A stretch of DNA of 64,000 nt. Source: Callorhinchus milii. Its lineage: Eukaryota. Positions 1 to 64,000 of this stretch are shown here, piece after piece (positions within the stretch are counted from its first letter, which is position 1; every line of letters begins with the position of its first letter). The position numbers and the translations under genes are program-made. Location of the stretch: contig NW_024704742.1 of NCBI RefSeq assembly GCF_018977255.1, positions 29,514,001-29,578,000 on the forward strand. The letters are read 5' to 3'. The notes under the pieces were generated by a model. The model saw only the letters and a program-made list of their open reading frames with translations. It did no database searches and had not been told where the DNA came from.

Positions 1-987
1 ATTAACATGACCAGTGCAAAGAAATCTCAGTGGTTTTGATAGGAAGCTGAATGGGACTCATGTGAATGTATGACTTACGCATTTATATGATTTATAAAGA
101 TAAGAATTATGTGAGTATTACTATAGCAGGGGCTCACTGGGGTCAAGTTCAGCACCTTGGGATGTCCTCCCATTGTGAAAGGTGCTTTATAAATGTAATT
201 TTTGTATTGTAAGTGAGAGCTGATGACTACACTATGGTTAAAATCGCTACGATCTATAGAAAATCTCAGAGGCCTTCAGTGTGCAGAGTGACAAGTAGCA
301 AAGCAGCAGCTCTGACGATTCTCTGACCAGAACAGAATGGAGATCTGATGTTCTTGTCCCTTGGCCATGCTGTTTCAGACAACTAACACCAGGAACTGAC
401 CCCCATGCCAAAATTGGCCCTTCCATCCCTGTAACCAGCTCTTTCTTCTCCCCACCATCACCAGAATCGGCCTGGTCTGGCTATCTGTCTGCCCCCAGAA
501 CTAGCTCCCACGCAGAAGAGTCTCCCTGACCCCCGGCACTTGCCTCATGGAACTGGCTTGTCTGCCTCCCCAGGGCCCAGATTGCCTCCCCCCTCTCCTT
601 CCCCCCAATCCCTCTGTCCCCAGACACTGGCAAACCTCACCTTGTGAACATGAAAGAAATATAGAGCCAAACAGATCAATATTACAGCAAGTGTGTTTCC
701 CATGCTTCAGATTAACCATTCTTTAGGATGCTGTTTGTGGGACACTGCTATGCGCAAATGGCTGCTGCATTACGCTCACAAAATACACAGTCAATCCACT
801 TTACAGTAGATCCTGTGAAGCGCTTTAAGACATCTTTACGACTTGATAAGGCGCTATATCAAATGCAAGGATTATTATGCCTAAGTGCTACTTCCATACA
901 CCTGAACCCACTATAGCACTGTGTGTGCCATTCTGCAGGTAAAATGTGAGGTGGAGTCACCTGCTATACAATTGCAAGCTTAGATAC

Positions 988-3900
988 CTGTGATCGGGAA
1001 ATCTCTGCAGTCGCTGAATCTTCCACCTGACCCCGAAAGAAAAAGTGACCTTGACCTGGAAGAGGGGAAAACATGAATAAATAATTTGTCGCAACTCCTT
1101 CAAAGTAAATTGTATCTAACCTTTAGGATACAACCTATTTCAATTCATTTTTACCATGATGTTTTTGCTAGGTGAGCTGTGTGTGTCTCTCCCGAGGGAA
1201 AAAAAGAGAATCATAGAATATTGCAGTACAGAAGGAGCCCATTTGGCCCATCGAGCCCGTGCTGGCTGTTTGGAAGAGCTACCCAATCATTCCCAACCCC
1301 TACCCCACACTCTTTCCCTATATCCTTGCAAACTTCTTCTATTCAAGTACCTATCTAATTCCCTTTTGAAAGTTGTTATTTAATCTGTTTCCACCGCTCT
1401 CTCAGGCAGAGCGCAGTTCATTCCAGAGTCGGAAATTTCTGTGCTTATGTGGAACTCAGTAACGTGGTTTGGATACTATTGAGCGAGGCAATGGGTTTCC
1501 ATGTATATCAGACAACCAGCAAACCAACAAAATGTTTTAAAATATATATTTTGTTGTCAGATACACCCGCTGGTATAAATGTCTAATGCAATAGTTTTTG
1601 CTTGAAAAACTCTTGTAATCGCCTGCTCGAGGTCACTGGTTACAATGAGCATCTTAGGATCTTCTCTCTTTGAGTCCATTACAGAATATAGTCATTGCAG
1701 AGGATTCAGTTTATGATGTTGGGTCCTGTAAACTGCTCTTGTGATCTTGTGTTCCTATTGCCTCACTTCTTTTCGTTCAAGTAATTATGTTGTCTGAGTT
1801 TTTTTGTATATATTGATGATACTTGATTTGTGTGTCTGTATTGTTAGTGTTGATTTGTAAAGTTCTAGTCACAGAACTCAGCCTATCCTGTTTGTGGATA
1901 TTGACTTTGTACAATAGGTTTTAAGTTCAAAAGAATCTCAGTACATTGCAGTGTAATGGAAGTGTGCATAGCTCCCTCTAAAGGGGAGATGTAATCTGCA
2001 GTTATCTGATTTCAGCAGCTGTGGATGCTACAAGTTTTTATAATAACCAGATTTTATAATAATAATAATAATTCTTACATTTGATATAGCACCTTTCACA
2101 TCGGGAGGAAGTCTCAAAGTGTTTCACAGGATTTACTGTGACTTGCCATGACTGTATTTGTAGGCAAATCTCGGCAGCAAATTTGCACACTCAATATCAC
2201 AAATAGCCATGAAGTGACTGATCAATTTTATTTGGGAGATTGGTGGCCAGGAACCCAGTAGAAACTCCTTTCATTTTTTGAATAGTATGATGGCATCTTT
2301 AACATCCACCTAAACCAACAGGAGGGAATTCCGAAGGAAGTCTCATCGGAACAATGACATCTCCAACAACGTGATGTATCCCCAGCACTGCATTAAGTGT
2401 CAACCTGGAATATGCATTCAATCCACAAAAAAGGGAGCGATTGCTTTCAACTGAGCCAAGCTGACAAGTTGGAATCAAAATAGATAAAGTCATGGGGGGG
2501 GGGGGGAGTGGGGAAGGAAAAACAGTCTTGAGTTTCCAGTTGTCTGACTAAATCTGAGATACAGATACATTCTGACACCGGCCTTCTCGTAGCCCAGTCT
2601 CCTCCCCGGCCCCTCTTTTCAGCTAACACAGGCCTGAAGTCAGTCCCCCAACCCCTCCACATCACTATTGATGGCCATGGCTTCAGCCACTACACCCTAA
2701 CCTCGGGAACTCCTTGCCTCAATCCCCCACCTCACCCCCTCTTTTATCTTTAAATCCCACTTAAAGATCTACAGTCACCTCCCCCTTTTCTTTCGGTGTT
2801 CAACCCTGTCTCTGTACAGGGCTCTGAGATGCTATCCTGTGTGAAGGGTGCTACATAAATGCAAATTATTGTTGATTGAACCCAGGTTATCATCAGTGAG
2901 GAAAATCTTTCTGAAACCATCCTTACCTCTTAGCCAAGCCTCGATGAAGAGAACACCCACTCCAATGTTATACTTCAGTCCGTACAGAGTAACCCCTCCC
3001 TACATATTGAAAACATACATTATTCACAGACACAGACATAATGTATATATATATATGCCTTTATCCATATCGTTGCCTCTGATAGTAATTGTTTTGCTTA
3101 TTAAAGTCATGGACGTCAATGCTGCGAATTGAATATTTCCCACCTTTTACAGTTAACATTATATAAGCGCTTTGAGATGTCCTCCAGATGCAAATGTAAA
3201 TCGAACTGAATTAATATCAAGCACACCCAGTTTAGGTTTGGAGTGGGTTATCTTTTAATGAAGGTTCCTTCCACTGTATCAATCTTAACCTTGAATGTGG
3301 CAGAGTGTCCATTGTTTTACCATAAGTAGGCCTACAAAATACACAATCACTACAGTTTACTCAGTGAAGCACTTCGAGACACCTTCCTGACGTGAAAGGA
3401 GCTATATCAAACATAAGAGTTAAATGCAAGAATTATTATAGACACATTCAAATTTCCTGCACCAGCCAATCCTTGGAGCCTATTTAGTTCAGACCGGTGA
3501 TGTGCCAAATGGCAGCACTTGTGTGCTGAATGATGATTGAGACTGACCAACCTCATTTCAACAGGGAAGNAAAAAAATACATCTTTAACACCCCACCTTC
3601 CACCCCAAAAATAAACAAAAGTCTGAGACCTGGGGTCTGTCATTGGTAACAGATACAATGAGTGTTATCCAGATCACAAGAGAACAGTCCCTCTCTTTCA
3701 GAGAGGGAAATACATCAATTCACTTTACAGTATGTTCTATGAAGCGCTTTGAGACGTCTCGAAGACGTGATAAGGCGCGATATCAAATGCAAGGATTATT
3801 ATTATATTAATAATTTCCAGTGAGAGATGCAGTATACCCCAGTGCACGTGAAAGTTTTATACACAATTTTAAAAGCTGTGTGGATTCTGTAAACTTCTCA

Positions 3901-6900
3901 GCACTTTAAAAAAAAAGGAGAATGCTTATCTTCTATTCTTCCCCTCGACTGACCAAATCTGAATGCATTTTACACAACGCAAGATAATACAGATAGATGA
4001 TTTCAGCCATATTTGTCAGTCTATTAACTTCACCTGCTTCTGAGGCCTAGAATTGCTCCTGGCATTAGACTTAAGACCATTGTCTTAAACTTTAAGATTG
4101 TTCCAAATTATGGAAAAATTGATTATATTCTGTCTTAATTCGGAAGCCAATTATTTACAGCAAATGAACAGTGGGAAAACTCACTTCCAGATTAAGATGT
4201 AATTTTAAAAATATTCAAAAATTCTGCATAATCGTAAAGTTTAAGACATTGAATGAATGGCCTTAAGGCCAAGACCTTGAGAAGCGCTTTGAGACGTCCA
4301 GAAGACGTCTATATCAAAAAAATAAAAAGTGCTATATAAATGCAAGGATTATTTATTACCACTGCTGTCCTCACAGACTGCTAGTTGGACTTCAAATCCC
4401 GGATGAGAGCTGATTTCCTGCAATTGAATGTCAACAACACTGAGACCCTCCTGCTTGGCTCCCGTCAGCGCCTCCATAACGTGGGCGTTGACAGCATCTC
4501 CCTCCATGAATGCACTCCACATCTCATGGAGCCAATACGGAACCTCGGCATCCTGTTCAACTGTCCTTCATACCCCACATCCATGCCGTGACCGGCTCCA
4601 CCTTTCCCCACCTCCGCAACATCGCTCAGCTCCGCCACTGTCTCACACCGCAGGCCACCAAGACCCTCATACACGCATTCGTAACATCCAGGCTCGACTA
4701 CACAAACTCCCTACTTGTCGGCCTCCCCAACTCCTCCCTTCATAGGCTGCAGGTCATCTAGAACTCTTGCACCAGGCTCCGCGACCCTATCACCCCCATC
4801 CCCATCTGACTCCATTGGCTTACCATCACACAGAGGATACAGTTCAACATCCTGGTCCTCACTTTCAAAGTCCTCCACGGCCTTGCTTCCACCTACCTCT
4901 GCAAACTCCTAAGCCCCTACCAACCTGCCCGCTCACTCCGGCTGATTTCACGTCCCCCGCCTCGCCCGTCCCATCATTATCGGGTGGACCCTCAGCCACT
5001 CTGCTCACACCCTCTGGAACTCTATCCTGCAGTCTCTCTGCCTCGCCCCCTCCCTTGCCTCCTTCAAGTCCCATCTCAAGACCCTTCTCTTCGACCATGC
5101 CTTTGGTCACCTTCCTTTCTCCCCTGCCCTTCACCCTCGCCAATCCCGAACCCCAGCTCAGGTCTGAAACACTGATTGTCCAGCGCCTTGGGACGTCCTC
5201 CCGACGTGAAAGGCGTTACACAAAATGTTGTTGTTGTTGTTGTTGGGAAGTTCAAATGAAAGTGCAGAGTGTACAGTGCAGGACTCCAGCAAGATGGAAA
5301 GAGTAGGAATTAGTTACATAAATCAAATGGAGGTCAGGTGGCTTCAAGCTTGGGTTTTATAAACTTAGAGTGTAGGAGAAATCCTGGGGGAAGTAAGGAG
5401 TTTTGAGGTCCTGGGAAATAATGGGTTATAAGATGGTAAGTAAGTCCTGATTTCAGCAGGTTGAGGACTCAGGAAGAATTTGCAAGATGAAGTACTTGGC
5501 ACAGCCAGTGAGGCAGCTTCAAAGGAGCACAGATCACAGTACTAGCAATACACTGAGACAAGGAAGTGTGTAAGCGTGAGAACAAGAAAGGTTTGAGTTT
5601 GGAGCCGAGAGAAGGAACAATGTGCTCCAAAAATCATGACTAAATTCTGTACACGGATCAGTAATTTGCACACTCAACAGTTCACTACAACAATGGAAAG
5701 GAATCTGTTGGATCAGCGGTTCCTATAAGTTTTTTCTGTCGGCACTACAGCCTGATAGATTGTAGTCTCATACTTACAGAAGGCATAGAAAGCAGGTCCT
5801 TTGCAGTCACAGCCAGTTCCTCTCTTAGGATGTGTAGCTGATTGGGGCCTACAGTACGTTCCTTAAAGAGCTGGAATTGAATGAGGAATTAAATACGACA
5901 TATGAAGTACAGTCAACTGAATCCTAATTACTATTATTATAATCCTAAACTCCACAGTGACAATAATTCCAATGAAAACATACATGCAACCAGTTGACAA
6001 ACTTGGTCATTTTATCACCCGTGCCAGCCTGGCTGAGTTGGTCGCACTATGGCTCTATTTGAAAAAGAAGGGAGTCCTGGCCAACAATACCCCAAATAAA
6101 ACAAAAAATTTCATTCATAACATTGCTGTTTGTGGGACATTCCTGTCTGCAAATTGGCTGCTTGATTCCTCAACGAGATATAGACTCATTACACTTTGCA
6201 GTACACTTCTGCAACAACAACAAGATTACATTTGTATAGCGCCTTTCACGTTGGGAGGACGTCCCAAGGCACTAGATAGTGTACAGCATTTCAGACCTGA
6301 GCTGGGGTCAGGGGGGAAGAAGGGAGGGGAGGTGATTATTATTATTATTTTCATCATTATTATTGTTATTATTAGCAAGCGCAATGATTATTATTTTTGA
6401 TTTTATTTATTATCCAGTTGACCTGGATATTTGTGTGGATATTTCTTACAGGACACGGCTAGTCCAAATGCATCCCCTATTTATTCTGAAAACTGAGTTC
6501 CTATTCGATGGCTTAATTGATGAAATCATTACCCAGTATAGAACTGAGCCATACATAACAGGAAGGTCCCAGGTTCCACCTCCAGTCTGTGTCAAGTTTG
6601 CTGTGCTCAGATGGTTGGGGTACTAACACTGGATCTGAGGGTCCCAGGGCTAAGGAGGAGGAGAACAGCCAGGGTTTCTGCTTCTGATCACTAATAAGTG
6701 CCCCCGAGTGGAAAGCACACGTATTACAGGTCGCAGGTTAGGACACAGTCCAGCTTATCCATACAGTCCCTACAATTGCATAACATACATACTCATCAAG
6801 TGCATTAATGTGCCATCACTTGGACTAAAGGTAGCAGGAAGGCTGGCATATCAGCCTAAAAAACTGTGAATTACTGCTTCTAAATAATTATGGGGACCAA

Positions 6901-9900
6901 GCTTGATGGTCATGTGATATTTACCATATGTAATGAACCTCCAGCTCCACCCAATCTCAATACTGAGTTTGGAAAGGCCAAATAATATTTTGTGCTGCTT
7001 TGCCAGGTCTTGTTGTTAAGGTTGTCTTGGTTTTGGGCATCAAAATCTCGGCACTCATTTAGAATTTCTTTTACATCCTGGTATTAAGCGCTCCGAAATG
7101 CTGTCCGGCATGAAGGGCGATATATAAATGTAGGTTGTTGTTGTTGTATTGTTACACACTGGTATTTTATTCAGTACATTCACCTCGCAGTACAAGAATG
7201 TAACATGTCTAAATACCTTCTGCATTGGTTCAATCAGGTCCAGATCGAACACCATGAATCCATCCACTCCAGCATTGATTTCAAGCAGCTTCAAGCTACG
7301 GTAACAACACATAGTTATCGACTCTGCACCGGGCAACAAACTACTCACTCAAACGCTAGACGTACTCCGCATTTCATTCTTTCAAGACTTATTTCCAAAT
7401 AATGAAGGGAATTAACAGATGGATGTACTTCTTTTAATAGCACAACTTGTAAAGACTTCACTGGTCCTTGTAGACCAAACAGGTGTAGGTTTGAAGCCTG
7501 AGCTGTGCAGGGTTACACTGGCTTCAAACAGGGCCAGCAGTTGAAGTGCTACAATTGGCCTCAGTACCTGTGGGATAGGGAAAGGAAAGATAGCCCTCAA
7601 TCCCACTTCCGATCACTACTGAAAGGCGCATACCTTGGGGATGTCGGATGGGGACAAGATCGTATCAGCTGTGATGTTCTCCTGCCGACACTGATTGTCA
7701 GGACTCACACACAAACACCTGTACCATTTGGGATGAGTTACGGGAGGCGCTTGTAGAACCATAACACAGAAGAAAGAAATCTAAGAATCTAACGCTCTGA
7801 GCAAGGAGGAGAGAAAACTGGAGGAGAAAATAGGGTAAAGTCAACAAATCAATAAGGTTGATCCTGTTTAATTAACTGGTATAGAACCAGAATAGGAGAG
7901 CTGGGAACTTGATCATAAGCTAAGGATGATAGATATAACTTAAGGAATAATTTCTCCACACTTTACATTAATATCTGGGCCACCTTTATTCAGAAATAAG
8001 GGAACCATATTCCCAATTCAGCTGGAACAACGCTATCAGCAGTGAGACAGGAATTACATGAACATTGAATAGTGTAGTGTATCAGGGCAGAGCTCATTCC
8101 GGGACGTTTAAATAACGTCTCTAAAGCTTATTTCAACAGGAAGAGCTAGTGCCTACAATGTGCACGGTAAACCCACTTGTACTCACTATGTAACAGCCTT
8201 TGTGACTCTCTGGTATTCGGCGCTTCCCTTCTCCCGGGGCAGTAACAGGGCTGCCATTCCTCCAGTGGCCAGGGCCCCTCGCTTATGGCAGGTCCTCACC
8301 AGGAGATCCATGTAACTCTTCAAAAACAGCTTCTCCATGTTCACGTATTTACTGCGATCCGGCAGGAGGAACCCCTGGCGATGGCCTGGGCAATAGCATC
8401 GCAACAACAGCGGAGCACGTTTATAAAACAAACAGGTTCTACCTATATATCAGATCGCTGTCCTTTCTTATCTGGGGCCTGGGTTCAACCCGAGCCCAGA
8501 TGAACAACAACAACAAACTGCACTTATATAGCGCCTTTCATGGCGGTAGGACATCCCAAGATGCGGGACAGTCAAGGGTTTGTACCTGAGCTGGAGTCAA
8601 GAGGGGTGGGGATGGGAGCGGGATATGTGATGAGAAGATGACCAGAGGCACGGTCGAAGAGGAAGACTTGAGGTAGGACTTTAAGGAGGCAAGGGAGCGG
8701 GCAAGGCTGAGGAGCTCCTGGAATAATAGCCTTTCTCTCTTTTTATGTTGCCCTAACCAAACTGAGATTGGTCAGTCTCAAGCTACTTTGTATGTTGCAC
8801 AAAACTGCTCTTAAACCTTGGCTGCCTCACTCAGAGAGACAGGCAGGGTATCTGAGGTACTGAGCCTGCAGTAACCAGTATCCATCACCACCTGGATATG
8901 TCTGCTGGATCCCAACAATGTGTGGCCAGCACAGCGAGTGACCCATTCGGCTCAGTCACATCTTTAGTGTCTCGTCTTAGGAATAAAATGTTAACCAGGT
9001 ACAATATCTTACAAGTACAAAAACTACGTACTTAAGCAGAGTGCTTAAGTACTTAAGCAGCTAAGACCTTGATGCTCATTGGACTCTGGCTTTGCAGAGC
9101 TGAGGCCATGGCTACACTGACAAGTTACATTAGAGTGACAAACAGGTTGGTCAACCAGCAACAACAGTGTTGGATCACTGTAGCTCTTCCGCCATTGTTG
9201 GGCATTTGTAAACATTGTACTTAATTTCCCATTCTGGAAAGGAGGAGCTGGGCACAGAATTATTGAAACACAGACCCTTTGCCACCCATGTCCAGTGCTC
9301 AATAGACTATATTAGCCGGAATGGGTTGTTTTGGAAACACCTTTAAAGATTATAATACAAAGTGGCAGCACCAGGAATGTGTGCTGAGCAGACGGCACTT
9401 GTGAATTAAGGTATAATTGGGACTGACTGCTCACCAAATTTGTTCACAAAGGAGGCGGAGTAATCCCAGATACCACAGTTCAAGCCAGCAGAATGGTCTT
9501 GCAGCTCGTACAGAATCTCTTCCATCTCAAACGTGGCCAGGATGCTCTCTATCAGGACCGTGGCTTTGATAGAGCCAATCGGTAAACCCAACTGGAATGC
9601 AAAGCGATACAGCTCTAGTCTGTAACTGTGTAACAAGCTACCAGTGCCCTGTTATTCCATCCATTTGATCTCATTGTTATGGATTGACATGTTTTATTCC
9701 TAAAGGACTTTGGGGAAAAAATTCCACTCAGGTCTAGATTTACTCTATTCACTCAACAATTTTAGAGAGCCCAGAATTTAATAATAATCCTTGAATTTAA
9801 TCTAGCGCCTTAACACTTCCTTTAAGATGTCTCAAATCACTTCACAGGATATATTATGTGTATAATATATTGTAAAGTGAATTGACAGTGTATGTTATGG

Positions 9901-12900
9901 GCAAACCGTTGAATTTGGTTTTAATTTTGAATCCCGTTTTTCTCTAGTTCTTAAAAGAACTTAACAGAAAAACAGCTTCAAAATAAAGGCTGTGTTTAAG
10001 GATAGAAATGCTACATAAATAAAGTAAATCTAGACCTAGATGGAATATCTTCCCAGATGACTCCTGCTCTATAAGAAAAGCTCTACATGAACTGCAGTCC
10101 CCTGAATATCCATCGGTCTGAGCACAAGCCGATTTCACCCCCTTCCTAGGACAGAGAACGACTCCAGCAATCCTACTGCTCTCCAACTGTGATAAACTAG
10201 CCTAGCATGGACTCAGGGTCCATATGTGCTCTGTTTCCAGCACTTTAGGTTCTCTCTCTCTCAATCCCTCCTTAGCCCCCTCCCTACACCATGCCAGTGG
10301 TCTGACCATGCCCTGCTGACTCTCCGATCACCCGCTCCTCTTCTCCATGTGCGAGTTTCGGTCACCGAGCTAACCTGAGCTGCCTTCCCCCCCAAATACC
10401 TATAGCTTCCCACCATCTGCTTTCAAATTAATTAAAAATGGTTACAAAATCTGGGGATGAAAATCACAAACTGTAACATGTAACCACATTTCTGATAAAT
10501 TTGGTCCAGGCGACACCACCAGCTGTGCCACAGTGGAGGAACCTGCAGCAAACTGCTGCAATTAAATACATTTTGTTAAATTATAAATACAGGAATTCTT
10601 CTTTCTTTGCACAGTCTGTTCTCCTGACTCATTGGATTATGCCAGACAACCCTTCAGCAACTCCTAGCTGTGAAAGGGATGCCTTGTGATCTGTTCCCAG
10701 GTCTCTGCCACTTTATGACCAAATGCTGGGAGATGTTCCTGCAGCCTCGATTTATGCCTTGGCCAGGCCGTCTTTGCATTTTCCTTCCTGTCCCTTCCAG
10801 AACAAGCCACCCTCCCGTAGCACAACATGGCAAAGCACCAAAGAACAGAACTATTCTCCCCTCCCACCCACTGATTTATTTAGTTAGTACATAGAAGATA
10901 GCACTAATAATGATTACAGCTATGCAAAATAGATTACATTTATAGAGGGGATGTGATTGATTTGAAAATTGCTGTGTACAATTTGTATTTAGATTCAGTT
11001 TATGCCAAAAGTCAAACTAAATTGTAGTTTGATCAAAAGCATACGATTGCCTTGCAGAACCATACCTTCTTTTGCACCCAGATAAATATTTGATTCCAGA
11101 GTCTGGCCTCCAAATAGCTCTCAACCTGTAGTGACAAAAAACAGACAGAATATAAATTATCCTTTGTTACACATCCTGGAGCATATTATCAGCATCAAAC
11201 GATAGATTGTGAGATACCAGGCAACTTAACAGGATGTACAAAGGAATTATTTCTATGGCTTTATGGCAGTAGAACTTTGTACAGACCTAAAGATAAGCCT
11301 ATCTGCAAGACAAGTATGTTAATATCAATCTTAATATTGATCTTATTTTAAAGTTTATATTTCAGGATTAACTGCATTTTCCTCAGTTGTAATCAGAACA
11401 TGATGAATTAATTTGATTTGCCTCAACTTCCTTGACAGAAAGTGGAATGGTATATATTTGGATGTTGACATCATTCCCAAAGAACACCAGACTCTCTTTA
11501 TTTTCAAATCCTTTTTTTAAAAAATGTTTTAAAAAAAAATCTCCCGAATTTTAGGCTCCAGGAACCGTTCACTCCCAGCCTAATGGCAGTAGGAGGGTAG
11601 CTCCTATTGCCCTACAATACCACATTCTGAACTCTACTGAAGATATGTGAGAGAAAATTGAGGTGACAGGATCGTACTTTAATATTCACTTTCATTGCAG
11701 GCTATTTTTCTGCAACACTCCAACAAGGATATGATATTGGCCAATCACTAATCTTTCAGTTAATAAAGACACACTACAGCCCAGAGCAGGAGTGGGCAAT
11801 TATTTTGGCTGGCAGGCCACTTCATGAGTTTTGGTAAGCTTCGCCTGCCACCAACTTAATATAGATGCAAATGCTTAATAATAGGTCAAAATCAAGTCTT
11901 ACACTTGTACATGCATAAAATAAAGTCTATATAATTGACATTCATTAAGATTAGGTTAAATAAAAACAACTCATTGAGCAGATATTTATTCGATATTTAT
12001 TAATTTATTCACATATTGCTGAGAATATGAGAAGCTCACTCAACGGGAAGAATGAAATCGCTGATGTGTGTTAACCAGACAATTGAAGTGAGGCATCATC
12101 TCCGTTGTTGCAATGCGGAGTACAGCTGCAAGGTGGTCATCAGTCATCACAGATCTATGTTTTGATTTATTGAATTTCATCACAGAAAATGTCTCCTCGC
12201 ATATGTATGTTGATCCAAATGCAAAATCAGAGAGCCAATTCGCATCATTCAGCTGTGGGAAATCCAAATCTTTTTGTTTCATGCCCAAAAATATATCAAT
12301 CTCTGTTCTCAGTTCCCAGACTCTTTTCAAGACCTTTCCTAAACTAAGCCATCTTACATTCGTGCAATACAAAACATCCGTGTGCTCGGACTCCAATTCC
12401 TCAAGCAGAGTTACAAATTGCTTGTGGTTTAATCCTCTTGCTCGAATGTAATTGACCACTTTCGTAACTGTGTCCATGACATTGCTTAGTTTTAGAACAC
12501 TCTTACAGAGGACCTCTTGGTGGATAATGCAGTGTAGAAAAACAATATTCTGTTCTGGATTTTTTTCTTTGACTTGATCTTGAATTCTTTTCAGTAACCC
12601 AACATTTTTGCCTGTCAAATTTGGGCTTCCATCGGTGGTCACATTCACTATTTTCCACTCCACTCCTAATTTTAAGATACACTTATTTACTGCCTCCAAA
12701 AAGTCTTCTCCAATTGTCGTATCTTTCATTGACTGCATTGATGCCAATTCTTCTGTGAGCTCAAAATGTTTTGTGATACCTCGAATAAAAATTATCAACT
12801 GGGCTGTGTCTTTGACATCACAACTCTCATCGAGTGCCAGTGAAAAACATGCAAAATTGCTTACTTTATTTTGTAACTGCAGGTACAGGTTCTCAGAGAT

Positions 12901-15900
12901 ATCCTCGACACATCTCACAATAGTTCATCTTGACAAGCAATGTTCTCGAACTGTTTTTTCTTGTCTGGGCATAAAATTGAGGCAGAGTCAACCATACATT
13001 CTTTTATAAATTCTCCTTCAGAGAATGGTTTGCTGTTCTTGGTGATTTTGTAGGCAATCTCGTAACTCACTCTTGCAATCTCATCCTGGGACACAAATTG
13101 TTTTGTGAAAATGCCTAGCTCTTTTTCCATTCGAACAACCAGCTTTCTTTTTTCTTCGGCAGAAACATATTTGCTCTCAAAATGGCAATTCAAGTTGTAG
13201 TCTTTGAGCACTGCCACACTTTTTTTTTACAAATTAAGCACACAGCTTTTCCACCCACACTGTTAAAATAAATATTTAGAAGTCCATTCTTTGTTGAATA
13301 TCCGGCCTGTAGCTCAGTGGTTAGAGCACTCGCTTTGCAAGCGAGAGACCTGAGTTCAATTCCAGGTAGAGGGCGAAACCTTGGGCAAGTTTCCTTACTC
13401 CACACAGAGCCTAATAATAATCCCTCCAAAACCAAAAACAATAATAAATTGGTCATTTTCAATCTACGACTGTTTGTGGGACATTGCTGTGCGCAATTGG
13501 CTGCCGCGTTCGCCCACAAATATACAGTCAATTCACTTTACAGTGTGTTCTGTGAAGCGCTTTGGGACGTCCTCCCGACGTGAAAAGCGCTACATCAAAT
13601 GCAAGGATTATTATTATTATTATTATTCAGCGTCCACTTTCTGCTTCTTTGATAAACTCATTTCGAATTAACGTCCTCTTCTGCCGCCCTTGTTTGAAAA
13701 TTTGCCGATCCATACATTTCTAACGTCAGCCTGATTCAACACTTAAGGGAGGGTGCGCACAACTAAGCAATGTGATTGGCTAATGTTCCCAGTCAGATTT
13801 AAATGCGAAATTTGTGCGACTTTCTGGGACTGAATGAACTATAATTTTTTCTATTGCTAGACACAATGATGGGCCGGATAGAATCAATTGGCGGGCCGGA
13901 TATGGCCCGCGGGCCGTCTTTCGCCCACCCCTGGCCTAGAGTGTGAGTGACTCACCCACTCATAAGGTTAAAGTTTGAACCTTGGTCTGGTCAAGTTTGT
14001 TGATCTCATTCGGAGAGGCAAAATAAAAAGTGGCCTCAGTGTCACTGGCTAAAACTATCAGCTGGGATAAATGCAACAGACCTCCTTGCTGGAAAGGATA
14101 AGTGATTTACATACATTTACATTTAGACATTAAGAGAGAACAGGCCTAACTAACAGTGGCGGCTTGTCAGGTGACTGCCACACTTAGAATTTCGGGGGAG
14201 CGGGAACGAGGCAGTACCCGGGCAGGAGCGAGGCCAACAGGACAGAGACCAAGACACTACGCATGTGCGAAGGGTCCGTTACCATGGTATCAAGATAGCT
14301 TGGTTAGGCAAACTCAGATTGCCTCACCTGTCAAAAAATGTCACCAGCCGCCAGTGGTGACAATGCTTCTACAGTCAAATGCCCTGACTATACTCGCTGC
14401 CTAAGCTTACATATGAATAATGCCACCTGGGTGAGGCACCAGATGGTTGTTGAAGCCCATGGAATCACTGCCCTCCACAGGCTGGTTCATTCACAACTTG
14501 TACCTGTTCTTTTGTCAAAGAAATCACTGACAATTACTGATGAAGCACAATAGCTGTTCAGATCTATCGCAGTTCTCGGTATTGATGGGAATGGGGTAAC
14601 AGTAAACGCAAAGGCACAATAATGTGAAGCACTTTATCAGCATAAATTGATATTGCAACAAAACTCTACAGTACCTTTGAGAGATAAAAGAAAGGGCCGC
14701 TTTCCTTCTCAAACAAAATGCGTCCATTGTGGTACATTAACAATCCAAAGTCAAACAGTGGTCCTGGCACCTCCTTTCCGTTTACCTGTTGATTACAATC
14801 AACGCTTAGGCCATGCACTCACAACAACTAAACACAATTCAATCTTGTCTTAATAAAAAATTGTTTGCAAGCAATGAAAGTACCAGCATATTGTGTTCGA
14901 CCATGTTCCATGCTCTCGGTCTTAGCATTAAAATAGGTGCCTTTGAAATAGGTGGCACATCTGGAAACAGAACATTACAAAGACTATAATATTCTATAAT
15001 AGCATTTATACTATAATATAATTATAACATAACGTAATAGGCCTATATTCTCTAGAATATAGAAGAATTAGAGGTGATCTTATAGAAACCTTTAAGATTC
15101 TTAAGGGTCTGGACAGGATAGATAGTGTGAGACTGTTTCCCCGGTTGGAGAATCTAAAACTAGGGGTCATAGTTTCAGGATTAAAGGTCAGCCCTTTAGA
15201 ACAGAGTTGAGAAAACATTTCTTTACTCAGAGGATAGTGAATTTATGGAACTATCTACCCCAGAAGGCTGTGGATGTTCAGTCATTGAACATATTCAAGA
15301 CTGAGACAGATAGATTTTTATAATCTAAAGGGATTAAGGGATATGGGGATGGGGCAGCTAAATGGCATTAGGTTAGAAGATCAGCCATGATCTTATTAAA
15401 TGGCGGGGCGGGCTCGAGGGGCCGAATGGCCTACTCCTGCTCCTATTTCTTATGTTCTAAAGACATCAGTATTTGCAGGTACAAGGCAATCCTTGAGGTG
15501 CAAGCATACAGCAACATGTTTTGATTTCCCTTCGCAGAGTAATAATAATAATATTCCTTGCATTTTATATAGCGCCTTATCACATCATTGAGACATCTCA
15601 AAGCATTAAACAGAATATATTGTAAGTGGATTGACTGTGTATTTTGTGGGTGAAATAGTATCACTGAAGCTTGCTGTTTGACCAAAAGAGTGAAGAAGCC
15701 TACGATTACTATAAACTTGAATTATTAACTCTGGATGGTGATGGAGGGGAAGGAGGGGCAGGGTATTTTCCTCTTGTTGGTAAGTTTATGAACCTTTGGG
15801 AACACGGGTTATATTCCCTAGATCTGAGTAGGTTAAGGGGTAATCTGCTTGAAGTATTTACAGGAATGAAGGGAACTGACAAGCTGAACCAGGAGTGACT

Positions 15901-18900
15901 CTTCATTCTTCCAGAGTGATCCAAAATAAGAGGAGACAGGCTTCAAATTAGAGTTAAGACAGTCGGAAGTGAAATCAAAAAACATTTCTTCACCCAGGGG
16001 ATTGTGAGAAAGTGGAATGCACTGCTTCATAAGGCCATAGGTCCAGATTTGATTGGGATGTTTGAAAGCACTTAGAGGGTAGATTTACCAGGAGTTTTTT
16101 TTCAAAATATTTCTACCCCATTTTTTTCTGAAAAAAATAGATCCTATACCACCAAAAAATGCCTGTTTTTTTTTCATTTTGTGACTGAAAACAACTTAGA
16201 TGCTCAGCCTATATGCTGTGTGCTGATAATGGCAATGTAAGTGGACACCAAACTGCGTACTTTCTGAGCGAGGAGAAAACAATGGGTTTCAGTGTTGAAC
16301 AATGGAGCAGTCGTGCACATTGCTATGGATAAAAACACATGGTTTTGATTCTCCCACTTTTATAGGTTCCTGATGTGAGCTGTGCTGAGCGAAGACCAAG
16401 GCATCGCCCTGAGAAACAGCAAGTTGTGTCTGAGCCACACGTTGTACAGTACTTCAGAGCAGATGGCTGAAGAGAGTAATATCACCATTGACTTAGGAGC
16501 AGACAATACGCCACCCCACTGAGCAATAGAGATGGGCGGGCCAACCGATGGGAAAACAAGATATTGAAATAAATAAATGTTGGCTTGATAAGAGAATCAA
16601 AACGTAGCATTGGCCACATGAGACAACTCCTTATTCAGTGGTAGAACACATACTGGATGGATCTGCATGCTTTGTGCCCGAGATAGCGTTCTTAAAGAAA
16701 CAACCTGACATATATGAGAAGGCAGCACAAGTATAGATGTGCAAACAGCATTTATACAGAAAAAATAGGTTAAAGAGACTCTTACCTGGAAACTGGTTAT
16801 GAACTGCCTTGTAAATATTGAAGAGCCCTTGGATTTGATTAAAGTAAGTTGGACAGTGTCCGTCATCAAAATCAGTCTGTAATCATACAAAATAAACAAT
16901 CAGCCTTTTAGTTATTATTATTATTAATAATAATAAATCCTTGCATTTGATATAGTGCATTTTAATGTCGGTAAGACGTCCCAAAGTGTTTCACAGCATT
17001 TACTGTGAAGTGTAGAGACTGTGTATTTTGTAGGCAAACATTAAACTTTCAATAGAGCAGAAAAAAAGAGAATGAAAGAAAATACGACAGAGGTGACCCT
17101 TTCTCTATGTGTCACTTGCCTGTAATGCTTTATAATGTGGTGAAAGGGCAGGGTATTGGGATTAAAAGATCTAAAATCTAATAAACTGATGGAAAAGTCT
17201 CAATGGGCAGAATGGCTCCCCTTATTCCTGTTTTCCTATTTCCTTCTGTTCAAATAGAGATTGTGTGTTAGCAAAAACTATTGGATTGAAGTGTGTGTGA
17301 TATTTTTTAGTGAGTCACCAGAGAAACGTTTGATGTCCAGATTGACAGCAAGTGCTTTTTTTTAGCCATCCAAGATGCATCAAGAATTATATAATTTCTT
17401 GTATTTTGTATAGCACCAATCAAATTTAATCTCAAAATAATAATAATAATTCTTGATTTGATATAACGCCTTATCACATCTTTGAGTCATCTCAAAGCAC
17501 TTCACAGAATCTACTGTAAAGTGAATTGACTGTGTATTTTGTGGACAAAATGCAGCAGCCAACTGCGCACAGCAGCGCCCCACAAACAGTCGTGGATTGA
17601 GTGACCAAATTATAATAATTACTTTTTTTGAAGGAATTATTATTCCCGGAAAAGCGATCCCCCAATTGACTAACAACTGGGTTTCTAATTACTGCTAGGT
17701 AAACAGAGGCATGTGGAGTAAGAAAACTTGGCCAATGTTTTGTGCTGCCGTGAATCGAACCCAGCTCTCTCACTTGCAAGGTAAGTGCTCTAACCACTAA
17801 GCTACAGGACTCCACACATGTGCTGCACCAGGGAATTGCTGTCAAGTGTAGTGACTGTATATTTTGTTGACAGATGCAGCAGCCAAATTGGCACAGGAAG
17901 GTTGCCCAAACATGAAATGAAAGCTCAATTTATCTGGAGGATTGTTGGCCAGGAACCTGAGGAAAACTCCCAGCAACCAACACGCTAAAAAAAACACAAC
18001 TAATAAATCCACTGATTAATTTGTTGTTGTAATTGACCTGACCTGAATACCCTGAGCCGTAGATCTCAAAGCTTTGATGAAATGTTCAGTGTTGGTTGGA
18101 GACACATCGCCCAGATCCACATGTCTCTTCTGCAATCTCCGGGGAACCGGCTGTACTTTCCAGGATTGATCCTCTCGGATGTGTGAGGTATGGGGCAAAA
18201 ACTCTGGGAGACCACCATGACTATCCAGCTCCACCTTTCTAGCAATTCTCAACCTTAATATCTGCAAGATTCAATTGAGTGCTGAATTAGTGCACAAATG
18301 TACGTTAAGGACATTATTTGATGATTCAATGTGAAGCACTGACCTGAGTTATATAGACATGGGAGGGAGGAGGGAAGTTTCCAGGTTATTATTTCCAGTC
18401 TGCAATGATGTTTTCTTACAACCCCTCTAAAAATAATATAAACGATGAAGCACAGTGGGAGTTGCAGTAGATTATTATTACTAGTAATGATAATAATAAT
18501 CCTTGCATTTGGTATAGGGCCTTTCAAGTCAGGAGGACATCTCAAAGCACTTCACAGGATTTTACTGTGACTTAGAGTGACTGTCTATTTGTAGGTGAGC
18601 GAGGCAGACCAATATGTTCCATATATGTGTGATTGTACTAAACAATTGTTATTTGTTGCAGCCTAATTTACAAACTGATTGAAGTGTTGGGGAAAAATAT
18701 TTAGATTGATCACATTGTACCAGGTAAATATTGTGTCGAACTCTCTTTGTGAAATCTTGGTAGCCTTCTCTGATTTTACGAATCTTACCCCTCCACCCTC
18801 CCTTAGTTGGTGCAAATTGAACTATTTTGAACTGAGTATCTGAATCCAAAACATTTGCGTATTCTTGTCCCAGAATTTCTGTGCAGTTTTCAGTAAGGAT

Positions 18901-20531
18901 ACAATTGAGGAGCCCAAAGAGTCTGTCCAGGTTTGAAACACCAAATGTAGAAGGTGTAACTACAGTTGGTTCTAATATCAGGAAACCCAACTGTTTATCT
19001 AGACAAGCAAAGCTGAGATCTAACGAAGTGTTCAAGGGCCATCTCAGCATATTAGTCCCTAAACTAGGCTTTATCTGGTCTGCTTCACCACCACTGGAAA
19101 ACCACCTTGCAGATGGTATATTTTAAGGCATGGCCAAAATACAGAAAGAAGTCACAAGCCTGCAGTTTTTCCATGGCTGGTTGTAGAGTAAATGACAATT
19201 GGAGATGCCAGATGACCAGAGTCCACTGTACACAGTGAGTAATATTAACCTTTCTCTCCTCCAATGCACAAATACTCATCCATTTTTTTCCTACAACAAT
19301 AACAAATTTGTTTTTTGTTCAATAAACAAGCGCCCCCCCCAGACTGCTGGACTTCAGGATGCATGAATATGAACAAACATAATATAACACTGCATGTACT
19401 AGCCACAACAACAATAAGTTGCATTTACATCGCACCCTCCATGCCGGGTGGCATCCCAGAGCACTTAATGATGGTGGAGCCCGATTCCGAGCCAGGGGAG
19501 GGGGAAGGTGACCGTAGACACGGTCGAAAAGGAAAATCTTCAGGCGCAACCTGAAAATGGGGAAAGAGGGGATGGGACGAAGGGATTGAGGGAGGGAGTT
19601 TCATAGCTTTGGGGCGTAGTGGCTGAAGGCACGGACGCCGATGGTGGAGCAGAGGATTCGAGTGACGAGGAGGAGGCCGGAGCCAGTAGAGCGGAGGCAG
19701 CAGCTAGTGCTCTGAGGAGAGAGGAGGCAGGAGGGATAGGTGGGTGCTAAGACGTGGAAGGATTTAAGCACTTGAGCGAGGATCTTGAAGTTGATCCGCT
19801 CTGTGATGGGGAGCCAGTGGAGTTTGGCAAGGATTGGGGTAATCGGGCTGCGGAGTTTAGTGCGGGCGAGAATGCGGGCGGCGGAGTTTTGGATGAGTTG
19901 AATTTTGTGAATAGTGGAGGAGGGGAGACCAGCGAGGAGGGCGTTTGAGTAGTCCAGCCGAGAGGTGACGAAGGAGTGGACCAGGGTTTCGGAGGCTTGT
20001 GGAGTGAGGTATTGTCGGAGACGGGCAACGTGGCAGAGTAAAACGGTCCTGGTCAGGGACAGGATGTCGGGGAGTGTCAGTCACAGGAGTGTCTGTCTGA
20101 AGGAGTTAATCTTTAAACCATCTTGTTTACTGGCTGGTTAATAAATAATTATGACAACGTTAATCTTTCAGAGGAGGGCCGGGAGTTCAAGTGGTTACAT
20201 TTTCTGCACAAATTCAGAACTGTACAACATGACAGAGAATTATATGTTTTTTTTAACCAGTTGTTGCATAAACAAAGCTATTTTTAAATTGTGGTTGAAG
20301 GAAAACACGGGTTTGAATTTGGTAGCAAAAGGTCTGGTGTTTCATGCTGTTAATTTATTATTCAAACGTTTTGATTTGGAGAGTGGGTGAATTTACCTCA
20401 TCAATATCTGCATCAAAAGTAGAGACCAGGTCTGCGAGGAACTGCGTGGCCTCTGGTGTGAGAAGGGTTTGAAATGCCTCTTCCAGAGTTGGAGGAGGTG
20501 GCTCGAGCTCCACACCAGGTACTGTCTGCAT
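988..20531 (-). CDS. mlsl: Malate synthase (MS-A type), spliced, 3'-partial (continues below position 1)
   Basis: 12 GT-AG exons with consistent phases: 20531-20397, 18261-18043, 16876-16786, 14960-14884, 14785-14675, 11125-11066, 9591-9435, 8385-8187, 7295-7217, 5870-5778, 2999-2927, 1055-988 (454 codons, no stop). Motifs: [22 protein letters not shown] (catalytic Arg), [64 protein letters not shown] (catalytic Asp). The ATG at 20531 overlaps a possible acceptor, so an upstream exon cannot be excluded. Confidence 0.93.
2085..2465 (-). mobile_element. Old Deu-domain SINE copy (degraded)
   Basis: TTA tail plus L2-like terminus at ~2065-2130, then ggcatctttaacatccacc...ctcatc...cagcactgca core. 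Same element type at 27700-28125, 37680-37960 and 54700-54960. Confidence 0.55.
4360..5245 (+). mobile_element. L2-clade LINE 3' fragment
   Basis: Frameshifted RT C-terminus ([25 protein letters not shown]), conserved 3' stem-loop (cagcgccttgggacgtcctcccgacgtgaaaggcg) and (TTG)n tail. Confidence 0.85.
11787..13933 (-). mobile_element. hAT (Charlie/SPIN-like) DNA transposon, defective, in malate synthase intron
   Basis: TIRs CAGGAGTGGGCAA (11787) and revcomp CAGGGGTGGGCGA (13933); 8-bp TSD gcccagag/gcctagag (7/8). Transposase remnants run from ATG 13661 ([12 protein letters not shown]) to 12040, with [23 protein letters not shown] and [12 protein letters not shown] motifs. Frameshifts, a SINE insertion and an internal deletion. 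Confidence 0.92.
13306..13627 (+). mobile_element. tRNA-headed SINE inserted in the hAT transposase 5' end
   Basis: Head cctgtagctcagtggttagagcactcgctttgcaagcgagagacctgagttcaattcc (A/B boxes), core ttgtgggacattgctgtgcgcaattggctgccgcg, L2-like tail and (TTA)n. Confidence 0.9.
15035..15460 (+). mobile_element. CR1 LINE 3' end
   Basis: ...[17 protein letters not shown] coding remnant and 3' UTR gggccgaatggcctactcctgctcctatttcttatgttct. Antisense copy at ~28983-29210. Confidence 0.8.
17440..17814 (-). mobile_element. tRNA-headed SINE
   Basis: Reverse complement of the same head/core/TTA-tail SINE family. Confidence 0.8.
19405..20080 (-). mobile_element. L2 LINE 3' fragment (divergent subfamily)
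   Basis: Antisense [14 protein letters not shown] / QNSAARIL / LHWLP coding remnant and (TTG)n-like tail at ~19405. Confidence 0.75.
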
Positions 20532-22479
20532 TGGAACAGGGTTAGAGTTAGACGGATCCCATGAAAATCACCTGCAAAAAGCGATCAAAGTCTTCTGAGA
20601 GCAATGCTGTTGTTGCAAAGTAATTTTTTCTTTAATTCAACCCTTTTTTGAAAAAAACGTAACAGCGTTATTTGACAATCGCTTTAGCACAAAATCACCA
20701 CATGATTCGAATTAAGTTACGTGTTGGTGAGTCCCATACCATCAATGCCGTTGGGTTTATTGCAGGGAAGATTGCAGGGTTAAAAACATTCACAGTGGAT
20801 TATAAAAGTGTAAAGTCTAACATATTAGTCTGATGTTATTATTTTACAAGATGCAGCAAGAGATTTTTGGCTCACACACACACACACACACAAACACAAA
20901 ACAGAACCAGTTATCTAGAAATACTGTACAAAGCTTCTGGTTGTCTCAGTTAACAATCGCAATTCCATTTGAAGGTATACAAATAAATGATTTTCATACT
21001 TACAGTCAATTGCTGGAAAGTTGTTGTCATGTTGAGCACAGTTCTCTTGCCTGAGGATTGTGGTTTTGCTGAGTTAGGGTTTATATTTGCTACCCAAGTT
21101 TCATTTGACGCATTTCGCAATCAGTCACTGGGGCCAATGAACTCCCATTTCGATATGTTATCATCCTACCAGGACATGTTCAAATAAAAGGAATCGAAAA
21201 TTGAAAATGGAAGACACAGCAGGTTAAAGAAGCCACAACCTCAAGAGTTTCAAAAGCCTCCTTCACGAGTAAAGAATGGGACATTACTGTGAGCAAATTG
21301 GCCGCCACATTTGTCTAAAATACAATATGATGTTTTTAGCACCTTCCATATGGGGAGGACATCCCAAAGCACTTGACAATTCTGCCTGGGCACTGGAGCT
21401 GTGGGTGGGAGATGAGGGGGTGAGGAGGAGAAATTACAGTCTGCACTTTACTGTGGATCCTGTGAAACGTATTGAAACCTCTTGCTACATGAATGATGTC
21501 ACGTCAACTGCATTTGCTGTGTGCAATTGGCTGCCGCGTTTTGGCAACAAAATATACAGCTAATCTACTTTACAACATATCCTGTGAAGCGCTTTGAGAC
21601 GTCTTAACGATGTGATAAGGCTCTACACCAACTGCAAGGATTCTTAATATTAATAAGGCACTTGGACTAACGTGGGTAGGGCAATCTTCAGCATCGCTTC
21701 AATGTTTTCCACTCAGGGTATGAGGTACTTCCATTGTAACACCATTCTGCTGTCCCTCCGCCTCGCCCCATCCCTTGCCTCCTTCAAGACCCTCCTCTTC
21801 AACTGGGCCTTCAATCACCCTCCTTCCCCCTCTGCTCTCCACCCTTCCTGATCCTGATCCCAGCTCGGGCTCGAAACACTGATTGTCCAGCGCCTTGGGA
21901 CATCCTCCTGCCGTGTAAGACACAATACAAATGTAATTTTGCTGTTGTTGTATTTCCTTCCCAGTTGCTTCACCCCCTTCTGGGAAGATAGGGAAATGTC
22001 TGTAGTGAAACAGGGAGATTTCCAGTCTTCACTAACCTGTTGCTGAGTATCTTAGGACACTGAGGCAGTTTGATGGCAGGAATGCCTATTTGCCAAAGCC
22101 CCTCACACAAGGACTGGTTGTGGTGGCAGTGGAGGCAGTGGAGGAGTGTAAAGTTCAGAATGAGGATTGAACCTTCTCTTTGACCGAGCCTTCAGCTCCC
22201 CTCTCGACTCTCTACACCCCATCGCTCCCTCCCTTCCCTCCCCTCACCCTGACCATGTCCCCCTGCTCGGGTCCTGACCCAACTGTACAGCGCCTTGGGA
22301 TGTCCTCCCGATGTGAAAGGCGCTTTATAAATGGAATCTTGTTGTTGTTGTTGTTGAACCGTTGAGCAAACAGAGCCTTGGGTGTAAGAGGATCGAGGCT
22401 GCAAACCCTGGGTGAGCTGGAGCTTGGGGGTGCGGGAGAGTTTATTAGAGGGAATTCTCTCCCTTAATCCCTCCGCTTT

Positions 22480-22700
22480 GCCCCCTCCTCCATTTTCGGA
22501 TCATGCCTTAAGCGCTTCCCCTTTGACGTGTCTACGGTCACCTCGCACCCCCCCCACCCCATCCCCGCCCGGCTCGGCATCGCGTGCTCAAATAATAATA
22601 ATAATGATTTATTGTTAATAATTTAAAAAGATTAAAGGACCACGGGCTCAAATAGGAGCCGCGACAACTTCCGTGTGAGAAGTTTTTTTAAGAGAAAGGG
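22480..22700. promoter_or_regulatory. Candidate CpG-rich (possibly bidirectional) promoter between malate synthase and RAB33B
   Basis: Local CpG enrichment, GC box ccccgccc (~22563), ETS-type acttccg (~22666) and tgacgt half-site (~22524). Lies between two divergently oriented genes. No transcript evidence. Confidence 0.4.
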
Positions 22701-22736
22701 GGAAAAAAGAACAGGCCAACTCACTGTTAGCCCCTG

Positions 22737-23090
22737 ATGAACCCCCCCGCCCTCCTCCCCTGCCAGCCCCCCTCCCTGCCAGCCCCCCCCTGCCAGCCCT
22801 CCTCCCCTGCCAGACCCCCTCCATGCCAGACCCCCCTCTGCCAGACCCCCTCCCTGCCAGACCCCCCCCCTGCCAGACCCCCTCCATGCCAGACCCCCCC
22901 TCTGCCAGACCCCCCCCTGCCAGATCCCCTCCCTGCCAGACCCCCCCCCTGCCAGACCCCCTCCCTGCCAGCCCCCCTCCCTGCCAGCCCCCCTCCCTGC
23001 CAGACCCCCCCTCTGCCAGACCCCCTCCCTGCCAGACCCCCTCCCTGCCAGACCCCCACCCCTGCCAGCCCCCACCCCCCCGCCAGCCCT
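22737..23090 (+). repeat. C-rich minisatellite (~CCCCCTCCCTGCCAGA)n
   Basis: Directly visible tandem units with variable C-run length. Confidence 0.95.
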
Positions 23091-23327
23091 GTGCTGGGAG
23101 CTGATGTGCACATTGCTCAGGGGAGACTTTCCAGCAGCACCAGCCACAACAGGGAGGGCGATCAGTGCTGCTCTCACGATAGATTCCCTGCAGTTTATTG
23201 CCTTTTCTTAGTGGGTTTGGGTCTGAGTCTGACTGTGTTTATATCTGTGTGGCATTTGTGACTGGCGGGGGGGGGGGGGATAAGCCTTTTGAGAGGCAGG
23301 AGAGTGGACCGAGGGCAGATTGGTGGC

Positions 23328-24050
23328 CAGGGCAGGGCAGGGTGGACAGGGCAAGGCAGGGCAGGGCTGGCAAGGCAGGGCAGGGCAGGGCGGGCAGGGC
23401 AAGGCAGGCAGGGCGGGCAGGGCAAGGCAGGCAGGGTAGGGCAGGCTGGGCAGGGCAGGGCAGGGCAAGGCAGGCAGGGTAGGGCAGGCTGGGCAGGGCG
23501 GGCAGGGCAGGGCAAGGCAGGGTAAGGCAGGGCAGGGCAGGGCAGGGCAGGGCAAGGCAGGGTAGGGCAGGGCAGGGCGGGCAGGGCAAGGCAGGCAGGG
23601 TAGGGCAGGCTGGGCAGGGCAAGGCAAGGCAGGGCAGGGCAAGGCAAGGCAGGGCAGGGCAGGGCAGGGCAGGGCTGGCAAGGCAGGCGGCAGGGCGGGC
23701 AGGGCAAGGCAGGCAGGGCAGGGCAGGGCGGGCAGGGCAAGGTCGGGCAGGGCAAGGCAGGGCAGGGCAGGGCAAGGCAAGGCAAGGCAGGGCAGGGTGG
23801 GCAGGGCAAGGCAAGGCAGGGCGGGCAGGGCAGGGCAGGCAGGGCAGGGTGGGCAGGGCAAGGCAAGGCAGGGCGGGCAGGGCAGGGCAAGGCAGGGTAA
23901 GGCAGGGCAGGGCAGGGCAGGGCAGGGCAAGGCAGGGCGGCAGGGCAAGGCAGGCAGGGTAGGGCAGGCTGGGCAGGGCAGGGCAAGGCAAGGCAGGGCG
24001 GGCAGGGCAAGGCAAGGCAAGGCAGGGCAGGGCAGGCAGGGCAGGGTAGG
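23328..24050 (+). repeat. (GGGCA/AGGCA)n pentamer satellite
   Basis: About 720 bp of degenerate pentamers; source of the spurious PALPC-repeat ORFs. Confidence 0.95.
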
Positions 24051-24144
24051 GGGACTTTACCAAGGACGGTGAACCATTGCAGGGTTGTGGTTTAGTTGCT
24101 GAGCTCCGGCCTCCTCTCTGTTGCTCGGCCCTGGTCTGATCTGC

Positions 24145-24686
24145 AGGGGACAGGGGGACAGGCAGTGAGGGAGGGGGACAGGCAGTGAGGGAGGGGGACA
24201 GGCAGTGAGGGAGGGAGGGGGACAGGCAGTGAGGGAGGGGGACAGGCAGTGAGGGAGGGAGGGAGGGAGGGAGGGGGACAGGCAGTGAGGGAGGGGGACA
24301 GGCAGTGAGGGAGGGGACGGGCAGTGAGGGAGGGAGGAGGGGAGGGAGGGGGACGGGCAGTGAGGGAGGGAGGGGGACAGGCAGTGAGGGAGGGAGGAGG
24401 GAGGAGGCAGTGACGCAGGGAGGTCAGGCAGGGGAGGCAGAGAGAGAGGCAAGTAGGCCAGACAGGCAGTGAGGGAGGGGGACAGGCAGACAGGGCAGGG
24501 AGAGGAGGCGGGGAGGGGGGGGGGACAGGCAGACAGGGCAGGGAGGGGAGGGCAGGGAGGGGGACAGGCGGGGAGGGGAGGGCAGGGAGGGGAGGGCAGG
24601 GAGGGGGACAGGCAGGGAGGGAGGGAGGGCAGGACAGGCAGGGAGGGGAGGGCAGGGAGGGGGGAGGCGGGGAGGGAGGGGGAGGG
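24145..24686 (+). repeat. G-rich minisatellite (GGGGGACAGGCAGTGAGGGA)n decaying into G-runs up to the RAB33B ATG
   Basis: 20-bp unit with 4-bp GGGA indels, directly visible. Confidence 0.9.
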
Positions 24687-25725
24687 ATGGCCTCCGCTCC
24701 GCTGCCGCTCGGGCCGCCCCCGCGGTGTCGGATCCTGAAGATGATAGTGATCGGGGACTCGGGAGTCGGGAAGACTTGTCTCACATTCCGCTTCTGCGCC
24801 GGAAAATTCCCCAACAAAACCGAGGCCACGATCGGGGTGGATTTCCGTGAGAAAACAGTGGAGATCGACGGCGAGAAAATCAAGGTATAGCGGGTCATGT
24901 CTGTACCTCACACTCACACACATATACACACACACATACATACACACACACATACATAAACACACACACATACATAAACACACACACATACATACACACA
25001 TACACACACACATACACACACACATACACATACATACATACACATACATACACACACACACATACATACACACACACACACATACATACATACATACATA
25101 CACACATACATACATACACACACATACATACACATACATACACACACACATATATATACATACATATACATACATACACACATACATACATACACACACA
25201 TACATATACATACATACACACATACATACATACACACACACATACATACATATACATACACACACACACATACACACACACACACATACATACACACACA
25301 CATATACATACACACATACATACACACATACATATACATACATACACACACACATACACACACACATACATACACACACACATATACATACACACACACA
25401 CATACACACACACATACACACACACATAAACACACATACATACACACACATACATACACACACACATACACACACACACATACACACACACACACATATA
25501 CAAACACACACACACATACATACACACACACATACATACACATACACACACGCACAAACACACATACATACACACACACACATATACATACACACATACA
25601 TACACACCCACATACACATACATACACACACATATACATATATGCACACATATATATACACACACATACACACACGTACATATATACACATATATGTACA
25701 CACACATACACACACACACATATAT

Positions 25726-25762
<37 letters not shown>

Positions 25763-28700
25763 ACACATACACATACATACACACTGGGTGCACACACACA
25801 TACACACACACATATATACATACACACACACATATATATATATACAAACACACACATATATACATATACACACACATACATACATATATATACACATACA
25901 CACACACATACATACACATATACATATATATATACACATACACATACATACACATACATACACACTGGGTACACACACACACATACTGGGTAGACACACA
26001 CATACATACACACTGGGGTACACATACACTGGGTACACATACACTGGGTACACACACACTGGGGTACAGCATACACACACACGCTGGGTACACACACACA
26101 CTGGAGTACACATACACACTGGGTACACACACACACGAACACTCTGGGGTACAGCACACACACACACTCACACACTTTGGGGTACAGCACACACACACAT
26201 ACACTTTGGGGTACAGCACACACAAACACACACACACTCTGGGGCACAGCACACACACACACACACACACACTGTACAGCACACACACACACTGTACAGC
26301 ACACACACACACTTTGGGATACAGTGCATGCACACACACTTTGGGAAACAGTGCACGCACACACCTTGGGATACAGTGCACGCGCACACCTTGGGATACA
26401 GTGCACGCGCACACACTTTGGGACACAGTGCACGCACACACACCTTGGGATACAGTGCACACGCACACACTTTGGGGTACGGCACACACGCACACACTTT
26501 GGGGACGTGCTTGTTTTAAAACGTTTGTGTTTTGAAGGATTCGTTCAACGGTTGTCTTGCACTTTTTTTTGTCACTGTTTCTTTGTATTTTGGTTATTGT
26601 GATTTTTTCTTTAAAAAAGGTTTTCAAACGTCGTCCGACCTGTAAAAGCTTATCGATTTGCCGCACTCCAATGACTGGGCGGCGGTGAGGTGTCCGATGG
26701 AATTACTTTGTCATAATAATAATCCTTGCATTTGATACAGCACCTTATCACATCTTCGAAACGTCTCAAAGGTGCTTCACAGAATATACTTCTGTGAATA
26801 TATTCACAGATTGCAAAGTGGATTGACTGCATATTTTGTGGGCGAAACGCGGCAGCGAATTGCGCACAGCAGTGTCCCACAAACAGTCGTGGATTGAGTG
26901 ATCGCATTTTTTTTGAGTGAATGACGATGAATAACGATCCTCACTTTTAATGTTGCGTCTTTCATGCCAGGACGCTTCAAAGCGCCTCATAGGCTTCACT
27001 GTAAAATGTAGTGACTGTGTTTTTCAGGGGAACACGGCAGCCAATTTGCACGCACCAATGTGACGTAAACAGCCAGGGACTGAGTGACCAATTTTATCTG
27101 GGGGACTGTTGATCAGGACATTGTGAGACACCACCAGCTTCTCTTTTCCAGCTGTGCTATGGGATGTTTAAAGTCCACCTGAACAGTACACAGCGTGAAG
27201 ACCTTTGAGATGTCCTCCCGATATGGAAGGCACTGTATCAAATATCAAATGCAATTATTGTTGTTATTATTATTATATGAAGCGAGGGCACAAAACTAGG
27301 AGCGTCTGAGAACCGTTGTATTGATGAAATGTCACTTGAGCGAAACCAGAAAATGATAGAGGGTTAAAGGTAGTTGAGGGGAAAAGAAATGTTCAGCACG
27401 AAAGGGCAAACCAAACATTTGTGAAGGCAGCTTCAGCGATGGAGGAGGTGTGGGAATCCCCGTTGAAATAGAGAGGCCCAGAGTGAGGATGGAAGAAGGA
27501 TTAAGAGTAGTGTCTTAGATGGTAAGAGATGGTAATCGTTGACGAGATTAATAAGAGACTTGTGGATCTATATCTGTCTGGAATTGGAAAAAATAACATT
27601 ATTACTGTCTCATTGAAGTTTACTCATAATAAAATCTCCTGATTTTAGTACAATTTTCCCGATAAGCTTTTGGTACAATCGTAATACTCGGATTTCGTAC
27701 AGCGCCTTTCAAGTCAGAGGGACATCTCAAAAAAAATCTTAACAGGCGTTACCGTAAAATGTAGTGGCTGTGTAAGTTGTAGGCGAATACAGCAGTCAAT
27801 TTGCACACAACAATATTGCACAAGTAGCCACAAAGTGAATGAGCGGTTTTATTTGGGGGATTGTGGACCAAGATAACGAGGAGAAAGAGGCACTTCTCTT
27901 TTTCAAATAGTGCCATGGGATCTTTAATGTCCACCTTTAACCGGCAGTCGGGCCTTGATTTAACATCTCATCCGAAGCATACAATCTGTCAATGCAGCAC
28001 CTCTGTCCCCAGCACTGCGTTGGAGCTTCCGCCGAGACTTTACCAGTTCAAATCCCTGACGTGGAGCTTGAACGCGCTACCATCTGACTCAGAGCTGAGA
28101 GTGCTAGCGACTGAGCCAGGCTGACGCATGCTGTTGGTAGGATTTTTGAACCTTACAGCACAGAAGGAGGCCATTAGCCCCACAGCCCTGCAAATGTTTC
28201 CTTTTCAGATAGATGAAGTCCAGTTTCCGTTTGAAAGCTGCTATCGAATCTATTTCCCCCAGGGTTTCAGGCAGTATATTGCTATTTGGCCCAACAATCA
28301 ACCTTTGGCTTTTGGTTTTGTTTAATCCTTCAGATTCAGCTGTGGGACACTGCAGGCCAGGAGCGTTTTCGGAAGAGCATGGTGCAGCATTACTACAGGA
28401 ATGTCCACGCTGTGGTCTTTGTTTACGACATAACCAACATGGCCACCTTCCAGAGCCTCCCGGCCTGGATAGAGGAATGCAAGCAGCACTCGCTCGGCGG
28501 AGAAATCCCGCGCATCCTGGTGGGGAACAAGTGCGATCTGAAGGATGCCACCCAGGTCAGAACAGACCTGGCGCAGAAGTTTGCGGATACCCACAGCATG
28601 CCGCTGTTCGAAACCTCGGCCAAGAACCCGGGCGACAATGATCACGTTGAGGCCATTTTCATGACCTTAGCCCACAAACTGAAGAACCACAAGCCCATGA

Positions 28701-28780
28701 TGCTCAGTCAGCCACTGCTAGACGAGAACAAGGTCCAACTGGATCCGGAGCCTAGCCCCGGGGTGGAGTGTTATTGTTGA
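24687..28780 (+). CDS. RAB33B: Ras-related protein Rab-33B-like GTPase (2 exons)
   Basis: Exon 1 24687-24884 ([14 protein letters not shown], ends EKIK|gt); exon 2 28334-28780 (ag|[44 protein letters not shown]-terminal CYC prenylation motif). Phase-0 intron. Confidence 0.95.
24908..25965 (+). repeat. Long degenerate (CA/TA)n microsatellite
   Basis: About 1 kb of CA/TA dinucleotides at the start of the RAB33B intron. Confidence 0.95.
25960..26507 (+). repeat. Minisatellite grown out of the CA tract (ACACTGGGTAC -> ACACTTTGGGATACAGTGCACGCAC)
   Basis: Tandem units whose core motif lengthens progressively from left to right. Confidence 0.85.
27700..28125 (-). mobile_element. Old Deu-domain SINE
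   Basis: gggatctttaatgtccacc...gggccttgatttaacatctcatccgaag core and ctgactcagag...actgagccaggctgac head end. Confidence 0.65.
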
Positions 28781-29589
28781 AGCTGAGCTGGGGTCGGTTT
28801 TCCCCATGTCAACCAAGATCCAAAACGACCTGCTGCTAACATGCTTCCCATAACCCAGAGACAGCCAAGTGTCCCCCGGTAAAAAGTGATGTTAACCTGA
28901 TCTGCAGGTTCATTTGCAGACAAAGAAAAGATAGGGAAGCACATTGTCTCTATACTACGTCAATATTGTGCAGGTACAGTATAAGAACATAGGAACATAA
29001 GAAATAGGAGCAGGAGTAGGCCATTCACCCCCTCGAGTCTGCCCCGCTATTTAATAAGATCATGGCTGATCTACTAACCTAATTCCATTTACCCGCCCTA
29101 TTCCCATATCCCTTAATCCCTTTAGTTTTTAAAAATCTATCGATCTCAGTCTTGAATATGTTCAATGACTGACATCCACAGCCTTCTGGGGTAGAGAATT
29201 CCATAAATAGCATTGTTCTTACCTATGTCTTCTTCCCTTCCCTGAATGGCAGCTTAATCATAGTTTTGATAAAGATCGCACTGTACAAGGGAAATGTCAC
29301 GTGATGTTGTCAGTTAGCAGTTTTATGCCGTCACATACAAGAAAGAGCATTGCTCTTGTATTTTGCCAAAGTTTTAAAGAAATCATTCTTTATCTTGCAC
29401 TCATTTTTCAGGCCCCTCTCATCTGATTTTTTTTAGCCCCCCCCACCCACCTTCCAAATTCAATTATGCTGCAATTTATTTTTAAAGAATATGCATTGAT
29501 GCATCAATTTTCTATTATGTCCTGCAGATCTTGTTATACACTGTTGATTGAACTGTACTTTATTACAAATGCTTCTAACAATGTACAAA

Positions 29590-29905
29590 TGGAGTCCTGC
29601 AGCTCAGTGGTTAGAGCACTCGCCTCGCAAGCGAGAGACCTGGGTCAGGTCCCCACAGGGTGAAACCTTGAGCAAGTTTTTCTTATTCTACACGCCTGGT
29701 AATAATCCCTCAAGAAAAAACAATAATAAATTGGGTCACTTGAATCCCTGACTGTTTGTGGGACACTGCTGTGCGCAATTGGCTGCCACGTTTCGCCCAC
29801 AAATATACAGTCAATTCACTTTACAGTATATTCTTTGAAGCGCTTTGAGACGTCTAGAAGACGTGAAAAGCGCTATATCAAATGCAAGGTTTATTATTAT
29901 TATTA
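29590..29905 (+). mobile_element. tRNA-headed SINE
   Basis: Full head-core-tail copy. Confidence 0.85.
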
Positions 29906-30219
29906 AATGCTTCTGATCTTCTAACGTGAATGCCTTGTCCAGGCCCTGATATATGGATGTCAATCTAATTTAACACTTCTGAATATCAGACTCACCATGG
30001 GCTGCAGTCAAACACAATGGCATGAAATAACTTGTTAATTATTGACTGAAATCATTGGAATGGCCCTCCAAAAAGCTACTACGAGTGAGTCTTTCATCAG
30101 CATCTATCTTCAGTCATAGAATTTAGTTTCACTGAAGAGATTTATGGGGTTTTTTTTCCGGGCAAACGATTAATTAAGACTAAATAATTATGACTAAATA
30201 ATGACTTGACTATCCTTTC

Positions 30220-30918
30220 TACCCCACATCCGTGCCATGACCCCACCTCCGTAACGTTGTCCAGCTCCGACACTCTCACACCGCAAGCCGCCGAAACCCT
30301 CATACACGCTTTCATTACATCCAGGCTATGCAAACTCTATGCAAACCCTATGCAAACTCCTTGCTTGTTGGCCTCCCCAACTCCTCCCTCCATAGGCTGC
30401 AGATCATCCAGAACTCTGCAGCCCGTGTCCTCTCCAGCATCAGGCTCCGCGTCCCTATCACACCCCACCCTCACCCGACTCCACTGGCTTCCCATCACAC
30501 AGAGGATACAGTTCACGATCCTGATCCTCACCTTCAAAGCCCTACATAGGCTTACTCCCCACTACCTCTGCGACCTCCTGACCCCCTACCAATTTGCCCG
30601 CTCCCTCCAGGCTCCGGCCTGCTTCACGTCCCCCGTCTCGCCCATCCCACCAGCTGGTGGGCTGTCCTCCAGCCACTCTGCCCCCACCCTCTGGAATTCC
30701 ACACCCAGGCCCTCCGCCTCACCTCCTGCCTTGACTCCTTCAAGACTCATCTCAAGATCTTCCTCTTCAAACGTGCGATCGATCATCCTCCTTTTCCCCC
30801 CTACCCTCCACCCTCCCCAATCCCAACCCCCAGCTCGGGTCCGAAACACTGACTGTCCAGCGCCTTGGGACGTCCTCCTGACGTGAAAGGCGCTATACAA
30901 ATGTAATTTTGTTGTTGT
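30220..30918 (+). mobile_element. L2 LINE 3' fragment
   Basis: [33 protein letters not shown] and conserved terminus. Confidence 0.85.
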
Positions 30919-32067
30919 AATTGCTGGGAAGTCAAGTACAATCCAAAATCAAGTACAATCCAAAAATTATTATTAAAGTCCTGTAGCACAGCTATGTTTA
31001 AATTGTGCCTAATATTCAGGATTCTAATTTGGAAATAGAAAGCCACAGTTGGAATTTAAATGAGCTTTGGTTGTACTGTATAGCAAAGTTGCTTTTTAAA
31101 TGTTTTGTTTAACTATTTCACTCCCTACATGTTGTACATCTCAGAACGGTTAATTGATTGATCTTCTATGTTGCAATATACTTGTAACCAAAAATGTGGG
31201 GGAGAACAGGGGTCCGTGTGAAAGAATTCTGTAATCAAAGTACAAAATACTAAAAGTAATCCAGGTGGAAATGTTTAAATCCATTTCTTTCAGCCCACAG
31301 TTAAATCTGTATTTGCCTTATATTCATGTGTGATAAATGGATGCTCCAGTCACTTTGTAAGTTAATAGGTAAAAATGTTATGAGTACACAATACAGAATT
31401 TAACCAAACTTTCTAAGTGTTCCGACCATTACTCGGAAATAAACAGTAAATGATAATATTTTGGGGACCTATGTTTGTCACTGGAGGCGAGCAGAACACC
31501 TGCAGACATCAGTCATAGGATGACAAAAGCCTGGGTCCTACAGCAGTAAGAAATTGGTTGGATTAATCTCTAGTAAAAAGCCCACAGAAATATTCTTCAG
31601 CTCTTTAGTCCCAGCTCAAGTTGTTTTGTTTTTCTGTTGTGCTTTTCAGAATGCAAATGAGAGAAACTGAGTTATTTTCACTAATGATCTGTGTATGTAC
31701 ATTAGTACATCACCACAAAATGGTACTGACCAATTGTACCAGTGTACACATGCCTACATTATCACTGAGGTTACAATCTTGATCCTATAAATGATCCTCG
31801 TATTGGAAATGGCGCCTTTCAAGTAGGAAGGACGCCTCAAAGCACTTCACAGGACTTTCTGTAATGTGTCGTGATTTTACTGTGTATTTTGAAGGTGAGC
31901 AAAGTGATAGTTTAGACTGGAGAGTATCTTTTGTAACTGTTTTAATTTGGTCTGTAAGTATCTGGCCATCTGCCATACTTAAATGACCCATCTAACATGC
32001 TAATAGTTCCATTGACTCTCTGTGGTCCTGTAACAACTGAATGTTCTGTTATGTGTGTGGAGTTCAG

Positions 32068-32098
<31 letters not shown>

Positions 32099-32729
32099 AC
32101 ACAGACACACACACAGAGACACACAACAGTGGTTCATCATTAGCTCAAACAGCACTGACATTCTGCATTCACCGGCGCTGGCTGTTTAAAAGGAAATTGA
32201 ACCACGTTCAACATGGAAGGAGATTGAAAGATTCTGGCAAAACATTGAACTGATCCCTGTAAGAATTCGAAAAATATTTTCTGGAGCCTGAAGAAAAATC
32301 GGATGTTCATCAAATATAAGTGCAAAAAGGAAAACTTGAATAGGAAGAAACAAATATAACACACAAACATGCCAAAATAATCCCGCAAAATACTGCAGAT
32401 GCTGGAAATCTGAAAACAAAAACAGAAGTCGCTGGGAGCACTCAGTAGGTCAGGCAGCATCTATGGAGAAAGGAAAGTGAGTCAACGTCCATATGGACTT
32501 CCAGAAGTAATCTGATGAAAAGGTGTTGTGTAAATTCAACAACAACAAAATTACATTTATAAAGTGTCTTTCACATCGGGAGGCGACCAAATGTTGGTCC
32601 GAACCAAAAGTTATGTTTCTGGAAGCAAAACCAAAAATTATTGTTTGTGCAGCCTGCAGATGTTTCTCAAACAGGGCATCTGGCTCTTAGTCACCAAAAG
32701 ATTGGACCACCCTAGTCTATATGATAGGA

Positions 32730-33030
32730 ACCTAATAGGAATGGAGGAGCAAAGAGATCTGGGGATTCAAATTCACAAATCTCTAAAAATAGCTACACAG
32801 CTATATTAAAAAATATTAAGCTATATATTAAAAAAGGCCAATGGGGTCTTGGACTTTAAATCCAGAGGGAAGAATATGAAAGTGAGGAGGTGATGCTGAA
32901 TTTGTACAAAACGTTGGTTGGACCACATTTTGGAATATTGTGTTCAATTCTGGTCTCCACACTATAAGAAGGCTATAGCTGTGATGGAAAGAATACAGTG
33001 TAGGTTCACAGGGATGATATCCGGTGTCTC
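32730..33030 (+). mobile_element. CR1 LINE RT fragment
   Basis: QRDLGIQIH and HILEYCVQFWSPHYKK..MERIQCRFTGMI remnants. Confidence 0.75.
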
Positions 33031-33593
33031 CCCGAAAGGGCTTGGGATTGTCATGTGGAATGGGGGTGCCGATCTGTGGAGGTTGCAAAAAAAATCGGAA
33101 GCAGTATTTTGTTCCCTCCACTCCTCCTCCTCCTCCTCCTCACCCTCCAGCAAGGAATCGAGGTGATCTTTTATGGCTTCCACTCCTCGACCTCACACAG
33201 CGGCTGTAACTGGCTGTACCATGGCCACCGGACTCGCTACTCACTGGTGTCACTTCGCGGTCACTTTTGAGGAGGTCAAGAATTGCAGCCGGGAGGGGTG
33301 GGGAGGGCGCCCGGGAACATTCCCGATTTTCCAAATACCCCGTACGCCTAACCCTCTTAAGCCCACACTGGCCACACACTTCTCAGGCACAACCCAAGAG
33401 CTTTCCTCATGCCCAGTTTATGTCCCAGTATCAACACAACCAACCAACCATAACAACCAACCACAACAACCAACCACAACAACCAACCAAGCTCTCCCTT
33501 CCTCAGCTCCTCCTCTTCCTCTGATGTTATCTTCAATTGTACATAAGTGGCATCGCGGAAGTAGAGAGGGGACTTTGGCCAAAGCACTTGGCC

Positions 33594-35273
33594 ATGGATG
33601 ATCGGGAGCAAAAGGGTATCAATCCCCGCAGTCAAAAAGGTGAGCTCGATGCAATCCAGGAGGCGAGTCCCGACGATGTTGGATTCAGATCTGCAATAAA
33701 TGATGAGTGGGCGATCTACAACGAGGATCCGGATAAATATCAATTCCTTTTTCAATCCCCCTGCTCCACAGCACCTGGTCTGAAGCCAACTTCTCTGCAC
33801 CGAGTGCAGGAAGCTTGGTCTGTAACGAAAGTGAAAGTATCGCGATACGATTCAGGGGCAAAAGGAACTTCATTACATCGATCAAAGTCCGATTTGAATT
33901 TCCTGCAAAGGGAGTTAACCCTCAATCTCTGTTATTTCTCCGGTGACATTGGAAACCTGGTGCAAGAGCTGCAGCCGAGCACAGAACCACTGGCCACGCT
34001 GTGCACTGACAGACAGTGCGGGGACAACGCACAGTGGATCACAGAGCTCGTACGTTACATACAGTCCTTGTCATGGGATCCGGGGAAACAGCACTCAATT
34101 CTGGTTAAAGTAGCAAAGGCTTTTATGCACAACAGTGACCCACATCTGCACTTCCACGAGAAGGTTTTCGTCCCCTCAATTCGTATGTATAAATACTGCA
34201 CTTTGTATAACTGTTTGCTGGAGATGGACAGAGAAGCTTTGGTACAGCTGGAGGCATCGGTGGAAGCAGCTCAAAATCTTGATGTGACTAAAGTGGATTT
34301 GGAGACTCTGGCTGAGCTACTCTGTGCTGATCTTTCCTGGAAACCTCTTGGTTACAGGCTCTTAGAACAACCGTCAACCTCCTCCTACATCGCCCTTTTC
34401 GACCATATCAAATGGCAAGAAAATTGGTGCAAAAGAGAATTTCTCCACGCTCTTCTCTTGTCAATCAAAACAAAACCAGATCAGGTGGAAACTTTCCACA
34501 ACTTGAGAGGAGACAAGATTTTCCTGCCCGCAGTCATCAACTCCAAGTGGGTAAAGAAACTAAAATGCCTGAAGTTACTGCTACACAAACATGTATTTAA
34601 AGAGGAAATCTCATTGAACAGAGTGATGTGGTGCAGTCCCACTGAGGCAGAGGTGTTTTTAGAGACACTGTCAGTCTTCGGATATCCACATATTGCCCAA
34701 GAGTTGGGTAAGTGCATGGGCAGCAGCAATGTTATCAGGTTCAGGGACGAGAAACCACCGAAACAGAAGACAAATACGAAAACATTCAGCAGCGCATATG
34801 TCACTGTCTTACCTGCAAATATCTCCTCTGAGAGTCGTCCACCCAAACTGCACTTACACACCAAACACTGGACACCCAACACTGCACGTGTAACTACAGC
34901 AACACGTTACTGTCATAGATATTGTAGGAAGCCCTCACTGCCTGACCCGTGGCTGTACCGAATGGCAGGAGCTCTGGCCTCTGAATGGACGGCAGTAGCC
35001 AGAGATTTTGGTTTCAGTGAGAGCGACATAGAGAAAACGGCAACTGATCCTTGGTACAACCACCAGCAGCGAATGTTCCACCTCCTGTACAGACTGTCAC
35101 ACGAGCAGCAGATGAGCTTCACAGAGCTGTGCTTCCTGCTGCTTTGTAAAGTCAGTGATTATAAATGTCACCGGCAAATACAGTGTATCATAGGAGCAGC
35201 ACTCAGTGCTGTTGAGCTGCAGGAAGACGTGGACTTATCTAGAAATGAGGGAGAGAACCTGTTCCAGAGGTAA
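33594..35273 (+). CDS. Copy A, 5' ORF (559 aa): variable N-terminus + death-fold region + death domain; stops just before the FIIND
   Basis: Kozak GCCATGG at 33594; uninterrupted ORF; DD-like LPDPWLYRMAGALASEWTAVARDFGFSESDIEK...QQRMFHLLYRL. TAA at 35271 where copy B has CAA. Could be a pseudogene. Confidence 0.6.
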   Translation: MDDREQKGINPRSQKGELDAIQEASPDDVGFRSAINDEWAIYNEDPDKYQFLFQSPCSTAPGLKPTSLHRVQEAWSVTKVKVSRYDSGAKGTSLHRSKSDLNFLQRELTLNLCYFSGDIGNLVQELQPSTEPLATLCTDRQCGDNAQWITELVRYIQSLSWDPGKQHSILVKVAKAFMHNSDPHLHFHEKVFVPSIRMYKYCTLYNCLLEMDREALVQLEASVEAAQNLDVTKVDLETLAELLCADLSWKPLGYRLLEQPSTSSYIALFDHIKWQENWCKREFLHALLLSIKTKPDQVETFHNLRGDKIFLPAVINSKWVKKLKCLKLLLHKHVFKEEISLNRVMWCSPTEAEVFLETLSVFGYPHIAQELGKCMGSSNVIRFRDEKPPKQKTNTKTFSSAYVTVLPANISSESRPPKLHLHTKHWTPNTARVTTATRYCHRYCRKPSLPDPWLYRMAGALASEWTAVARDFGFSESDIEKTATDPWYNHQQRMFHLLYRLSHEQQMSFTELCFLLLCKVSDYKCHRQIQCIIGAALSAVELQEDVDLSRNEGENLFQR

Positions 35274-37040
35274 CACATAAAGGTGCTGGAACATAAGACG
35301 CTTCGAGTGGTTTGTGGCCAGTGGAGTGAAGCCCCTGAGATGAGAGAGATCAGCCCGAAGGTGTTTGAAAGCTTCGTGGATCAGGTGTCCCTGGTTGGTC
35401 CTGTGTTTGATGTGCACACACAAACCAAAGGGACAAAGGTGATGGTGTTTCTTCCCACGTACACTCCGTGTGAAACTGAGCTGAGCCCCTCAGTTCTTGC
35501 AGAGAGTCTATTGACTCTTCTGACCATGAAATACCAAGATGTGGGGAATTGCTTGTGTAAGAAGTTAGAAGCAGTGCTAAGTGCAGAAGAGAAATCAAGA
35601 CTGTTTAAAGTCCTCCTACAGGAGGATTGTGAAGCTGCTGTGAAGCTGATCTTGTCAAAAGGGCAGAGAGCTCTTCAGCTGCTTTGTGAATACCTCAGGG
35701 CATCAGGCAGTGAGATGAGGTTGTGGCCGGCAAAGCTTCGCTCTCTGCTGGAAACATCACCCACCCAGGTCGGACACATCCAAGATGGAAACCTGGAGCT
35801 TGTGGTTCCACTCGCTGTGCTGGAAAGACACCTGTTGCTGTTCACAGAGTCCCTCTCTCCGCTAGCGGTCATAGAAAAGCTGCGAAGATTATTTACTCAG
35901 ACACGTGCTTACTGTTTGTTATACAAACCAGTGGGACGTCAGTACATTGACTGCAGAGTAACACTGAGGGTGTTTTTGATACCCAGGAGTGGCTCACTGG
36001 TGCAGGGACTGGATACAAAGCTGAAAGGTTATAAACGAGTGTTTATTTCAAATATCAGTATTAAAGGGAATGTTTGTTATAGACTACTCTTTAAGGACGT
36101 TACTTCTGACAATTCACTCCTTAGGGTCACTCCAAGAGATGGCAGTGAGTACAAGGAAGCACTGAGCCTTATGGATCCCATGACTAAGTATCTGATTGCT
36201 CTTAATATAAAGGACTGGGTCCAATGGCCTCTGGTGCTGCAGATTACACGAGACAAAAACTCTGTGATATTTGAGGAAACCATTGATGATGAAATGTTGC
36301 AGTTTGAAAATGGGGAATATTTCATTCTCAACCTCGATGGTAAGAAGCATTGTATCATGAGGATTCACCAAGAAATTAGTTACAAAGAATTCAGCCACAA
36401 ATTAAACACTGTGCTGCCGGAGAGAAAACTCTCTGTCTATTACAAACAAGATGGGATCCCTCTGCTGGTTAATAATGGACGTCCAAACGCTTCACAGAAT
36501 ATACTGTAAAGTGAATTGACTGTATATTTGTGGGCCAACGCGGCAGCCAATTGCGCGCAGCAACAAAGCGAGTGCTCTAACCACTGAGCTACAGGACTCC
36601 ACGATGATGAAAGCATCAAAATGATTCTGAGGGACCAATGCGGGAAAGATATTGTTCTGGAAGCTGAAGACATCATTGATGAGGTGATTACAGCAGGAAT
36701 GCAAGTGATGCCATTGGCCAGGTTACCTTCTCCAAATGAACCACTCAGCCGCCGGAGGCCATCTCCCACTGAACAGCATTTTGTGGTTCGACACAGGACA
36801 GCTTTAATTAAGAGGATCTCAGACATCAAAAGTCTTCTGGATGATCTGAGACATGAAAGTGTTATTAACGATAATGAATACCAGAGAATCAGAGGAGAAA
36901 ATATACGCAATGAACAAATCACACACACTGTAGATTACACTATTAACAAAGGGAAAAATGCAATGGATATATTTTATGAGAGTCTTTCCAAAAATGACCC
37001 GCACCTTGTTGAGGACTTGCAACTTAGGGAGATATCTTAA
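35274..37040 (+). pseudogene. Copy A, 3' part: FIIND - PB1-like - CARD, disconnected by an upstream stop and a SINE remnant
   Basis: Same frame as the 5' ORF and near-identical to copy B. SINE remnant at ~36477-36602 adds a TAA at 36507; CARD (QHFVVRHRTALIKRI...DPHLVEDL) ends at 37040. Confidence 0.75.
36477..36602 (-). mobile_element. Internally deleted SINE remnant inside the copy A PB1-like domain
   Basis: Antisense SINE core fused directly to SINE head; absent from copy B at LVNN|DES. Confidence 0.85.
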
Positions 37041-37099
37041 AAATATATTGCAGCCATTTACACCTCCTTCTGTTTTGCAAACCGTTAGTAATAATAATA

Positions 37100-37429
37100 A
37101 TAATATAATAATAATAATCCTTGCATTTGATATAGCGCTTTTCACGTCGGGAGGACGTCCCAAAGCACTTCACAGAATATACTGTAAAGTGAATTGACTG
37201 TATATTTGTGGGCGAACGCGGCAGCCAATTGCGCACAGCAATGTCCCACAAACAGTCGTAGATTGAAAATGACCAATTTATTATTGTTTTTTTTTTGGTT
37301 TTTGGAGGATTATTATTAGGCTCTGTGTGGAGTAAGGAAACTTGCCCAAGGTTTCGCCCTGCCTGGAATTGAACTCAGGTCTCTCGCTTGCAAAGCGAGT
37401 GCTCTAACCACTGAGCTACAGGACTCCAC
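37100..37429 (-). mobile_element. tRNA-headed SINE (young, full length)
   Basis: Near-identical in reverse complement to the copies at 13306 and 50680. Confidence 0.9.
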
Positions 37430-39100
37430 AAGTATTACATTTGCAGGTGTTTGTACAGCTCAATTCCTGAATCCATTATGCTTACCTTTTCTTCTCAAAA
37501 TATTTGAACAGAAGGGACTGTTGTAGTATGAAAATGCGGATTGTAGACATAGGATATGTATGATTCCTCATAGCCCAATCCTGCCGTCACTCTGTGTCCA
37601 CAAAGGTCACGGGATGTTAACCTATGTGAGATTAGTTTCAAAGCATTGTTCTACTGGAATGCATAATATAATAATAATACTTACATTTACTAGAGAGCTT
37701 TTCACATCAAGTTTACTGTGAAGTGGACTGACAATGTTTTTGTTGGCGAAGTTGGCAACCTCATCTTTAATGTCCAACTGAACAGGCAGATGGGATCTTG
37801 GTTTAACGTCTCATCTGAAGAACGTCATCTCTAACAATGCAGTCCTGCTCCAGCATATTACTGGAGTGTAAGCCTGCACTCTCAGTTTAAAGTCCTGACA
37901 TTCGGCTGAACAAATACATTTCTGACTCAGAGGTGAGAGTGACCAATTGATCCAGGCTGACACCTTTATCATCTACCCCACATCTGTGCCGTGACACGCT
38001 CTGCCTTCCTCTACTACCGCAACAACGCCCGGCTCCGCAACTGTCTCACCCGCAGGCCGCCGAGACCCTCGTGCACGCATTCATAACATCCAGGCTTGCC
38101 TGCAAACTCCCTGCTTGTCAGACTCCCCAAACCCTCCCTCCATAGACTGCAGATCATCCAGAATTCTGCAGCCCATGTCTTCGCCTGCACCAGGCTCTGT
38201 GACCCTATCACCCCCATCCTCGCCCGACTCCACTGACTTCCCATCACATAGAGGATACAGTTCAAGATCCTGGCCCTCACTTCAAAGCCCTCCATGGCTT
38301 TGCTCCCCCCTACCTCTGCAACCTCTTAAAGCCTTTACCAACCTGCCTGCACCCTCAGCTCAATGGGCTCCTTCCTGCTTCACATCCCTACCTCGCATGC
38401 TCCACCATTGGCAGGTGGGCCTTCAGCCTCTTTGCCCCACTCTCTGGAATTCCATCCCACAATCCCACCAACTCTTGCCTCCTTCAAGACCTGTCTCAAG
38501 ACCCTCCTCTTCGACCGTGCCTTAAATCACCCTCCCCATGCACTCCACCCTCCCCGATCCCAATCCCCAGTTCGGGTACGAAACATGTACTGCCGACATG
38601 AAAGGTGCTATACAAATATAATTTTGTTGTTGTTGTTTGGCATTGAAAATGAACAGATACGTGTGTCGTCAGCAGGTTTTAAAACAATTTTATAAAAGTT
38701 CCTGTTTATTCTGGTACAAATGCTTAGCTTGAATTTAATGATCAGAAACACCATTGGGTCTAAATTCTGTTCAATTCTCCATCAACAAAATAATTTGAAG
38801 TTAACAGAAATGTTGAGGGGGAAATGAAAGATGTTTTATATAAAAATATATAACTACTTCTATAGGTTTTTTTGTGACACAAATATCTCTACGTTATTAC
38901 AATAAAACCTTTAATTGTTACTCATTAACAAGTCGGGTTCAGAGCAATGTTGTTTTCCTATTTAAGTTCTGTCTTTTCCGAGGCTTTTAACACCAGTGTT
39001 GATGTACAACTAGTTATTAACAAACTACGTGCTATTCTACAAGGCACCGTCAAAGTGGATTGTGCAGCAGGTAAAATGGGGAACATGTTCCTTTGAGTGA

Positions 39101-41278
39101 ATCTGTCTCCTACCCCCGCTCCTCCCCCTGGTACACCACCCACCTCCGCTCACTGAAAAGCCAGGTGCGGGCCGCTGAACGCACCTGTGTCAAATCTGGC
39201 CTAACGGTCCACCGACAAATCTGGCTGGACCTCCTCAAAATTTACCGCTCCACTCTAGCCTCGGCCAAGTCGTCCTTCTACTCCAGGATAATCCTGGAGG
39301 CGAAGAACAACCCCAGGCTACTGTTTTCCACCACAACCCGACTCCTCCGTCCCCCCCGCCACCCCGCGCAGGTCATCTCCTCCAACCTTCACTGCGAGGA
39401 GATGCTGGATTTCCTTGAATCCAAGATCAAGGGAATTCGCTCCGCGGTCACTTCCCCTCCAACATCCACCAACCCCCCACCCCCTCCTCCCACACTCCGA
39501 CTGCTACCCATCCTCCCCGACTCGTACCCGTTTCCCCACCCTCTGTCACCAAACTCATCCTATCCCTAAAACCAACCACCTGCTCCCTTGACCCCATCCC
39601 CACTCCACTCCTTATCTCCCAGCTCCACTTTCTTGCCCCACATATCACCGTCAACCTGTCCCTCTCCTCTGGCTCTGTCCCCATTCCCTTAAAAACTGCC
39701 ACCATCACGCCCACCCTGAAAAAACCCTCCCTTGATGCGTCGCAGCTATCAAGCTACCGGCCCATCTCCAACCTCCCCTTTCTCTCCAAGGTCCTGGAAA
39801 GAGTTGTCGCCTCCCAACTGCGCTCTTTCCTTTCCACCCATTCATTTTTCGAACCCCTTCAGTCAGGTTTCCGTGCTGCCCATAGCACAGAAACTGCCCT
39901 GGTCAAGGTCACCAATGATATCCTGACCATCTGTGACCAGGGCTCCCTCTGCCTCCTCGTCCTCCTCGACCTATCGGCAGCATTCGATACGGTCGACCAC
40001 GCTATCCTACTCCACCGCTTGTCCTCCCACCTCAACCTTCAAGGCACTGTCCTTGAGTGGTTTAGGTCGTACCTTTCTCACCGTCTTCACTTTGTCTCCA
40101 CGAATGGCTTCTCCTCCACCCCCCGCACTGTCTCATGTGGTGTCCCTCAGGGCTCTGTCCTCGGTCCCCTCCTCTTCACCCTCTATATGCTCCCCCTTGG
40201 TGACATCATCCGCAGACATGGGTTAACTTCCACATGTATGCGGATGACACCCAACTCTACCTTTCCTCCTCTACTCTCAACTCCACGACCACCGATGTCC
40301 TGACAGCCTGCCTGTCCGACATCGAGTCCTGGACGAGAGACAACTTTCTTCAGCTCAACGTGCGAAAAACCGAGGCCCTCCTGATTGGCTCACGTCAGCG
40401 CCTCCGCACCTCAGGCGCTGACACCATCAGCATCCAAGGCTGCACTCTCCACCTCTCAAAGCCAGTCAGGAACCTCGGCGTTTTGTTCGACCCTGAGCTG
40501 TCCTTTCTCCCTCACATCCGCACCACAACTGGCACCGCCTTCCATCACCTCCGGAACATCGCCAGACTACGGCACTACCTCACCCCTCACGCTGCTGAAA
40601 CCCTGGTCCACGCCTTTGTCACCTCAAGGCTGGACTATGGGAACTCTCTCCTCGCCGGCCTTCCCGCCACCTCCCTCCACAAGCTGCAGGTCATTCAGAA
40701 CTCTGCAGCTCGTGTACTGTCCCGCACCAGGCTTCGGGACCACATCACTCCCACCCTCGCTCGCCTCCACTGGCTCCCCATCCCCCAGAGGATTGATTTC
40801 AAGATCCTCATCCTCACCTACAAGGCCATTCACGGCCTTGCTCCCTCCTACCTCTCTGACCTACTATCCCCCTACCTACCTGCCCGTACCCTCCGTTCCT
40901 CCGGCTCCGGTCTGCTCCACGTCCCCCGCCCCAACCGCCCTACCATCGGTGGTCGGGCCTTCAGCCTCTCAGCCCCGAGGCTCTGGAACTCCATCCCCCA
41001 GTGCCTTCGCCGCCTCCTCCCTCTCCTCCTTCAAGGCCGGTCTCAAAACCTTTCTCTTTGACCGTGCCTTCAGCTCCCCTCTCGACTCTCTTCCCCCTCC
41101 TCGCTCCCTCCCTTCCCTCCCTCACCCTGACCATTTCCCCCTCCTCGCTCCCTCCCTTCCCTCCCCTCACCCTGACCATTTNCCCCCCTGCTCGGGTCCT
41201 GACCCAACTGTGCAGCGCCTTGGGACGTCCTCCTGACGTGAAAGGCGCTTTATAAATGGAATCTTGTTGTTGTTGTTG
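39101..41278 (+). mobile_element. L2 LINE, 5'-truncated young copy with RT domain
   Basis: [64 protein letters not shown]; few frameshifts; (TTG)n tail. Confidence 0.95.
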
Positions 41279-41279
41279 A

Positions 41280-42196
41280 ACCTGACAGACTGACTGTCAG
41301 ACATCAAGTCCTGGATGAGGGCAAGTTTCCTACAGTTGAGTGTGAACAAGACTGAGGCCCTCCTGATTGCTCGCGCCAGTGTCTCTGCACCTCAGGCTCT
41401 GGCAGCATCAACCTCTATCGTTGCTCACTACAACTCACCAGCCAGTCAGGAACCTCGGTGTCTTGTTCGACCCTCAATTGTCTTTTCTTCCCCACATCCA
41501 AGCCATGACCTGCTCTGCCTTTCCTCACCTCCGTAACATCGCCCGACTCTGCCAATACCTCACCCCTCAGGCCGCTGAAACTCTTGTTCATGCCTTCATC
41601 ACCTCCAGGCTCAACTATGCAAACCCCCTGCTTGTCGGCCTTCCCAACTCCTCCCTCCACAGGCTGCAGATGATCCAGAACTCTGCAGCCCATGTCCTCT
41701 CCTGCACCAGACTCCGTGACACCATCTCCCCCATTCTCGCCCGACTCCATTGGCTCCCTATCCTTCAGAGGATCCAGTTCAGGATCCTGGTCTTCACCTA
41801 CACAGCCCTCCATGGCAGTGCCTCACCCTACCTCTGCGACCTCCTAACCCCCTATCAACCTGCTCGCTCCCTCCGCTCAGCCGACTCTGGCCTGCTTCAT
41901 GTCCCCACCCACCCGACCCACCATTAGCAGGAAAGCCTTCAGCCACTCTGCCCCCAACCTCTGGAATTCTATCCCCCAATCACTCCTCCTCGCCCCCTCC
42001 TTAGCCTCCATCACGTCCCACCTCAAAACTCCCTTATTCAACCATGCCATTGGTCACCCCCCTTCCCCTCCCCTCCCTTCACCACCCCGCCCCCACCACC
42101 CCAGCTCGGGTCTGCAATGCTGTACACTGTCCAGGTCTTGGGACGTCCTCCCGACATGAAAGGCGCTGTACAAATGCAATGTTGTTGTTGTTGTTG
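41280..42196 (+). mobile_element. L2 LINE 3' fragment (older), directly behind the young copy
   Basis: [29 protein letters not shown] and tail. Confidence 0.9.
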
Positions 42197-42601
42197 AAAC
42201 GTTGAGACATTCATTCATTTCAACTATTGCTACTTTCATACACACATATCTATCTCTTGGAGTGTCTGTGTATCGAGCAGCAGCTTTGTCTTACCAGAAA
42301 TTTCTCCCAACTAAGCACACACGGGACTCTTTACCCCAAACTCTTTGGACACAATGCAAATGTTCAAAATAGTTGAATCACAAAGCAATGAAATCCTATT
42401 TACAGATGGGATGATCTCTCTGTTGGAGGAAATGGAATGGCAGCTTGGAATCTCCCTCGGCAACTCTTCACGGACAAAGTGTTGATCATACACGTGTGTT
42501 GTTTTTTGTACCATCGAATTCCTGGCACACCAGGTCCCAGGCTTCCTGTTTCTCTAAAGTTCTGCCAAACGCGGAAGCCAAGTTACAGTCCAAGTCCAGC
42601 A

Positions 42602-43530
42602 ATGTTTGACGTGGAGAGGGATCAGGATGAAGAGTAGGAGACACCCGATTCCCAAATGAAGAGGAAGCGGGTCCACAAATCGTCCCGCGGCCGAGCGCTG
42701 CCTTTTCGGGAGCGGAGAGAAGTGGCAGATGCAGAAGCCGCTCAGGCCGGTGCCTCACACACTCTCAGACGGTTTGCTTCGCGACTGAGAAAGTGGATTC
42801 GGCGGCGACTGAACCTCAACAGCCCCGAAACACCAGTGGCCACGATCAGTGAGGGCCCCCCCGGCACAATAACAAATCTGTACCGTTTGCAACTTGAAGC
42901 TTCAGCTTCTATATCTGGATCTGAGTATAACATTGACAACACATCAGCTTCTGCATCTGCACCGGAGATCAGCAATGACTGAACAACAAAGATTGAGGAA
43001 GACTGTTACGAGCCAATATTAAGAGACTTCCTATTGGTCTCGGATTAGGAAACGCGCTGTGGTATCAGGACATTTAGCAGAAAAAAGTTCTTGCCAAAAG
43101 CCTTTATTGCCCACAGACAGTGTATGAGCCTCTCAACCTATTCGGGTGCTGACAGACAGCTGCTAATCTGCGTGAGGGACTGTCTCCGTGATCTGAAGGG
43201 TGACATGACTTTTCTTGTGCAACAGCTGGTGGGCGACCCAGAGCCGCCTCCCACTCTGTGCACTGACAGCCTGTGTGAACACAACACACAACTCATCAGT
43301 ACATTACAGACCTGCTGCGGTGAACAGGACTCACAGGGAAACCTGCTCCAACTGGCAAAACCTCCACTGTTACTGTTACTGTTGGGTAATAGAGGGCAAT
43401 TGCATGTTTTACGGAAGTGATTTGGCTGCGTTCAAGGACGTGTATAACTGTTTGCTGGAGATGGACACAGAGAAGCTCTGGTACAGCTGGAGGCATCGGT
43501 GGAAAGCAGCTGAAAATCTCGATGTGGCTT
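42602..43530 (+). pseudogene. Copy C: 5' fragment of the copy B-type gene
   Basis: Colinear with rc 48326-47400. Stops at 42635, 42980 and ~43046, indels near 43360-43420, homology ends after AAENLDV. Confidence 0.85.
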
Positions 43531-43721
43531 TTCCAGGCAGGGACTCAATGGGTGTAAAGAGTGTAGACACATTTACTTGACACCATGTTACTTTCAAATA
43601 TAGGTTTTATTAAAGTTTGAACAGACAAATCAGCTATACTGTATCCCTTATACAGCTTCACTAAGCAACGGACAGAATTAAAATCATATTACCCACTACT
43701 CCTCCTCTTTCACCTTTAATC

Positions 43722-44240
43722 GAATTCAAGATCCTCATCCTCACCTACAAGGCCATACACGGCCTTGCTCCCTCCTACCTCTCCGACCTACTATCCCCCG
43801 ACTTACCTGCCCGTACCCTCCGTTCCTCTGGCTCCGGTCTGCTGCACATCCCCCGCCCTAACCGCCCTACCATCCGTGGCCGGGCTTTCAGCCTCTCAGC
43901 CCCTGGGCTCTGGAACTCCATCCCCCAGTGCCTTCTCCCTTTCCTCCTTCAAGGCCGGTCTCACGACCTTTCTCTTTGACCGTGCCTTCAGCTCCCCTCT
44001 CGACTCTCTACCCCCTCCTCGCTCCCTCCCTTCCTTCCCCTCACCCTGACCATTTCCCCCTCCTCGCTCCCTCCCTTCCCTCCCCTCACCCTGACCATTT
44101 CCCCCCTGCTCGGGTCCTGACCCAACTGTCCAGCGCCTTGGGATGTCCTCCCAACGTGAAAGGCGCTCTATAAATGGAATCTTGTTGTTGTTGTCCTCCC
44201 GACGTGAAAGGCGCTCCATAAATGAAATGCTGTTGTTGTA
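43722..44240 (+). mobile_element. L2 LINE 3' end with duplicated tail
   Basis: Matches 40795-41278; terminal ~45 bp repeated at 44194-44238. Confidence 0.85.
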
Positions 44241-44290
44241 TCTTGTTGTTAATAGTCACTTTCTTACTGGAGATAAATTCCTTCATCCCC

Positions 44291-44766
44291 GTACATATAC
44301 ACAGATGCAGTAGAATCGATAGGGATTCCACTGGGAAGTGGGCTGACCCTCTATACAACTCCAACTATTTCAGTGTTACATCTTTCTTTTATGTATTTCT
44401 AACTCCACCTCCCTTGTCACAGAGATAGCCCCCACCTTTCGCAGGCTGCTTTGTACAGAGAGAGATATGGACAACTTCTGGGCAGCTTTCCACAGCCTGC
44501 TTTGTTTCTCAGCCTTGAGATACGCAGGTGTCTGAGGCTGTAGCCTTTTCTTTCTGTGGTCCATTCTTCTTGCATCTATCCTGAAGGTCCCGATTGCTCA
44601 TTATCTCATAGGAGTGAACATCTTCCCAGGAAAATATGAAATGTAATCAGAAGCTAACCTCAACCTGTCCAGCAAAGCTACTTTTAACCTCCACTTCTTC
44701 TGGAACATTCGGTTGCTGCTATCAATACACTAATGTATCGTGAAGTGATAGTCAGTATATTTCAAC
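44291..44766 (+). repeat. Direct repeat, copy 1 (copy B stop codon + 3' flank)
   Basis: Highly similar to 48995-49468; weaker similarity also between ~43660-43720 and ~48790-48850. Confidence 0.85.
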
Positions 44767-47727
44767 AAGAGTCCCCTGAGACATCTCCCTACATTTCAAG
44801 TCATCAACAAGGTATGGGTCATTGTTGCAAAGACTTTTAAAAAACAAATCCATTGCATTTTCCCCTTTCTTAATCGTGTAATCTAACATGCAGGTGATTT
44901 GTTCATTGCGAATATTTTCTCCTCTGATTCTCTGGTATTCATTATCGTTAATAATACTTTCATGTCTCAGATCATCCAGAAGACTTTTGATGTCTGAGAT
45001 CCTCTTAATTAAAGCTGTCCTGTGTCGAACCACAAAATGCTGTTCAGTGGGAGATGGCCTCCGGCAGCTGAGTGGTTCATTTAAAGAAGGTAAACTGGCC
45101 GATTGCACTACTTGGGATTCTGCTTTAATTATCTCATCAATGATGTCTTCACCTTCCAGCATAATGTTTCCCTTCTCTTGTTGCTGCACAATTAGGCTGA
45201 TACTTTCGTCATTATTAACCAGCAGAGGGATCCCATCTTGTTTGTAATAGACAGAGAGTTTTCTCTCCGGCAGCACAGTGTTTAATTTGTGGCTGAATTC
45301 TCTGTAACTAATTTCTTGGTGAATCCTCATGATACAATGATTCTTACCATCAAGGTTGAGAATGAAATATTCCGCATTTTCAAACTGCAATATTTCATCA
45401 TCAATGGTTTCCTCAAATATCACAGAGTTTTTGTCTCGTGTAATCTGCAGCACCAGAGGCCATTGGACCCAGTCCTTTATATTAAGAGCAATCAGATACT
45501 TAGTCATGGGATCCATAAGGCTCAGTGCTTCCTTGTACTCACTGCCATCTCTTGGAGTGACCCTAAGGAGTGAATTGTCAGAAGTAACGTCCTTAAAGAG
45601 TAGTCTATAACAAACATTCCCTTTAATACTGATATTTGAAATAAACACTCGTTTATAACCTTTCAGCTTTGTATCCAGTCCCTGCACCAGTGAGCCACTC
45701 CTGGGTATCAAAAACACCCTCAGTGTTACTCTGCAGTCAATGTACTGACGTCCCACTGGTTTGTATAACAAACAGTAAGCACGTGTCTGAGTAAATAATC
45801 TTCGCAGCTTTTCTATGACCGCTAGCGGAGAGAGGGACTCTGTGAACAGCAACAGGTGTCTTTCCAGCACAGCGAGTGGAACCACAAGCTCCAGGTTTCC
45901 ATCTTGGATGTGTCCGACCTGGGTGGGTGATGTTTCCAGCAGAGAGCGAAGCTTTGCCGGCCACGACCTCATCTCACTGCCTGATGCCCTGAGGTATTCA
46001 CAAAGCAGCTGAAGAGCTCTCTGCCCTTTTGACAAGATCAGCTTCACAGCAGCTTCACAATCCTCCTGTAGGAGGACTTTAAACAGTCTTGATTTCTCTT
46101 CTGCACTTAGCACTGCTTCTAACTTCTTACACAAGCAATTCCCCACATCTTGGTATTTCATGGTCAGAAGAGTCAATAGACTCTCTGCAAGAACTGAGGG
46201 GCTCAGCTCAGTTTCACACGGAGTGTACGTGGGAAGAAACACCATCACCTTTGTCCCTTTGGTTTGTGTGTGCACATCAAACACAGGACCAACCAGGGAC
46301 ACCTGATCCACGAAGCTTTCAAACACCTTCGGGCTGATCTCTCTCATCTCAGGGGCTTCACTCCACTGGCCACAAACCACTCGAAGCGTCTTATGTTCCA
46401 GCACCTTTATGTGTTGCCTCTGGAACAGGTTCTCTCCCTCATTTCTAGATAAGTCCACGTCTTCCTGCAGCTCAACAGCACTGAGTGCTGCTCCTATGAT
46501 ACACTGTATTTGCCGGTGACATTTATAATCACTGACTTTACAAAGCAGCAGGAAGCACAGCTCTGTGAAGCTCATCTGCTGCTCGTGTGTCAGTCTGTAC
46601 AGGAGGTGGAACATTCGCTGCTGGTGGTTGTACCAAGGATCAGTTGCCGTTTTCTCTATGTCGCTCTCACTGAAACCAAAATCTCTGGCTACTGCCGTCC
46701 ATTCAGAGGCCAGAGCTCCTGCCATTCGGTACAGCCACGGGTCAGGCAGTGAGGGCTTCCTACAATATCTATGACAGTAACGTGTTGCTGTAGTTACACG
46801 TGCAGTGTTGGGTGTCCAGTGTTTGGTGTGTAAGTGCAGTTTGGGTGGACGACTCTCAGAGGAGATATTTGCAGGTAAGACAGTGACATATGAGCTGTTG
46901 TCTGTTTTCGTACTTGTCTTCTGTTTCAGTGGTTTCTCGTCCCTGAACCTGATAACATTGCTGCTGCCCATGCACTTACCCAACTCTTGGGCAATATGTG
47001 GATATCCGAAGACTGACAGTGTCTCTAAAAACACCTCTGCCTCAGTGGGACTGCACCACATCACTCTGTTCAATGAGATTTCCTCTTTAAATACATGTTT
47101 GTGTAGCAGTAACTTCAGGCATTTTAGTTTCTTTGCCCACTTGGAGTTGATGACTGCGGGCAGGAAAATCTTGTCTCCTCTCAAGTTGTGGAAAGTTTCC
47201 ACCTGATCTGGTTTTGTTTTGATTGACAAGAGAAGAGCGTGGAGAAATTCTCTTTTGCACCAATTTTCTTGCCGTTTGATATGGTCGAAAAGGGCGATGT
47301 AGGAGGAGATTGACGGTTGTTCTAAGAGCCTGTAACCAAGAGGTTTCCAGGAAAGATCAGCACAGAGTAGCTCAGCCAGAGTCTCCAAATCCACTTTAGT
47401 CACATCAAGATTTTCAGCCGCTTCCACCGAAGTCTCCAGCTGTACCAAAGCTTCTCTGTCCATCTCCAGCAAACAGTTATACACATCCTTGAACGCAGCC
47501 ATATCACTTCCGTAAAACAAGTAATTGAACTCTGTTGGGTCCAAGTGGTTGTTGCTGCTTTGTACGAGAGCTTTTGCCAGTTGGAGCAGGTTTCCCTGTG
47601 AGTCCTGTTCACCGCAGCAGGTCTGTAATGTACTGATGAGTTGTGTGTTGTGTTCACACAGGCTGTCAGTGCACAGAGTGGGAGGCGGCTCTGGGTCGCC
47701 CACCAGTTGTTGCACAAGAAAAGTCAT
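44752..47727 (-). CDS. Copy B: intronless NLRP1/CARD8-like protein, death-fold/DD - FIIND - PB1-like - CARD (991 aa from first in-frame ATG)
   Basis: Open for about 1000 codons. DD ~46750-46485. FIIND ~46400-45400 (VGPVFDV, VFLP, QVGH at 45912, ESL|SPLAV with Ser at 45831, CLLYK, VTLRVFLIP). PB1-like ~45370-45145. CARD ~45045-44795. The ancestral start is probably the Kozak ATG at 48326, now cut off by a frameshift and a TAG. Confidence 0.8.
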   Translation of the reverse strand: MTFLVQQLVGDPEPPPTLCTDSLCEHNTQLISTLQTCCGEQDSQGNLLQLAKALVQSSNNHLDPTEFNYLFYGSDMAAFKDVYNCLLEMDREALVQLETSVEAAENLDVTKVDLETLAELLCADLSWKPLGYRLLEQPSISSYIALFDHIKRQENWCKREFLHALLLSIKTKPDQVETFHNLRGDKIFLPAVINSKWAKKLKCLKLLLHKHVFKEEISLNRVMWCSPTEAEVFLETLSVFGYPHIAQELGKCMGSSNVIRFRDEKPLKQKTSTKTDNSSYVTVLPANISSESRPPKLHLHTKHWTPNTARVTTATRYCHRYCRKPSLPDPWLYRMAGALASEWTAVARDFGFSESDIEKTATDPWYNHQQRMFHLLYRLTHEQQMSFTELCFLLLCKVSDYKCHRQIQCIIGAALSAVELQEDVDLSRNEGENLFQRQHIKVLEHKTLRVVCGQWSEAPEMREISPKVFESFVDQVSLVGPVFDVHTQTKGTKVMVFLPTYTPCETELSPSVLAESLLTLLTMKYQDVGNCLCKKLEAVLSAEEKSRLFKVLLQEDCEAAVKLILSKGQRALQLLCEYLRASGSEMRSWPAKLRSLLETSPTQVGHIQDGNLELVVPLAVLERHLLLFTESLSPLAVIEKLRRLFTQTRAYCLLYKPVGRQYIDCRVTLRVFLIPRSGSLVQGLDTKLKGYKRVFISNISIKGNVCYRLLFKDVTSDNSLLRVTPRDGSEYKEALSLMDPMTKYLIALNIKDWVQWPLVLQITRDKNSVIFEETIDDEILQFENAEYFILNLDGKNHCIMRIHQEISYREFSHKLNTVLPERKLSVYYKQDGIPLLVNNDESISLIVQQQEKGNIMLEGEDIIDEIIKAESQVVQSASLPSLNEPLSCRRPSPTEQHFVVRHRTALIKRISDIKSLLDDLRHESIINDNEYQRIRGENIRNEQITCMLDYTIKKGENAMDLFFKSLCNNDPYLVDDLKCREMSQGTLVEIY

Positions 47728-48326
47728 GTCACCCTTCAGATCACGGAGACAGTCCCTCACGCAGATTAGCAGCTATCTGTCTGCACCCGAATAGGTTGAG
47801 AGGCTCCTACACTGTCTGTGGGCAATAAAGGCTTTTGGCAAGAACTTTTTTCTGCTAAATGTCCTGATACCACAGCGCGTTTCCTGATCCGAGACCAATA
47901 GGAAGTCTCTTAATATTGGCTCGTAACAGTCTTCCCCACTCTCCATTATACAGTCATTGCTGATCTCCAGTGCAGATGCAGAAGCTGATGTGTTATCAAT
48001 GTTATACCCAGATTCAAATACAGAAGCTGATTCTTCAGGTTGCAAACAGCAATTTGTTATTGTGCCGGGGGGCCCTTACTGATCGTGGCCGCTGGTGTCT
48101 CGGGGCTGTTGAGGTTCAGTCGCCGCCGAATCCACTTTCTCAGTCGCAGAAAAGCCCGTCTGAGAGTGTGTGAGGCACCGGCCTGAGCGGCTTCTGCATC
48201 TGCCACTTCTCTCCGCTCCCGAAAAGGCAGGGCTCGGCCGCGGGATGATTTGTGGCCCCGTTTCCTCTTCACTTGGGAATCGGTTGTCTCTTGCTCTTTA
48301 TCACGATCCCTCTCCACGTCAGCCAT
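47728..48326 (-). pseudogene. Disrupted ancestral N-terminal extension of copy B
   Basis: GCCATGG at 48326 (MADVERDRDKEQ...). C6 run at 48067-48072 where copy C has C7; in-frame TAG at 47773-47775 where copy C has CAG. Repairing both gives one 1191-aa ORF. Confidence 0.7.
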
Positions 48327-48994
48327 GGCAGGACTTGGACTGTAACTTGGCTTCCGCGATTGCCAGAACTTTACAGAAACAGGAAGGGCTGGAACCTGGT
48401 GGGGAAGATCTCGTTGCTGATGTAACGATGAGGTAAAATGTCAGCAGTAATAAAACTTTGGGGAAAGCCTTGAATTGACAAAACAATAAGCCAGGGAATG
48501 GACCTCAACATACAGGGCAGAGATCAGCTCCTGGAAATCCTCAGGGACAATTGATTCTGTAACACAAAACATAATAGGGACTGGTGCCCGGTAACCCTCG
48601 GACACAACCAATCCTATATAAAACATACACAGCAGAGATCACAGAACTATCACACAGAATCACAGAGAGTGGCTCCTGTAAACTCAACAGAAAGAATCGG
48701 CTCTTAGCCCAGCATTTCACTCGTGCTTGCATAACCTGACTTCCGCATTTCAAATGGACCAACCACTACAACTGTTATTTCCTCTCTGCCTAATAAACAG
48801 AACCAAAAACATATTAACCACTCCTCCTCCACTTTCACTTTTAATTTTGAACTCATTTTAATTTTTTTACCTCACCCCTCAGGCCGCTGAACCTCTTGTT
48901 CATGCCTTCAGCACCAAACTCTGTGAACCCATCTCCCCTATTCTTGCCCAACTCCATTGACTCCCTATCCTTCAGAGGATCCAGTTCAAGATCC

Positions 48995-49468
48995 TACATA
49001 TACATGGATGCAATAGAATCGATAGCGATTCCATTGGGAAGTGGGCTGACCCTCTACACAACTCCAACTATTTCAAAGTTATATCTTTCTTTTATATGTT
49101 TTTAACTCCATCTCCCCTTGACACAGAGATAGCCCCCACCCTTCACAGGCTGCTTTGTACAGAGAGAGATAGGGACAACTTCTGGGCAGCCTTCCACAGC
49201 CTGCTTTGTTTCTCAACCTTTGTGATAGGCAGGTGTCTGAGGCTGTAGCCTTTTCTTTCTGTGGTCCACTGTTCTTACATCTATGCTCAAGGACCTGATT
49301 CCTCATTATCTCAGAGGAGTGAACATCTTCCCAGGAAAATATGAAATGTAATCAGAAGCTAACCTCAACCTATCCAGCAAAGCACTTTTAACCATTTAAC
49401 TATCAACCTTCTTGAACATTTGGTTGCTCCTATCAATATATCCCGAGGTAACAGTCAGTATATTTCAA
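48995..49468 (+). repeat. Direct repeat, copy 2 (upstream of copy B)
   Basis: Matches 44291-44766, including agtcagtatatttcaa (the antisense EIY-stop of copy B). Confidence 0.85.
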
Positions 49469-50678
49469 AACACTTTTCAGTATAATTGTGAAGCACTTTG
49501 CAATGTCCTCCTGATGTGTAAGGTGCTAAACCAAATGTACGGATTGTTAGTATTATTAAAAACTGAAGATTCACGTCTTGTGTCTTCTTACAATGCTAAT
49601 TTCCATCTGAGCAACACCTTTCAGGTTGTGAGGAAATCCCAAAGTGCCTGACCCTGCTGCCTGGGTAGCTGAGTGGGGTAGGAGCCAAGGAAGTATGAGC
49701 AGGACAAAGATAACCAAAAGAGGTATGACTTGGGATGGACCTTGAACGAGTTGAGGGAAGGCACACGTCAGATAGCCTTTGTGATGGAGTTGCAGAGAAC
49801 AGCGGAAGAATGTTGAAAGCCCATCCGCCAATGGTGAGCAGACAGGGTGAGGGACGTGAAGAAAGTTAGTGCACGATCCAATTTAAAATGGGGAGCTTGT
49901 GGAGCTGAGGGAGGATGGGAAAGGCTTGTGGACTACTCGTGTCTACTGACATTAGGCTGACTGGCCTGTAGTTCCTGGGTTTATCGTTCTCGCCCTTTTT
50001 TGTACAGGGGAGTAACATTTGCAACCCTCCAGATTAACAGATTACCTGTGGAATTGAAATCAAACTCAGCATTACTGGCACTGAAAGCCAATAGTGACGA
50101 CATCAATAGTGATGTCAACCGGAATTAAAACTAGTTGTGGCATAGTACAGATATATAATTGTGCAATTTAAACAGCGAGAAATGTCACTTGGAAAAAGAA
50201 TGTGTAGTATGTACTCAGAATTTTCATGAATTCAGGTCGCCAATTCTTTCAACACATCAACTCTAACATCAGAAGTCATGGAGAAGATTATCATGGAGTG
50301 GGATCATCAAGTTTCTTCCGGTGCCTGACCAACAATCCACCAAATAAAATTGGCCAATAGTTTCATGTCTATTTGTGGGACATTGCTGTGCACTATGTTG
50401 CTGTGGCATTTGCCTAAATAAACAGTCACTTCATTTCACAGTAAATCCCTGTGAAGCGCCTTGAGCTTCTGATGTGATAAGGCGCTACAGCAAATGCAAG
50501 GGTTATTATTATTAAGAATGTGATGGAGGTTGTTGATATAATGAAGAAACCACTTGAACTGATGAAAAAGGACAAATAATTATCCCATCAGCTGAAGCAC
50601 TTGAGAGGAGGGCATTTAGAGGACCACATACTTAGAAGGCTTCAGGGATCCTGAAGATGATCACAAGATCCTGAAGAT

Positions 50679-50998
50679 GTGGAGTCCTGTAGCTCAGTGG
50701 TTAGAGCACTCGCTTTGCAAGCGAGAGGCCTGAGTTCAATTCCAGGCAGAGGGCGAAACCTTGGGCAAGTTTCCTTACTCCACACAGAGCCTAATAATAA
50801 TCCCTCCAAAACCAAAAACAATAATAAAAAAAATTGGTCATTTTCAATCTACGACTGTTTGCGGAACATTGCTGTGCCAATTGGCTGCCGCGCCAAATAT
50901 ACAGTCAATTCACTTTACAGTGTGTTCTGTGAAGCGCTTTGGGACGTCCTCCAGACGTGAAAAGCGCTATATCAAATGCAAGGATTATTATTATTATT
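50679..50998 (+). mobile_element. tRNA-headed SINE
   Basis: Full head-core-tail copy. Confidence 0.9.
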
Positions 50999-52645
50999 AA
51001 AAGAAATACCAATGTGTTTAGGGGCTGGGTTCCAGAGATATGGAACAGTTAAGCAAGGGCTTCACTGACAACCATGCTTGAGATCAGGAATTAGATTATA
51101 ATATTCCCAAATTAATACTTTCATTAGCAAAATTGAGCAATGCCTTGTTCACATTAATAGCCAGAGTCAAGGATGAAAACTAATTTCAGAACAAGAATGG
51201 GGAAAAATTGCCCCTTTCACTCAAAAGTTGTTTTTCCTGATAACAACAAATGGTCAGATCAGCCATTATACAGCAAACTAGTCTCCCACTATTCGATGGT
51301 ATACATAAAGGTAAACGCACCTTTTTAAAGCTTTAAACAGTATTTTAAATGAGTTCAGTGTCCTCTCTCTGGAATGCTTCCTGGCAACCTCTTCCAGTCA
51401 TTGAATACTGTGTGCATCAAAAAAAAATTCTGGTACCTGTCCTGAAATTGTCCTTTACTACTCTAAACTGTTGTCCTTTTTTTATTGTCTTGATGCATCC
51501 TAAAGTAATGTTCTTGGTTTACATTTTAATCTGATATAAACATGTGTACACCTCTATGAGATCACCTCTGAGACTTCATCTCTCAAGACTGAGCATCTGT
51601 ATATCTATCTGGTTTGGTGATACTCTTAAACATTTAAACATGTTTCCGCACGTGTCAGACACCCGACTGAACAAAAAACAGCAAACCTGTATGATCAATA
51701 TTTTGGTCATTGAAGAGGTGTTGAGGGAGATTCCAAGATGCCAACTATTCGTTCTATTGCCTCCAACAGAGAGGTCATCACATCTATAAATAGGATTTCA
51801 TTGCTTCAACTATGTTGAACAGGTGCGTCGTGTCAAAAGAGTATGGGAGGAAAGAGTCCCTTGTGTGCTTAGTTGAGAGAAATTTCTAAGACAAGCTGCT
51901 TCTCGATACACAGACACTCCAAGAGATAGATATGTGTGTATGAAAGTTGAAATGAATGAATGTATCACTCAAAGGAGCAGGTTCCCCATTCTACCTGCTG
52001 CACAATCCACTTTGACAGTGCCTTGTAGCTTGTTACCAACTAGTTGTACATCAACACTGGAAAAGACAGAATTTAAATAGGAAAACAACATTGCTCTGAA
52101 CCCGACTTGTTAATGAGGAACAATTAAAGGCTTTATTGTATTAATGTGGAGATGTTTGTGTCAAAAAACTTTAGAAGTTATTATGTATTTTTATATAAAA
52201 CATCTTTTATTTCCCCCTCAACATTTCTGTTAACTTCAAATTATTTTGTTAATAGAGAATTGAACAGAATTTAGACCCAATTGTGTTTCTAATCATTAAA
52301 TTCAAGCTAAGCATTTGTAGAATAAAAAGGAACTTTTATAAAATTGTTTAAATACCTGCTGACGACGCACATATCTGTTCATTTTCATTGCCGAACAACA
52401 ACAATGACAAAATTACATTTGTATAGCACCTTTCGTGCCGGGAGGACGTCCCAAAGCGCTGGAGAATCAGTGTTTCATACCAAACTGGGATCGGGATTGG
52501 AGAGGATGGACGGCAGGGGGTGAAGGAGGGTGATCGAAGGCACGGTCAAAGAGGAGAGTCTTGAGACAGGTCTTGAAGGAGGCAAGGGATGGGACGAGGC
52601 AGAGGGACTGTGAGATGGAGATCCAGAGGGTGGGGCAGAGTGGCT

Positions 52646-54293
52646 GAATCCAAAATCAAGGGAATCCGCTCCGCGGTCACTCCCCCTCCAACTCCCACCC
52701 ACCCCCCACACTCCGACTCCTACTCATCCTCCCCTGCACACCTTCGTACCCGTTTCCCCATCCTCTGTCACCAAACTCATCCTGTCCCTGAAACCCACCA
52801 CCTGCTCCCTTGACCCCATCCCCACTCCATCTCTCAGCTCCACCTCCTTGCCCCACATATCACAGACATCATCAACATGTTCCTCTCCTCTGGCTCTGTT
52901 CCCATTCCCCTAAAAACTGCCATCATCACTCCCACTTTGAAAAATCCCTCCCTTGATGCGTCGCAGCTATCAAGCTACCGGCCCATCTCCAACCTCCCCT
53001 TCCTGTCCAAGGTCCTTGAAAGAGTTGTCGCCTCCCAGCTGCGCTCTTTCCTCTCCACCCATTCATTATTCGAACCCCTTCAGTCGGGTTTCCGTGCTGC
53101 CCATAGCACAGAAACTGCCCTGGTCAAGGTCACCAATGACATCCTGACCATCTGTGACCAGGGCTCCCTCTGCCTCCTCGTCCTCCTCGACCTATCGGCA
53201 GCATTCGATACGGTCGACCACGCTATCCTCCTCCACCGCTTGTCCTCCCACCTCAACCTTCAAGGCCCTGTCCTTGAATGGTTTAGGTCGTACCTCTCCC
53301 ACCGTCTTCATTTTGTTTCCACAAATGGCTTTTCCTCCACCCCCAGCACTGTCTCATGCGGTGTCCCTCAGGTCTCTGTCCTCGGTCCCCTCCTCTTCAC
53401 CCTCTATATGCTCCCCCTTGGTGACATCATCCGCAGACATGGGGTTAACTTCCACATGTATGCGGATGACACCCAACTCTACCTTTCCTCCTCTACCCTC
53501 AACTCCACGACCACCGATGTCCTGACAGCCTGCCTGTCCGACATCGAGTCCTGGACGAGAGACAACTTTCTTCAGCTCAACGTGCGCAAAACTGAGGCCC
53601 TCCTGATTGGCTCACGTCAGCGCCTCCGCACCTCAGGCGCTGACAGCATCAGCATCCAAGGCTGCACTCTCCACCTCTCAAAGCCATTAGGAACCTCGGG
53701 GTTTTGTTCGACCCTGAGCTGTCCTTTCTCCCTCATATCCGCGCCACAACTGGCACCGCCTTCCATCACCTCCGGAACATCGCCAGACTACGGCACTACC
53801 TCACCCCTCACGCTGCTGAAACTCTGGTCCACGCCTTTATCACCTCAAGGCTGGACTATGGGAACTCTCTCCTCGCCGGCCTTCCCGCCACCTCCCTCCA
53901 CAAGCTGCAGGTCATTCAGAACTCGTGTACTGTCCCGCACCAGGCTTCGTGGCCACATCACTCCCACCCTCGCTCGCCTCCACTGGCTCCCCATCCCCCA
54001 GAGGATCGAATTCAAGATACTCATCCTCGCCTACAAGGCCATTCACGGCCTTGCTCCCTCCTACCTCTCCGACCTACTATCCCCTATTTACCTGCCCGTA
54101 TCCTCCGTTCCTCTGGCTCCGGTCTGCTCCACAACCCCCTTCCCTACACCCTCCCCTCACCCTCCCTTCCCTCCCCTCACCCTGACCATTTATCCCCTGC
54201 TCAGGTCCTGACCCAACTCTCCAGTGCTTTGGGACATCCTCCCGACGTGAAAGGCGCTCTATAAATGGAGTCTCGTTGTTGTTGTTGTTGTTG
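52646..54293 (+). mobile_element. L2 LINE young copy with RT domain, inserted into an older antisense L2 (52395-52645 and 54295-54695)
   Basis: 444-aa ORF with MYADDTQLY; near-identical to 39420-41278; the flanks join into one antisense L2 fragment. Confidence 0.93.
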
Positions 54294-55279
54294 TGTGGTG
54301 GGGCAGGCGAGGAGGGGGATGTGAAACAGGCCGCAGCCCGTTGAGCGGAGGGTGCAGGCAGGTTGGTAGTGGTGAGCAAAGCCATGGAGGGCTTTGAAGG
54401 TGAGAACCAGGATCTTGAACTGTATCCTCTGTGTGATGGGAAGCCAATGAAGTCGGATAAGGGTAGCGGTGATAGGGTCACGGAATCTGGTGTGGGAGAA
54501 AACATGCACTGTAGAATTCTGGATGATCTGCAGCCTATGGAGGGAGTAGTTGGGAAGGCCGACAAGCAGGGAGTTTGCAGGCCAGCCTGGATGTTATGAA
54601 TGCGTGCACGAGGGTCTCAGCGGCCAGCGGCAGAGCCGGGCATTGTTGCGGTGATGGAGGAAGGCAGAGCGGGTCATGGCACGGATGTGGGGTAGATGAT
54701 AAATGTGTCAGTCTGGATCAATTGGTCACTCTCACCTCGGAGTCAGAAATGTATTTGTTCACCCCAATGTCGGGAATTTAAACTGAGAGTGCAGGCGTAC
54801 ACTCCAATAATATGCTGGAGCAGGACTGCATTGTTAGAGATGACGTTCTTCAGATGAGACGTTAAAACGAGGTCCCATCTGCCTGGTCAGGTGAACGTTG
54901 AGATGAGGCTGCTGAGTTCACCTACAAAAACATTGTCACTCCGCTTCACAGTAAACCGTGTGAATCATGTTTGATGAATCTTTTCAGATCTTGTCTTTAT
55001 TCCCCTTTACCTGCTCAACCAAAAGGGCCGCGGAGTGTATGCTAATTATTCATATCACAGTAGATGAGTACCCCAGATGTGTGTTCACCAGTGTATGGAG
55101 GAGGCACAAGAAAGAAGGAATGAGAGAGAGAAGTGAAAGGGAGAGAGAAAGACAGTCACTCCAGGCCACTATTGTGAAGAATCCCATTGAATGGTTGTAG
55201 AGGAACATTAGCTTCAGCCTCTGCTAGCTGGTGAAGACAAGTACATAATGTCACTACAAAGCTGCAGCACTCCACAAAA

Positions 55280-55716
55280 TAATGATAATAATCTTTGCAT
55301 TTGATATAGCACCTTATCACGTCTTCAAGACTCTCAAAGCACTTCTCAGAATATACAACAACAACAACAAGATTCCATTTATAAAGCGCCTTTCACGTCA
55401 GGAGGACGTCCCTGTAAGGTGAATGGACTGCATATTTTGTGGGCGAAAAGCAGCAGCCAATTGTGCACAGCAGCGTCCCACAAACAGTCATGGATTGAGT
55501 AACTAAATTACTATTGTTTATTTATTTATTGGAAGGGATTATTACCCCTGGAAAAGTGATCGGACAATCGATAAACAACTGGGTTTCTATTTACAGCTAG
55601 GTGAACAGAAGCGTGTGGAGTAAGGAAACTCGGCCAGTGTTTCACCCTATCCAGAATCTAACCCAGGTCCTCCAGTTTGCGAGGCGTGTGCTCTAACTAC
55701 TGAACTACAGGACTCC
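55280..55716 (-). mobile_element. SINE carrying a ~55-bp nested L2 tail (55357-55411)
   Basis: SINE sequence agaatatac|tgtaaggtgaat is split by caacaacaacaagattccatttataaagcgcctttcacgtcaggaggacgtccc. Confidence 0.8.
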
Positions 55717-56449
55717 AGAAACTACATAAACCCTCAAGTGACACAGCCCATTAATAAGAATAANTTTTTTCCTTCACAGTTCAAACTTGCATCTTATACA
55801 TCAAAAATAAACTATAACAAACTATAATACAGAAATCTCTCTTTACGCAGCATAAAGAATATGAAGACATACTCTTCAGACTGAAGTGGAACATTTAAAA
55901 TAAGCTACCCATAAAATACAACCCATCCCAAATCTGTTCTACAAGTTCCAAATGGTTTTGTTTCATTTTGAGTTTTTTGTTCAACTCCAGCCCCCTTTCT
56001 GCTATTGGCAGAATAAAGGAAGTTAGAGTGGATAACAAAAGGTACAATTTTTGTAAGTTCACTTATTTAAGGCTGCCCACTCTTTTTAAAAAAATTAAAA
56101 CTGACTCACAGTGCAGCTTCAAGCAGCATGTTCACTCTTTAAAATGTTTACATATCTAACACACAATATCTTTCACCCCAATAGCTTTAAATCTCTTAAT
56201 TACTGGGCCCTCACCATTAACTGCATGGCACTCGAGTTTTAAGCACCTTATGCACTGTGAAATAAGAGTACAAAAGAACAACTGCTTGAGTTATTGTAGA
56301 TCCGAAAGGCCACAAGAACCTTCCCCCACCCCAGCTGAAGGCACTATTTTTAAAAACAAACTTCACATCATCAAGGTCTGACAGAGGTAACATTTTCTTT
56401 GAATCCTGGTATGAATAGCCAACCAATTTGTCGCCAATATAAGTCGAAT

Positions 56450-59400
56450 TTAAGCGAATCGGATGTAAGGGGGCGGTTTTGTTGAAAACTCTGCTTCCTC
56501 TGAGTCTAAATCCCAGTCCTTGAGCTGAACTGGATCATTCAGAATTCGCTGTTCACTAACACCTGGTTTAAAAAAAACACACAATTATTTATCAACATTA
56601 TGATCAAGGTGCAAAACATGCAAGGCTAGATGTCCCACAAATACTGTACATTATAACACAATTGTGGTGCAGTGAGGGCATGTAACTTACTTGAACAATG
56701 CCAGGCTGCAGAGAAGATGAGGACATATCCTCACTGTACAGACTTACATATGGAAAGGTCCACTAAAATCAGCTACTTGTTTGCAAATAACCTGCCTTTG
56801 CTCACTGTCCTTTGTTTTGGTCAACTGACGCGCGTGGAAACCATCACTATGCTTAAGACTATCCAAACCAGACAGAATTCCACAGATGTATGTCTACTTT
56901 TACATGGAAATTTCCCTGTGTCTGGAACGCAATGTAAATTCTCTCCCTGGAGGGATGCAACCCATTTACCTAATGTGAGAGCATCAGGCGCAAGTTGGCA
57001 AGAGAGAAGACTTGGGCAACCCTAGAATGTGCGTTGGGATAAGACTGGAGTTTAACTAGCAAAAACAACATAGCTTGTCATTGATATTACTGTCTGGGAA
57101 GCTTTCCCGTTACTTGTCCAGCTAGGTCCACCTTACCCGTTAGGGCTTTGGCTTATAATAATACTAATAATAATCCTTGCATTTGATATAGCATTTTTCA
57201 GTGCCTTCTAGATATATCAAACCGCTTCACAGTGAACTGACTGTATATTTGTGGACGAAACGCAGCAGCCAATTGCGCACAGCAGTGTCCCACAAACAGT
57301 CGTGGATTGAAGTGACCAATTTATTATTGTTTTTTTTCTTGAGGGATTATTATCAGGCGTGTGGAGTAAGGAAACTTGCCCAAGGTTTCGCCCTGCTGGG
57401 AATCAAACCCAGGTCTCTCGCTTGCGAGGCGAGTGTCTAACCACTGAGCTACAGGACTCCTGTTAACCTTGCAGACTTGCAGAGTTAACAGGAGCTTAGT
57501 GTGAAGAATCCCTAACCTCAGCAACTGGTTTGCTCCTCCAAGTTCTACCGATGAGCCAGTCTGGCTGGTCTGTCATCAGCAATTCCCTGGAATACTATAA
57601 ATCTGCTTGGCTCAGAACCATACTAGTGAGACTATCGGAGGGTTGACTCAATTCCAATATTCCATTGCCAAGCAAGTCACCTTGGAGCCAGCTCAACACT
57701 AAGGGAACTCCACTTGCCAACCCCGAAGGAGGATAGCAGTGACTGTCACAAAGAATAGACACTGAGGTAACAGGAAACTCTTTGCAGTTATTAAATCATC
57801 TCTAACCTGTCAGAAGTAACTGCATTCAGCAAGAACAAATATTTCTTGAATTGAGTCATGGTTCTTGAATGTTAAAAAGTACCAGAGAAACCTGCAGTTG
57901 CAATTCATAGATTTTCCATAGTTTAGCAAAATGATCGGATGTGTTTGAGCTTTGTGTTTGTATAGAGCAAAAGCACAACTTGAGGAGGAAGTGAAGGAGA
58001 GAGGGGAGAAGCAATTATTTAAAAATGATCTGATGGCTGAAAGCTAGTTAAATGTCAAAGCATCCTGTGGTCAGGTTGTTTCAAGTAAGAAGAGGCAGCA
58101 CAGGTCCTCCCTCTCAGTCAGCACTGATTTACAAATTTCAAGTCATTAAATTGCATTTTTTTGACGACCAGAATACGATACAAAAGAGCTGATCGAGGAT
58201 GAACTGAGCAGTACGTTTGTGACCAAGGGCAGATGGATGGTGTTACTGAGGTGGTCAAAACTAATGTATACCTGCAGTCTGACCCTGTTTTCAGGGCAGA
58301 ATGTGCTATAGTGACTAACAATTTACCTACTGCAACACTCACTGCAGGTTACTTGGAGGGGTTAGCGAATGGCTGATTAAGAGAATTGATTTCCCCATTT
58401 TCCTGAAATAAATAACAGCTTTCTCACCAAATGATACTTGTAAGAAACAACCTCAAATATATATTTTAAAGAGAGTTAACATTTAGCTCCTTTACAAAAC
58501 ATAGATAGAACATTGGTTATGAACTCACCCTGCCAGGTACAGACCAGCTCGATTGCCTGAGGGTGACGTTCCTCAGTCAATAAGGATTGCTGCAAAAGGA
58601 AATTAGCCTTTAGAAATTAGACCAAATGATAATAAATTGGTCATTCAATCCACATGCTGTCTGGAAAATACTGCTGTCTGCAATTGGCTGCCATGTTCCA
58701 CCCACAAAACATACAGTGAATTCACTGTGAAGTGCTTTGAGACGTCTCAAAGACGTGATAAGGCTCTATATCAAATGCAAGGATTATTATTATTATATCA
58801 AATGAAGATTATTATTAGTAGTAGTAGAACTATTCAGTTCTACCTGTACTGCAAATTATACTGCACAAAGGAATCTTTTCTACAGCTCCAGCAAACACTT
58901 TTACTCAAACACTTTATCATTTGTGGTCCTGGCCGCAAATCACCCCTGATATGCGCCACTCCAGCTATAGTGCAATTAGCGCCTCACAATCTTGATAAGC
59001 CAATATTAAAATGATGCTGGGCTCTTTCTCTTTCTTAGGACAGACCAGCAAATGGGTGTGACTCAGTCACAAGTGGTGGTTGGATTGGAGTTTGTAGCCA
59101 GTCATTTCCATGCAGCTGGCTGGCAGCTCTAAAATCAAAGAAATTACTTTATCTGATACTGATAATAATAATAATCCTTGCATATGATATAGCTCCTGTT
59201 GTGTCTTTGAGATGTCTCAAAGCGCTTCACAGAATATATTAATATATTGAATTGACCGTGTATTTGGTGGGCAAAACACAGTAGCTGTGCACATGTATAA
59301 TGAAACCAGCTGCCACACCTTGGTTGGGATCTTATGGATTCCAAACACTACATTATAATTGTATCCAGCTCAAGTCTTTGCCTTGAGGTATAAATGTCAC

Positions 59401-62352
59401 AACACAACTTGGATTCATATGTGGAGTCCTGTAGCTCAGTGCTCAGAGCACTCGCCTTGCAAGCGAGAGACCTGGGTTTGATTCCTGTCTAAATGTTGGG
59501 CAAGTTTCCTTACTTCACATGCCTCTGTTTCCCTAACAGTATGTAGGAACCTGGTTGCTAGTCGATCGGCAGATTACTCTAGGAGTAATAATTCCTTCAA
59601 AAAAAATAATTTGGTGGCTCAATCCACGACTGTTTGTGGGACACTGCTGTGCGCAATGGCTGCGCATTTTGCCCACAAATATACAGTCAATTAATTTTAC
59701 AGTATATTCTATGAAGCACTTTGAGATGTCTAGAAGACGTGAAAAGCGCTACATCAAGTGCAAGGATTATTATATCATTATTATTTTGCGCCTTTCAGGT
59801 AGAATAAGTTCTCGGAGCACTTACACTGCAGGGTGTGTGTGGTGTGGGGGTGGGGGGGGTGATGTTGGGAGAGGAGCAAGAGGGAGGAAAATGAAAACAC
59901 TTGTACATCATGTAGCTTTAAATTGTTTCTCCTATAATAAAGACACTAACTAAATACCCATATGACTTGTAAAACTTAAAAAAACGTTTTCTTCCAGGTT
60001 TCTGACAAAGATTCACAACACCTGAAAAGCTCAGATCATATCTATGCAATTGCCCAATCAACCATGCATCAATCTGCAGGTTGTATCAGCTTCAAACAGC
60101 AGCAGAGAAGTACAATTTACAGTCCTGTGTCTAGGTTTCAGGTCATACTACACAGAGGATTCTACTTGCCATTCCAGTCGTACTATCGTAGCAAGCACAA
60201 TTGGGAAGACTTCGGCATCCAAGGTAAGCTATGACTGTTGCAATCATGAGGCCAAAAACAGAAGAGATTAAAATAGCCATATTTGCTCCTTGAACCAACT
60301 TGCTGAGGATATACTCCTGTAAGACAAAAAGAGCAGCAATTATATTTCTGCTCAAAACGAAACTTCTTTTATTTAATGATGGAAGTGTTGTGTGTACAAT
60401 TTGGATGTTAAACAATGGTTTCCTTTATTATATTTCCACAGTCAATGATTATACAAAGAGCAAAGACTCACTGCCACAAGACCCAAGAATGGAAGCAACC
60501 AGGTTTTCAAGAAATAAGAATTGACCGGTTACCATATTTCCTGGTAGAGCAGCAGGGAGTGGGTCAAATCTGCATCTTACTGTTCCTGACTGAACTCTAT
60601 ATTTTTATGCCTGATTAATTACTGTATAAAGCCCAGACAATCAAACAGTGCATACACATTTTGTTTTTAAAGCTCATAGGTTTGATGCTATAGGGTACCA
60701 GCAGTGTTTAGAGTGCCACCTGTCCATGTGATGTACGTCAACTAAAAAAAGGGTAAGATACAGTCCCACTGGCTTAGTAGGAAAACGCATTGCGTGGTGT
60801 GATTCTGCACCATTCAGACCCACGTTAATTCCTCGCTATGATCGGTTACCTGATCTCAACCAAAAGCTCTGCAATCAGCTTTGGTGTCACCAGGCTGGAG
60901 AGGAGCAGAAGAAAAAAGGAGGGGAAGGAACAAAATGTACAGCAGCAATAAGGTCCAGATACAGGCTTTCAATGAAGATGACTGAGATACTTTATTCACA
61001 ACAGCCTGACTGCTTACATGTGAACAGCTTTGGCAGGTTCTGGCAGGAAAAGGGCAAGACTGCAGGAACAGAAAGTTTACAAATCTTTCAAAGATTAAAT
61101 AAATTGTTTCTATAGCAATGAAGAGTTTAGAGGTGCAAGGCTCAATGACTATTGTTTTTTCCCCCAAAATTTTAAACATTAAACTAGAAAACAATGTTTT
61201 CTCATATGGTAAATTTCAGAAAAAATAACACCAAATTAATTGTCTGTCTGTGTGTATCGGGGAATAGATAGTTTGCGGGATGAACCTTATATTGTTAATG
61301 AAATCGCAAGATCATGAGAGAAGTTCTGATGAAGAAAACCCTTTGGCCCAATTGATCTCATCCTTCCACAATACCCGCCCTACTGTCCAGTGTCCTGGCA
61401 TCAACCATGCTCCCCGGTAACCTGTTCCCATCGTTAAAGAGAGACGCTGTACCAAATCTTGATCAGATTCATCCAAATATTAATACCACTGTATTAATAC
61501 CATTTACCTTTGGCATTTGAAACAAGCAGCAAATTAAATTGGAATGCAAGTTCCACTTGATTGCAAAAGCTTACCGCATGAATGATGTAGCTCGGTTTGT
61601 GCTGAAATACTTCATCATCATCCTCCCCATAGTTCAAAGTCAAAGCAGCATATAGAATCACAATAGTTGTAGTAAACCAGGAAATCACACCTGATCCAAT
61701 CATACTATTCACCTACACACAGATCACAAGCAATATTGATTAAACAGCCCAGAAGTCTGAATAACAAAAGCTACTAACTATTTGTATCAGGTAAAATTAC
61801 TCTTAATCACTTTCACATTTCAATAGAGGGTCAATGAAATACTTAGGTTCAGCTTCAAAATACTGCTGAGGGTAAATGGACTTACGAGAACCGGGTTCCT
61901 TTTCTGTGAAGAAAACAGGGCCAGCACTCCAGGAAGACCCATGAACTGAAAAGCAAACATTTTAATCAGTCGCTGGTGTAGATTCTCTGTGGTGTAGCAG
62001 CACTGTTCTTCTGAATAATAATGTGGTCAGCAACTGTTTGTGGGACACTGCTGTGCGCGGTTGGCTGCCATGTTTCGCCCACAAAATATTCAGTCAATTC
62101 ACTTTACAGTATATTCTGGGAAGCGCTTTGAGACATCTCGAAGACGTGATAAGGCCCTATATCAAATGCAAGGATTATCATCATTACCGTGCCAGCCCAG
62201 ACTGGTGCTCTGGTCCTACTGAGAATGGAATCCTTCCTAAAGGTTGAATCCACGAAGCCGGAGACCACGCACACTGTGGCACAAACTATCTGCAGGATTC
62301 CCAGGACAAACATGCCTCGCTGATTAAAGATGAAATATCTGTAACGGTCCAT
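56450..62352 (-). CDS. Four-transmembrane CD20/MS4A-like uncharacterised membrane protein (227 aa, 6 coding exons)
   Basis: Exons 62352-62188, 61945-61886, 61712-61575, 60316-60170 (GC donor), 58589-58529, 56562-56450; phases consistent, no stops. LGILQI and APVWAG motifs typical of CD20-like proteins, four hydrophobic segments, C-terminal KPPPYIRFA. Confidence 0.85.
57163..57460 (-). mobile_element. tRNA-headed SINE
   Basis: Antisense head-core-tail copy. Confidence 0.85.
59421..59785 (+). mobile_element. tRNA-headed SINE
   Basis: Longer variant with head, core and TTA tail. Confidence 0.85.
62030..62185 (+). mobile_element. SINE 3' half abutting a splice donor
   Basis: Core plus tail ...aaatgcaaggattatcatcatt ends at the exon boundary 62186-62188. 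Confidence 0.8.
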
Positions 62353-63391
62353 CGAACGAAGATGTGGAAAGCAATTCACCGGCACAATCTAATATCTGGA
62401 AGTTGAAAGCAAAAAAAGCAGTAAACATATGGTCATATTACCAGCCTACATACAGCTCCCCTGCTCAGCTGACTCCAGTCTCCTGCCTTCCTCGTCCCCT
62501 TTGCTCCACCTTGCACGGCTGTGCTTTCAGCCACGATACCTCAAAACTACGGAACTCTCTTCCCCAGTCCCTCTGTCTTGCCTCCTCCTTCCCCATCTTC
62601 AGGTCACACCCGAAGTCCTTTTGTGATCCAGTCCTCCTGATACTTGCTCCAGTATCAGGGCTCTCAGAGCATATTCACCACATCGCACATGCACGCTTCC
62701 TGCGATTCTGATGGACTTGATCAAAACAATTCTAAAATGAAGTCCTTTAAAAATGAATTGTTATCTGAAGAAGTCCATTGTGGGTTTCTAGAGGGAAGTA
62801 GACAGAGGATAGGGCAGTGCAGTGGGCTTGAAATGAACACACTGTGCTGGAAGCCAGTGCAGACTTAATGGCTTCTTTCTCTGTTGTAAATTTCTATGAT
62901 TTTATCTGTCAGATGTGAAATTGGAAAACAAAAAATGCAATATCTGATAAGTAAGGAGTGATACAAACTTTTGAAGTGCCCAGGGCTGATAGTTGCAGTT
63001 ACATAAAGTAGCTTGAATGAGTAGAATGCATGCTAGTATCTATATTGCTCCATGCTATTAGGCAAACATTAATGAACAAGGGCAGTCCCAAATCTTTTCT
63101 TCCACTGAAATGATATCTTTGGTGCTACTTCCTTTTCCTGTAGGCTATATTTCAGTGAATAAACACAGCCCATTTTCAGTTACTCCACGTTCTAGACACA
63201 GGCAATGGGATAGATCAAACCATAATAAATTACATATCCATTTGGAAAAGCAAGAGTTTACAGTAATAACCAATTCGCCTTTTCCACAACAGACTTTGCT
63301 TAATATTGAAAGGGGAGTTAGTTATCCATCATTATGATGATTTAGTTTGGGTTTTCCTTTGTGTCTGACTATTTCTGCTAACTGCTAACTG

Positions 63392-64000
63392 TGAGGCGAT
63401 GCTGGACTTCCTCGAATCCAAAGTTGAGGGGATCCGCTCAGCTGCCTCTGCCCTTCCATCGACTACCCCCTACCCATCTTCCCCTGGCTCCTACCCATCC
63501 ATCCCTCCTCTCTCACCACCACTATAAGCCGCATGAAACCGACCACCTGCACCCTCGACCCCATTCCTACCGCTCTCCTTACCTCCCAGCTCCACCTCCT
63601 TGCCCCTCTATTCACAGACATCATAAACGTCTCTCTGTCCACCTGTACCGTTTCCACCCCTTTAAAAATGGCCGTCATCACTCCTATCCTTAAAAAACCC
63701 TCCCTGGATCCATTCCTGCTCTGAAACTATCACCCCATCCCCAACCTCCCTTTCCTCTCCAAGGTCCTGGAATGAGTCATTGCTTCTCAGCTCCTTCCTC
63801 TGCCGCCAATCCCTTCATGAACCCCTCCAATCGGGATTCCGTGCTGTGCACAGCACAGAAACAGCTTTGGTCAAAGTGACAAATGGCATTCTGTCCATCT
63901 GCGACCAGGGCTCCCTCTGCCTCCTCATTCTCCCTGACCTCTCTGCTGCTTTCGACACCGTTGACCACTCTATTCTCATCCACCACCTCTCCTCTCACCT
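63392..64000 (+). mobile_element. L2 LINE RT fragment (runs off window)
   Basis: [51 protein letters not shown], with stops. Confidence 0.9.

What the first reader, a model, noticed from the sequence alone, without database searches (positions are those of the whole stretch)
33594..47760. Convergent paralogues A and B are mosaics: near-identical core, strongly diverged N-termini (gene conversion with variable 'bait' ends)
Seen: from YNCLLEMD (A ~34205; B ~47480) to PLLVNN (A ~36476; B ~45212), about 2.3 kb is almost identical. A divergent patch follows, then a second near-identical tract (NEPLS...NEQIT), then a divergent CARD end. The N-termini share only a skeleton (GD...LVQ.L...EP..TLCTD..C..N.Q.I...AKA) and their first parts look unrelated. 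The scattered core differences I could read mostly change amino acids (W/R, V/A, T/I, L/S, and a cluster PPKQKTNTKTFSSA vs PLKQKTSTKTDNSS). Inference: old paralogues homogenised by recent intrachromosomal conversion, while the N-termini stay distinct. In NLRP1/CARD8 the N-terminal regions are pathogen-protease tripwires.
Basis: partly seen in the sequence, partly recalled or inferred. Interest (0 to 1): 0.72.

Follow-up and report, generated by a model that had tools for sequence, protein, structure and literature searches.

The report
Flip-prone shark inflammasome-like gene pair
Two facing copies of an uncharacterised elephant-shark immune-sensor gene share a nearly identical middle, both look broken as assembled, and flipping the DNA between them would join one copy's start to the other's end into a single intact gene.

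Summary
The mosaic is real. A (+) and B (-) share a 2,274-nt core with 21 mismatches, flanked by ends that diverged long ago. Contigs of other animals show both 3' ends, so assembly collapse is unlikely.

A has a stop at 35271 and a 129-nt SINE insertion exactly where the core ends. B has a 1-nt frameshift and a stop in its 5' region. A third truncated copy, C, lies between them.

The core's amino-acid bias (18 of 21 changes) does not exceed the neutral expectation.

The genes encode an uncharacterised cartilaginous-fish CARD8-like protein: variable N-terminus, death domain, FIIND, PB1, CARD.

Best reading: conversion keeps the inverted cores alike, and crossover between them flips the 8.7-kb inner segment. 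A crossover anywhere in 34204-35270 gives one open 1,113-aa gene (A start, B end; shark relative 1,107 aa). One RNA-like run holds an A-type 5' junction and a B-type 3' end, though not in one record. Two working genes with different 'bait' ends are not shown, and the tripwire function is analogy only. Long reads or inverse PCR would decide.

The parts
33594..33944 (+). Gene A unique N-terminal region (117 codons, open, polar), starting at ATG 33594
   Evidence: no similarity to B, C or shark N-termini better than E 0.12 in DNA or E 5 in protein
33945..34203 (+). Gene A conserved N-terminal skeleton; closer to shark relatives than B's is
   Evidence: HMM of nine cartilaginous-fish relatives: 36.3 bits vs 26.0 for B; dS about 1.3 vs B
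34204..36477 (+). Left arm of the inverted repeat: A core (helical region, death domain about 34944-35198, FIIND, UPA, most of PB1)
   Evidence: 99.08% to B 47483-45210; domains
35271..35273 (+). Premature stop in A (sense codon in B), between the death domain and the FIIND
35775..35858 (+). Putative FIIND autoproteolysis residues in A: His (35775) and Ser (35856), 27 residues apart, Ser followed by Pro; they lie downstream of A's stop
   Evidence: NLRP1 H1186/S1213/P1214 from PMC9700037 passages
36478..36606 (-). 129-nt insertion in A: internally deleted tRNA-derived SINE (39-nt head piece plus about 87-nt body piece) with a 3-nt duplication and in-frame stops; it interrupts PB1 at the exact end of the core
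36606..36733 (+). A divergent patch (PB1 end and linker)
   Evidence: 37 differences in 128 nt; dN/dS about 1.1 over 48 codons
36734..36922 (+). A second near-identical tract (first half of CARD)
   Evidence: 3 differences in 189 nt; permutation test
36923..37040 (+). A-type CARD end and stop
   Evidence: 23 differences in 115 nt; Pfam CARD
36478..45209 (.). 8.7-kb inner segment between the inverted cores; holds both 3' ends and copy C; the candidate invertible segment
   Evidence: geometry; in-silico crossover gives a 1,113-aa ORF
37099..37430 (-). Full-length young SINE of the family that gave the insertion
   Evidence: 93-100% to the insert pieces; tRNA-like head
42528..43529 (+). Copy C: truncated pseudogene of B's 5' end plus the first 86 nt or so of the core, with stops and frameshifts
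   Evidence: 90.7% to B 48401-47398; translation; alignment; C-type contigs in X1, X2, X5, X6
44752..45209 (-). B-type 3' end: patch, second tract, CARD (45042-44782) and stop; intact
   Evidence: bridged to the core in X5 record 20 and X6 record 25; matches public protein P0164
45210..47483 (-). Right arm of the inverted repeat: B core, open; death domain 46743-46489, His 45912, Ser 45831, UPA to about 45388, PB1 45381-45142
47484..47733 (-). Gene B skeleton region; in-frame Met at 47727 (991-aa ORF)
47734..48326 (-). Gene B unique N-terminal region from ATG 48326, broken by a 1-nt-short C run (48072-48067) and a TAG (47775-47773)
   Evidence: B-type contigs of X1 and X2 carry one more base in this stretch

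Best explanation
A and B are old inverted paralogues of an apparently single-exon, CARD8-like gene (variable N-terminus, helical region, death domain, FIIND, PB1, CARD). Ectopic recombination between them has two outcomes. Non-crossover conversion keeps the 2.27-kb core and part of the CARD nearly identical (shown as a pattern). Crossover within the core inverts the 8.7-kb inner segment and swaps 3' ends between the two promoters and N-termini (inferred). The working gene is most likely A's 5' end joined to B's 3' end (1,113 aa). The window shows the opposite orientation, in which the lesions are split over both genes. By homology (inferred, untested) the protein self-cleaves at the FIIND Ser; loss of the N-terminal half frees a Ser-Pro-initiated UPA-PB1-CARD fragment that polymerises and recruits caspase-1 or ASC.
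For: Divergence strata and sharp block edges. In-silico crossover at any of five tested points in 34204-35270 gives one open 1,113-aa frame; at three points beyond the stop it gives 559 aa. Shark relatives are 1,042-1,214 aa and P0001 is 1,107 aa. All four lesions of the window fall on the two halves that the flip would unite in the other copy. In X5 (RNA by guess), record 21 crosses the core's 5' edge at exactly 47483 with 85 foreign letters and has 5 differences; A has 5 alleles in that stretch and the 3 that are listed are A's. X5 record 20 (2,525 nt) runs unbroken from the core through B's patch, CARD and 3' flank, across 45209 where X1 and X2 contigs break. X6 has an A-specific allele at 47415 and a core-to-B-patch bridge. 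X5 holds 0.64 of A's words; B alone can give 0.51 and an A5'/B3' molecule 0.69-0.74. Public protein P0164 is a B-type 3' end (cDNA origin recalled). The public model of B (P0163, 903 aa) starts at the first Met inside the core, not at the in-frame Met 47727 (a hint only). A's skeleton scores higher than B's against relatives. Precedents: PMC6145291, PMC9731477, PMC3961182.
Against: No single record spans the core, so phase is not shown. RNA status of X5 and X6 is a guess and both come from one study. Some lesions are not fixed: B-type contigs in X1 and X2 (2 of 2 DNA-like runs laid) have the extra base. Their contig ends (45209 and 45238, a 30-nt overlap) point to an A-type branch without the SINE. 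So both genes may be intact in other animals with no inversion, which weakens the lesion-parsimony argument. Model P0162 joins the core to A's 3' end with no SINE sequence. A- and B-type 3' ends score alike against relatives (87.1 vs 86.6 bits), so A's 3' end does not look long dead. FIIND and Death Pfam scores for B are below the curated cut-offs, and the FIIND region did not fold.
Confidence: 0.5

Rival explanations
1. Conversion only. Two fixed, convergent genes, each intact in most animals, keep distinct N-termini and CARD ends while the core is homogenised. The lesions seen here are private alleles or consensus errors.
For: X1 and X2 B-type contigs lack the frameshift, and their branch point suggests a SINE-free A. 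A's 3' end scores as well as B's against relatives. N-termini vary across the family: orthologues P0001 and P0005 match at 79 of 117 N-terminal columns against 45-49 of 50 in most later bins.
Against: It needs four independent lesions in two genes of one haplotype. B's TAG and A's stop could not be resolved in other animals. X5's bridging records pair an A-type 5' junction with a B-type 3' end. B vs C N-terminal dN/dS is about 1.0.
Confidence: 0.27
2. Assembly mis-orientation. The true locus is fixed as A5'-core-B3' plus a decayed B5'-core-A3' copy, and the assembler flipped the inner segment across the 2.27-kb repeat.
For: It predicts the same 1,113-aa frame and the same X5 pattern. In the flipped order copy C becomes a simple direct tandem copy of B's 5' end.
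Against: The window has no N-gaps (3 single N), and the two cores are resolved with 21 distinct sites. The read type behind the window is unknown to me.
Confidence: 0.15
3. Dying locus. All three copies are neutral remnants, the core similarity comes from a recent partial duplication or conversion, and the family's function lies in the unlinked paralogue (P0160 type).
For: Core dN/dS is 1.6, rejecting omega of 0.3 or less (p = 0.002); patch and CARD-end dN/dS are about 1; all copies are broken here.
Against: A's 5' 612 nt are open (0 of 5,000 shuffles). B is open over 991 codons. The His and Ser are kept. A B-type 3' protein is on public record.
Confidence: 0.08

Closest known systems
CARD8 and NLRP1 (FIIND-CARD inflammasome sensors)
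   Same: C-terminal CARD closest to CARD8 (Z 15.8, rmsd 1.2, 87 aligned). FIIND and UPA in register with eight FIIND-CARD proteins. His and Ser 27 apart, then Pro. Variable N-terminus.
   Different: PB1 between UPA and CARD, a death domain before the FIIND, a helical insert of about 80 aa inside the ZU5 part, and a long helical N-terminal region. No NACHT or LRR. Leu, Cys or His instead of Phe before the Ser. Glu at His+7 rather than +9.
Uncharacterised cartilaginous-fish proteins LOC121291735, LOC144695478, LOC144696032, LOC144509344, LOC125464833, LOC119966370, LOC103179628
   Same: Full-length relatives at 35-39% identity with the same domain order.
   Different: A and B form their own long branch. 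The two basking-shark paralogues are not homogenised to this degree. No paper on them was found.
Human CTRB1-CTRB2 16.6-kb inversion (PMC6145291, passages read)
   Same: Oppositely oriented paralogues with an identical middle; an inversion exchanges their 5' parts; the reference carries the minor allele.
   Different: There only promoter, exon 1 and signal peptide swap and the mature enzymes are unchanged. Here a flip would re-pair N-termini with PB1-CARD ends and decide whether any intact gene exists.
Saccharomyces chromosome XIV flip/flop region (PMC9731477, abstract and section 10 read) and human inversions mediated by inverted repeats (PMC3961182, abstract and section 14 read)
   Same: Continual homogenisation of gene-bearing inverted repeats allows recurrent inversion.
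   Different: Both orientations are proven there; here the second orientation is inferred. The repeat here lies inside coding sequence and splits each gene.

Membership tests
FIIND-CARD sensors (CARD8/NLRP1 type) | C-terminal CARD of the caspase-1/ASC class | tested here: met
   Pfam CARD 68.5 bits vs cut-off 23.9; best structural match is CARD8 CARD
FIIND-CARD sensors (CARD8/NLRP1 type) | FIIND (ZU5 plus UPA) upstream of the CARD | tested here: met
   FIIND in 10 of 10 aligned members at E up to 0.5 (best 3.7e-6) and UPA-FIIND in 4 of 10. Profile alignment is in register, but its score includes the CARD. B's own score is below the curated cut-off.
FIIND-CARD sensors (CARD8/NLRP1 type) | Autoproteolysis residues (NLRP1 H1186, E1195, F1212/S1213, P1214) | tested here: inconclusive
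   Ser at His+27 in 11 of 11 rows, His in 9 of 11, Pro after Ser in 10 of 11; Phe absent; invariant Glu at +7, Val at +9 in B
FIIND-CARD sensors (CARD8/NLRP1 type) | Actual self-cleavage, DPP8/9 restraint and caspase-1 activation | not testable with these tools
   Needs expression and assay
FIIND-CARD sensors (CARD8/NLRP1 type) | Disordered N-terminal tripwire cleaved by pathogen proteases and under positive selection (PMC10249858, passages read) | tested here: inconclusive
   N-termini are polar (56-58% DEKRPSGQ) and fast-evolving, but cannot be aligned for a selection test; cleavage not testable
NLRP1 | NACHT and LRR domains | tested here: not met
   No NACHT or LRR family among Pfam matches of any of 10 members at E up to 0.5
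CARD8 | UPA directly followed by CARD, with no other folded domain before the FIIND | tested here: not met
   PB1 fold at 785-864 (Z 11.6, rmsd 2.2, 78 aligned) and death domain at 328-420 (Z 11.4, rmsd 2.3, 90 aligned)
CARD8 | Orthology by tree and synteny | not tested
   No named CARD8 sequences or relatives' loci were at hand; the neighbour here is Rab33B
Concerted evolution by gene conversion | Sharp-edged near-identical tracts inside otherwise old paralogues | tested here: met
   dS strata 0.006 to 1.3; 0 of 100,000 permutations reach the 110-nt run
Recurrent inversion mediated by inverted repeats | Inverted repeats of kilobase size and about 99% identity | tested here: met
   2,274 nt, 99.08%; human cases use repeats of 1.6-24 kb
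Recurrent inversion mediated by inverted repeats | Both orientations seen in single molecules or individuals | tested here: inconclusive
   X5 records 20 and 21 fit the flipped form, but no record spans the core

The most novel reading that the evidence does not exclude
A recurrent flip-flop inversion acts as a heritable switch for an inflammasome-type sensor in the elephant shark. It re-pairs two unrelated N-terminal sensing regions with two different PB1-CARD effector ends, or turns the only intact gene on and off, and it is kept polymorphic while conversion maintains the recombining core. The family itself is an undescribed death domain-FIIND-PB1-CARD sensor of cartilaginous fish.
Probability: 0.2. 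Interest if true: 0.75.

Novelty: new variant of a known kind. Interest (0 to 1): 0.5.

Why it matters
Two points stand. First, cartilaginous fish carry an uncharacterised CARD8-like family with a PB1 domain between UPA and CARD and a death domain upstream, which bears on how FIIND sensors arose and how their released fragment polymerises. Second, the public gene models here (903-aa, 523-aa and 481-aa fragments) probably miss the real 1,113-aa gene. If the inner segment truly flips between animals, this is a natural domain-swap experiment on an innate sensor, testable with four PCR primers. Conversion and inversion between inverted paralogues are themselves well known, so the mechanism is not a new kind.

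Tried and rejected
- Whole-genome look-up: none held for this window.
- Single-sequence fold: mean pLDDT 35.9, unusable. The alignment-based fold resolved only the death domain, a helical insert, PB1 and CARD; the FIIND and the N-terminal 330 residues stayed mostly under pLDDT 50, so their folds are untested.
- Sequence search of the ZU5-UPA region against solved structures: nothing below E 1.
- Atlas hits (best 0.85 to a CARD8-like cluster; 0.82 for the N-terminal part) are leads only.
- No RNA holder listed on record.
- X5 has no cover over 47524-48243, and the listed X6 records there are C-type. A hole in contigs proves nothing, so I do not count this as evidence.
- Summed contig depth (about 35-38 in split core places vs 16-20 in single X1 contigs) is not a copy number and is only a hint. 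131 difference rows, 173 loose-end rows and 917 records were not shown. A's stop and B's TAG could not be genotyped in other animals.
- My guess that X5 carries A's allele cluster at B 46893-46913, which would have placed the crossover just before the stop, was contradicted by its counts per kind of change (one T>A and one A>C, both already used by listed sites).
- Positive selection in the core: not supported (p = 0.32).
- Polarising the 21 sites by eye against shark proteins gave no clean crossover signature.
- The 480-nt direct repeat 44292-44765 / 48995-49468 is not taken as a gene-specific duplication or LTR, because its laid part is a high-copy repeat.
- The SINE as a clean intron: no GT-AG pair among 21 frame-keeping pairs removes it exactly.
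- The A 5' region as intron read-through: unlikely, since 612 nt are open from a Met.
- One search used A's ATG one base off; its A ORF lengths and A N-terminus rows were discarded and redone.
- Literature searches for the family found nothing relevant in the listings. Earlier scan findings: none. No supplements were read.
Full report
Observation. Self-comparison of the window gives one gap-free inverted match of 2,274 nt with 21 mismatches: A 34204-36477 against B 47483-45210. Beyond it come a divergent patch (37 differences in 128 nt), a near-identical tract (3 in 189 nt) and a divergent CARD end (23 in 115 nt). The longest identical run in those 435 nt is 110 nt, reached by 0 of 100,000 permutations. 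Upstream, a skeleton of 81 aligned codons shares 30 residues; further upstream there is no sense-strand similarity (best blastn E 0.12). Synonymous divergence is layered: about 1.3 in the skeleton, 0.23-0.29 in the patch and CARD end, 0.06 in the second tract and 0.006 in the core. The mosaic is real, and this layering is what repeated conversion between old paralogues leaves.

Core differences. Of the 21, three are synonymous, 17 change an amino acid and one creates a stop. For the 20 non-stop changes dN/dS is 1.6, which does not differ from neutral (p = 0.32) but rejects omega of 0.3 or less (p = 0.002).

A runs from ATG 33594 for 559 codons and stops at 35271, after the death domain and before the FIIND. 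At the last base of the core A carries a 129-nt insertion made of two pieces of a tRNA-derived SINE, with in-frame stops; a full copy of that SINE lies at 37099-37430. None of 21 frame-keeping GT-AG pairs removes it exactly. B's likely start is ATG 48326. That frame ends after 89 codons because a C run is one base shorter than in copy C, and a TAG follows at 47775; B is open only from Met 47727 (991 aa). Copy C (42528-43529, +) is a truncated, stop-ridden copy of B's 5' end. As assembled, neither gene encodes a unique N-terminus together with FIIND and CARD.

What the protein is. Full-length relatives were found only in cartilaginous fish: three in the word-index search, and six with matches outside the CARD among the 150 listed of 699 profile hits. 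They are 35-39% identical to B. Near-identical named proteins are from Callorhinchus milii, so the window is elephant shark; the neighbour gene is Rab33B. Across ten aligned members Pfam finds CARD in 10, FIIND in 10, Death in 6, UPA-FIIND in 4 and PB1 in 3 (E up to 0.5). The alignment-based model (mean pLDDT 43.4, confident only in parts) matches CARD8 CARD (Z 15.8, rmsd 1.2, 87 aligned), the MEKK3-type PB1 fold (Z 11.6, rmsd 2.2, 78 aligned) and the ankyrin-G death domain (Z 11.4, rmsd 2.3, 90 aligned). A profile comparison with eight FIIND-CARD proteins puts the family's His and Ser in register with the FIIND cleavage site. In NLRP1 the triad is E1195, H1186 and S1213, cleavage is between F1212 and S1213, and P1214 matters for DPP9 binding (PMC9700037, passages). 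Here Ser lies at His+27 in 11 of 11 rows, His is kept in 9 and Pro follows Ser in 10; Phe is absent and the invariant Glu is at +7. The protein probably works like CARD8, but it is neither CARD8 nor NLRP1 by architecture. The tripwire model (PMC10249858, passages) is an analogy. It fits polar, fast-evolving N-termini and was not testable.

Other animals. I laid 4 of the 24 listed runs on B: X1 and X2, DNA-like by size, and X5 and X6, RNA by guess and from one study. Assembly collapse is unlikely. X2 has separate A-type and B-type 3' contigs. X1-X4 hold 0.72-0.78 of A's words where B alone can give 0.51. Some lesions are not fixed. B-type contigs in X1 and X2 carry one extra base in the stretch with the C run. 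In both runs the core contig ends at 45209 and the B-patch contig starts at 45238, which places the other branch at 45208, as a SINE-free A would. An older public model (P0008) ends its predicted intron inside the SINE, so the SINE was in that sequence too; P0162 has no SINE letters. A's stop and B's TAG could not be resolved, because contigs keep one path.

The flip. Because the cores are inverted, a crossover inside them inverts the 8.7-kb inner segment and swaps the 3' ends. In silico, five crossover points in 34204-35270 each give one open frame of 1,113 aa from A's ATG to B's stop; three points past the stop give 559 aa. The white-shark relative is 1,107 aa. All four lesions then fall on the reciprocal copy. 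X5 fits this. Record 21 crosses the core's 5' edge at exactly A's boundary, with 85 foreign letters and five differences, matching the count of A alleles there (three listed, all A-type). Record 20 runs 2,525 nt unbroken from the core through B's patch, CARD and 3' flank. X6 has an A-specific allele at 47415 and a core-to-B-patch bridge. P0164 is a B-type 3' end with one variant also seen in X1, X2 and X6 (cDNA origin recalled). The public model of B starts at the first Met inside the core. Against this: no record spans the core, RNA status is a guess, contigs drop rare forms, the non-fixed lesions allow two intact genes in other animals, and A's 3' end scores as well as B's against relatives. 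My attempt to place the crossover just before the stop was contradicted by X5's change counts.

Odds. Real inversion with A5'-B3' as the working gene, 0.50. Conversion only with two genes intact elsewhere, 0.27. Mis-oriented assembly, 0.15. Dying locus, 0.08. Shown: the mosaic, the lesions, the domain order, and both 3' types in another animal. Inferred: crossover, expression of the recombinant, self-cleavage and inflammasome function.

Known parallels and novelty. The human CTRB1-CTRB2 inversion swaps 5' parts between oppositely oriented paralogues with identical middles (PMC6145291, passages). The yeast flip/flop region re-inverts because its repeats are continually homogenised (PMC9731477, abstract and section 10). 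Human inversions between repeats of 1.6-24 kb recur often (PMC3961182, abstract and section 14). The genomic mechanism is therefore known. What is new is the family's death domain-FIIND-PB1-CARD layout, for which five searches of the held library showed no relevant paper in their listings (most subscription journals are not covered), and the possibility that orientation decides which sensor exists. Verdict: new variant of a known kind, interest 0.5.

Noticed in passing
window 8189-8449 (-) and 9409-9651 (-): Two separate exon-sized frames match the malate synthase TIM barrel above the Pfam cut-off: an intron-containing malate synthase gene or remnant in a cartilaginous fish.
   Followed up: no
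window 62107-62388 (-): Exon-sized frame matching the CD20-like (MS4A) family.
   Followed up: no
window about 24790-28780 (+): Rab33B, two coding exons, with a long dinucleotide-repeat tract in the intron and a long simple-repeat tract upstream.
   Followed up: partly
Sites shared by P0002 and P0005 against P0001 outnumber the reverse (34 vs 19, p = 0.053; 32 vs 13 without the first bin, p = 0.007): slight conversion or a rate difference.
   Followed up: partly
P0006 and P0161 (Scyliorhinus torazame): Two deep subtypes of the family are annotated as isoforms with neighbouring accession numbers, suggesting adjacent paralogues there too. P0006 and P0158 have Gln in place of the catalytic His.
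   Followed up: no
window B 46200-45964 (A 35487-35723): A helical bundle of about 80 aa is inserted in the ZU5 half of the FIIND; its fold was not searched separately.
   Followed up: no
window 33548-33561 and about 48365-48351: A short shared motif lies just upstream of both start codons (14 of 15 columns, E 1.4); it resembles an ETS-type site (recalled) and may be a shared promoter element.
   Followed up: no
window 12043-12924 (-): 294-aa open frame resembling a hAT/SPIN-type transposase (recalled resemblance; no Pfam match).
   Followed up: no
window 17740-17811, 37355-37424, 50684-50754, 57388-57458: Four tRNA-Ala calls are heads of the abundant SINE family, not tRNA genes.
   Followed up: yes
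window 42528-43529: C-type contigs occur in both RNA-like runs, so the truncated copy may be transcribed.
   Followed up: partly

What the first reader, a model, noticed from the sequence alone, without database searches (positions are those of the whole stretch)
44752..48326. Candidate new inflammasome sensor: intronless DD - FIIND - PB1 - CARD protein with no NACHT/LRR
Seen: a ~1000-codon ORF whose segment ~46400-45400 aligns by eye, motif by motif, with the human NLRP1 FIIND (VGPVFDV~AGPLLDI; VFLP~VHLP; QVGH~QMAH; LLLFTESL|SPLAV~IVLENPSF|SPLGV; CLLYK~VLLYH; VTLRVFLIP~VTFHLYLIP). The His (codon 45912-45910) is exactly 27 residues before the Ser (45831-45829). Established: NLRP1 H1186/S1213 and CARD8 H270/S297 have this spacing and autoproteolyse to release a UPA-CARD fragment; the NLRP1 neo-N-terminal Ser-Pro engages DPP9. 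Here the predicted 359-aa fragment starts S-P-L and ends in an ASC/NLRP1-type CARD (QHFVVRHRTALIKRI...DPYLVDDL). Upstream there is a death domain and further helical regions instead of NACHT-LRR. Inference: a functional-degradation-type sensor with an architecture I do not recognise from NLRP1, CARD8, PIDD1 or UNC5.
Basis: partly seen in the sequence, partly recalled or inferred. Interest (0 to 1): 0.92.

Follow-up and report, generated by a model that had tools for sequence, protein, structure and literature searches.

The report
Divergent FIIND-CARD gene of a chimaera
A cartilaginous-fish relative of the NLRP1/CARD8 inflammasome sensors that carries an extra death domain, a helical insert and a PB1-like domain; it is real and unusual, but whether it cuts itself, or is even fully active in this genome, is unproven.

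Summary
The ORF is real: 991 codons, minus strand, ATG 47727 to stop 44752. It is not open up to 48326; a TAG at 47773-47775 and a one-base shift near 48070 break an older N-terminal extension. Domain calls hold up. The CARD is CARD8/ASC-like (Pfam 4.6e-19; Z 16.6). The UPA matches rat NLRP1 FIIND (Z 14.9). The cleavage-site/UPA stretch matches canonical FIIND by profile (98.1%, E 6.8e-14). The death domain and PB1 are weak by Pfam but clear by fold. The ZU5 half is split by a ~95-residue helical insert and is not modelled with confidence. H606 and S633 are 27 residues apart, as claimed. Three residues that CARD8 or NLRP1 need for self-cleavage are missing: P1 is Leu not Phe, and the second His and the Glu are absent. 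Some shark relatives also lack the His. The window matches Callorhinchus milii. It also holds an inverted, broken second copy. A multi-exon paralogue lies on another contig, so this copy looks like a retrocopy. Relatives were found only in sharks. One shark relative is already listed as NLRP1-like in a paper's supplement. Verdict: a new variant of a known kind, of moderate interest.

The parts
44752..47727 (-). Copy 1: 991-codon single-exon ORF plus stop, the finding's gene. A public 903-aa model starts at M89 (47463).
   Evidence: P0160 is 100% identical to 47463..44755
46768..47727 (-). N-terminal helical region, residues 1-320. No family assigned. Residues 90-185 are modelled with confidence as helices.
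   Evidence: pLDDT 82-92 for 90-185; no Pfam hit; Atlas gives only DED/Death leads at 0.80
46474..46752 (-). Death domain, residues about 326-418
   Evidence: Pfam Death E 7.5e-4, 20.0 bits, under the 22.6 cut-off; 7 of 9 family members hit Death; model pLDDT 83-91; ankyrin-G DD Z 10.6, rmsd 2.5, 90 aligned
46216..46410 (-). Presumed N-terminal half of the ZU5, residues about 440-504, including the GPVFDV...VFLP stretch
   Evidence: MAFFT aligns it with canonical GPLFD...LPH; hhalign is weak, P 0.0017 over 19 columns; pLDDT under 40
45931..46215 (-). Helical insert of about 95 residues (505-599) inside the ZU5. Present in all family members and absent from canonical FIIND.
   Evidence: six helices at pLDDT 61-82; weak likeness to PYD bundles, Z about 6
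45832..45930 (-). C-terminal ZU5 strands, residues 600-632. H606 is codon 45910-45912, H624 is codon 45856-45858, and P1 is L632.
   Evidence: Pfam FIIND 599-641, E 0.003; hhalign; residue table
45826..45831 (-). S633-P634: the candidate nucleophile Ser and the following Pro, at the putative L632|S633 cleavage site
   Evidence: Ser and Pro are identical in 12 of 12 family rows; the C10 paralogue has Ser-Ile
45385..45831 (-). UPA subdomain, residues 633-781
   Evidence: rat NLRP1 FIIND chain B: Foldseek E 3.4e-6 and VIA Z 14.9, rmsd 2.5, 129 aligned
45139..45381 (-). PB1-like beta-grasp domain, residues 783-863, between UPA and CARD. Absent from canonical FIIND-CARD proteins.
   Evidence: Pfam PB1 E 0.019, under the cut-off; MEKK3 PB1 Z 12.0, rmsd 1.8, 79 aligned; it is an insertion in the hhalign alignment
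44779..45045 (-). CARD, residues 895-983
   Evidence: Pfam CARD 4.6e-19; best PDB sequence hits are CARD8, NLRP1 and ASC; CARD8 CARD Z 16.6, rmsd 0.7, 33% identity
47728..48326 (-). Remnant of the ancestral N-terminal extension. ATG at 48326, one-base shift in a homopolymer run near 48066-48073, TAG at 47773-47775.
   Evidence: shark proteins align through this stretch; contigs of two runs carry one extra base at 48066 or 48072
33597..37040 (+). Copy 2: an inverted paralogue. Its core is 99.1% identical to copy 1. It is broken by a TAA at 35271-35273 and by a 129-base tRNA-like SINE piece at 36477-36605. It is the source of the 'ASC-like' models P0010 and P0011.
42528..43529 (+). Partial third copy of the 5' end, 90.7% identical to 47398-48401. 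It holds stops and then breaks off.

Best explanation
Identity (very likely, about 0.95). Copy 1 encodes a member of a small family related to the FIIND-CARD proteins NLRP1 and CARD8. I found the family only in sharks and a chimaera. Its order of parts is: helical N-terminal region, death domain, a ZU5 split by a helical insert of about 95 residues, UPA, a PB1-like domain, and a CARD8/ASC-type CARD. There is no NACHT or LRR. In this genome it is a single-exon, retrocopy-like gene, one of an inverted pair whose other member is broken. Mechanism (inferred, about 0.45). It works like CARD8. The N-terminal part (helical region, death domain, ZU5) holds the UPA-PB1-CARD part inactive. The chain cuts itself between L632 and S633. 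Loss or degradation of the N-terminal piece frees the 359-residue S-P-L... fragment. That fragment oligomerises through UPA, and perhaps PB1, and its CARD nucleates ASC or caspase-1 CARD filaments. Shown here: the domains, the homology, and the conserved Ser, His and Ser-Pro. Inferred: cleavage, release, partners and expression of a full protein.
For: The family and its homology to FIIND are well supported. The A1 profile against 12 canonical FIIND-CARD proteins gives hhalign 99.66%, E 2.3e-25. Residues 598-785 alone give 98.1%, E 6.8e-14. Pfam FIIND hits 9 of 9 members, best E 1.5e-6. UPA, PB1, CARD and death-domain folds are matched. In the tree the family forms one clade apart from canonical FIIND-CARD proteins, SH-aLRT 100. 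At the cleavage site, Ser is present in 12 of 12 family rows, against 64 of 65 canonical proteins. The His 27 residues upstream is present here and in 8 of 12 rows. The second His (H624) and the S-x-S-P motif are present in 12 of 12 rows. Leu at P1 occurs in 7 of 65 canonical FIINDs. The gene looks alive: a 991-codon ORF is intact despite about 60% divergence from all relatives. A public 903-aa model matches it at 100%. A separate 192-aa database entry (UniRef V9LC33) matches copy 1 at 191 of 192 residues but copy 2 at only 62.6%. From recall, not from any call, that accession series comes from cDNA.
Against: P1 is Leu, not Phe. CARD8 F296H is severely defective in cleavage, NLRP1 F1212A is cleavage-deficient, and non-cleaving UNC5b has Leu at this position. 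The equivalent of CARD8 H252, described as crucial, is His in 64 of 65 canonical proteins but Thr, Ser or Lys in this family. The E279 column holds Val. Shark group B has Gln at the His and His at P1 yet keeps the gene, so the family's function need not depend on cleavage. AlphaFold2 does not fold the ZU5 with confidence. The ancestral N-terminus is cut off by a TAG. dN/dS between the two copies is near 1: 0.96 in the PB1-end plus CARD stretch, and 3 synonymous against 18 non-synonymous changes in the core. I obtained no direct proof of transcription.
Confidence: 0.45

Rival explanations
1. It is a non-cleaving scaffold or adaptor. The ZU5-UPA unit stays in one piece, as in UNC5 and ankyrins, and acts as an autoinhibitory or oligomerising module. 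The protein would link death-domain partners at its N-terminal side to CARD partners at its C-terminal end. This resembles a DD-plus-CARD adaptor such as RAIDD (recalled, not tested). It would open by binding rather than by cleavage and degradation.
For: P1 Phe and the H252 and E279 equivalents are missing. UNC5b has Leu at the P1 position, and F296H stops CARD8 cleavage. Shark group B carries exactly His at P1 and Gln at the catalytic His, yet is conserved. The best death-domain fold match is to the ankyrin-G DD, from a ZU5-UPA-DD protein (Z 10.6).
Against: The Ser, the His at a spacing of 27 and the S-x-S-P motif are kept in the chimaera and in shark group A. Ser-Pro follows the site as in NLRP1 and CARD8. 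Leu at P1 is found in 7 of 65 otherwise canonical FIINDs.
Confidence: 0.35
2. Copy 1 is a recently disabled or decaying gene, a retro-pseudogene in the making. The long ORF would be a leftover and no functional protein would be made.
For: The ancestral N-terminal extension of about 190 codons is broken by a TAG and, in this assembly, by a frame shift. The neighbouring copy 2 is clearly broken by a TAA and a SINE piece. dN/dS between the copies is about 1. Further fragments with stops lie on contig C2.
Against: 991 codons are open, with all family-invariant residues kept. The dN/dS excess may lie on the broken copy 2 branch. The frame shift is absent from contigs of two other runs. A copy-1-specific database protein differs from the assembly by one residue, which suggests an independent and probably transcript-derived sequence. 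A public annotation treats copy 1 as coding.
Confidence: 0.2

Closest known systems
CARD8 (human)
   Same: It has FIIND followed by a C-terminal CARD, with no NACHT or LRR. Its CARD is the best sequence and fold match (33% identity, Z 16.6). It shares the Ser nucleophile, the His 27 residues upstream and Ser-Pro after the site.
   Different: CARD8 has a short disordered N-terminus. This protein has about 440 residues of helical region plus a death domain, a 95-residue insert in the ZU5 and a PB1-like domain before the CARD. It has Leu for the P1 Phe and lacks the H252 and E279 equivalents.
NLRP1
   Same: The UPA fold matches rat NLRP1 FIIND (Z 14.9) and human NLRP1 in the DPP9 complex (Z 12.5-12.7). 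The CARD is of the same type.
   Different: There is no PYD, NACHT or LRR. Extra domains are present, as listed for CARD8.
Canonical fish-type FIIND-CARD proteins with other N-terminal partners (PYD, CARD arrays, AIG1 GTPase, NACHT-LRR)
   Same: They show that FIIND-CARD is a cassette joined to many N-terminal modules. 21 of 24 proteins scanned carry Pfam FIIND over its cut-off. The chimaera genome also holds canonical FIIND exons on contigs C8 and C11.
   Different: All of those pass Pfam's FIIND and UPA-FIIND cut-offs and have an unsplit ZU5 and no PB1. This family forms a separate clade (SH-aLRT 100).
PIDD1, UNC5 and ankyrin ZU5-UPA-DD proteins
   Same: They combine ZU5-UPA with a death domain. 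The best death-domain fold hits include ankyrin-G (Z 10.6), PIDD (Z 8.3) and UNC5H2 (Z 6.8). The UPA also matches ankyrin-B and UNC5b.
   Different: There the death domain follows the UPA. Here it precedes the ZU5 and a CARD ends the protein. By sequence, the cleavage region is FIIND-like.
Shark 'uncharacterized protein' genes, e.g. LOC121291735 of the great white shark, and chimaera LOC103179628
   Same: They belong to the same family and are collinear over nearly the whole length at 35-40% identity. [quoted passage not shown]
   Different: LOC103179628 is multi-exon, with at least 10 exon matches over about 10 kb, and groups with shark group B. The window gene has no introns and is a separate lineage.

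Membership tests
FIIND (ZU5-UPA) superfamily | Significant profile match to FIIND around the ZU5/UPA junction | tested here: met
   hhalign of residues 598-785 against 12 canonical FIIND-CARD proteins: 98.1%, E 6.8e-14. Pfam FIIND hits 9 of 9 members, best 1.5e-6. The window protein itself scores 17.7 bits, under Pfam's 25.8 cut-off.
FIIND (ZU5-UPA) superfamily | UPA beta-sandwich fold | tested here: met
   7crv_B Z 14.9, rmsd 2.5, 129 aligned; Foldseek E 3.4e-6
FIIND (ZU5-UPA) superfamily | Complete ZU5 beta-sandwich | tested here: inconclusive
   Residues 416-507 and 604-632 have pLDDT under about 57 in both models. The N-terminal half matches only weakly. The domain is split by a 95-residue insert.
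Self-cleaving FIIND (NLRP1/CARD8 type) | Nucleophile Ser at the ZU5/UPA junction | tested here: met
   S633. Ser is present in 12 of 12 family rows and 64 of 65 canonical proteins.
Self-cleaving FIIND (NLRP1/CARD8 type) | Phe at P1 (CARD8 F296, NLRP1 F1212) | tested here: not met
   L632. The family has Leu, Cys or His. Canonical proteins have Phe in 57, Leu in 7 and Tyr in 1 of 65. F296H and F1212A are cleavage-deficient.
Self-cleaving FIIND (NLRP1/CARD8 type) | His 27 residues before the Ser (CARD8 H270) | tested here: met
   H606. His is present in 8 of 12 family rows and Gln in 4. Canonical proteins have His in 62 of 65.
Self-cleaving FIIND (NLRP1/CARD8 type) | His of the LPH motif (CARD8 H252) | tested here: not met
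   By MAFFT, LP is followed by Thr here and by Ser or Lys in the sharks. Canonical proteins have His in 64 of 65. H252 is crucial in CARD8.
Self-cleaving FIIND (NLRP1/CARD8 type) | Glu nine residues after the His (CARD8 E279) | tested here: not met
   The aligned column holds Val; a Glu (E613) lies two residues earlier. Canonical proteins have Glu in 46 of 65.
Self-cleaving FIIND (NLRP1/CARD8 type) | Observed autoproteolysis, DPP8/9 binding, and release by N-terminal degradation | not testable with these tools
   Needs protein expression and mutants.
NLRP1 (NLR family) | NACHT and LRR domains upstream of the FIIND | tested here: not met
   No Pfam NACHT or LRR hit in the protein. No long ORF upstream other than LINE reverse transcriptase. 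None of the 96 NACHT matches in the genome lies in the window.
CARD | Pfam CARD over its cut-off and a six-helix CARD fold | tested here: met
   68.7 bits against a 23.9 cut-off; Z 16.6, rmsd 0.7 to the CARD8 CARD
PB1 domain | PB1 beta-grasp fold and profile match | tested here: inconclusive
   The fold is met: MEKK3, MAP2K5, PKC-iota and NBR1 PB1 domains give Z 11-12. Pfam PB1 gives only 15.4 bits against a 23.6 cut-off and hits 2 of 9 members. The acidic OPCA and basic-Lys motifs are not clearly present by eye.
Death domain | Death-domain profile match and six-helix fold | tested here: inconclusive
   Pfam Death gives 20.0 bits against a 22.6 cut-off, covering profile positions 4-83 of 86, and hits 7 of 9 members. 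The best fold hits are death domains (Z 10.6 down to 8), but helical bundles need Z of about 13 for certainty.
Processed retrocopy | Lacks the introns of a multi-exon relative | tested here: met
   One ORF here, against at least 10 exon matches in the C10 paralogue.
Processed retrocopy | Poly(A) tail, target-site duplications, identifiable parent gene | tested here: not met
   No A-run follows the stop. The parent is not identified: the tree gives an unresolved three-way split. The exon structure of shark group A genes could not be seen.

The most novel reading that the evidence does not exclude
Cartilaginous fishes have a distinct class of FIIND-CARD guard. In it, a death domain and a novel helical region serve as bait. 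A death-fold-like bundle is inserted into the ZU5. A PB1 polymerisation module sits between UPA and CARD, so the self-cleaved S-P-L... fragment would assemble by a UPA-PB1-CARD mechanism not seen in NLRP1 or CARD8. The family may also be a link between the ZU5-UPA-DD proteins (PIDD, UNC5, ankyrin) and the inflammasome FIIND-CARD proteins.
Probability: 0.25. Interest if true: 0.75.

Novelty: new variant of a known kind. Interest (0 to 1): 0.5.

Why it matters
NLRP1 and CARD8 are the only well-studied sensors that work by self-cleavage and functional degradation. How old that mechanism is, and how its parts can be rearranged, remain open questions. This family shows the FIIND-CARD cassette in the oldest jawed-vertebrate lineage in an unusual setting: a death domain in front, a domain inserted into the ZU5, and a PB1-like module before the CARD. 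Its natural variants at the cleavage site (Leu, Cys or His at P1; His or Gln at the catalytic position) offer a ready-made series for testing what self-cleavage really requires. If it does not cleave, it would be a FIIND-CARD protein that signals in another way.

Tried and rejected
RNA evidence. The run search listed no RNA holder. Four runs could be laid only as contigs of uncertain kind. They show neither transcription, nor strand, nor ends. Parts without cover (47497-47810 in three of the four runs) prove nothing, and the TAG at 47773-47775 was covered by no contig.

PDB sequence search. The search with the family profile returned 46 rows, all through the CARD. No FIIND or death-domain chain appeared at E up to 1.

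Structure prediction. The full-length AlphaFold2 model was poor (mean pLDDT 55.7). A second model of residues 320-780 with 38 rows (mean pLDDT 66.9) still left the ZU5 unfolded. The cleavage-site geometry could therefore not be examined.

ESM Atlas. For residues 1-320 it gave only DED/Death clusters at 0.80, below the level that counts.

Other regions. hhalign of the N-terminal region, death domain, insert and PB1 against canonical FIIND-CARD proteins found nothing, as expected.

Retrocopy marks. No poly(A) run follows the stop.

Earlier findings of this scan. Two look-ups returned nothing.

Literature. There were 0 papers for FIIND + 'cartilaginous fish' + CARD, for FIIND + Callorhinchus, for FIIND + 'PB1 domain', and for four accession or locus names. 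PMC11760013 was searched for terms and gave nothing useful.

Not used. The complex predictor, because no partner sequence (DPP9, ASC, caspase-1 of this species) was at hand. The third homologue search, because the exhaustive representative search had no length limit and showed no longer fused form.

Full report
WHAT IS THERE

On the minus strand an ORF runs from 47772 to 44755 (1006 codons, stop to stop). Its first ATG is at 47727 and its stop at 44752-44754, giving 991 residues. That stretch is not open in this assembly. It is separated from the ORF by a TAG at 47773-47775 and by a one-base shift in a homopolymer run near 48066-48073.

Shark relatives code straight through the corresponding region. 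A partial duplicate at 42528-43529 has CAG where copy 1 has TAG, and one more base in the run. The upstream stretch is therefore a broken remnant of an ancestral N-terminal extension of about 190 codons. Contigs of two public runs carry one extra base at 48066 or 48072, so the frame shift may be an assembly error or a polymorphism. The TAG was not covered by any contig.

WHOSE GENOME, AND THE LOCUS

Database proteins named for Callorhinchus milii match the window exactly.
- A 903-aa model is 100% identical to 47463..44755. It is copy 1 from Met89.
- A 192-aa entry (UniRef V9LC33, named ASC-like) matches the C-terminus of copy 1 at 191 of 192 residues, but copy 2 at only 62.6%.

The window holds a second copy on the plus strand (33597-37040).
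- Its core is 99.1% identical in DNA to copy 1 over 2274 bases. The flanks are only about 89% identical, and the first 81 codons are far apart (dS 1.17). This is a mosaic best explained by gene conversion between old duplicates.
- Copy 2 is broken by a TAA at 35271-35273 and by a 129-base tRNA-like SINE piece at 36477-36605.
- The older 'ASC-like' models P0010 and P0011 are its downstream part.

LINE reverse-transcriptase ORFs lie between and beside the copies.

THE FAMILY

Word-seeded searches of 5.8 billion proteins found 9 and then 10 relatives. All are 'uncharacterized' proteins of sharks, plus the chimaera's own models. The sharks are Carcharodon, Cetorhinus, Scyliorhinus (two species), Heterodontus, Stegostoma and Mustelus.

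An exhaustive profile search of 1.84 billion cluster representatives gave 652 hits at E up to 0.001. Only four representatives are full family members. Two more are fragments. The rest match through the CARD.

The sharks have two paralogue groups. A multi-exon chimaera gene on contig C10 (LOC103179628, 1035 aa, at least 10 exon matches over about 10 kb) groups with shark group B (SH-aLRT 100). Copy 1, shark group A and that pair form an unresolved three-way split. The whole family is one clade apart from canonical FIIND-CARD proteins.

Copy 1 thus lacks all the introns of its paralogue, which is the mark of a retrocopy. No poly(A) tail is left and the parent gene is not identified.

DOMAINS

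CARD (895-983).
- Pfam E 4.6e-19.
- The best solved relatives by sequence are CARD8, NLRP1 and ASC.
- Fold match to the CARD8 CARD: Z 16.6, rmsd 0.7, 33% identity.

UPA (633-781).
- Rat NLRP1 FIIND chain B: Foldseek E 3.4e-6 and VIA Z 14.9, rmsd 2.5, 129 aligned.
- It also matches human NLRP1 and CARD8 in their DPP9 complexes, ankyrin-B and UNC5b.

ZU5/UPA junction.
- Pfam FIIND is under its cut-off for this protein (17.7 bits against 25.8) but hits 9 of 9 members, best 1.5e-6.
- The family profile picked out a separate match to its positions 620-780 in 24 non-family proteins of the 157 held.
- Of 24 proteins then scanned, 21 carry Pfam FIIND far over the cut-off. Their N-terminal partners are PYD, CARD arrays, AIG1 or NACHT-LRR.
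- Profile against profile: 99.66%, E 2.3e-25 for the whole. Without the CARD, residues 598-785 give 98.1%, E 6.8e-14.

N-terminal half of the ZU5.
- It is aligned by MAFFT (GPVFDV...VFLP with GPLFD...LPH).
- It is only weakly supported: P 0.0017 over 19 columns.
- It is not folded with confidence in either model.

Helical insert (505-599). It lies between the two ZU5 halves, is present in all family members and is absent from canonical proteins. It has a weak likeness to PYD bundles (Z about 6).

PB1-like domain (783-863).
- Pfam E 0.019, under the cut-off.
- The fold is clear: MEKK3, MAP2K5, PKC-iota and NBR1 PB1 domains give Z 11-12.
- It is an insertion relative to canonical FIIND-CARD proteins.

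Death domain (326-418).
- Pfam E 7.5e-4, 20.0 bits against a 22.6 cut-off, covering almost the full profile length.
- 7 of 9 members hit it.
- It is confidently modelled.
- The best fold matches are all death domains, led by ankyrin-G (Z 10.6) and including PIDD (Z 8.3).

Residues 1-320 are helical and unassigned. None of the 96 NACHT matches in the genome lies in the window.

WILL IT CUT ITSELF?

D'Osualdo et al. 2011 (PMC3210808; I read sections 7 and 8) showed the following for CARD8:
- S297A abolishes cleavage.
- F296H is severely defective.
- H252 and H270 are crucial.
- E279A reduces cleavage.
- Non-cleaving UNC5b has Leu where CARD8 has F296 (passage).

The review PMC7483925 (passages only) lists NLRP1 F1212A and S1213A as cleavage-deficient.

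I aligned 65 canonical FIINDs from the hit list and 12 family rows to one profile.
- Nucleophile Ser: 64 of 65 canonical; 12 of 12 family.
- His at -27: 62 of 65 canonical. In the family, 8 His (including this gene) and 4 Gln, all in shark group B.
- P1: Phe 57, Leu 7, Tyr 1 in canonical. In the family, Leu (chimaera), Cys (group A), His (group B).
- H252 equivalent: His in 64 of 65 canonical. The family rows did not align there. By MAFFT they have Thr, Ser or Lys.
- E279 column: Glu in 46 of 65 canonical. In the family, Val, Leu or Phe.
- Residue after the Ser: Pro in 21 of 65 canonical and in 12 of 12 family rows. The C10 gene has Ile there.

However, three experimentally important positions are not canonical. 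One branch of the family carries the very substitutions that stop CARD8 cleavage, yet has kept the gene. I put self-cleavage of this protein at about 45%.

IS IT ALIVE?

For:
- The ORF is open over 991 codons at about 60% divergence from every relative.
- All family-invariant residues are kept.
- A public coding annotation exists, and a copy-1-specific database protein differs from the assembly by one residue.

Against:
- The N-terminal extension is cut off.
- dN/dS between the copies is near 1, though that may reflect the broken copy 2.
- I obtained no direct proof of RNA.

WHAT IS KNOWN

No paper in the searchable library couples FIIND with cartilaginous fish, Callorhinchus or a PB1 domain, or names the accessions.

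One paper (PMC11258412; passages and one supplementary sheet row seen) states that CARD8- and NLRP1-like proteins occur in all vertebrate clades examined except lamprey. [quoted passage not shown]

The family has thus been noticed but not described. The N-terminal death domain, the split ZU5, the PB1-like module, the cleavage-site variants and the retrocopy pair in the chimaera are not in print as far as these searches reach. Supplements of other papers were not examined.

VERDICT

This is a real and unusual member of a known kind, the FIIND-CARD proteins. The exact gene here may be N-terminally truncated. Interest is moderate.

Noticed in passing
G000 contig C10:16531698-16541919 (loci L011, L012): A multi-exon paralogue (LOC103179628, 1035 aa) of the same family. 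It is the orthologue of shark group B. Its junction reads Cys-Ser-Ile, and it has the His at -27.
   Followed up: yes
G000 contig C2:63246449-63247098 (locus L006): Fragments matching residues 16-230 of the family's N-terminal region, with stops. Probably a decayed further copy.
   Followed up: no
G000 contigs C8:9753171-9778948 and C11:17321839-17323471: Canonical FIIND exons over Pfam's cut-off, at three places on C8 and one on C11. The chimaera therefore also has ordinary FIIND genes.
   Followed up: no
window 39419-41058 (+) and 52814-54208 (+): LINE-type reverse-transcriptase ORFs (Pfam RVT_1, E 1.1e-25 and 4.2e-33), between and upstream of the two gene copies.
   Followed up: partly
window 28235-28777 (+): An open frame with a strong Ras/Rab-type small GTPase match (Pfam Ras, E 8e-32, profile positions 49-161). 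Probably an exon or retrocopy of a Rab-like gene.
   Followed up: partly
window 22600-26700: A long block of simple repeats, G+C-rich (0.64) and then TG/CA-type. It gives spurious long ORFs in all frames.
   Followed up: no
window 44292-44765 and 48995-49468: A 483-base direct repeat (87.6% identical) just after the stop of copy 1 and again about 670 bases upstream of the old ATG. Contig depth at 44357-44670 is 10- to 60-fold above the neighbours, so part of it is a dispersed repeat.
   Followed up: partly
window 12043-12924 (-): A 294-codon open frame with no Pfam match at E up to 0.001. Not examined further.
   Followed up: no

What the first reader, a model, noticed from the sequence alone, without database searches (positions are those of the whole stretch)
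45925..46216. CARD-like helical domain inserted inside the ZU5 half of the FIIND
Seen: between VFLPTYTPC and TQVGH there are ~95 extra residues, where NLRP1 has only a short loop (VHLPHFVAL...FQMAH). The insert is helical and CARD-like (VLSAEEKSRL...AAVKLILSKGQRALQLLCEYLR, compare the CARD 'L..KG..A...F...L' motif). Inference: an integrated death-fold module that could act as autoinhibitor, decoy or adaptor on the N-terminal fragment. It is also present in copy A (~35470-35760).
Basis: partly seen in the sequence, partly recalled or inferred. Interest (0 to 1): 0.75.

Follow-up and report, generated by a model that had tools for sequence, protein, structure and literature searches.

The report
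Death-fold module nested in shark FIIND
A shark relative of the CARD8/NLRP1 inflammasome sensors carries an extra, predicted CARD-like six-helix module in the middle of its self-cleaving domain, at the spot where ordinary versions of the gene have an intron, which points to a built-in regulator that has not been described.

Summary
Window 45925-46215 (minus strand) encodes 97 residues (520-616) of an uninterrupted 1006-codon ORF. Its order is unknown N-terminal region, Death-like domain, ZU5-like piece, insert, S-L-S-P site, UPA-like region, CARD. The insert recurs in copy A (35472-35762) and in 9 of 9 related proteins, all from sharks and all unnamed.

New here: canonical FIIND genes in the same genome split ZU5 with a phase-1 intron four residues after LPHF, which is where this gene has its insert (net 87-89 extra residues). 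The segment after the insert matches canonical exon 2 (hhalign P 6e-8). The segment before it matches exon 1 only weakly (P 0.003, no better than an off-target control).

The likely origin is a death-fold exon shuffled into that intron. Its function, as a cap, decoy or adaptor on the N-terminal fragment, is inferred and untested. The cleavage motif is non-canonical: Leu, His or Cys replaces Phe.

Verdict: a real feature and a new variant of a known kind, of moderate to high interest.

The parts
44752..47772 (-). Gene B: uninterrupted 1006-codon ORF (stop codon at 44752-44754). The first in-frame ATG is residue 16 (47725-47727). An in-frame stop lies just upstream at 47773-47775.
46489..46746 (-). 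Death-domain-like region, residues 343-428. It is the most conserved part of the family, with mean pairwise identity 0.79.
   Evidence: Pfam Death E 0.017, below the cut-off. E 0.0008-0.1 in homologs. Identity.
46216..46482 (-). Pre-insert segment, residues 431-519. Putative N-terminal two thirds of the ZU5-like domain, ending GPVFDVHT...VFLPTYTPC.
   Evidence: hhalign against canonical exon 1 gives P 0.003 over 44 columns, ending with LPTY on LPHF, and 0 of 200 column shuffles reach it. An off-target control gives P 0.002. No match in Pfam, the PDB or the Atlas.
45925..46215 (-). The insert, residues 520-616. Predicted six-helix, CARD-like death-fold, with helices at about 525-538, 540-553, 557-568, 572-580, 584-598 and 606-614.
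   Evidence: AlphaFold2. Fold searches. Conservation.
45832..45924 (-). Post-insert ZU5 strands, residues 617-647. They include H621 (45910-45912), 27 residues before S648.
   Evidence: Pfam FIIND positions 86-127 of 131 at residues 615-656. hhalign against canonical exon 2 gives P 6e-8. BLASTP E 2e-5.
45826..45837 (-). S-L-S-P, residues 646-649, at the place of the canonical S-F|S-P self-cleavage site. The P1 residue is Leu here, and His or Cys in homologs.
   Evidence: PMC3210808 passages
45133..45831 (-). UPA-like region, residues 648-880. Its last roughly 80 residues (803-880, window 45133-45366) look like a PB1 domain.
   Evidence: Pfam UPA-FIIND E 0.026-0.066 in 3 of 9 homologs. Weak Pfam PB1 hits. 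Foldseek on a low-confidence model.
44797..45039 (-). C-terminal CARD, residues 912-992.
   Evidence: Pfam CARD E 5e-19. The best PDB sequence hits are CARD8 CARD entries, E 1.5e-11 to 6.5e-10.
33525..37040 (+). Copy A. It is 99% identical to B over 34204-36481. It has a CAA-to-TAA stop at 35271-35273, its own insert at 35472-35762, about 175 bp of foreign DNA at 36482-36656, and a CARD in the ORF at 36588-37040.

Best explanation
Gene B encodes a member of a family found here only in sharks, related to the CARD8/NLRP1 type of FIIND-CARD sensor. Its order is unknown N-terminal region, Death-like domain, ZU5-like domain, S-x-S-P site, UPA-like region (possibly with a PB1-like piece), then CARD.

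A six-helix death-fold closest to CARDs, residues 520-616, is nested in a loop of the ZU5-like domain. It sits between the LPxY strand and the strand that carries H621. That places it 32 residues upstream of the serine at the self-cleavage position, so it belongs to the N-terminal, inhibitory side of the protein.

The nesting point coincides with a phase-1 intron that splits ZU5 in the canonical FIIND genes of the same genome. The most likely origin is therefore a death-fold exon shuffled into that intron. All introns were later lost, since the present gene is one ORF.

Inferred mechanism, not shown: the nested death-fold acts through death-fold contacts. It either caps the protein's own C-terminal CARD as a second lock beside the ZU5-UPA clamp, or it docks another CARD protein onto the N-terminal fragment. 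In the first case, degradation of the N-terminal fragment would free UPA-CARD.

What is shown: the insert, its conservation, its position relative to canonical exons, and the C-side ZU5 homology. What is predicted: the fold. What is inferred: the origin and the function.
For: Existence and conservation:
- The insert is 97 in-frame residues, present in both window copies and in 9 of 9 family proteins.
- Its mean pairwise identity is 0.41, against 0.48-0.61 for the N-terminal, ZU5, UPA and CARD parts.

Fold:
- In the 428-residue model, only the insert is confident, with 10-residue block means of pLDDT 52-88, and it forms six helices.
- The insert alone gives pLDDT 72.1 and pTM 0.58, with the same six helices.
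- Foldseek's best rows are also CARDs: caspase-1 CARD with probability 0.96 and TM 0.55/0.62.

Position:
- Pfam FIIND matches profile positions 85/88-127/129 directly after the insert in 9 of 9 proteins. One of them is above the cut-off, P0012 at 28.3 bits.
- Family post-insert segment against canonical exon 2 of the same genome: hhalign P 6e-8 over 77-78 columns, starting at the first or second residue after the insert. BLASTP gives E 2e-5.
- The H-to-S spacing is 27 here (H621-S648), 27 in canonical L006, and 27 in CARD8 (H270-S297, PMC3210808 passages).

Intron:
- 4 of 4 canonical exon-1 pieces end in G|GT four residues after LP(H)F.
- 3 of 3 exon-2 pieces start at AG|G.
- Both boundaries are phase 1.
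- The canonical CARD is a single exon of about 84 codons behind a probable phase-1 acceptor.
- The net excess in this protein is 87-89 residues.
Against: - No sequence-level death-fold signal. Pfam on the insert alone finds no CARD or Death hit at E<=10. In 0 of 9 full-length scans did the insert give a second CARD stretch.
- hhalign of the insert against the family CARD gives P 0.13 and 0.38. However, CARD against the Death-like region also fails in that test, so it has little power.
- Foldseek gives no hit at E<=0.001. The best is E 0.39.
- The models rest on 7 and 9 sequences.
- The ZU5 and UPA beta parts did not fold, with pLDDT under 50. A single ZU5 sandwich formed around the insert is therefore not shown.
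- Pre-insert against canonical exon 1 gives only P 0.003, and pre-insert against exon 2, an off-target control, gives P 0.002.
- The window protein's own FIIND score is under the cut-off, 17.6 against 25.8 bits.
- Phe at P1 is replaced by Leu, His or Cys. CARD8 F296H is severely defective in cleavage (PMC3210808), so there may be no N-terminal 'fragment' at all.
Confidence: 0.6

Rival explanations
1. The insert is a lineage-specific helical bundle or spacer with no evolutionary link to death-folds. On this reading, the CARD-like topology of the models is a convergent or generic arrangement of six short helices.
Against: A generic bundle should draw mixed helical hits. Here, rows 1-14 are all CARDs and about 44 of 50 rows are death-fold chains out of 48,161 compared, each covering nearly the whole target domain. 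A second, independently built model gives the same result. The helix order, the helix lengths, and the place of the S/T-x-x-E and KG features match CARD helices 3-5 in register.
Confidence: 0.22
2. The module is not nested in a ZU5 domain. On this reading, the segment before it is unrelated linker, and the protein keeps only a C-terminal remnant of ZU5. The order would then be linker, free-standing CARD-like domain, ZU5 remnant, UPA, CARD.
For: The pre-insert 80 residues match nothing in Pfam at E<=10, nothing relevant in the PDB and nothing in the Atlas. In every scan at E<=10 (9 of 9 proteins), Pfam FIIND gives a single stretch, the one after the insert. The hhalign score of pre-insert against exon 1 is no better than the off-target control. 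AlphaFold2 gives no confident beta structure.
Against: A 31-residue remnant cannot fold alone. The 89 residues between the Death-like region and the insert, plus those 31, come to about the 131 positions of the Pfam ZU5-like model. The pre-insert segment ends with GP-x-F-D-V, then a hydrophobic strand, then L-P-x-Y. This is colinear with GPLF(D/N), a strand, then LPHF at the end of 4 of 4 canonical exon-1 pieces, and 0 of 200 column shuffles reach the observed score. The insert starts 3-4 residues after that motif, exactly where canonical exon 1 ends.
Confidence: 0.15
3. The stretch is not protein. On this reading it is a retained intron or an assembly or annotation artefact that happens to stay open.
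For: It lies on a canonical intron position. A CAG|G acceptor-like site sits at its 3' end. No run on record as RNA was found.
Against: The stretch is conserved as protein in 9 of 9 homologs from 7 other shark species, with invariant R-x-W-P and LL. It is predicted to fold. The only donor-like site is weak (GTGAAA), and using it would remove 299 bases and shift the frame. The stretch is identical apart from one base in two gene copies. No contig in 4 runs skips it.
Confidence: 0.03

Closest known systems
CARD8 and NLRP1 (FIIND-CARD inflammasome sensors)
   Same: A C-terminal CARD whose best PDB sequence hits are CARD8, ASC and NLRP1. The ZU5 C-terminal strands and the Ser-Pro at the cleavage position match. 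The His lies 27 residues upstream, as CARD8 H270 does relative to S297. A UPA-like region follows.
   Different: A roughly 90-residue death-fold is nested in ZU5. P1 is Leu, His or Cys instead of Phe. The protein adds a Death-like domain and an unknown 340-residue N-terminal region, and possibly a PB1-like piece before the CARD. The gene has no introns. Pfam FIIND is under its cut-off in 8 of 9 members. No NLRP1 or CARD8 FIIND sequence aligned significantly.
Canonical FIIND-CARD gene cluster of the same genome (contig C8; loci L002-L004, L006, L007, L011)
   Same: It shares the GPLF...LPHF and (I/F)HVK(D/E)...S/T-F-S...(L/V)H(L/V)Y(F/V)(V/I)PN strands, which align with the family's flanks. A CARD follows UPA.
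   Different: These genes have several exons, with a phase-1 intron where the window gene has its insert. Only 15-17 residues bridge the two strands. No insert-like ORF lies in those introns.
ZU5-UPA-Death proteins (PIDD1, UNC5, ankyrin type), including the gene on contig C11 (L001, L005, L013)
   Same: A ZU5-UPA core combined with a Death domain. The C11 gene has S-L-S-P at the cleavage position, like the window protein.
   Different: In those proteins the Death domain follows UPA. Here the Death-like domain precedes ZU5 and a CARD follows UPA. None is known to me (recalled) to have a domain nested in ZU5.
CARDs that act as intramolecular or decoy inhibitors (cIAP1 CARD, CARD-only proteins such as ICEBERG)
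   Same: A CARD-type fold that is not the signalling output of its protein. cIAP1 (3t6p, 2l9m) appears among the structural hits to the insert. ICEBERG appears only as a sequence hit to the C-terminal CARD.
   Different: That they inhibit is recalled knowledge, apart from the title of entry 3t6p. No binding or inhibition was tested here, and no sequence similarity was found.

Membership tests
Death-fold superfamily, CARD subfamily (Pfam PF00619) | Six antiparallel helices in the death-fold arrangement | tested here: met
Death-fold superfamily, CARD subfamily (Pfam PF00619) | Sequence match to the CARD profile at or above the curated cut-off | tested here: not met
   The insert alone gives no CARD hit at E<=10. 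In 0 of 9 family proteins does the insert give a second CARD stretch. hhalign against the family CARD gives P 0.13 and 0.38.
Death-fold superfamily, CARD subfamily (Pfam PF00619) | Homotypic binding to another CARD, or filament formation | not testable with these tools
   This needs co-immunoprecipitation, a speck assay or a filament assay.
FIIND (ZU5-like plus UPA; Pfam PF13553 and PF23679) | Profile match at or above the curated cut-off | tested here: not met
   The window protein scores 17.6 bits against a cut-off of 25.8. In the family, 1 of 9 is above the cut-off (P0012, 28.3 bits), and 9 of 9 match at E<0.05, always at profile positions 85/88-127/129. UPA-FIIND scores E 0.026-0.066 in 3 of 9.
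FIIND (ZU5-like plus UPA; Pfam PF13553 and PF23679) | Homology of the C-terminal ZU5 strands and the start of UPA to canonical FIIND genes | tested here: met
   hhalign P 6e-8 over 77-78 columns against exon 2 of three canonical genes of the same genome. BLASTP E 2e-5.
FIIND (ZU5-like plus UPA; Pfam PF13553 and PF23679) | Homology of the N-terminal ZU5 strands | tested here: inconclusive
   hhalign P 0.003, and 0 of 200 shuffles reach the score, but an off-target control gives P 0.002. No Pfam or PDB hit.
FIIND (ZU5-like plus UPA; Pfam PF13553 and PF23679) | S-F|S self-cleavage motif with the nucleophilic Ser | tested here: not met
   The Ser and the following Pro are invariant in 9 of 9. However, P1 is Leu (1), His (4) or Cys (4), and never Phe. 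CARD8 F296H is severely defective in cleavage (PMC3210808 passages). Cleavage itself was not tested.
FIIND (ZU5-like plus UPA; Pfam PF13553 and PF23679) | Conserved His 27 residues before the Ser (CARD8 H270) | tested here: met
   H621 in the window protein. The position is His in 6 of 9 family members and Gln in 3 of 9.
FIIND (ZU5-like plus UPA; Pfam PF13553 and PF23679) | ZU5 and UPA beta-sandwich folds | tested here: inconclusive
   AlphaFold2 pLDDT is under 50 outside the insert. Foldseek on that model found no FIIND entry.
Death domain (Pfam PF00531), for residues 343-428 | Profile match at or above the curated cut-off | tested here: inconclusive
   E 0.017 and 15.7 bits against a cut-off of 22.6 for the window protein. 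E 0.0008-0.1 in 8 of 9 family proteins (none reported for P0008), all under the cut-off.

The most novel reading that the evidence does not exclude
The nested death-fold is a built-in CARD-type lock or second signalling port on a FIIND sensor. It would bind the protein's own C-terminal CARD, or a caspase or ASC CARD. The sensor would then be held by two locks, the ZU5-UPA clamp and a CARD cap, both removed together when the N-terminal part is degraded. Alternatively, because Phe at P1 is lost, the family may have replaced self-cleavage with a death-fold switch altogether. Its birth by insertion of a death-fold exon into the phase-1 intron inside ZU5 would be a clear case of exon shuffling that nests one immune signalling domain inside another.
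Probability: 0.2. Interest if true: 0.8.

Novelty: new variant of a known kind. Interest (0 to 1): 0.62.

Why it matters
FIIND sensors (NLRP1, CARD8) are controlled by how the ZU5-bearing N-terminal fragment restrains the UPA-CARD fragment. A natural variant carrying a death-fold inside ZU5, next to a catalytic-type His and upstream of an altered cleavage motif, is a ready-made experiment on that control. It asks two questions. Can a CARD on the inhibitory side cap the output CARD? Can FIIND signalling work without the Phe-Ser cleavage? It also gives a concrete, checkable example of domain nesting at an intron position in vertebrate innate immunity. Finally, it defines a family, found only in sharks in these searches, that public records list only as uncharacterized proteins.

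Tried and rejected
- **Binding test.** Complex prediction with the insert against the C-terminal CARD returned no verdict, score 0.00. This says nothing either way.
- **Expression.** No holder on record as RNA was listed. Contigs from 4 runs of 2 studies cover the gene, but their kind is only guessed, so expression is not shown.
- **ESM Atlas.** The insert gave a best score of 0.86, to unrelated bacterial clusters. The pre-insert segment gave no usable hit.
- **PDB sequence searches.**
  - The whole protein and the family profile hit CARDs only. The FIIND parts of CARD8 and NLRP1 entries did not align.
  - The fragments before and after the insert gave only chance-level hits.
- **Large database searches** for insert-free or distant relatives.
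  - phmmer over 1.84 billion representatives found 5 proteins, all family members.
  - The word-indexed searches found 3, 9 and 4 proteins, all family members.
  - No canonical FIIND protein was reached this way. The link was made instead through the window's own genome.
- **Whole-region model.** Foldseek on the low-confidence 428-residue model found no FIIND structure, and PB1 domains led the list.
- **Canonical introns.** tblastn with the 9 insert peptides against the canonical loci gave nothing better than E 0.01 over 19 residues.
- **Retained intron.** Rejected.
- **Transposon origin of the insert.** Rejected, because it has no other copies.
- **Literature.** Four full-text searches found no paper describing a FIIND protein with a nested domain, or this shark family.
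  - FIIND with shark.
  - FIIND, ZU5, cartilaginous.
  - FIIND, elasmobranch, chondrichthyes, CARD8, NLRP1, death domain.
  - ZU5, CARD-like, inserted, death-fold.
  - PMC11258412 (passages only) says CARD8- and NLRP1-like proteins exist in great white shark, without domain detail. Its supplementary table was not opened.
- **Earlier notes of this scan.** None were found.
Full report
**What is in the window.** The minus strand of 44752-47772 is one open frame of 1006 codons. Pfam finds a strong C-terminal CARD at residues 912-992, E 5e-19. It also finds a weak FIIND match at residues 615-656, covering profile positions 86-127 of 131, with 17.6 bits against a cut-off of 25.8. A weak Death match covers residues 347-422. 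The closest solved sequences to the CARD are CARD8, ASC and NLRP1.

The 97 residues between them are window 45925-46215.

A second copy lies on the plus strand at 33525-37040. It is 99% identical to the first over 2278 bases. It has a CAA-to-TAA stop at 35271-35273 and about 175 bp of foreign DNA before its CARD. It carries the same insert at 35472-35762, with one Ser-to-Leu change. LINE reverse-transcriptase ORFs lie between and beside the two copies.

**The family.** Four large searches found family members only.
- A phmmer run over 1.84 billion representative proteins found 5.
- The three word-indexed searches found 3, 9 and 4.

The named members come from seven shark species and are all labelled uncharacterized. 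All 9 full or near-full proteins carry the insert, at 92-103 residues. Invariant residues are L567, L578, R602, W604, P605, L611 and L612.

Mean pairwise identity by region:

| Region | Identity |
|---|---|
| Insert | 0.41 |
| Segment before the insert | 0.55 |
| Segment after the insert | 0.61 |
| UPA-like region | 0.50 |
| CARD | 0.55 |
| Death-like region | 0.79 |

The family splits into two subgroups.

**Fold of the insert.** AlphaFold2 on the 428-residue ZU5-insert-UPA region, with 7 sequences, failed overall at mean pLDDT 36.6. The insert alone was confident, with 10-residue block means of 52-88, and formed six helices. The insert alone, with 9 sequences, gave pLDDT 72.1 and pTM 0.58 with the same six helices.

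VIA-align compared each model with 48,161 solved chains without any Foldseek pre-filter.
- Rows 1-14 are all CARDs.
- About 44 of the 50 rows shown are death-fold chains. This count uses the entry titles, plus my own knowledge of where the CARD lies in Apaf-1, Dark, CED-4, cIAP1 and RIG-I.
- Five rows are something else and one is unclear.

Foldseek ranks CARDs first too, but without significance. The best is E 0.39, probability 0.96, TM 0.55/0.62.

Against this, nothing at sequence level supports a CARD.
- Pfam finds nothing in the insert at E<=10.
- hhalign against the family's own CARD gives P 0.13 and 0.38, although its best local alignment puts the insert's SKG on the CARD's KKG.

I put the death-fold reading at about 0.7. 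What decides it for me is the make-up of the hit list, not the score.

**Is it inside ZU5?** The databases gave no canonical FIIND protein to compare with, so I searched the window's own assembly with the Pfam FIIND model. It holds four ZU5 'exon 1' pieces, covering profile positions 7-91, and three 'exon 2' pieces, covering positions 79/82/86 to 127/129. They lie on two other contigs. One of these genes continues with a UPA piece and a single CARD exon, E 2.9e-18. Another continues with a Death exon.

In 4 of 4 exon-1 pieces, the coding sequence ends in G|GT four residues after the motif LP(H)F. In 3 of 3 exon-2 pieces, it resumes at AG|G. The intron is therefore in phase 1. Only 15-17 residues join the LPHF strand to the HVK(D/E) strand in these genes. 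The window protein has 104 there, so the net excess is 87-89 residues, starting 3-4 residues after LPTY. The insert therefore sits on the canonical intron position.

The family segment after the insert aligns with canonical exon 2 at hhalign P 6e-8 over 77-78 columns, starting at the first or second residue after the insert. BLASTP gives E 2e-5. In that alignment S-L-S-P falls on S-F-S. The spacing between the His and the Ser is 27 both here and in the canonical gene. CARD8 has the same spacing between H270 and S297 (PMC3210808, passages).

The segment before the insert is much weaker evidence.
- hhalign against exon 1 gives P 0.003 over 44 columns. It is colinear and ends with LPTY on LPHF.
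- 0 of 200 column shuffles reach that score.
- However, the same segment against exon 2, an off-target control, scores P 0.002.
- Pfam, the PDB and the Atlas find nothing in it.

The C-terminal side of the nesting is therefore shown. The N-terminal side is likely but not shown.

**Origin.** Four points together suggest that a death-fold exon was shuffled into the ZU5 intron and that the introns were later lost, perhaps through a processed copy.
- The insert lies on a phase-1 intron position.
- Its net size is close to that of a CARD exon. The canonical CARD exon here is about 84 codons and lies behind a probable phase-1 acceptor.
- The window gene has no introns across 3 kb.
- Canonical relatives have several exons.

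This is inference. No insert-like ORF remains in the canonical introns. The insert has no other relative in the assembly except a decayed, frameshifted third family copy.

**Mechanism.** The insert lies upstream of the Ser at the cleavage position, on the side that in CARD8 and rat NLRP1 restrains the C-terminal fragment through ZU5 (PMC11760013, abstract). The most economical function for a death-fold there is a death-fold contact. It could contact the protein's own CARD as a cap, or a partner's. No tool here could test that, and the one complex prediction gave no verdict (see Tried and rejected).

A complication is that P1 of the cleavage motif is never Phe. It is Leu in the window protein, His in 4 members and Cys in 4. 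F296H nearly abolishes CARD8 cleavage (PMC3210808, passages). The His 27 residues upstream is Gln in 3 of 9. Ser-Pro is invariant. The family may therefore cleave poorly or not at all. In that case the nested module could be the main switch rather than a second lock.

**Comparison and novelty.** The protein works like, and is distantly related to, CARD8 and NLRP1, but it fails two formal tests of FIIND membership. The profile score is under the cut-off in 8 of 9 members, and the S-F-S motif is absent. A domain nested in ZU5 is not described in any paper that four full-text searches could find, and the public records give these proteins no name. I rate it a new variant of a known kind.

**Limits.**
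- The fold rests on predictions from shallow alignments.
- The ZU5 sandwich was not modelled.
- Expression is not shown.
- The true start codon of gene B is uncertain.

Noticed in passing
window 45133-45366 (-), residues about 803-880 of gene B: A possible PB1-like (beta-grasp) domain lies between the UPA-like region and the CARD. Pfam PB1 gives weak hits at the same relative place in 3 sequences, E 0.0067, 0.064 and 0.11. PB1 domains also lead the Foldseek list for the low-confidence model, at E 0.09 and probability 0.9. Canonical FIIND-CARD proteins have no such domain, to my recollection.
   Followed up: partly
window 47773-48075 (-): An in-frame stop at 47773-47775 separates gene B's long ORF from an upstream open stretch. 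That stretch resembles the N-terminal region of copy A and of the homologs. Gene B may therefore start at the ATG of residue 16 and lack about 100 N-terminal residues, or it may be damaged at its 5' end.
   Followed up: partly
window 33525-37040 (+), copy A: Copy A is 99% identical to B over 2.3 kb but only distantly similar upstream of 34204. This suggests gene conversion or a mosaic origin. It carries a premature TAA and a roughly 175-bp insertion that also matches sequence near 50.7-50.9 kb of the window. A database protein of 481 residues (P0005, 96% identical) looks like a gene model that starts after the stop and splices the insertion out.
   Followed up: partly
L010 (own genome, contig C10:16533576-16536716): A third, decayed family copy. 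The C-terminal half of the insert and the post-insert ZU5 strands lie in different frames, with stops around them. It resembles the His-at-P1 subgroup of other sharks.
   Followed up: partly
L002-L004, L006, L007, L011 (contig C8, about 9.75-9.78 Mb): A cluster of three canonical ZU5 exon-1 pieces and two exon-2 pieces lies within about 27 kb. At least one gene there continues to a UPA piece and a single CARD exon. This looks like a tandem array of CARD8/NLRP1-like genes.
   Followed up: partly
L001, L005, L013 (contig C11, about 17.31-17.33 Mb): A ZU5-UPA gene with a Death-domain exon (E 6.9e-8). Its cleavage position reads S-L-S-P, the same as in the window protein.
   Followed up: no
window 46489-46746 (-), residues 343-428: The Death-like region is by far the most conserved part of the family, at 0.79 mean pairwise identity, yet it stays under the Pfam Death cut-off in every member. 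One homolog (P0008) has a partial internal duplication there.
   Followed up: no
window 22000-26700: A G+C-rich, strongly purine-skewed stretch: GC 0.64 at 22-24 kb and AT skew 0.47 at 24-26 kb. It has long open frames in nearly all six frames and no Pfam match, so it is probably a low-complexity repeat.
   Followed up: no
window 43700-44300 and 48900-49100: Very high word depth in all four public runs, thousands against about 10 for the gene. These are copies of a high-copy repeat flanking gene B.
   Followed up: no
window 39419-41061 (+) and 52814-54211 (+): Reverse-transcriptase ORFs of LINE-type elements (Pfam RVT_1, E 1e-25 and 4e-33) lie between and beside the two gene copies.
   Followed up: no

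What the first reader, a model, noticed from the sequence alone, without database searches (positions are those of the whole stretch)
45145..45370. PB1/ubiquitin-like domain between UPA and CARD
Seen: EYFILNLDGKNHCIMRIHQEISYREFSHKLNTVLPERKLSVYYKQDGIPLLVNNDESISLIV has the beta-beta-alpha-beta-beta-alpha pattern and a Y.x.DG...I.NDE.I signature resembling the PB1 OPCA motif (Y.DEDGD.I.I.SDEDL). Established: NLRP1 and CARD8 have only a linker here, and PB1 domains polymerise head-to-tail (p62, NBR1, aPKC). Inference: the released fragment would carry three oligomerisation modules, or could couple to autophagy/kinase scaffolds.
Basis: partly seen in the sequence, partly recalled or inferred. Interest (0 to 1): 0.7.

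Follow-up and report, generated by a model that had tools for sequence, protein, structure and literature searches.

The report
PB1-like domain before a shark CARD
A cartilaginous-fish immune-type gene carries a small, conserved, PB1-like ubiquitin-fold domain between its UPA and CARD domains, where human NLRP1 and CARD8 have only a short flexible linker, but it lacks the charged motifs that let classical PB1 domains bind one another.

Summary
The quoted peptide is encoded on the minus strand at 45145-45372, as residues 801-876 of an open 1006-codon frame (44752-47772). The order of domains is Death-like, ZU5 with a helical insert, UPA-like, this segment, a 35-residue linker, then CARD.

Evidence that the segment is a separate PB1-type beta-grasp domain:
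- AlphaFold2 predicts strand-strand-helix-strand-strand-helix-strand (pLDDT 81.6).
- PB1 is the only Pfam family hit, though always below threshold.
- MEKK3 PB1 is the only sequence hit in the PDB.
- It is as conserved as UPA and CARD across chimaera and sharks, while the linker after it is not.
- In a multi-exon paralog it occupies two exons bounded by phase-1 introns.

- The "OPCA-like" acidic signature is not conserved (0-3 of 7 positions).
- The beta-1 lysine position is variable.
- The Phe of the FIIND SF|S cleavage motif is replaced by Leu, His or Cys. The F-to-H change blocks CARD8 autocleavage, so release of a fragment is doubtful.

Verdict: a new domain arrangement containing a divergent PB1-like module. 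Its binding behaviour is untested.

The parts
44752..47772 (-). Open frame of 1006 codons plus stop (P0001). Member of a cartilaginous-fish family with the order Death-like, ZU5 with helical insert, UPA-like, PB1-like, CARD.
   Evidence: Aligns end to end with Stegostoma tigrinum LOC125464833 at 35% identity.
45145..45372 (-). PB1-like beta-grasp domain, residues 801-876. Predicted elements: beta1 802-807, beta2 810-816, alpha1 823-833, beta3 839-843, beta4 850-851, alpha2 855-864, beta5 870-876.
   Evidence: AF2 model with pLDDT 81.6 and pTM 0.72; the same elements appear in the 567-residue model. PB1 domains rank first. Pfam PB1 E 0.03. Exon-bounded in the paralog on contig C10.
45040..45144 (-). 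Poorly conserved linker, residues 877-911, between the PB1-like domain and the CARD.
   Evidence: 4-25% identity to orthologs with many gaps, against 30-41% for the PB1-like domain. pLDDT about 30.
44797..45039 (-). CARD, residues 912-992.
   Evidence: Pfam PF00619 E 5e-19, 68.5 bits. Best PDB sequence matches are CARD8, ASC and NLRP1 CARDs.
45403..45831 (-). UPA-like region, residues 648 to about 790. It starts at Ser648, the equivalent of the FIIND nucleophile.
   Evidence: hhalign of the family profile against FIIND protein P0038: probability 81%, E 1.2e-5. Weak Pfam UPA-FIIND hits in three relatives.
45832..45936 (-). Last strands of the ZU5-like domain, residues 613-647. His621 lies 27 residues before Ser648; the P1 residue is Leu647 instead of Phe.
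   Evidence: Pfam FIIND E 0.0031, profile positions 86-127 of 131. Alignment to P0038 'HFVDGG...SF|SP'. Positions.
45937..46212 (-). Insert of about 90 residues (521-612) inside the ZU5-like domain, predicted as six helices.
   Evidence: model helices 86-175, pLDDT 50-70. Weak Pfam CARD hit at 576-596, E 0.038.
46213..46410 (-). N-terminal part of the ZU5-like domain, residues 455-520. Assigned by eye against P0038 only.
   Evidence: Visual similarity of 'SLVGPVFDVHT..VMVFLP' to P0038 'VSGPLFNIRVEP..AVHLPHF'. Not modelled with confidence.
46507..46734 (-). Death-domain-like region, residues 347-422. It is the most conserved block of the family.
   Evidence: Pfam Death E 0.017 here and 0.00082-0.1 in relatives, always below threshold. 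Dense invariant columns.
33936..37061 (+). Paralogous copy, 84% identical. It has an in-frame stop at 35271-35273, and its PB1-like domain is interrupted by a repeat-derived insert of about 129 nt (about 36475-36603).
   Evidence: Public models P0153 and P0004 splice the insert out.

Best explanation
Residues 801-876 (window 45145-45372, minus strand) form an autonomous domain of about 75 residues. It has the PB1 type of ubiquitin-like beta-grasp fold. It sits between the UPA-like domain and the CARD of a FIIND-related protein family that was found only in cartilaginous fishes.

Shown:
- It is a discrete, conserved module.
- Its predicted fold is nearest to PB1 domains, MEKK2/3 above all.
- It lacks a conserved OPCA acidic cluster and a conserved beta-1 lysine.

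Inferred: it is a protein-protein interaction module that sets how the adjacent CARD is presented. It would either hold the CARD in check or add a clustering or partner-recruiting contact. The contact surface would be family-specific and built around invariant Arg816, His818 (beta2) and Lys844. It would not use the canonical acidic/basic front-to-back PB1 pairing.

Also inferred: the protein probably signals as an uncleaved or poorly cleaved chain, because the FIIND cleavage motif has lost its Phe. The module would then work within the full-length protein rather than in a released UPA-CARD fragment.
For: Fold:
- AF2 on the 96-residue segment with 8 sequences gives mean pLDDT 81.6 and pTM 0.72, with 4 of 5 models at 80 or above. 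The topology is strand-strand-helix-strand-strand-helix-strand.
- The same elements recur at pLDDT about 70-83 inside a 567-residue model.

Nearest kind:
- Foldseek against the PDB: the 17 rows listed before rank 21 are all PB1 entries. The best is MEKK3 2pph, E 7.3e-5, TM 0.64.
- VIA second look at 998 chains: ranks 1-25 are all PB1.

Sequence:
- PB1 is the only Pfam family at E<=10 for the segment (E 0.03, 14.7 bits).
- It recurs at the same profile positions in 4 of 7 relatives that hold the domain (E 0.0067-0.11).
- phmmer against all PDB sequences at E<=10 returns 3 hits, all MEKK3 PB1 (E 0.46-0.75).
- 22 of 30 ESM Atlas feature hits are PB1 clusters (top score 0.92, 173 shared features).

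Discrete module:
- Identity to orthologs is 30-41%. UPA shows 37-41%, CARD 29-34% and the following linker 4-25%.
- In the multi-exon paralog on contig C10 the domain is two exons, and the three introns around and within it are all phase 1.

Motifs.

Cleavage motif.
Against: - Every Pfam PB1 hit is below the gathering score of 23.6 bits (best 16.8). PB1 is not listed for the whole protein at E<=1 or for 3 of 7 relatives.
- A profile of UPA plus the domain found no PB1 among PDB sequences.
- hhalign against a makeshift PB1 alignment from the same genome was weak or negative: probability 0.3% with the full-length profile, and probability 2.6% (P 0.017) with the domain alone.
- The ESM result can arise for shuffled sequences about a third of the time, by the tool's own note.
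- The functional part, including the binding surface and the regulation of the CARD, is inference. I could not inspect model coordinates.
- This particular copy may not be a working gene. There is an in-frame TAG directly upstream at 47773-47775, and its 5' region differs from sequenced contigs.
Confidence: 0.65

Rival explanations
1. Canonical PB1. The domain pairs front-to-back through acidic and basic surfaces. It either polymerises itself or docks to p62, NBR1, aPKC or MEKK PB1 domains. That would give the UPA-CARD fragment a third oligomerising module or a link to autophagy and kinase scaffolds.
For: - PB1 is the nearest fold and the only sequence family hit.
- The chimaera copies have 3 of 7 OPCA positions acidic.
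- Lys or Arg occurs at the exposed fifth position of beta1 in 3 of 8 sequences.
Against: - The acidic positions are not conserved: 0-2 of 7 in the six other relatives.
- The fifth position of beta1 reads N, N, T, T, R, G, R, K.
- The closest matches, MEKK2/3, are (recalled) PB1 domains that do not polymerise.
- Release of a UPA-X-CARD fragment is doubtful because the P1 Phe is lost.
- No binding test could be run.
Confidence: 0.12
2. Generic ubiquitin-like domain, not specifically related to PB1. It is a beta-grasp of independent origin or beyond recognition. It might act as a UBL, for example as a proteasome or UBD contact, or as a rigid spacer.
For: - All sequence evidence for PB1 is below threshold.
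Against: - PB1 entries fill ranks 1-14 and 1-25, and stand up to 3 Z units above the best ubiquitin-like row.
- The only sequence-level hits are PB1, and in the same register in several relatives.
- No ubiquitin-family Pfam model was hit at E<=10.
Confidence: 0.18
3. Not an independent domain. The segment would be a C-terminal extension of the UPA sandwich or a structured part of the linker, and the predicted fold would be an artefact of a shallow alignment.
For: - The alignment has only 8 sequences, and one of five models scored 61.7.
- The 567-residue model is poor overall, with mean pLDDT 45.6.
Against: - The same fold was predicted alone and in context.
- Phase-1 exon boundaries coincide with the ends of the domain.
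- Weak Pfam UPA-FIIND hits in relatives end before the segment, for example P0005 796-883 against its domain from about 925.
- Conservation drops sharply right after beta5.
Confidence: 0.05

Closest known systems
PB1 domains of MEKK2/MEKK3 (PDB 4y5o_B, 2o2v_B, 2pph, 2c60, 2cu1)
   Same: - Size and topology: strand-strand-helix-strand-strand-helix-strand.
- The only PDB sequences hit by phmmer.
- As in the aligned MEKK3 stretch, the beta3-alpha2 region has no full acidic cluster (alignment).
   Different: - 13% identity, and the Pfam score is below threshold.
- No conserved lysine on beta1. MEKK3 is recalled to use one to bind MEK5.
- The context differs: between UPA and CARD, rather than at the N-terminus of a kinase.
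Polymerising or heterodimerising PB1 domains (p62/SQSTM1, NBR1, aPKC, Par6, p40/p67phox)
   Different: The OPCA acidic positions are not conserved in the family. Nothing here shows self-association.
FIIND proteins NLRP1 and CARD8 (ZU5-UPA-CARD)
   Same: - ZU5-like then UPA-like then CARD, in that order.
- The family profile aligns to a bona fide FIIND protein (probability 81%, E 1.2e-5).
- His and Ser lie 27 residues apart, as with CARD8 His270 and Ser297.
- The CARD is closest to the CARD8, ASC and NLRP1 CARDs.
   Different: - The Phe of SF|S is replaced by Leu, His or Cys.
- ZU5 carries a helical insert of about 90 residues.
- A Death-like domain lies upstream.
- A 75-residue PB1-like domain plus a 35-residue linker replaces the 17-25-residue UPA-CARD linker.
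- Pfam FIIND is above threshold in only 1 of 9 members: 8 relatives plus P0001.
ZU5-UPA-death-domain proteins (PIDD1, UNC5, ankyrins)
   Same: A ZU5-UPA pair combined with death-fold domains. PIDD1 also uses an HF|S autocleavage motif (PMC3210808 passages).
   Different: Those proteins end in a Death domain, not a CARD. No PB1-like module is known in them (recalled). They were not compared by any search here.

Membership tests
PB1 domain (Pfam PF00564) | Score at or above the Pfam gathering threshold (23.6 bits) | tested here: not met
   14.7 bits (E 0.03) for the segment. The best relative scores 16.8 bits (E 0.0067). PB1 is listed in 4 of 7 domain-bearing relatives, always below threshold.
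PB1 domain (Pfam PF00564) | Beta-grasp fold of about 80 residues with strand-strand-helix-strand-strand-helix-strand order, closest to solved PB1 structures | tested here: met
   On a predicted model only: pLDDT 81.6. PB1 entries fill ranks 1-14 and 1-25, and all 17 rows listed before rank 21 in Foldseek.
   Acidic at 3, 3, 0, 0, 1, 1, 1 and 2 of 7 positions in the 8 sequences, using an ungapped register.
PB1 domain (Pfam PF00564) | Type B: invariant lysine on beta1 (recalled) | tested here: inconclusive
   Exposed positions of beta1 are variable. The fifth reads N, N, T, T, R, G, R, K. The register to solved PB1 lysines could not be fixed, because no residue-level structural alignment is returned.
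PB1 domain (Pfam PF00564) | Front-to-back binding to another PB1 domain | not testable with these tools
This needs a bench test.
FIIND (ZU5-UPA with autoproteolysis; PF13553 / PF23679) | Homology of the ZU5-UPA region | tested here: met
   hhalign against P0038 (FIIND E 4.4e-47): probability 81%, E 1.2e-5 over 126 columns. Pfam FIIND is above threshold only in P0155 (28.3 bits), and weaker in this protein (17.6 bits) and the others.
FIIND (ZU5-UPA with autoproteolysis; PF13553 / PF23679) | SF|S cleavage motif with a buried Phe at P1 | tested here: not met
   P1 is Leu647 here, His in P0002 and P0003, and Cys in P0005, P0154, P0155, P0006 and the C10 gene. CARD8 F296H is severely defective in cleavage (PMC3210808 passages).
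FIIND (ZU5-UPA with autoproteolysis; PF13553 / PF23679) | Nucleophilic Ser, and a His 27 residues upstream (CARD8 Ser297 and His270) | tested here: met
   Ser648 and His621 here. The Ser is kept in all sequences seen. The His is kept in all except P0003, which has Gln.
CARD (PF00619) | Score above the Pfam threshold | tested here: met
   68.5 bits, E 5e-19, residues 912-992.
   No Pfam hit other than PB1 at E<=10. No CIDE-N entry appears among the rows shown.

The most novel reading that the evidence does not exclude
The PB1-like module is a working third interaction surface that cartilaginous fishes added to a FIIND-type death-fold protein. It would either plug the UPA-CARD unit directly into the PB1 scaffold network (p62, MEKK2/3, aPKC, and so NF-kB or autophagy), or nucleate CARD assembly by its own self-association. 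Such a signalling route would need no FIIND autocleavage and no ASC-like adaptor.
Probability: 0.13. Interest if true: 0.7.

Novelty: new variant of a known kind. Interest (0 to 1): 0.45.

Why it matters
FIIND-CARD proteins (NLRP1, CARD8) are the model for activation by autocleavage followed by "functional degradation". In them the UPA-CARD linker is short and flexible.

This ancient vertebrate family differs in three ways:
- it keeps the ZU5-UPA-CARD order but has lost the Phe needed for cleavage;
- it has a helical module inserted in ZU5;
- it has a folded PB1-like domain in front of the CARD.

That points to a different way of controlling CARD assembly. It also gives a natural construct for asking how spacing and extra contacts between UPA and CARD set the threshold for filament formation.

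No paper in the searched library mentions a PB1 domain together with FIIND or ZU5. The public records name the shark family members only as 'uncharacterized protein' and the two chimaera models as 'CARD domain-containing protein' or 'ASC-like'.

Tried and rejected
- Profile of UPA plus the domain (A2) against PDB sequences at E<=10: 10 hits, none PB1 or FIIND (SETD3 and ribosomal protein L21, E 0.07-0.6). Taken as chance.
- hhalign of the full-length family alignment A3 against a PB1 alignment made from six PB1 exon hits in the same genome (A6, three of them Par6-like). No match to the domain; the top hit lay elsewhere at probability 0.3%.
- The domain columns alone against A6: expected register, but only P 0.017 and probability 2.6%. 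Against the three Par6-like exons alone: P 0.18.
- Complex prediction for two copies of the domain was not available. Self-association is therefore untested.
- The 567-residue model (residues 440-1006) has mean pLDDT 45.6, and ZU5/UPA are not modelled. It says nothing about how the domain packs against UPA or CARD.
- Expression: no RNA holder is listed.
  - Contigs of 4 runs from 2 studies cover 44698-47483 without a joint across the domain, but their library kind is only guessed.
  - One contig has depth 9.5 in a run of 217 million letters, against a genome of 991 million bases. That is more than random genomic reads would give. I treat this as a hint only.
- CIDE-N: no Pfam hit at E<=10, and no such entry in the rows shown.
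- ARAGORN finds no tRNA in the insert of the plus-strand copy.
- Earlier findings of this scan: nothing returned.
- Literature:
  - 'FIIND' with 'PB1 domain': 0 papers.
  - 'FIIND' with 'Callorhinchus': 0 papers.
  - 'PB1', 'CARD domain', 'death fold', 'shark': 2 papers, whose titles point to influenza and PANoptosis reviews (listing only; not opened).
  - 'PB1 domain', 'caspase recruitment domain', 'ZU5': none of the 10 listed papers holds 'PB1 domain'.
- The third homologous-protein search was not spent. Copies of this domain in other protein contexts may be hidden among the 390 unlisted hits.
Full report
**What is there**

The window is vertebrate DNA. The minus strand has an open frame of 1006 codons at 44752-47772 (P0001). 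The finding's peptide is residues 801-876 of this frame, at window 45145-45372.

Pfam on the whole protein gives four families:
- a clear CARD at residues 912-992 (E 5e-19);
- a weak FIIND match at 615-656 (E 0.0031);
- a weak Death match at 347-422 (E 0.017);
- one further weak match, taken as chance (Phe_hydrox_dim, E 0.26).

The CARD is closest to the CARD8, ASC and NLRP1 CARDs among solved structures.

**Relatives**

A word-based search found one full-length relative: Stegostoma tigrinum LOC125464833 (P0002), 35% identical from end to end.

A profile of the two proteins was read against 1.84 billion representative proteins. It gave 540 hits at E<=0.001. Among the 150 listed, only P0003-P0007 match outside the CARD, apart from P0038. 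P0038 is a bona fide FIIND protein that matches the ZU5/UPA border.

A second word-based search added Callorhinchus milii, Carcharodon carcharias, Cetorhinus maximus, Scyliorhinus torazame and Mustelus asterias entries. Every named member is a cartilaginous fish.

P0004 and P0153 are public Callorhinchus milii models. P0004 is 99.7-100% identical to the plus-strand paralog in this window, and P0153 matches it apart from the spliced-out insert. The window is therefore from that species or a very close one.

**Is the segment a domain?**

It is conserved about as well as the recognised domains beside it: 30-41% identity to orthologs. UPA shows 37-41%, CARD 29-34%, and the 35 residues that follow show 4-25% with many gaps.

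Thirteen columns of the 96-residue query (789+1 to 789+96) are invariant in 8 of 8 sequences. Ten lie within the domain: C813, R816, I817, H818, Y823, P835, K844, L850, S857 and L872. L795, E798 and N799 lie just before it.

The same genome has a third family gene on contig C10, and it is multi-exon. There the segment is exactly two exons, with phase 1 at all three junctions...ENQ | DHILVK...KEE | GDLPLRIS...LEAE | VTGD...CARD. A module bounded by introns of the same phase is what a shuffled, self-contained domain looks like. The two copies in the window have no introns over the whole frame.

**Fold**

AlphaFold2 on residues 790-885 with 7 relatives gave mean pLDDT 81.6 and pTM 0.72. Four of five models scored 80 or above. 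The order of elements is beta1, beta2, alpha1, beta3, a short beta4, alpha2, beta5.

A second model of residues 440-1006 is poor overall (mean pLDDT 45.6), and ZU5/UPA are not modelled. It still gives the same elements for the segment at pLDDT about 70-83, and a confident CARD.

**Which beta-grasp?**

- Foldseek against the PDB: all 17 rows listed before rank 21 are PB1 entries (MEKK3, AtNBR1, MAP2K5, PKC-iota/Par6, p40/p67phox, NBR1, MEKK2). The best is E 7.3e-5.
- The second look at 998 chains has PB1 at ranks 1-25.
- PB1 is the only Pfam family reported for the segment at E<=10 (E 0.03, 14.7 bits; threshold 23.6).
- PB1 recurs at the same profile positions in 4 of 7 domain-bearing relatives, and is missing in 3.
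- phmmer of the segment against all PDB sequences returns 3 hits at E<=10, all MEKK3 PB1.
- 22 of 30 ESM Atlas feature neighbours are PB1 clusters.

Against this:
- No sequence score is significant on its own.
- A family profile found no PB1 in PDB sequences.
- hhalign against a small PB1 alignment taken from the same genome was weak (probability 2.6%, P 0.017) or negative.

I read the sum as a divergent PB1-like domain. Homology to PB1 is likely but not proven.

**Canonical PB1 features**

In an ungapped register against the recalled consensus, 3 of 7 acidic positions are acidic there. The six other relatives have 0, 0, 1, 1, 1 and 2.

By its hydrophobic periodicity, beta1 has exposed positions 1, 3 and 5. 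The fifth reads N, N, T, T, R, G, R, K, so there is no conserved lysine. The exact register to the PB1 lysine could not be fixed without a residue-level structural alignment.

What is conserved on the surface is R816-x-H818 on beta2, and K844 at the end of beta3. I infer that this family-specific patch is the working surface.

**The FIIND part and the "released fragment"**

The family profile aligns to the FIIND protein P0038 with probability 81% and E 1.2e-5. It places His621...Ser648 on the FIIND "H...SF|S". The 27-residue spacing equals that of CARD8 His270 and Ser297, both needed for cleavage (PMC3210808, passages).

The Phe before the scissile bond is replaced:
- Leu in this protein;
- His in P0002 and P0003;
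- Cys in P0005, P0154, P0155, P0006 and the C10 gene.

The same paper reports that F296H makes CARD8 severely defective in autocleavage, as does the equivalent change in PIDD and Nup98. Constitutive autocleavage is therefore doubtful, and so is a free UPA-X-CARD fragment, at least in the His-bearing sharks. This needs a bench test.

In CARD8 and NLRP1 the UPA-CARD connection is a predicted unstructured linker of 17 and 25 residues (PMC7794386, passages). Here it is a folded domain of about 75 residues plus 35 variable residues.

**Most likely working**

Shown: a discrete, conserved, PB1-like beta-grasp module lies directly upstream of the CARD.

Inferred: it acts as an interaction module that controls how the CARD is presented. 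It would do so by an intramolecular hold, or by an added clustering or partner contact, through a non-canonical surface and within a protein that is probably not cleaved.

The canonical head-to-tail PB1 reading remains possible, at about 0.12. It was not tested because the complex predictor was unavailable.

**State of this copy**

- The minus-strand frame is open for 1006 codons, but an in-frame TAG lies directly upstream (47773-47775). There the inverted duplicate at 43049-43420 reads Gln.
- The 5' part of the gene is duplicated as an inverted repeat, 42542-43471 against 47453-48386.
- Contigs from 4 public runs of 2 studies cover 44698-47483 without any joint. Those of two runs leave the reference at 47483 and continue with sequence like the plus-strand copy's 5' region.
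- The library kind of these runs is not on record.
- The plus-strand paralog (84% identical) has a stop at 35271-35273. A repeat-derived insert of about 129 nt lies inside its PB1-like domain.

**Novelty**

PB1, FIIND and CARD are all known. The combination, the loss of the cleavage Phe and the helical insert in ZU5 are not described in any paper found by four searches. The shark database entries carry only the name 'uncharacterized protein'; the chimaera models are named 'CARD domain-containing protein' or 'ASC-like'. I rate it a new variant of a known kind and of moderate interest.

Noticed in passing
window 33936-37061 (+), insert about 36475-36603: A second, 84%-identical copy of the gene has an in-frame stop at 35271-35273. 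A 129-nt insert lies inside its PB1-like domain. The insert carries a 35-nt head that occurs 6 times in the window (0 expected) and is not a tRNA by ARAGORN, so it looks like an interspersed-repeat fragment. Public gene models splice it out as if it were an intron.
   Followed up: partly
window 42542-43471 and 47453-48386: An inverted repeat (90-95% complementary) duplicates the 5' part of the minus-strand gene downstream of it. The two arms carry different frame breaks. The minus arm has a TAG at 47773-47775 and a frame shift near 48057-48075. The plus arm has a stop after '...EISND'.
   Followed up: partly
window 47483 and 48072: Contigs of runs X1 and X3 leave the reference at 47483. They go on with 30 letters that match the plus-strand copy at 34174-34203 with 3 mismatches. 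An X3 contig has an extra C behind 48072, where the reference frame shifts. The reference 5' end of this copy may be rearranged, polymorphic or misassembled.
   Followed up: partly
window 45937-46212 (-), P0001 residues 521-612: The ZU5-like domain carries an insert of about 90 residues, predicted as six helices (pLDDT 50-70). It has a weak Pfam CARD hit (E 0.038 at 576-596). This may be a degenerate death-fold module nested in ZU5. Bona fide FIIND protein P0038 has only a few residues there.
   Followed up: no
G000:C10:16531731-16540714 (-); loci L003, L006-L014: A third family member in the same genome is multi-exon, with at least 12 tblastn segments, and is 38-58% identical per segment to the zebra-shark protein. 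It is the source of the 192-residue public model P0007. The two copies in the window are intronless, which suggests retrocopies or wholesale intron loss.
   Followed up: partly
window 45829-45936 (-), P0001 His621 to Ser648: The FIIND cleavage-site equivalent keeps the Ser and the upstream His but has Leu, His or Cys in place of the buried Phe across the family. One shark protein (P0003) also has Gln in place of the His.
   Followed up: partly
window 39419-41236 and 43665-44049 (+): Reverse-transcriptase-like open frames and repeated proline- and serine-rich frames flank the gene, and look like LINE-type retroelement remains. They were seen only in the ORF list.
   Followed up: no
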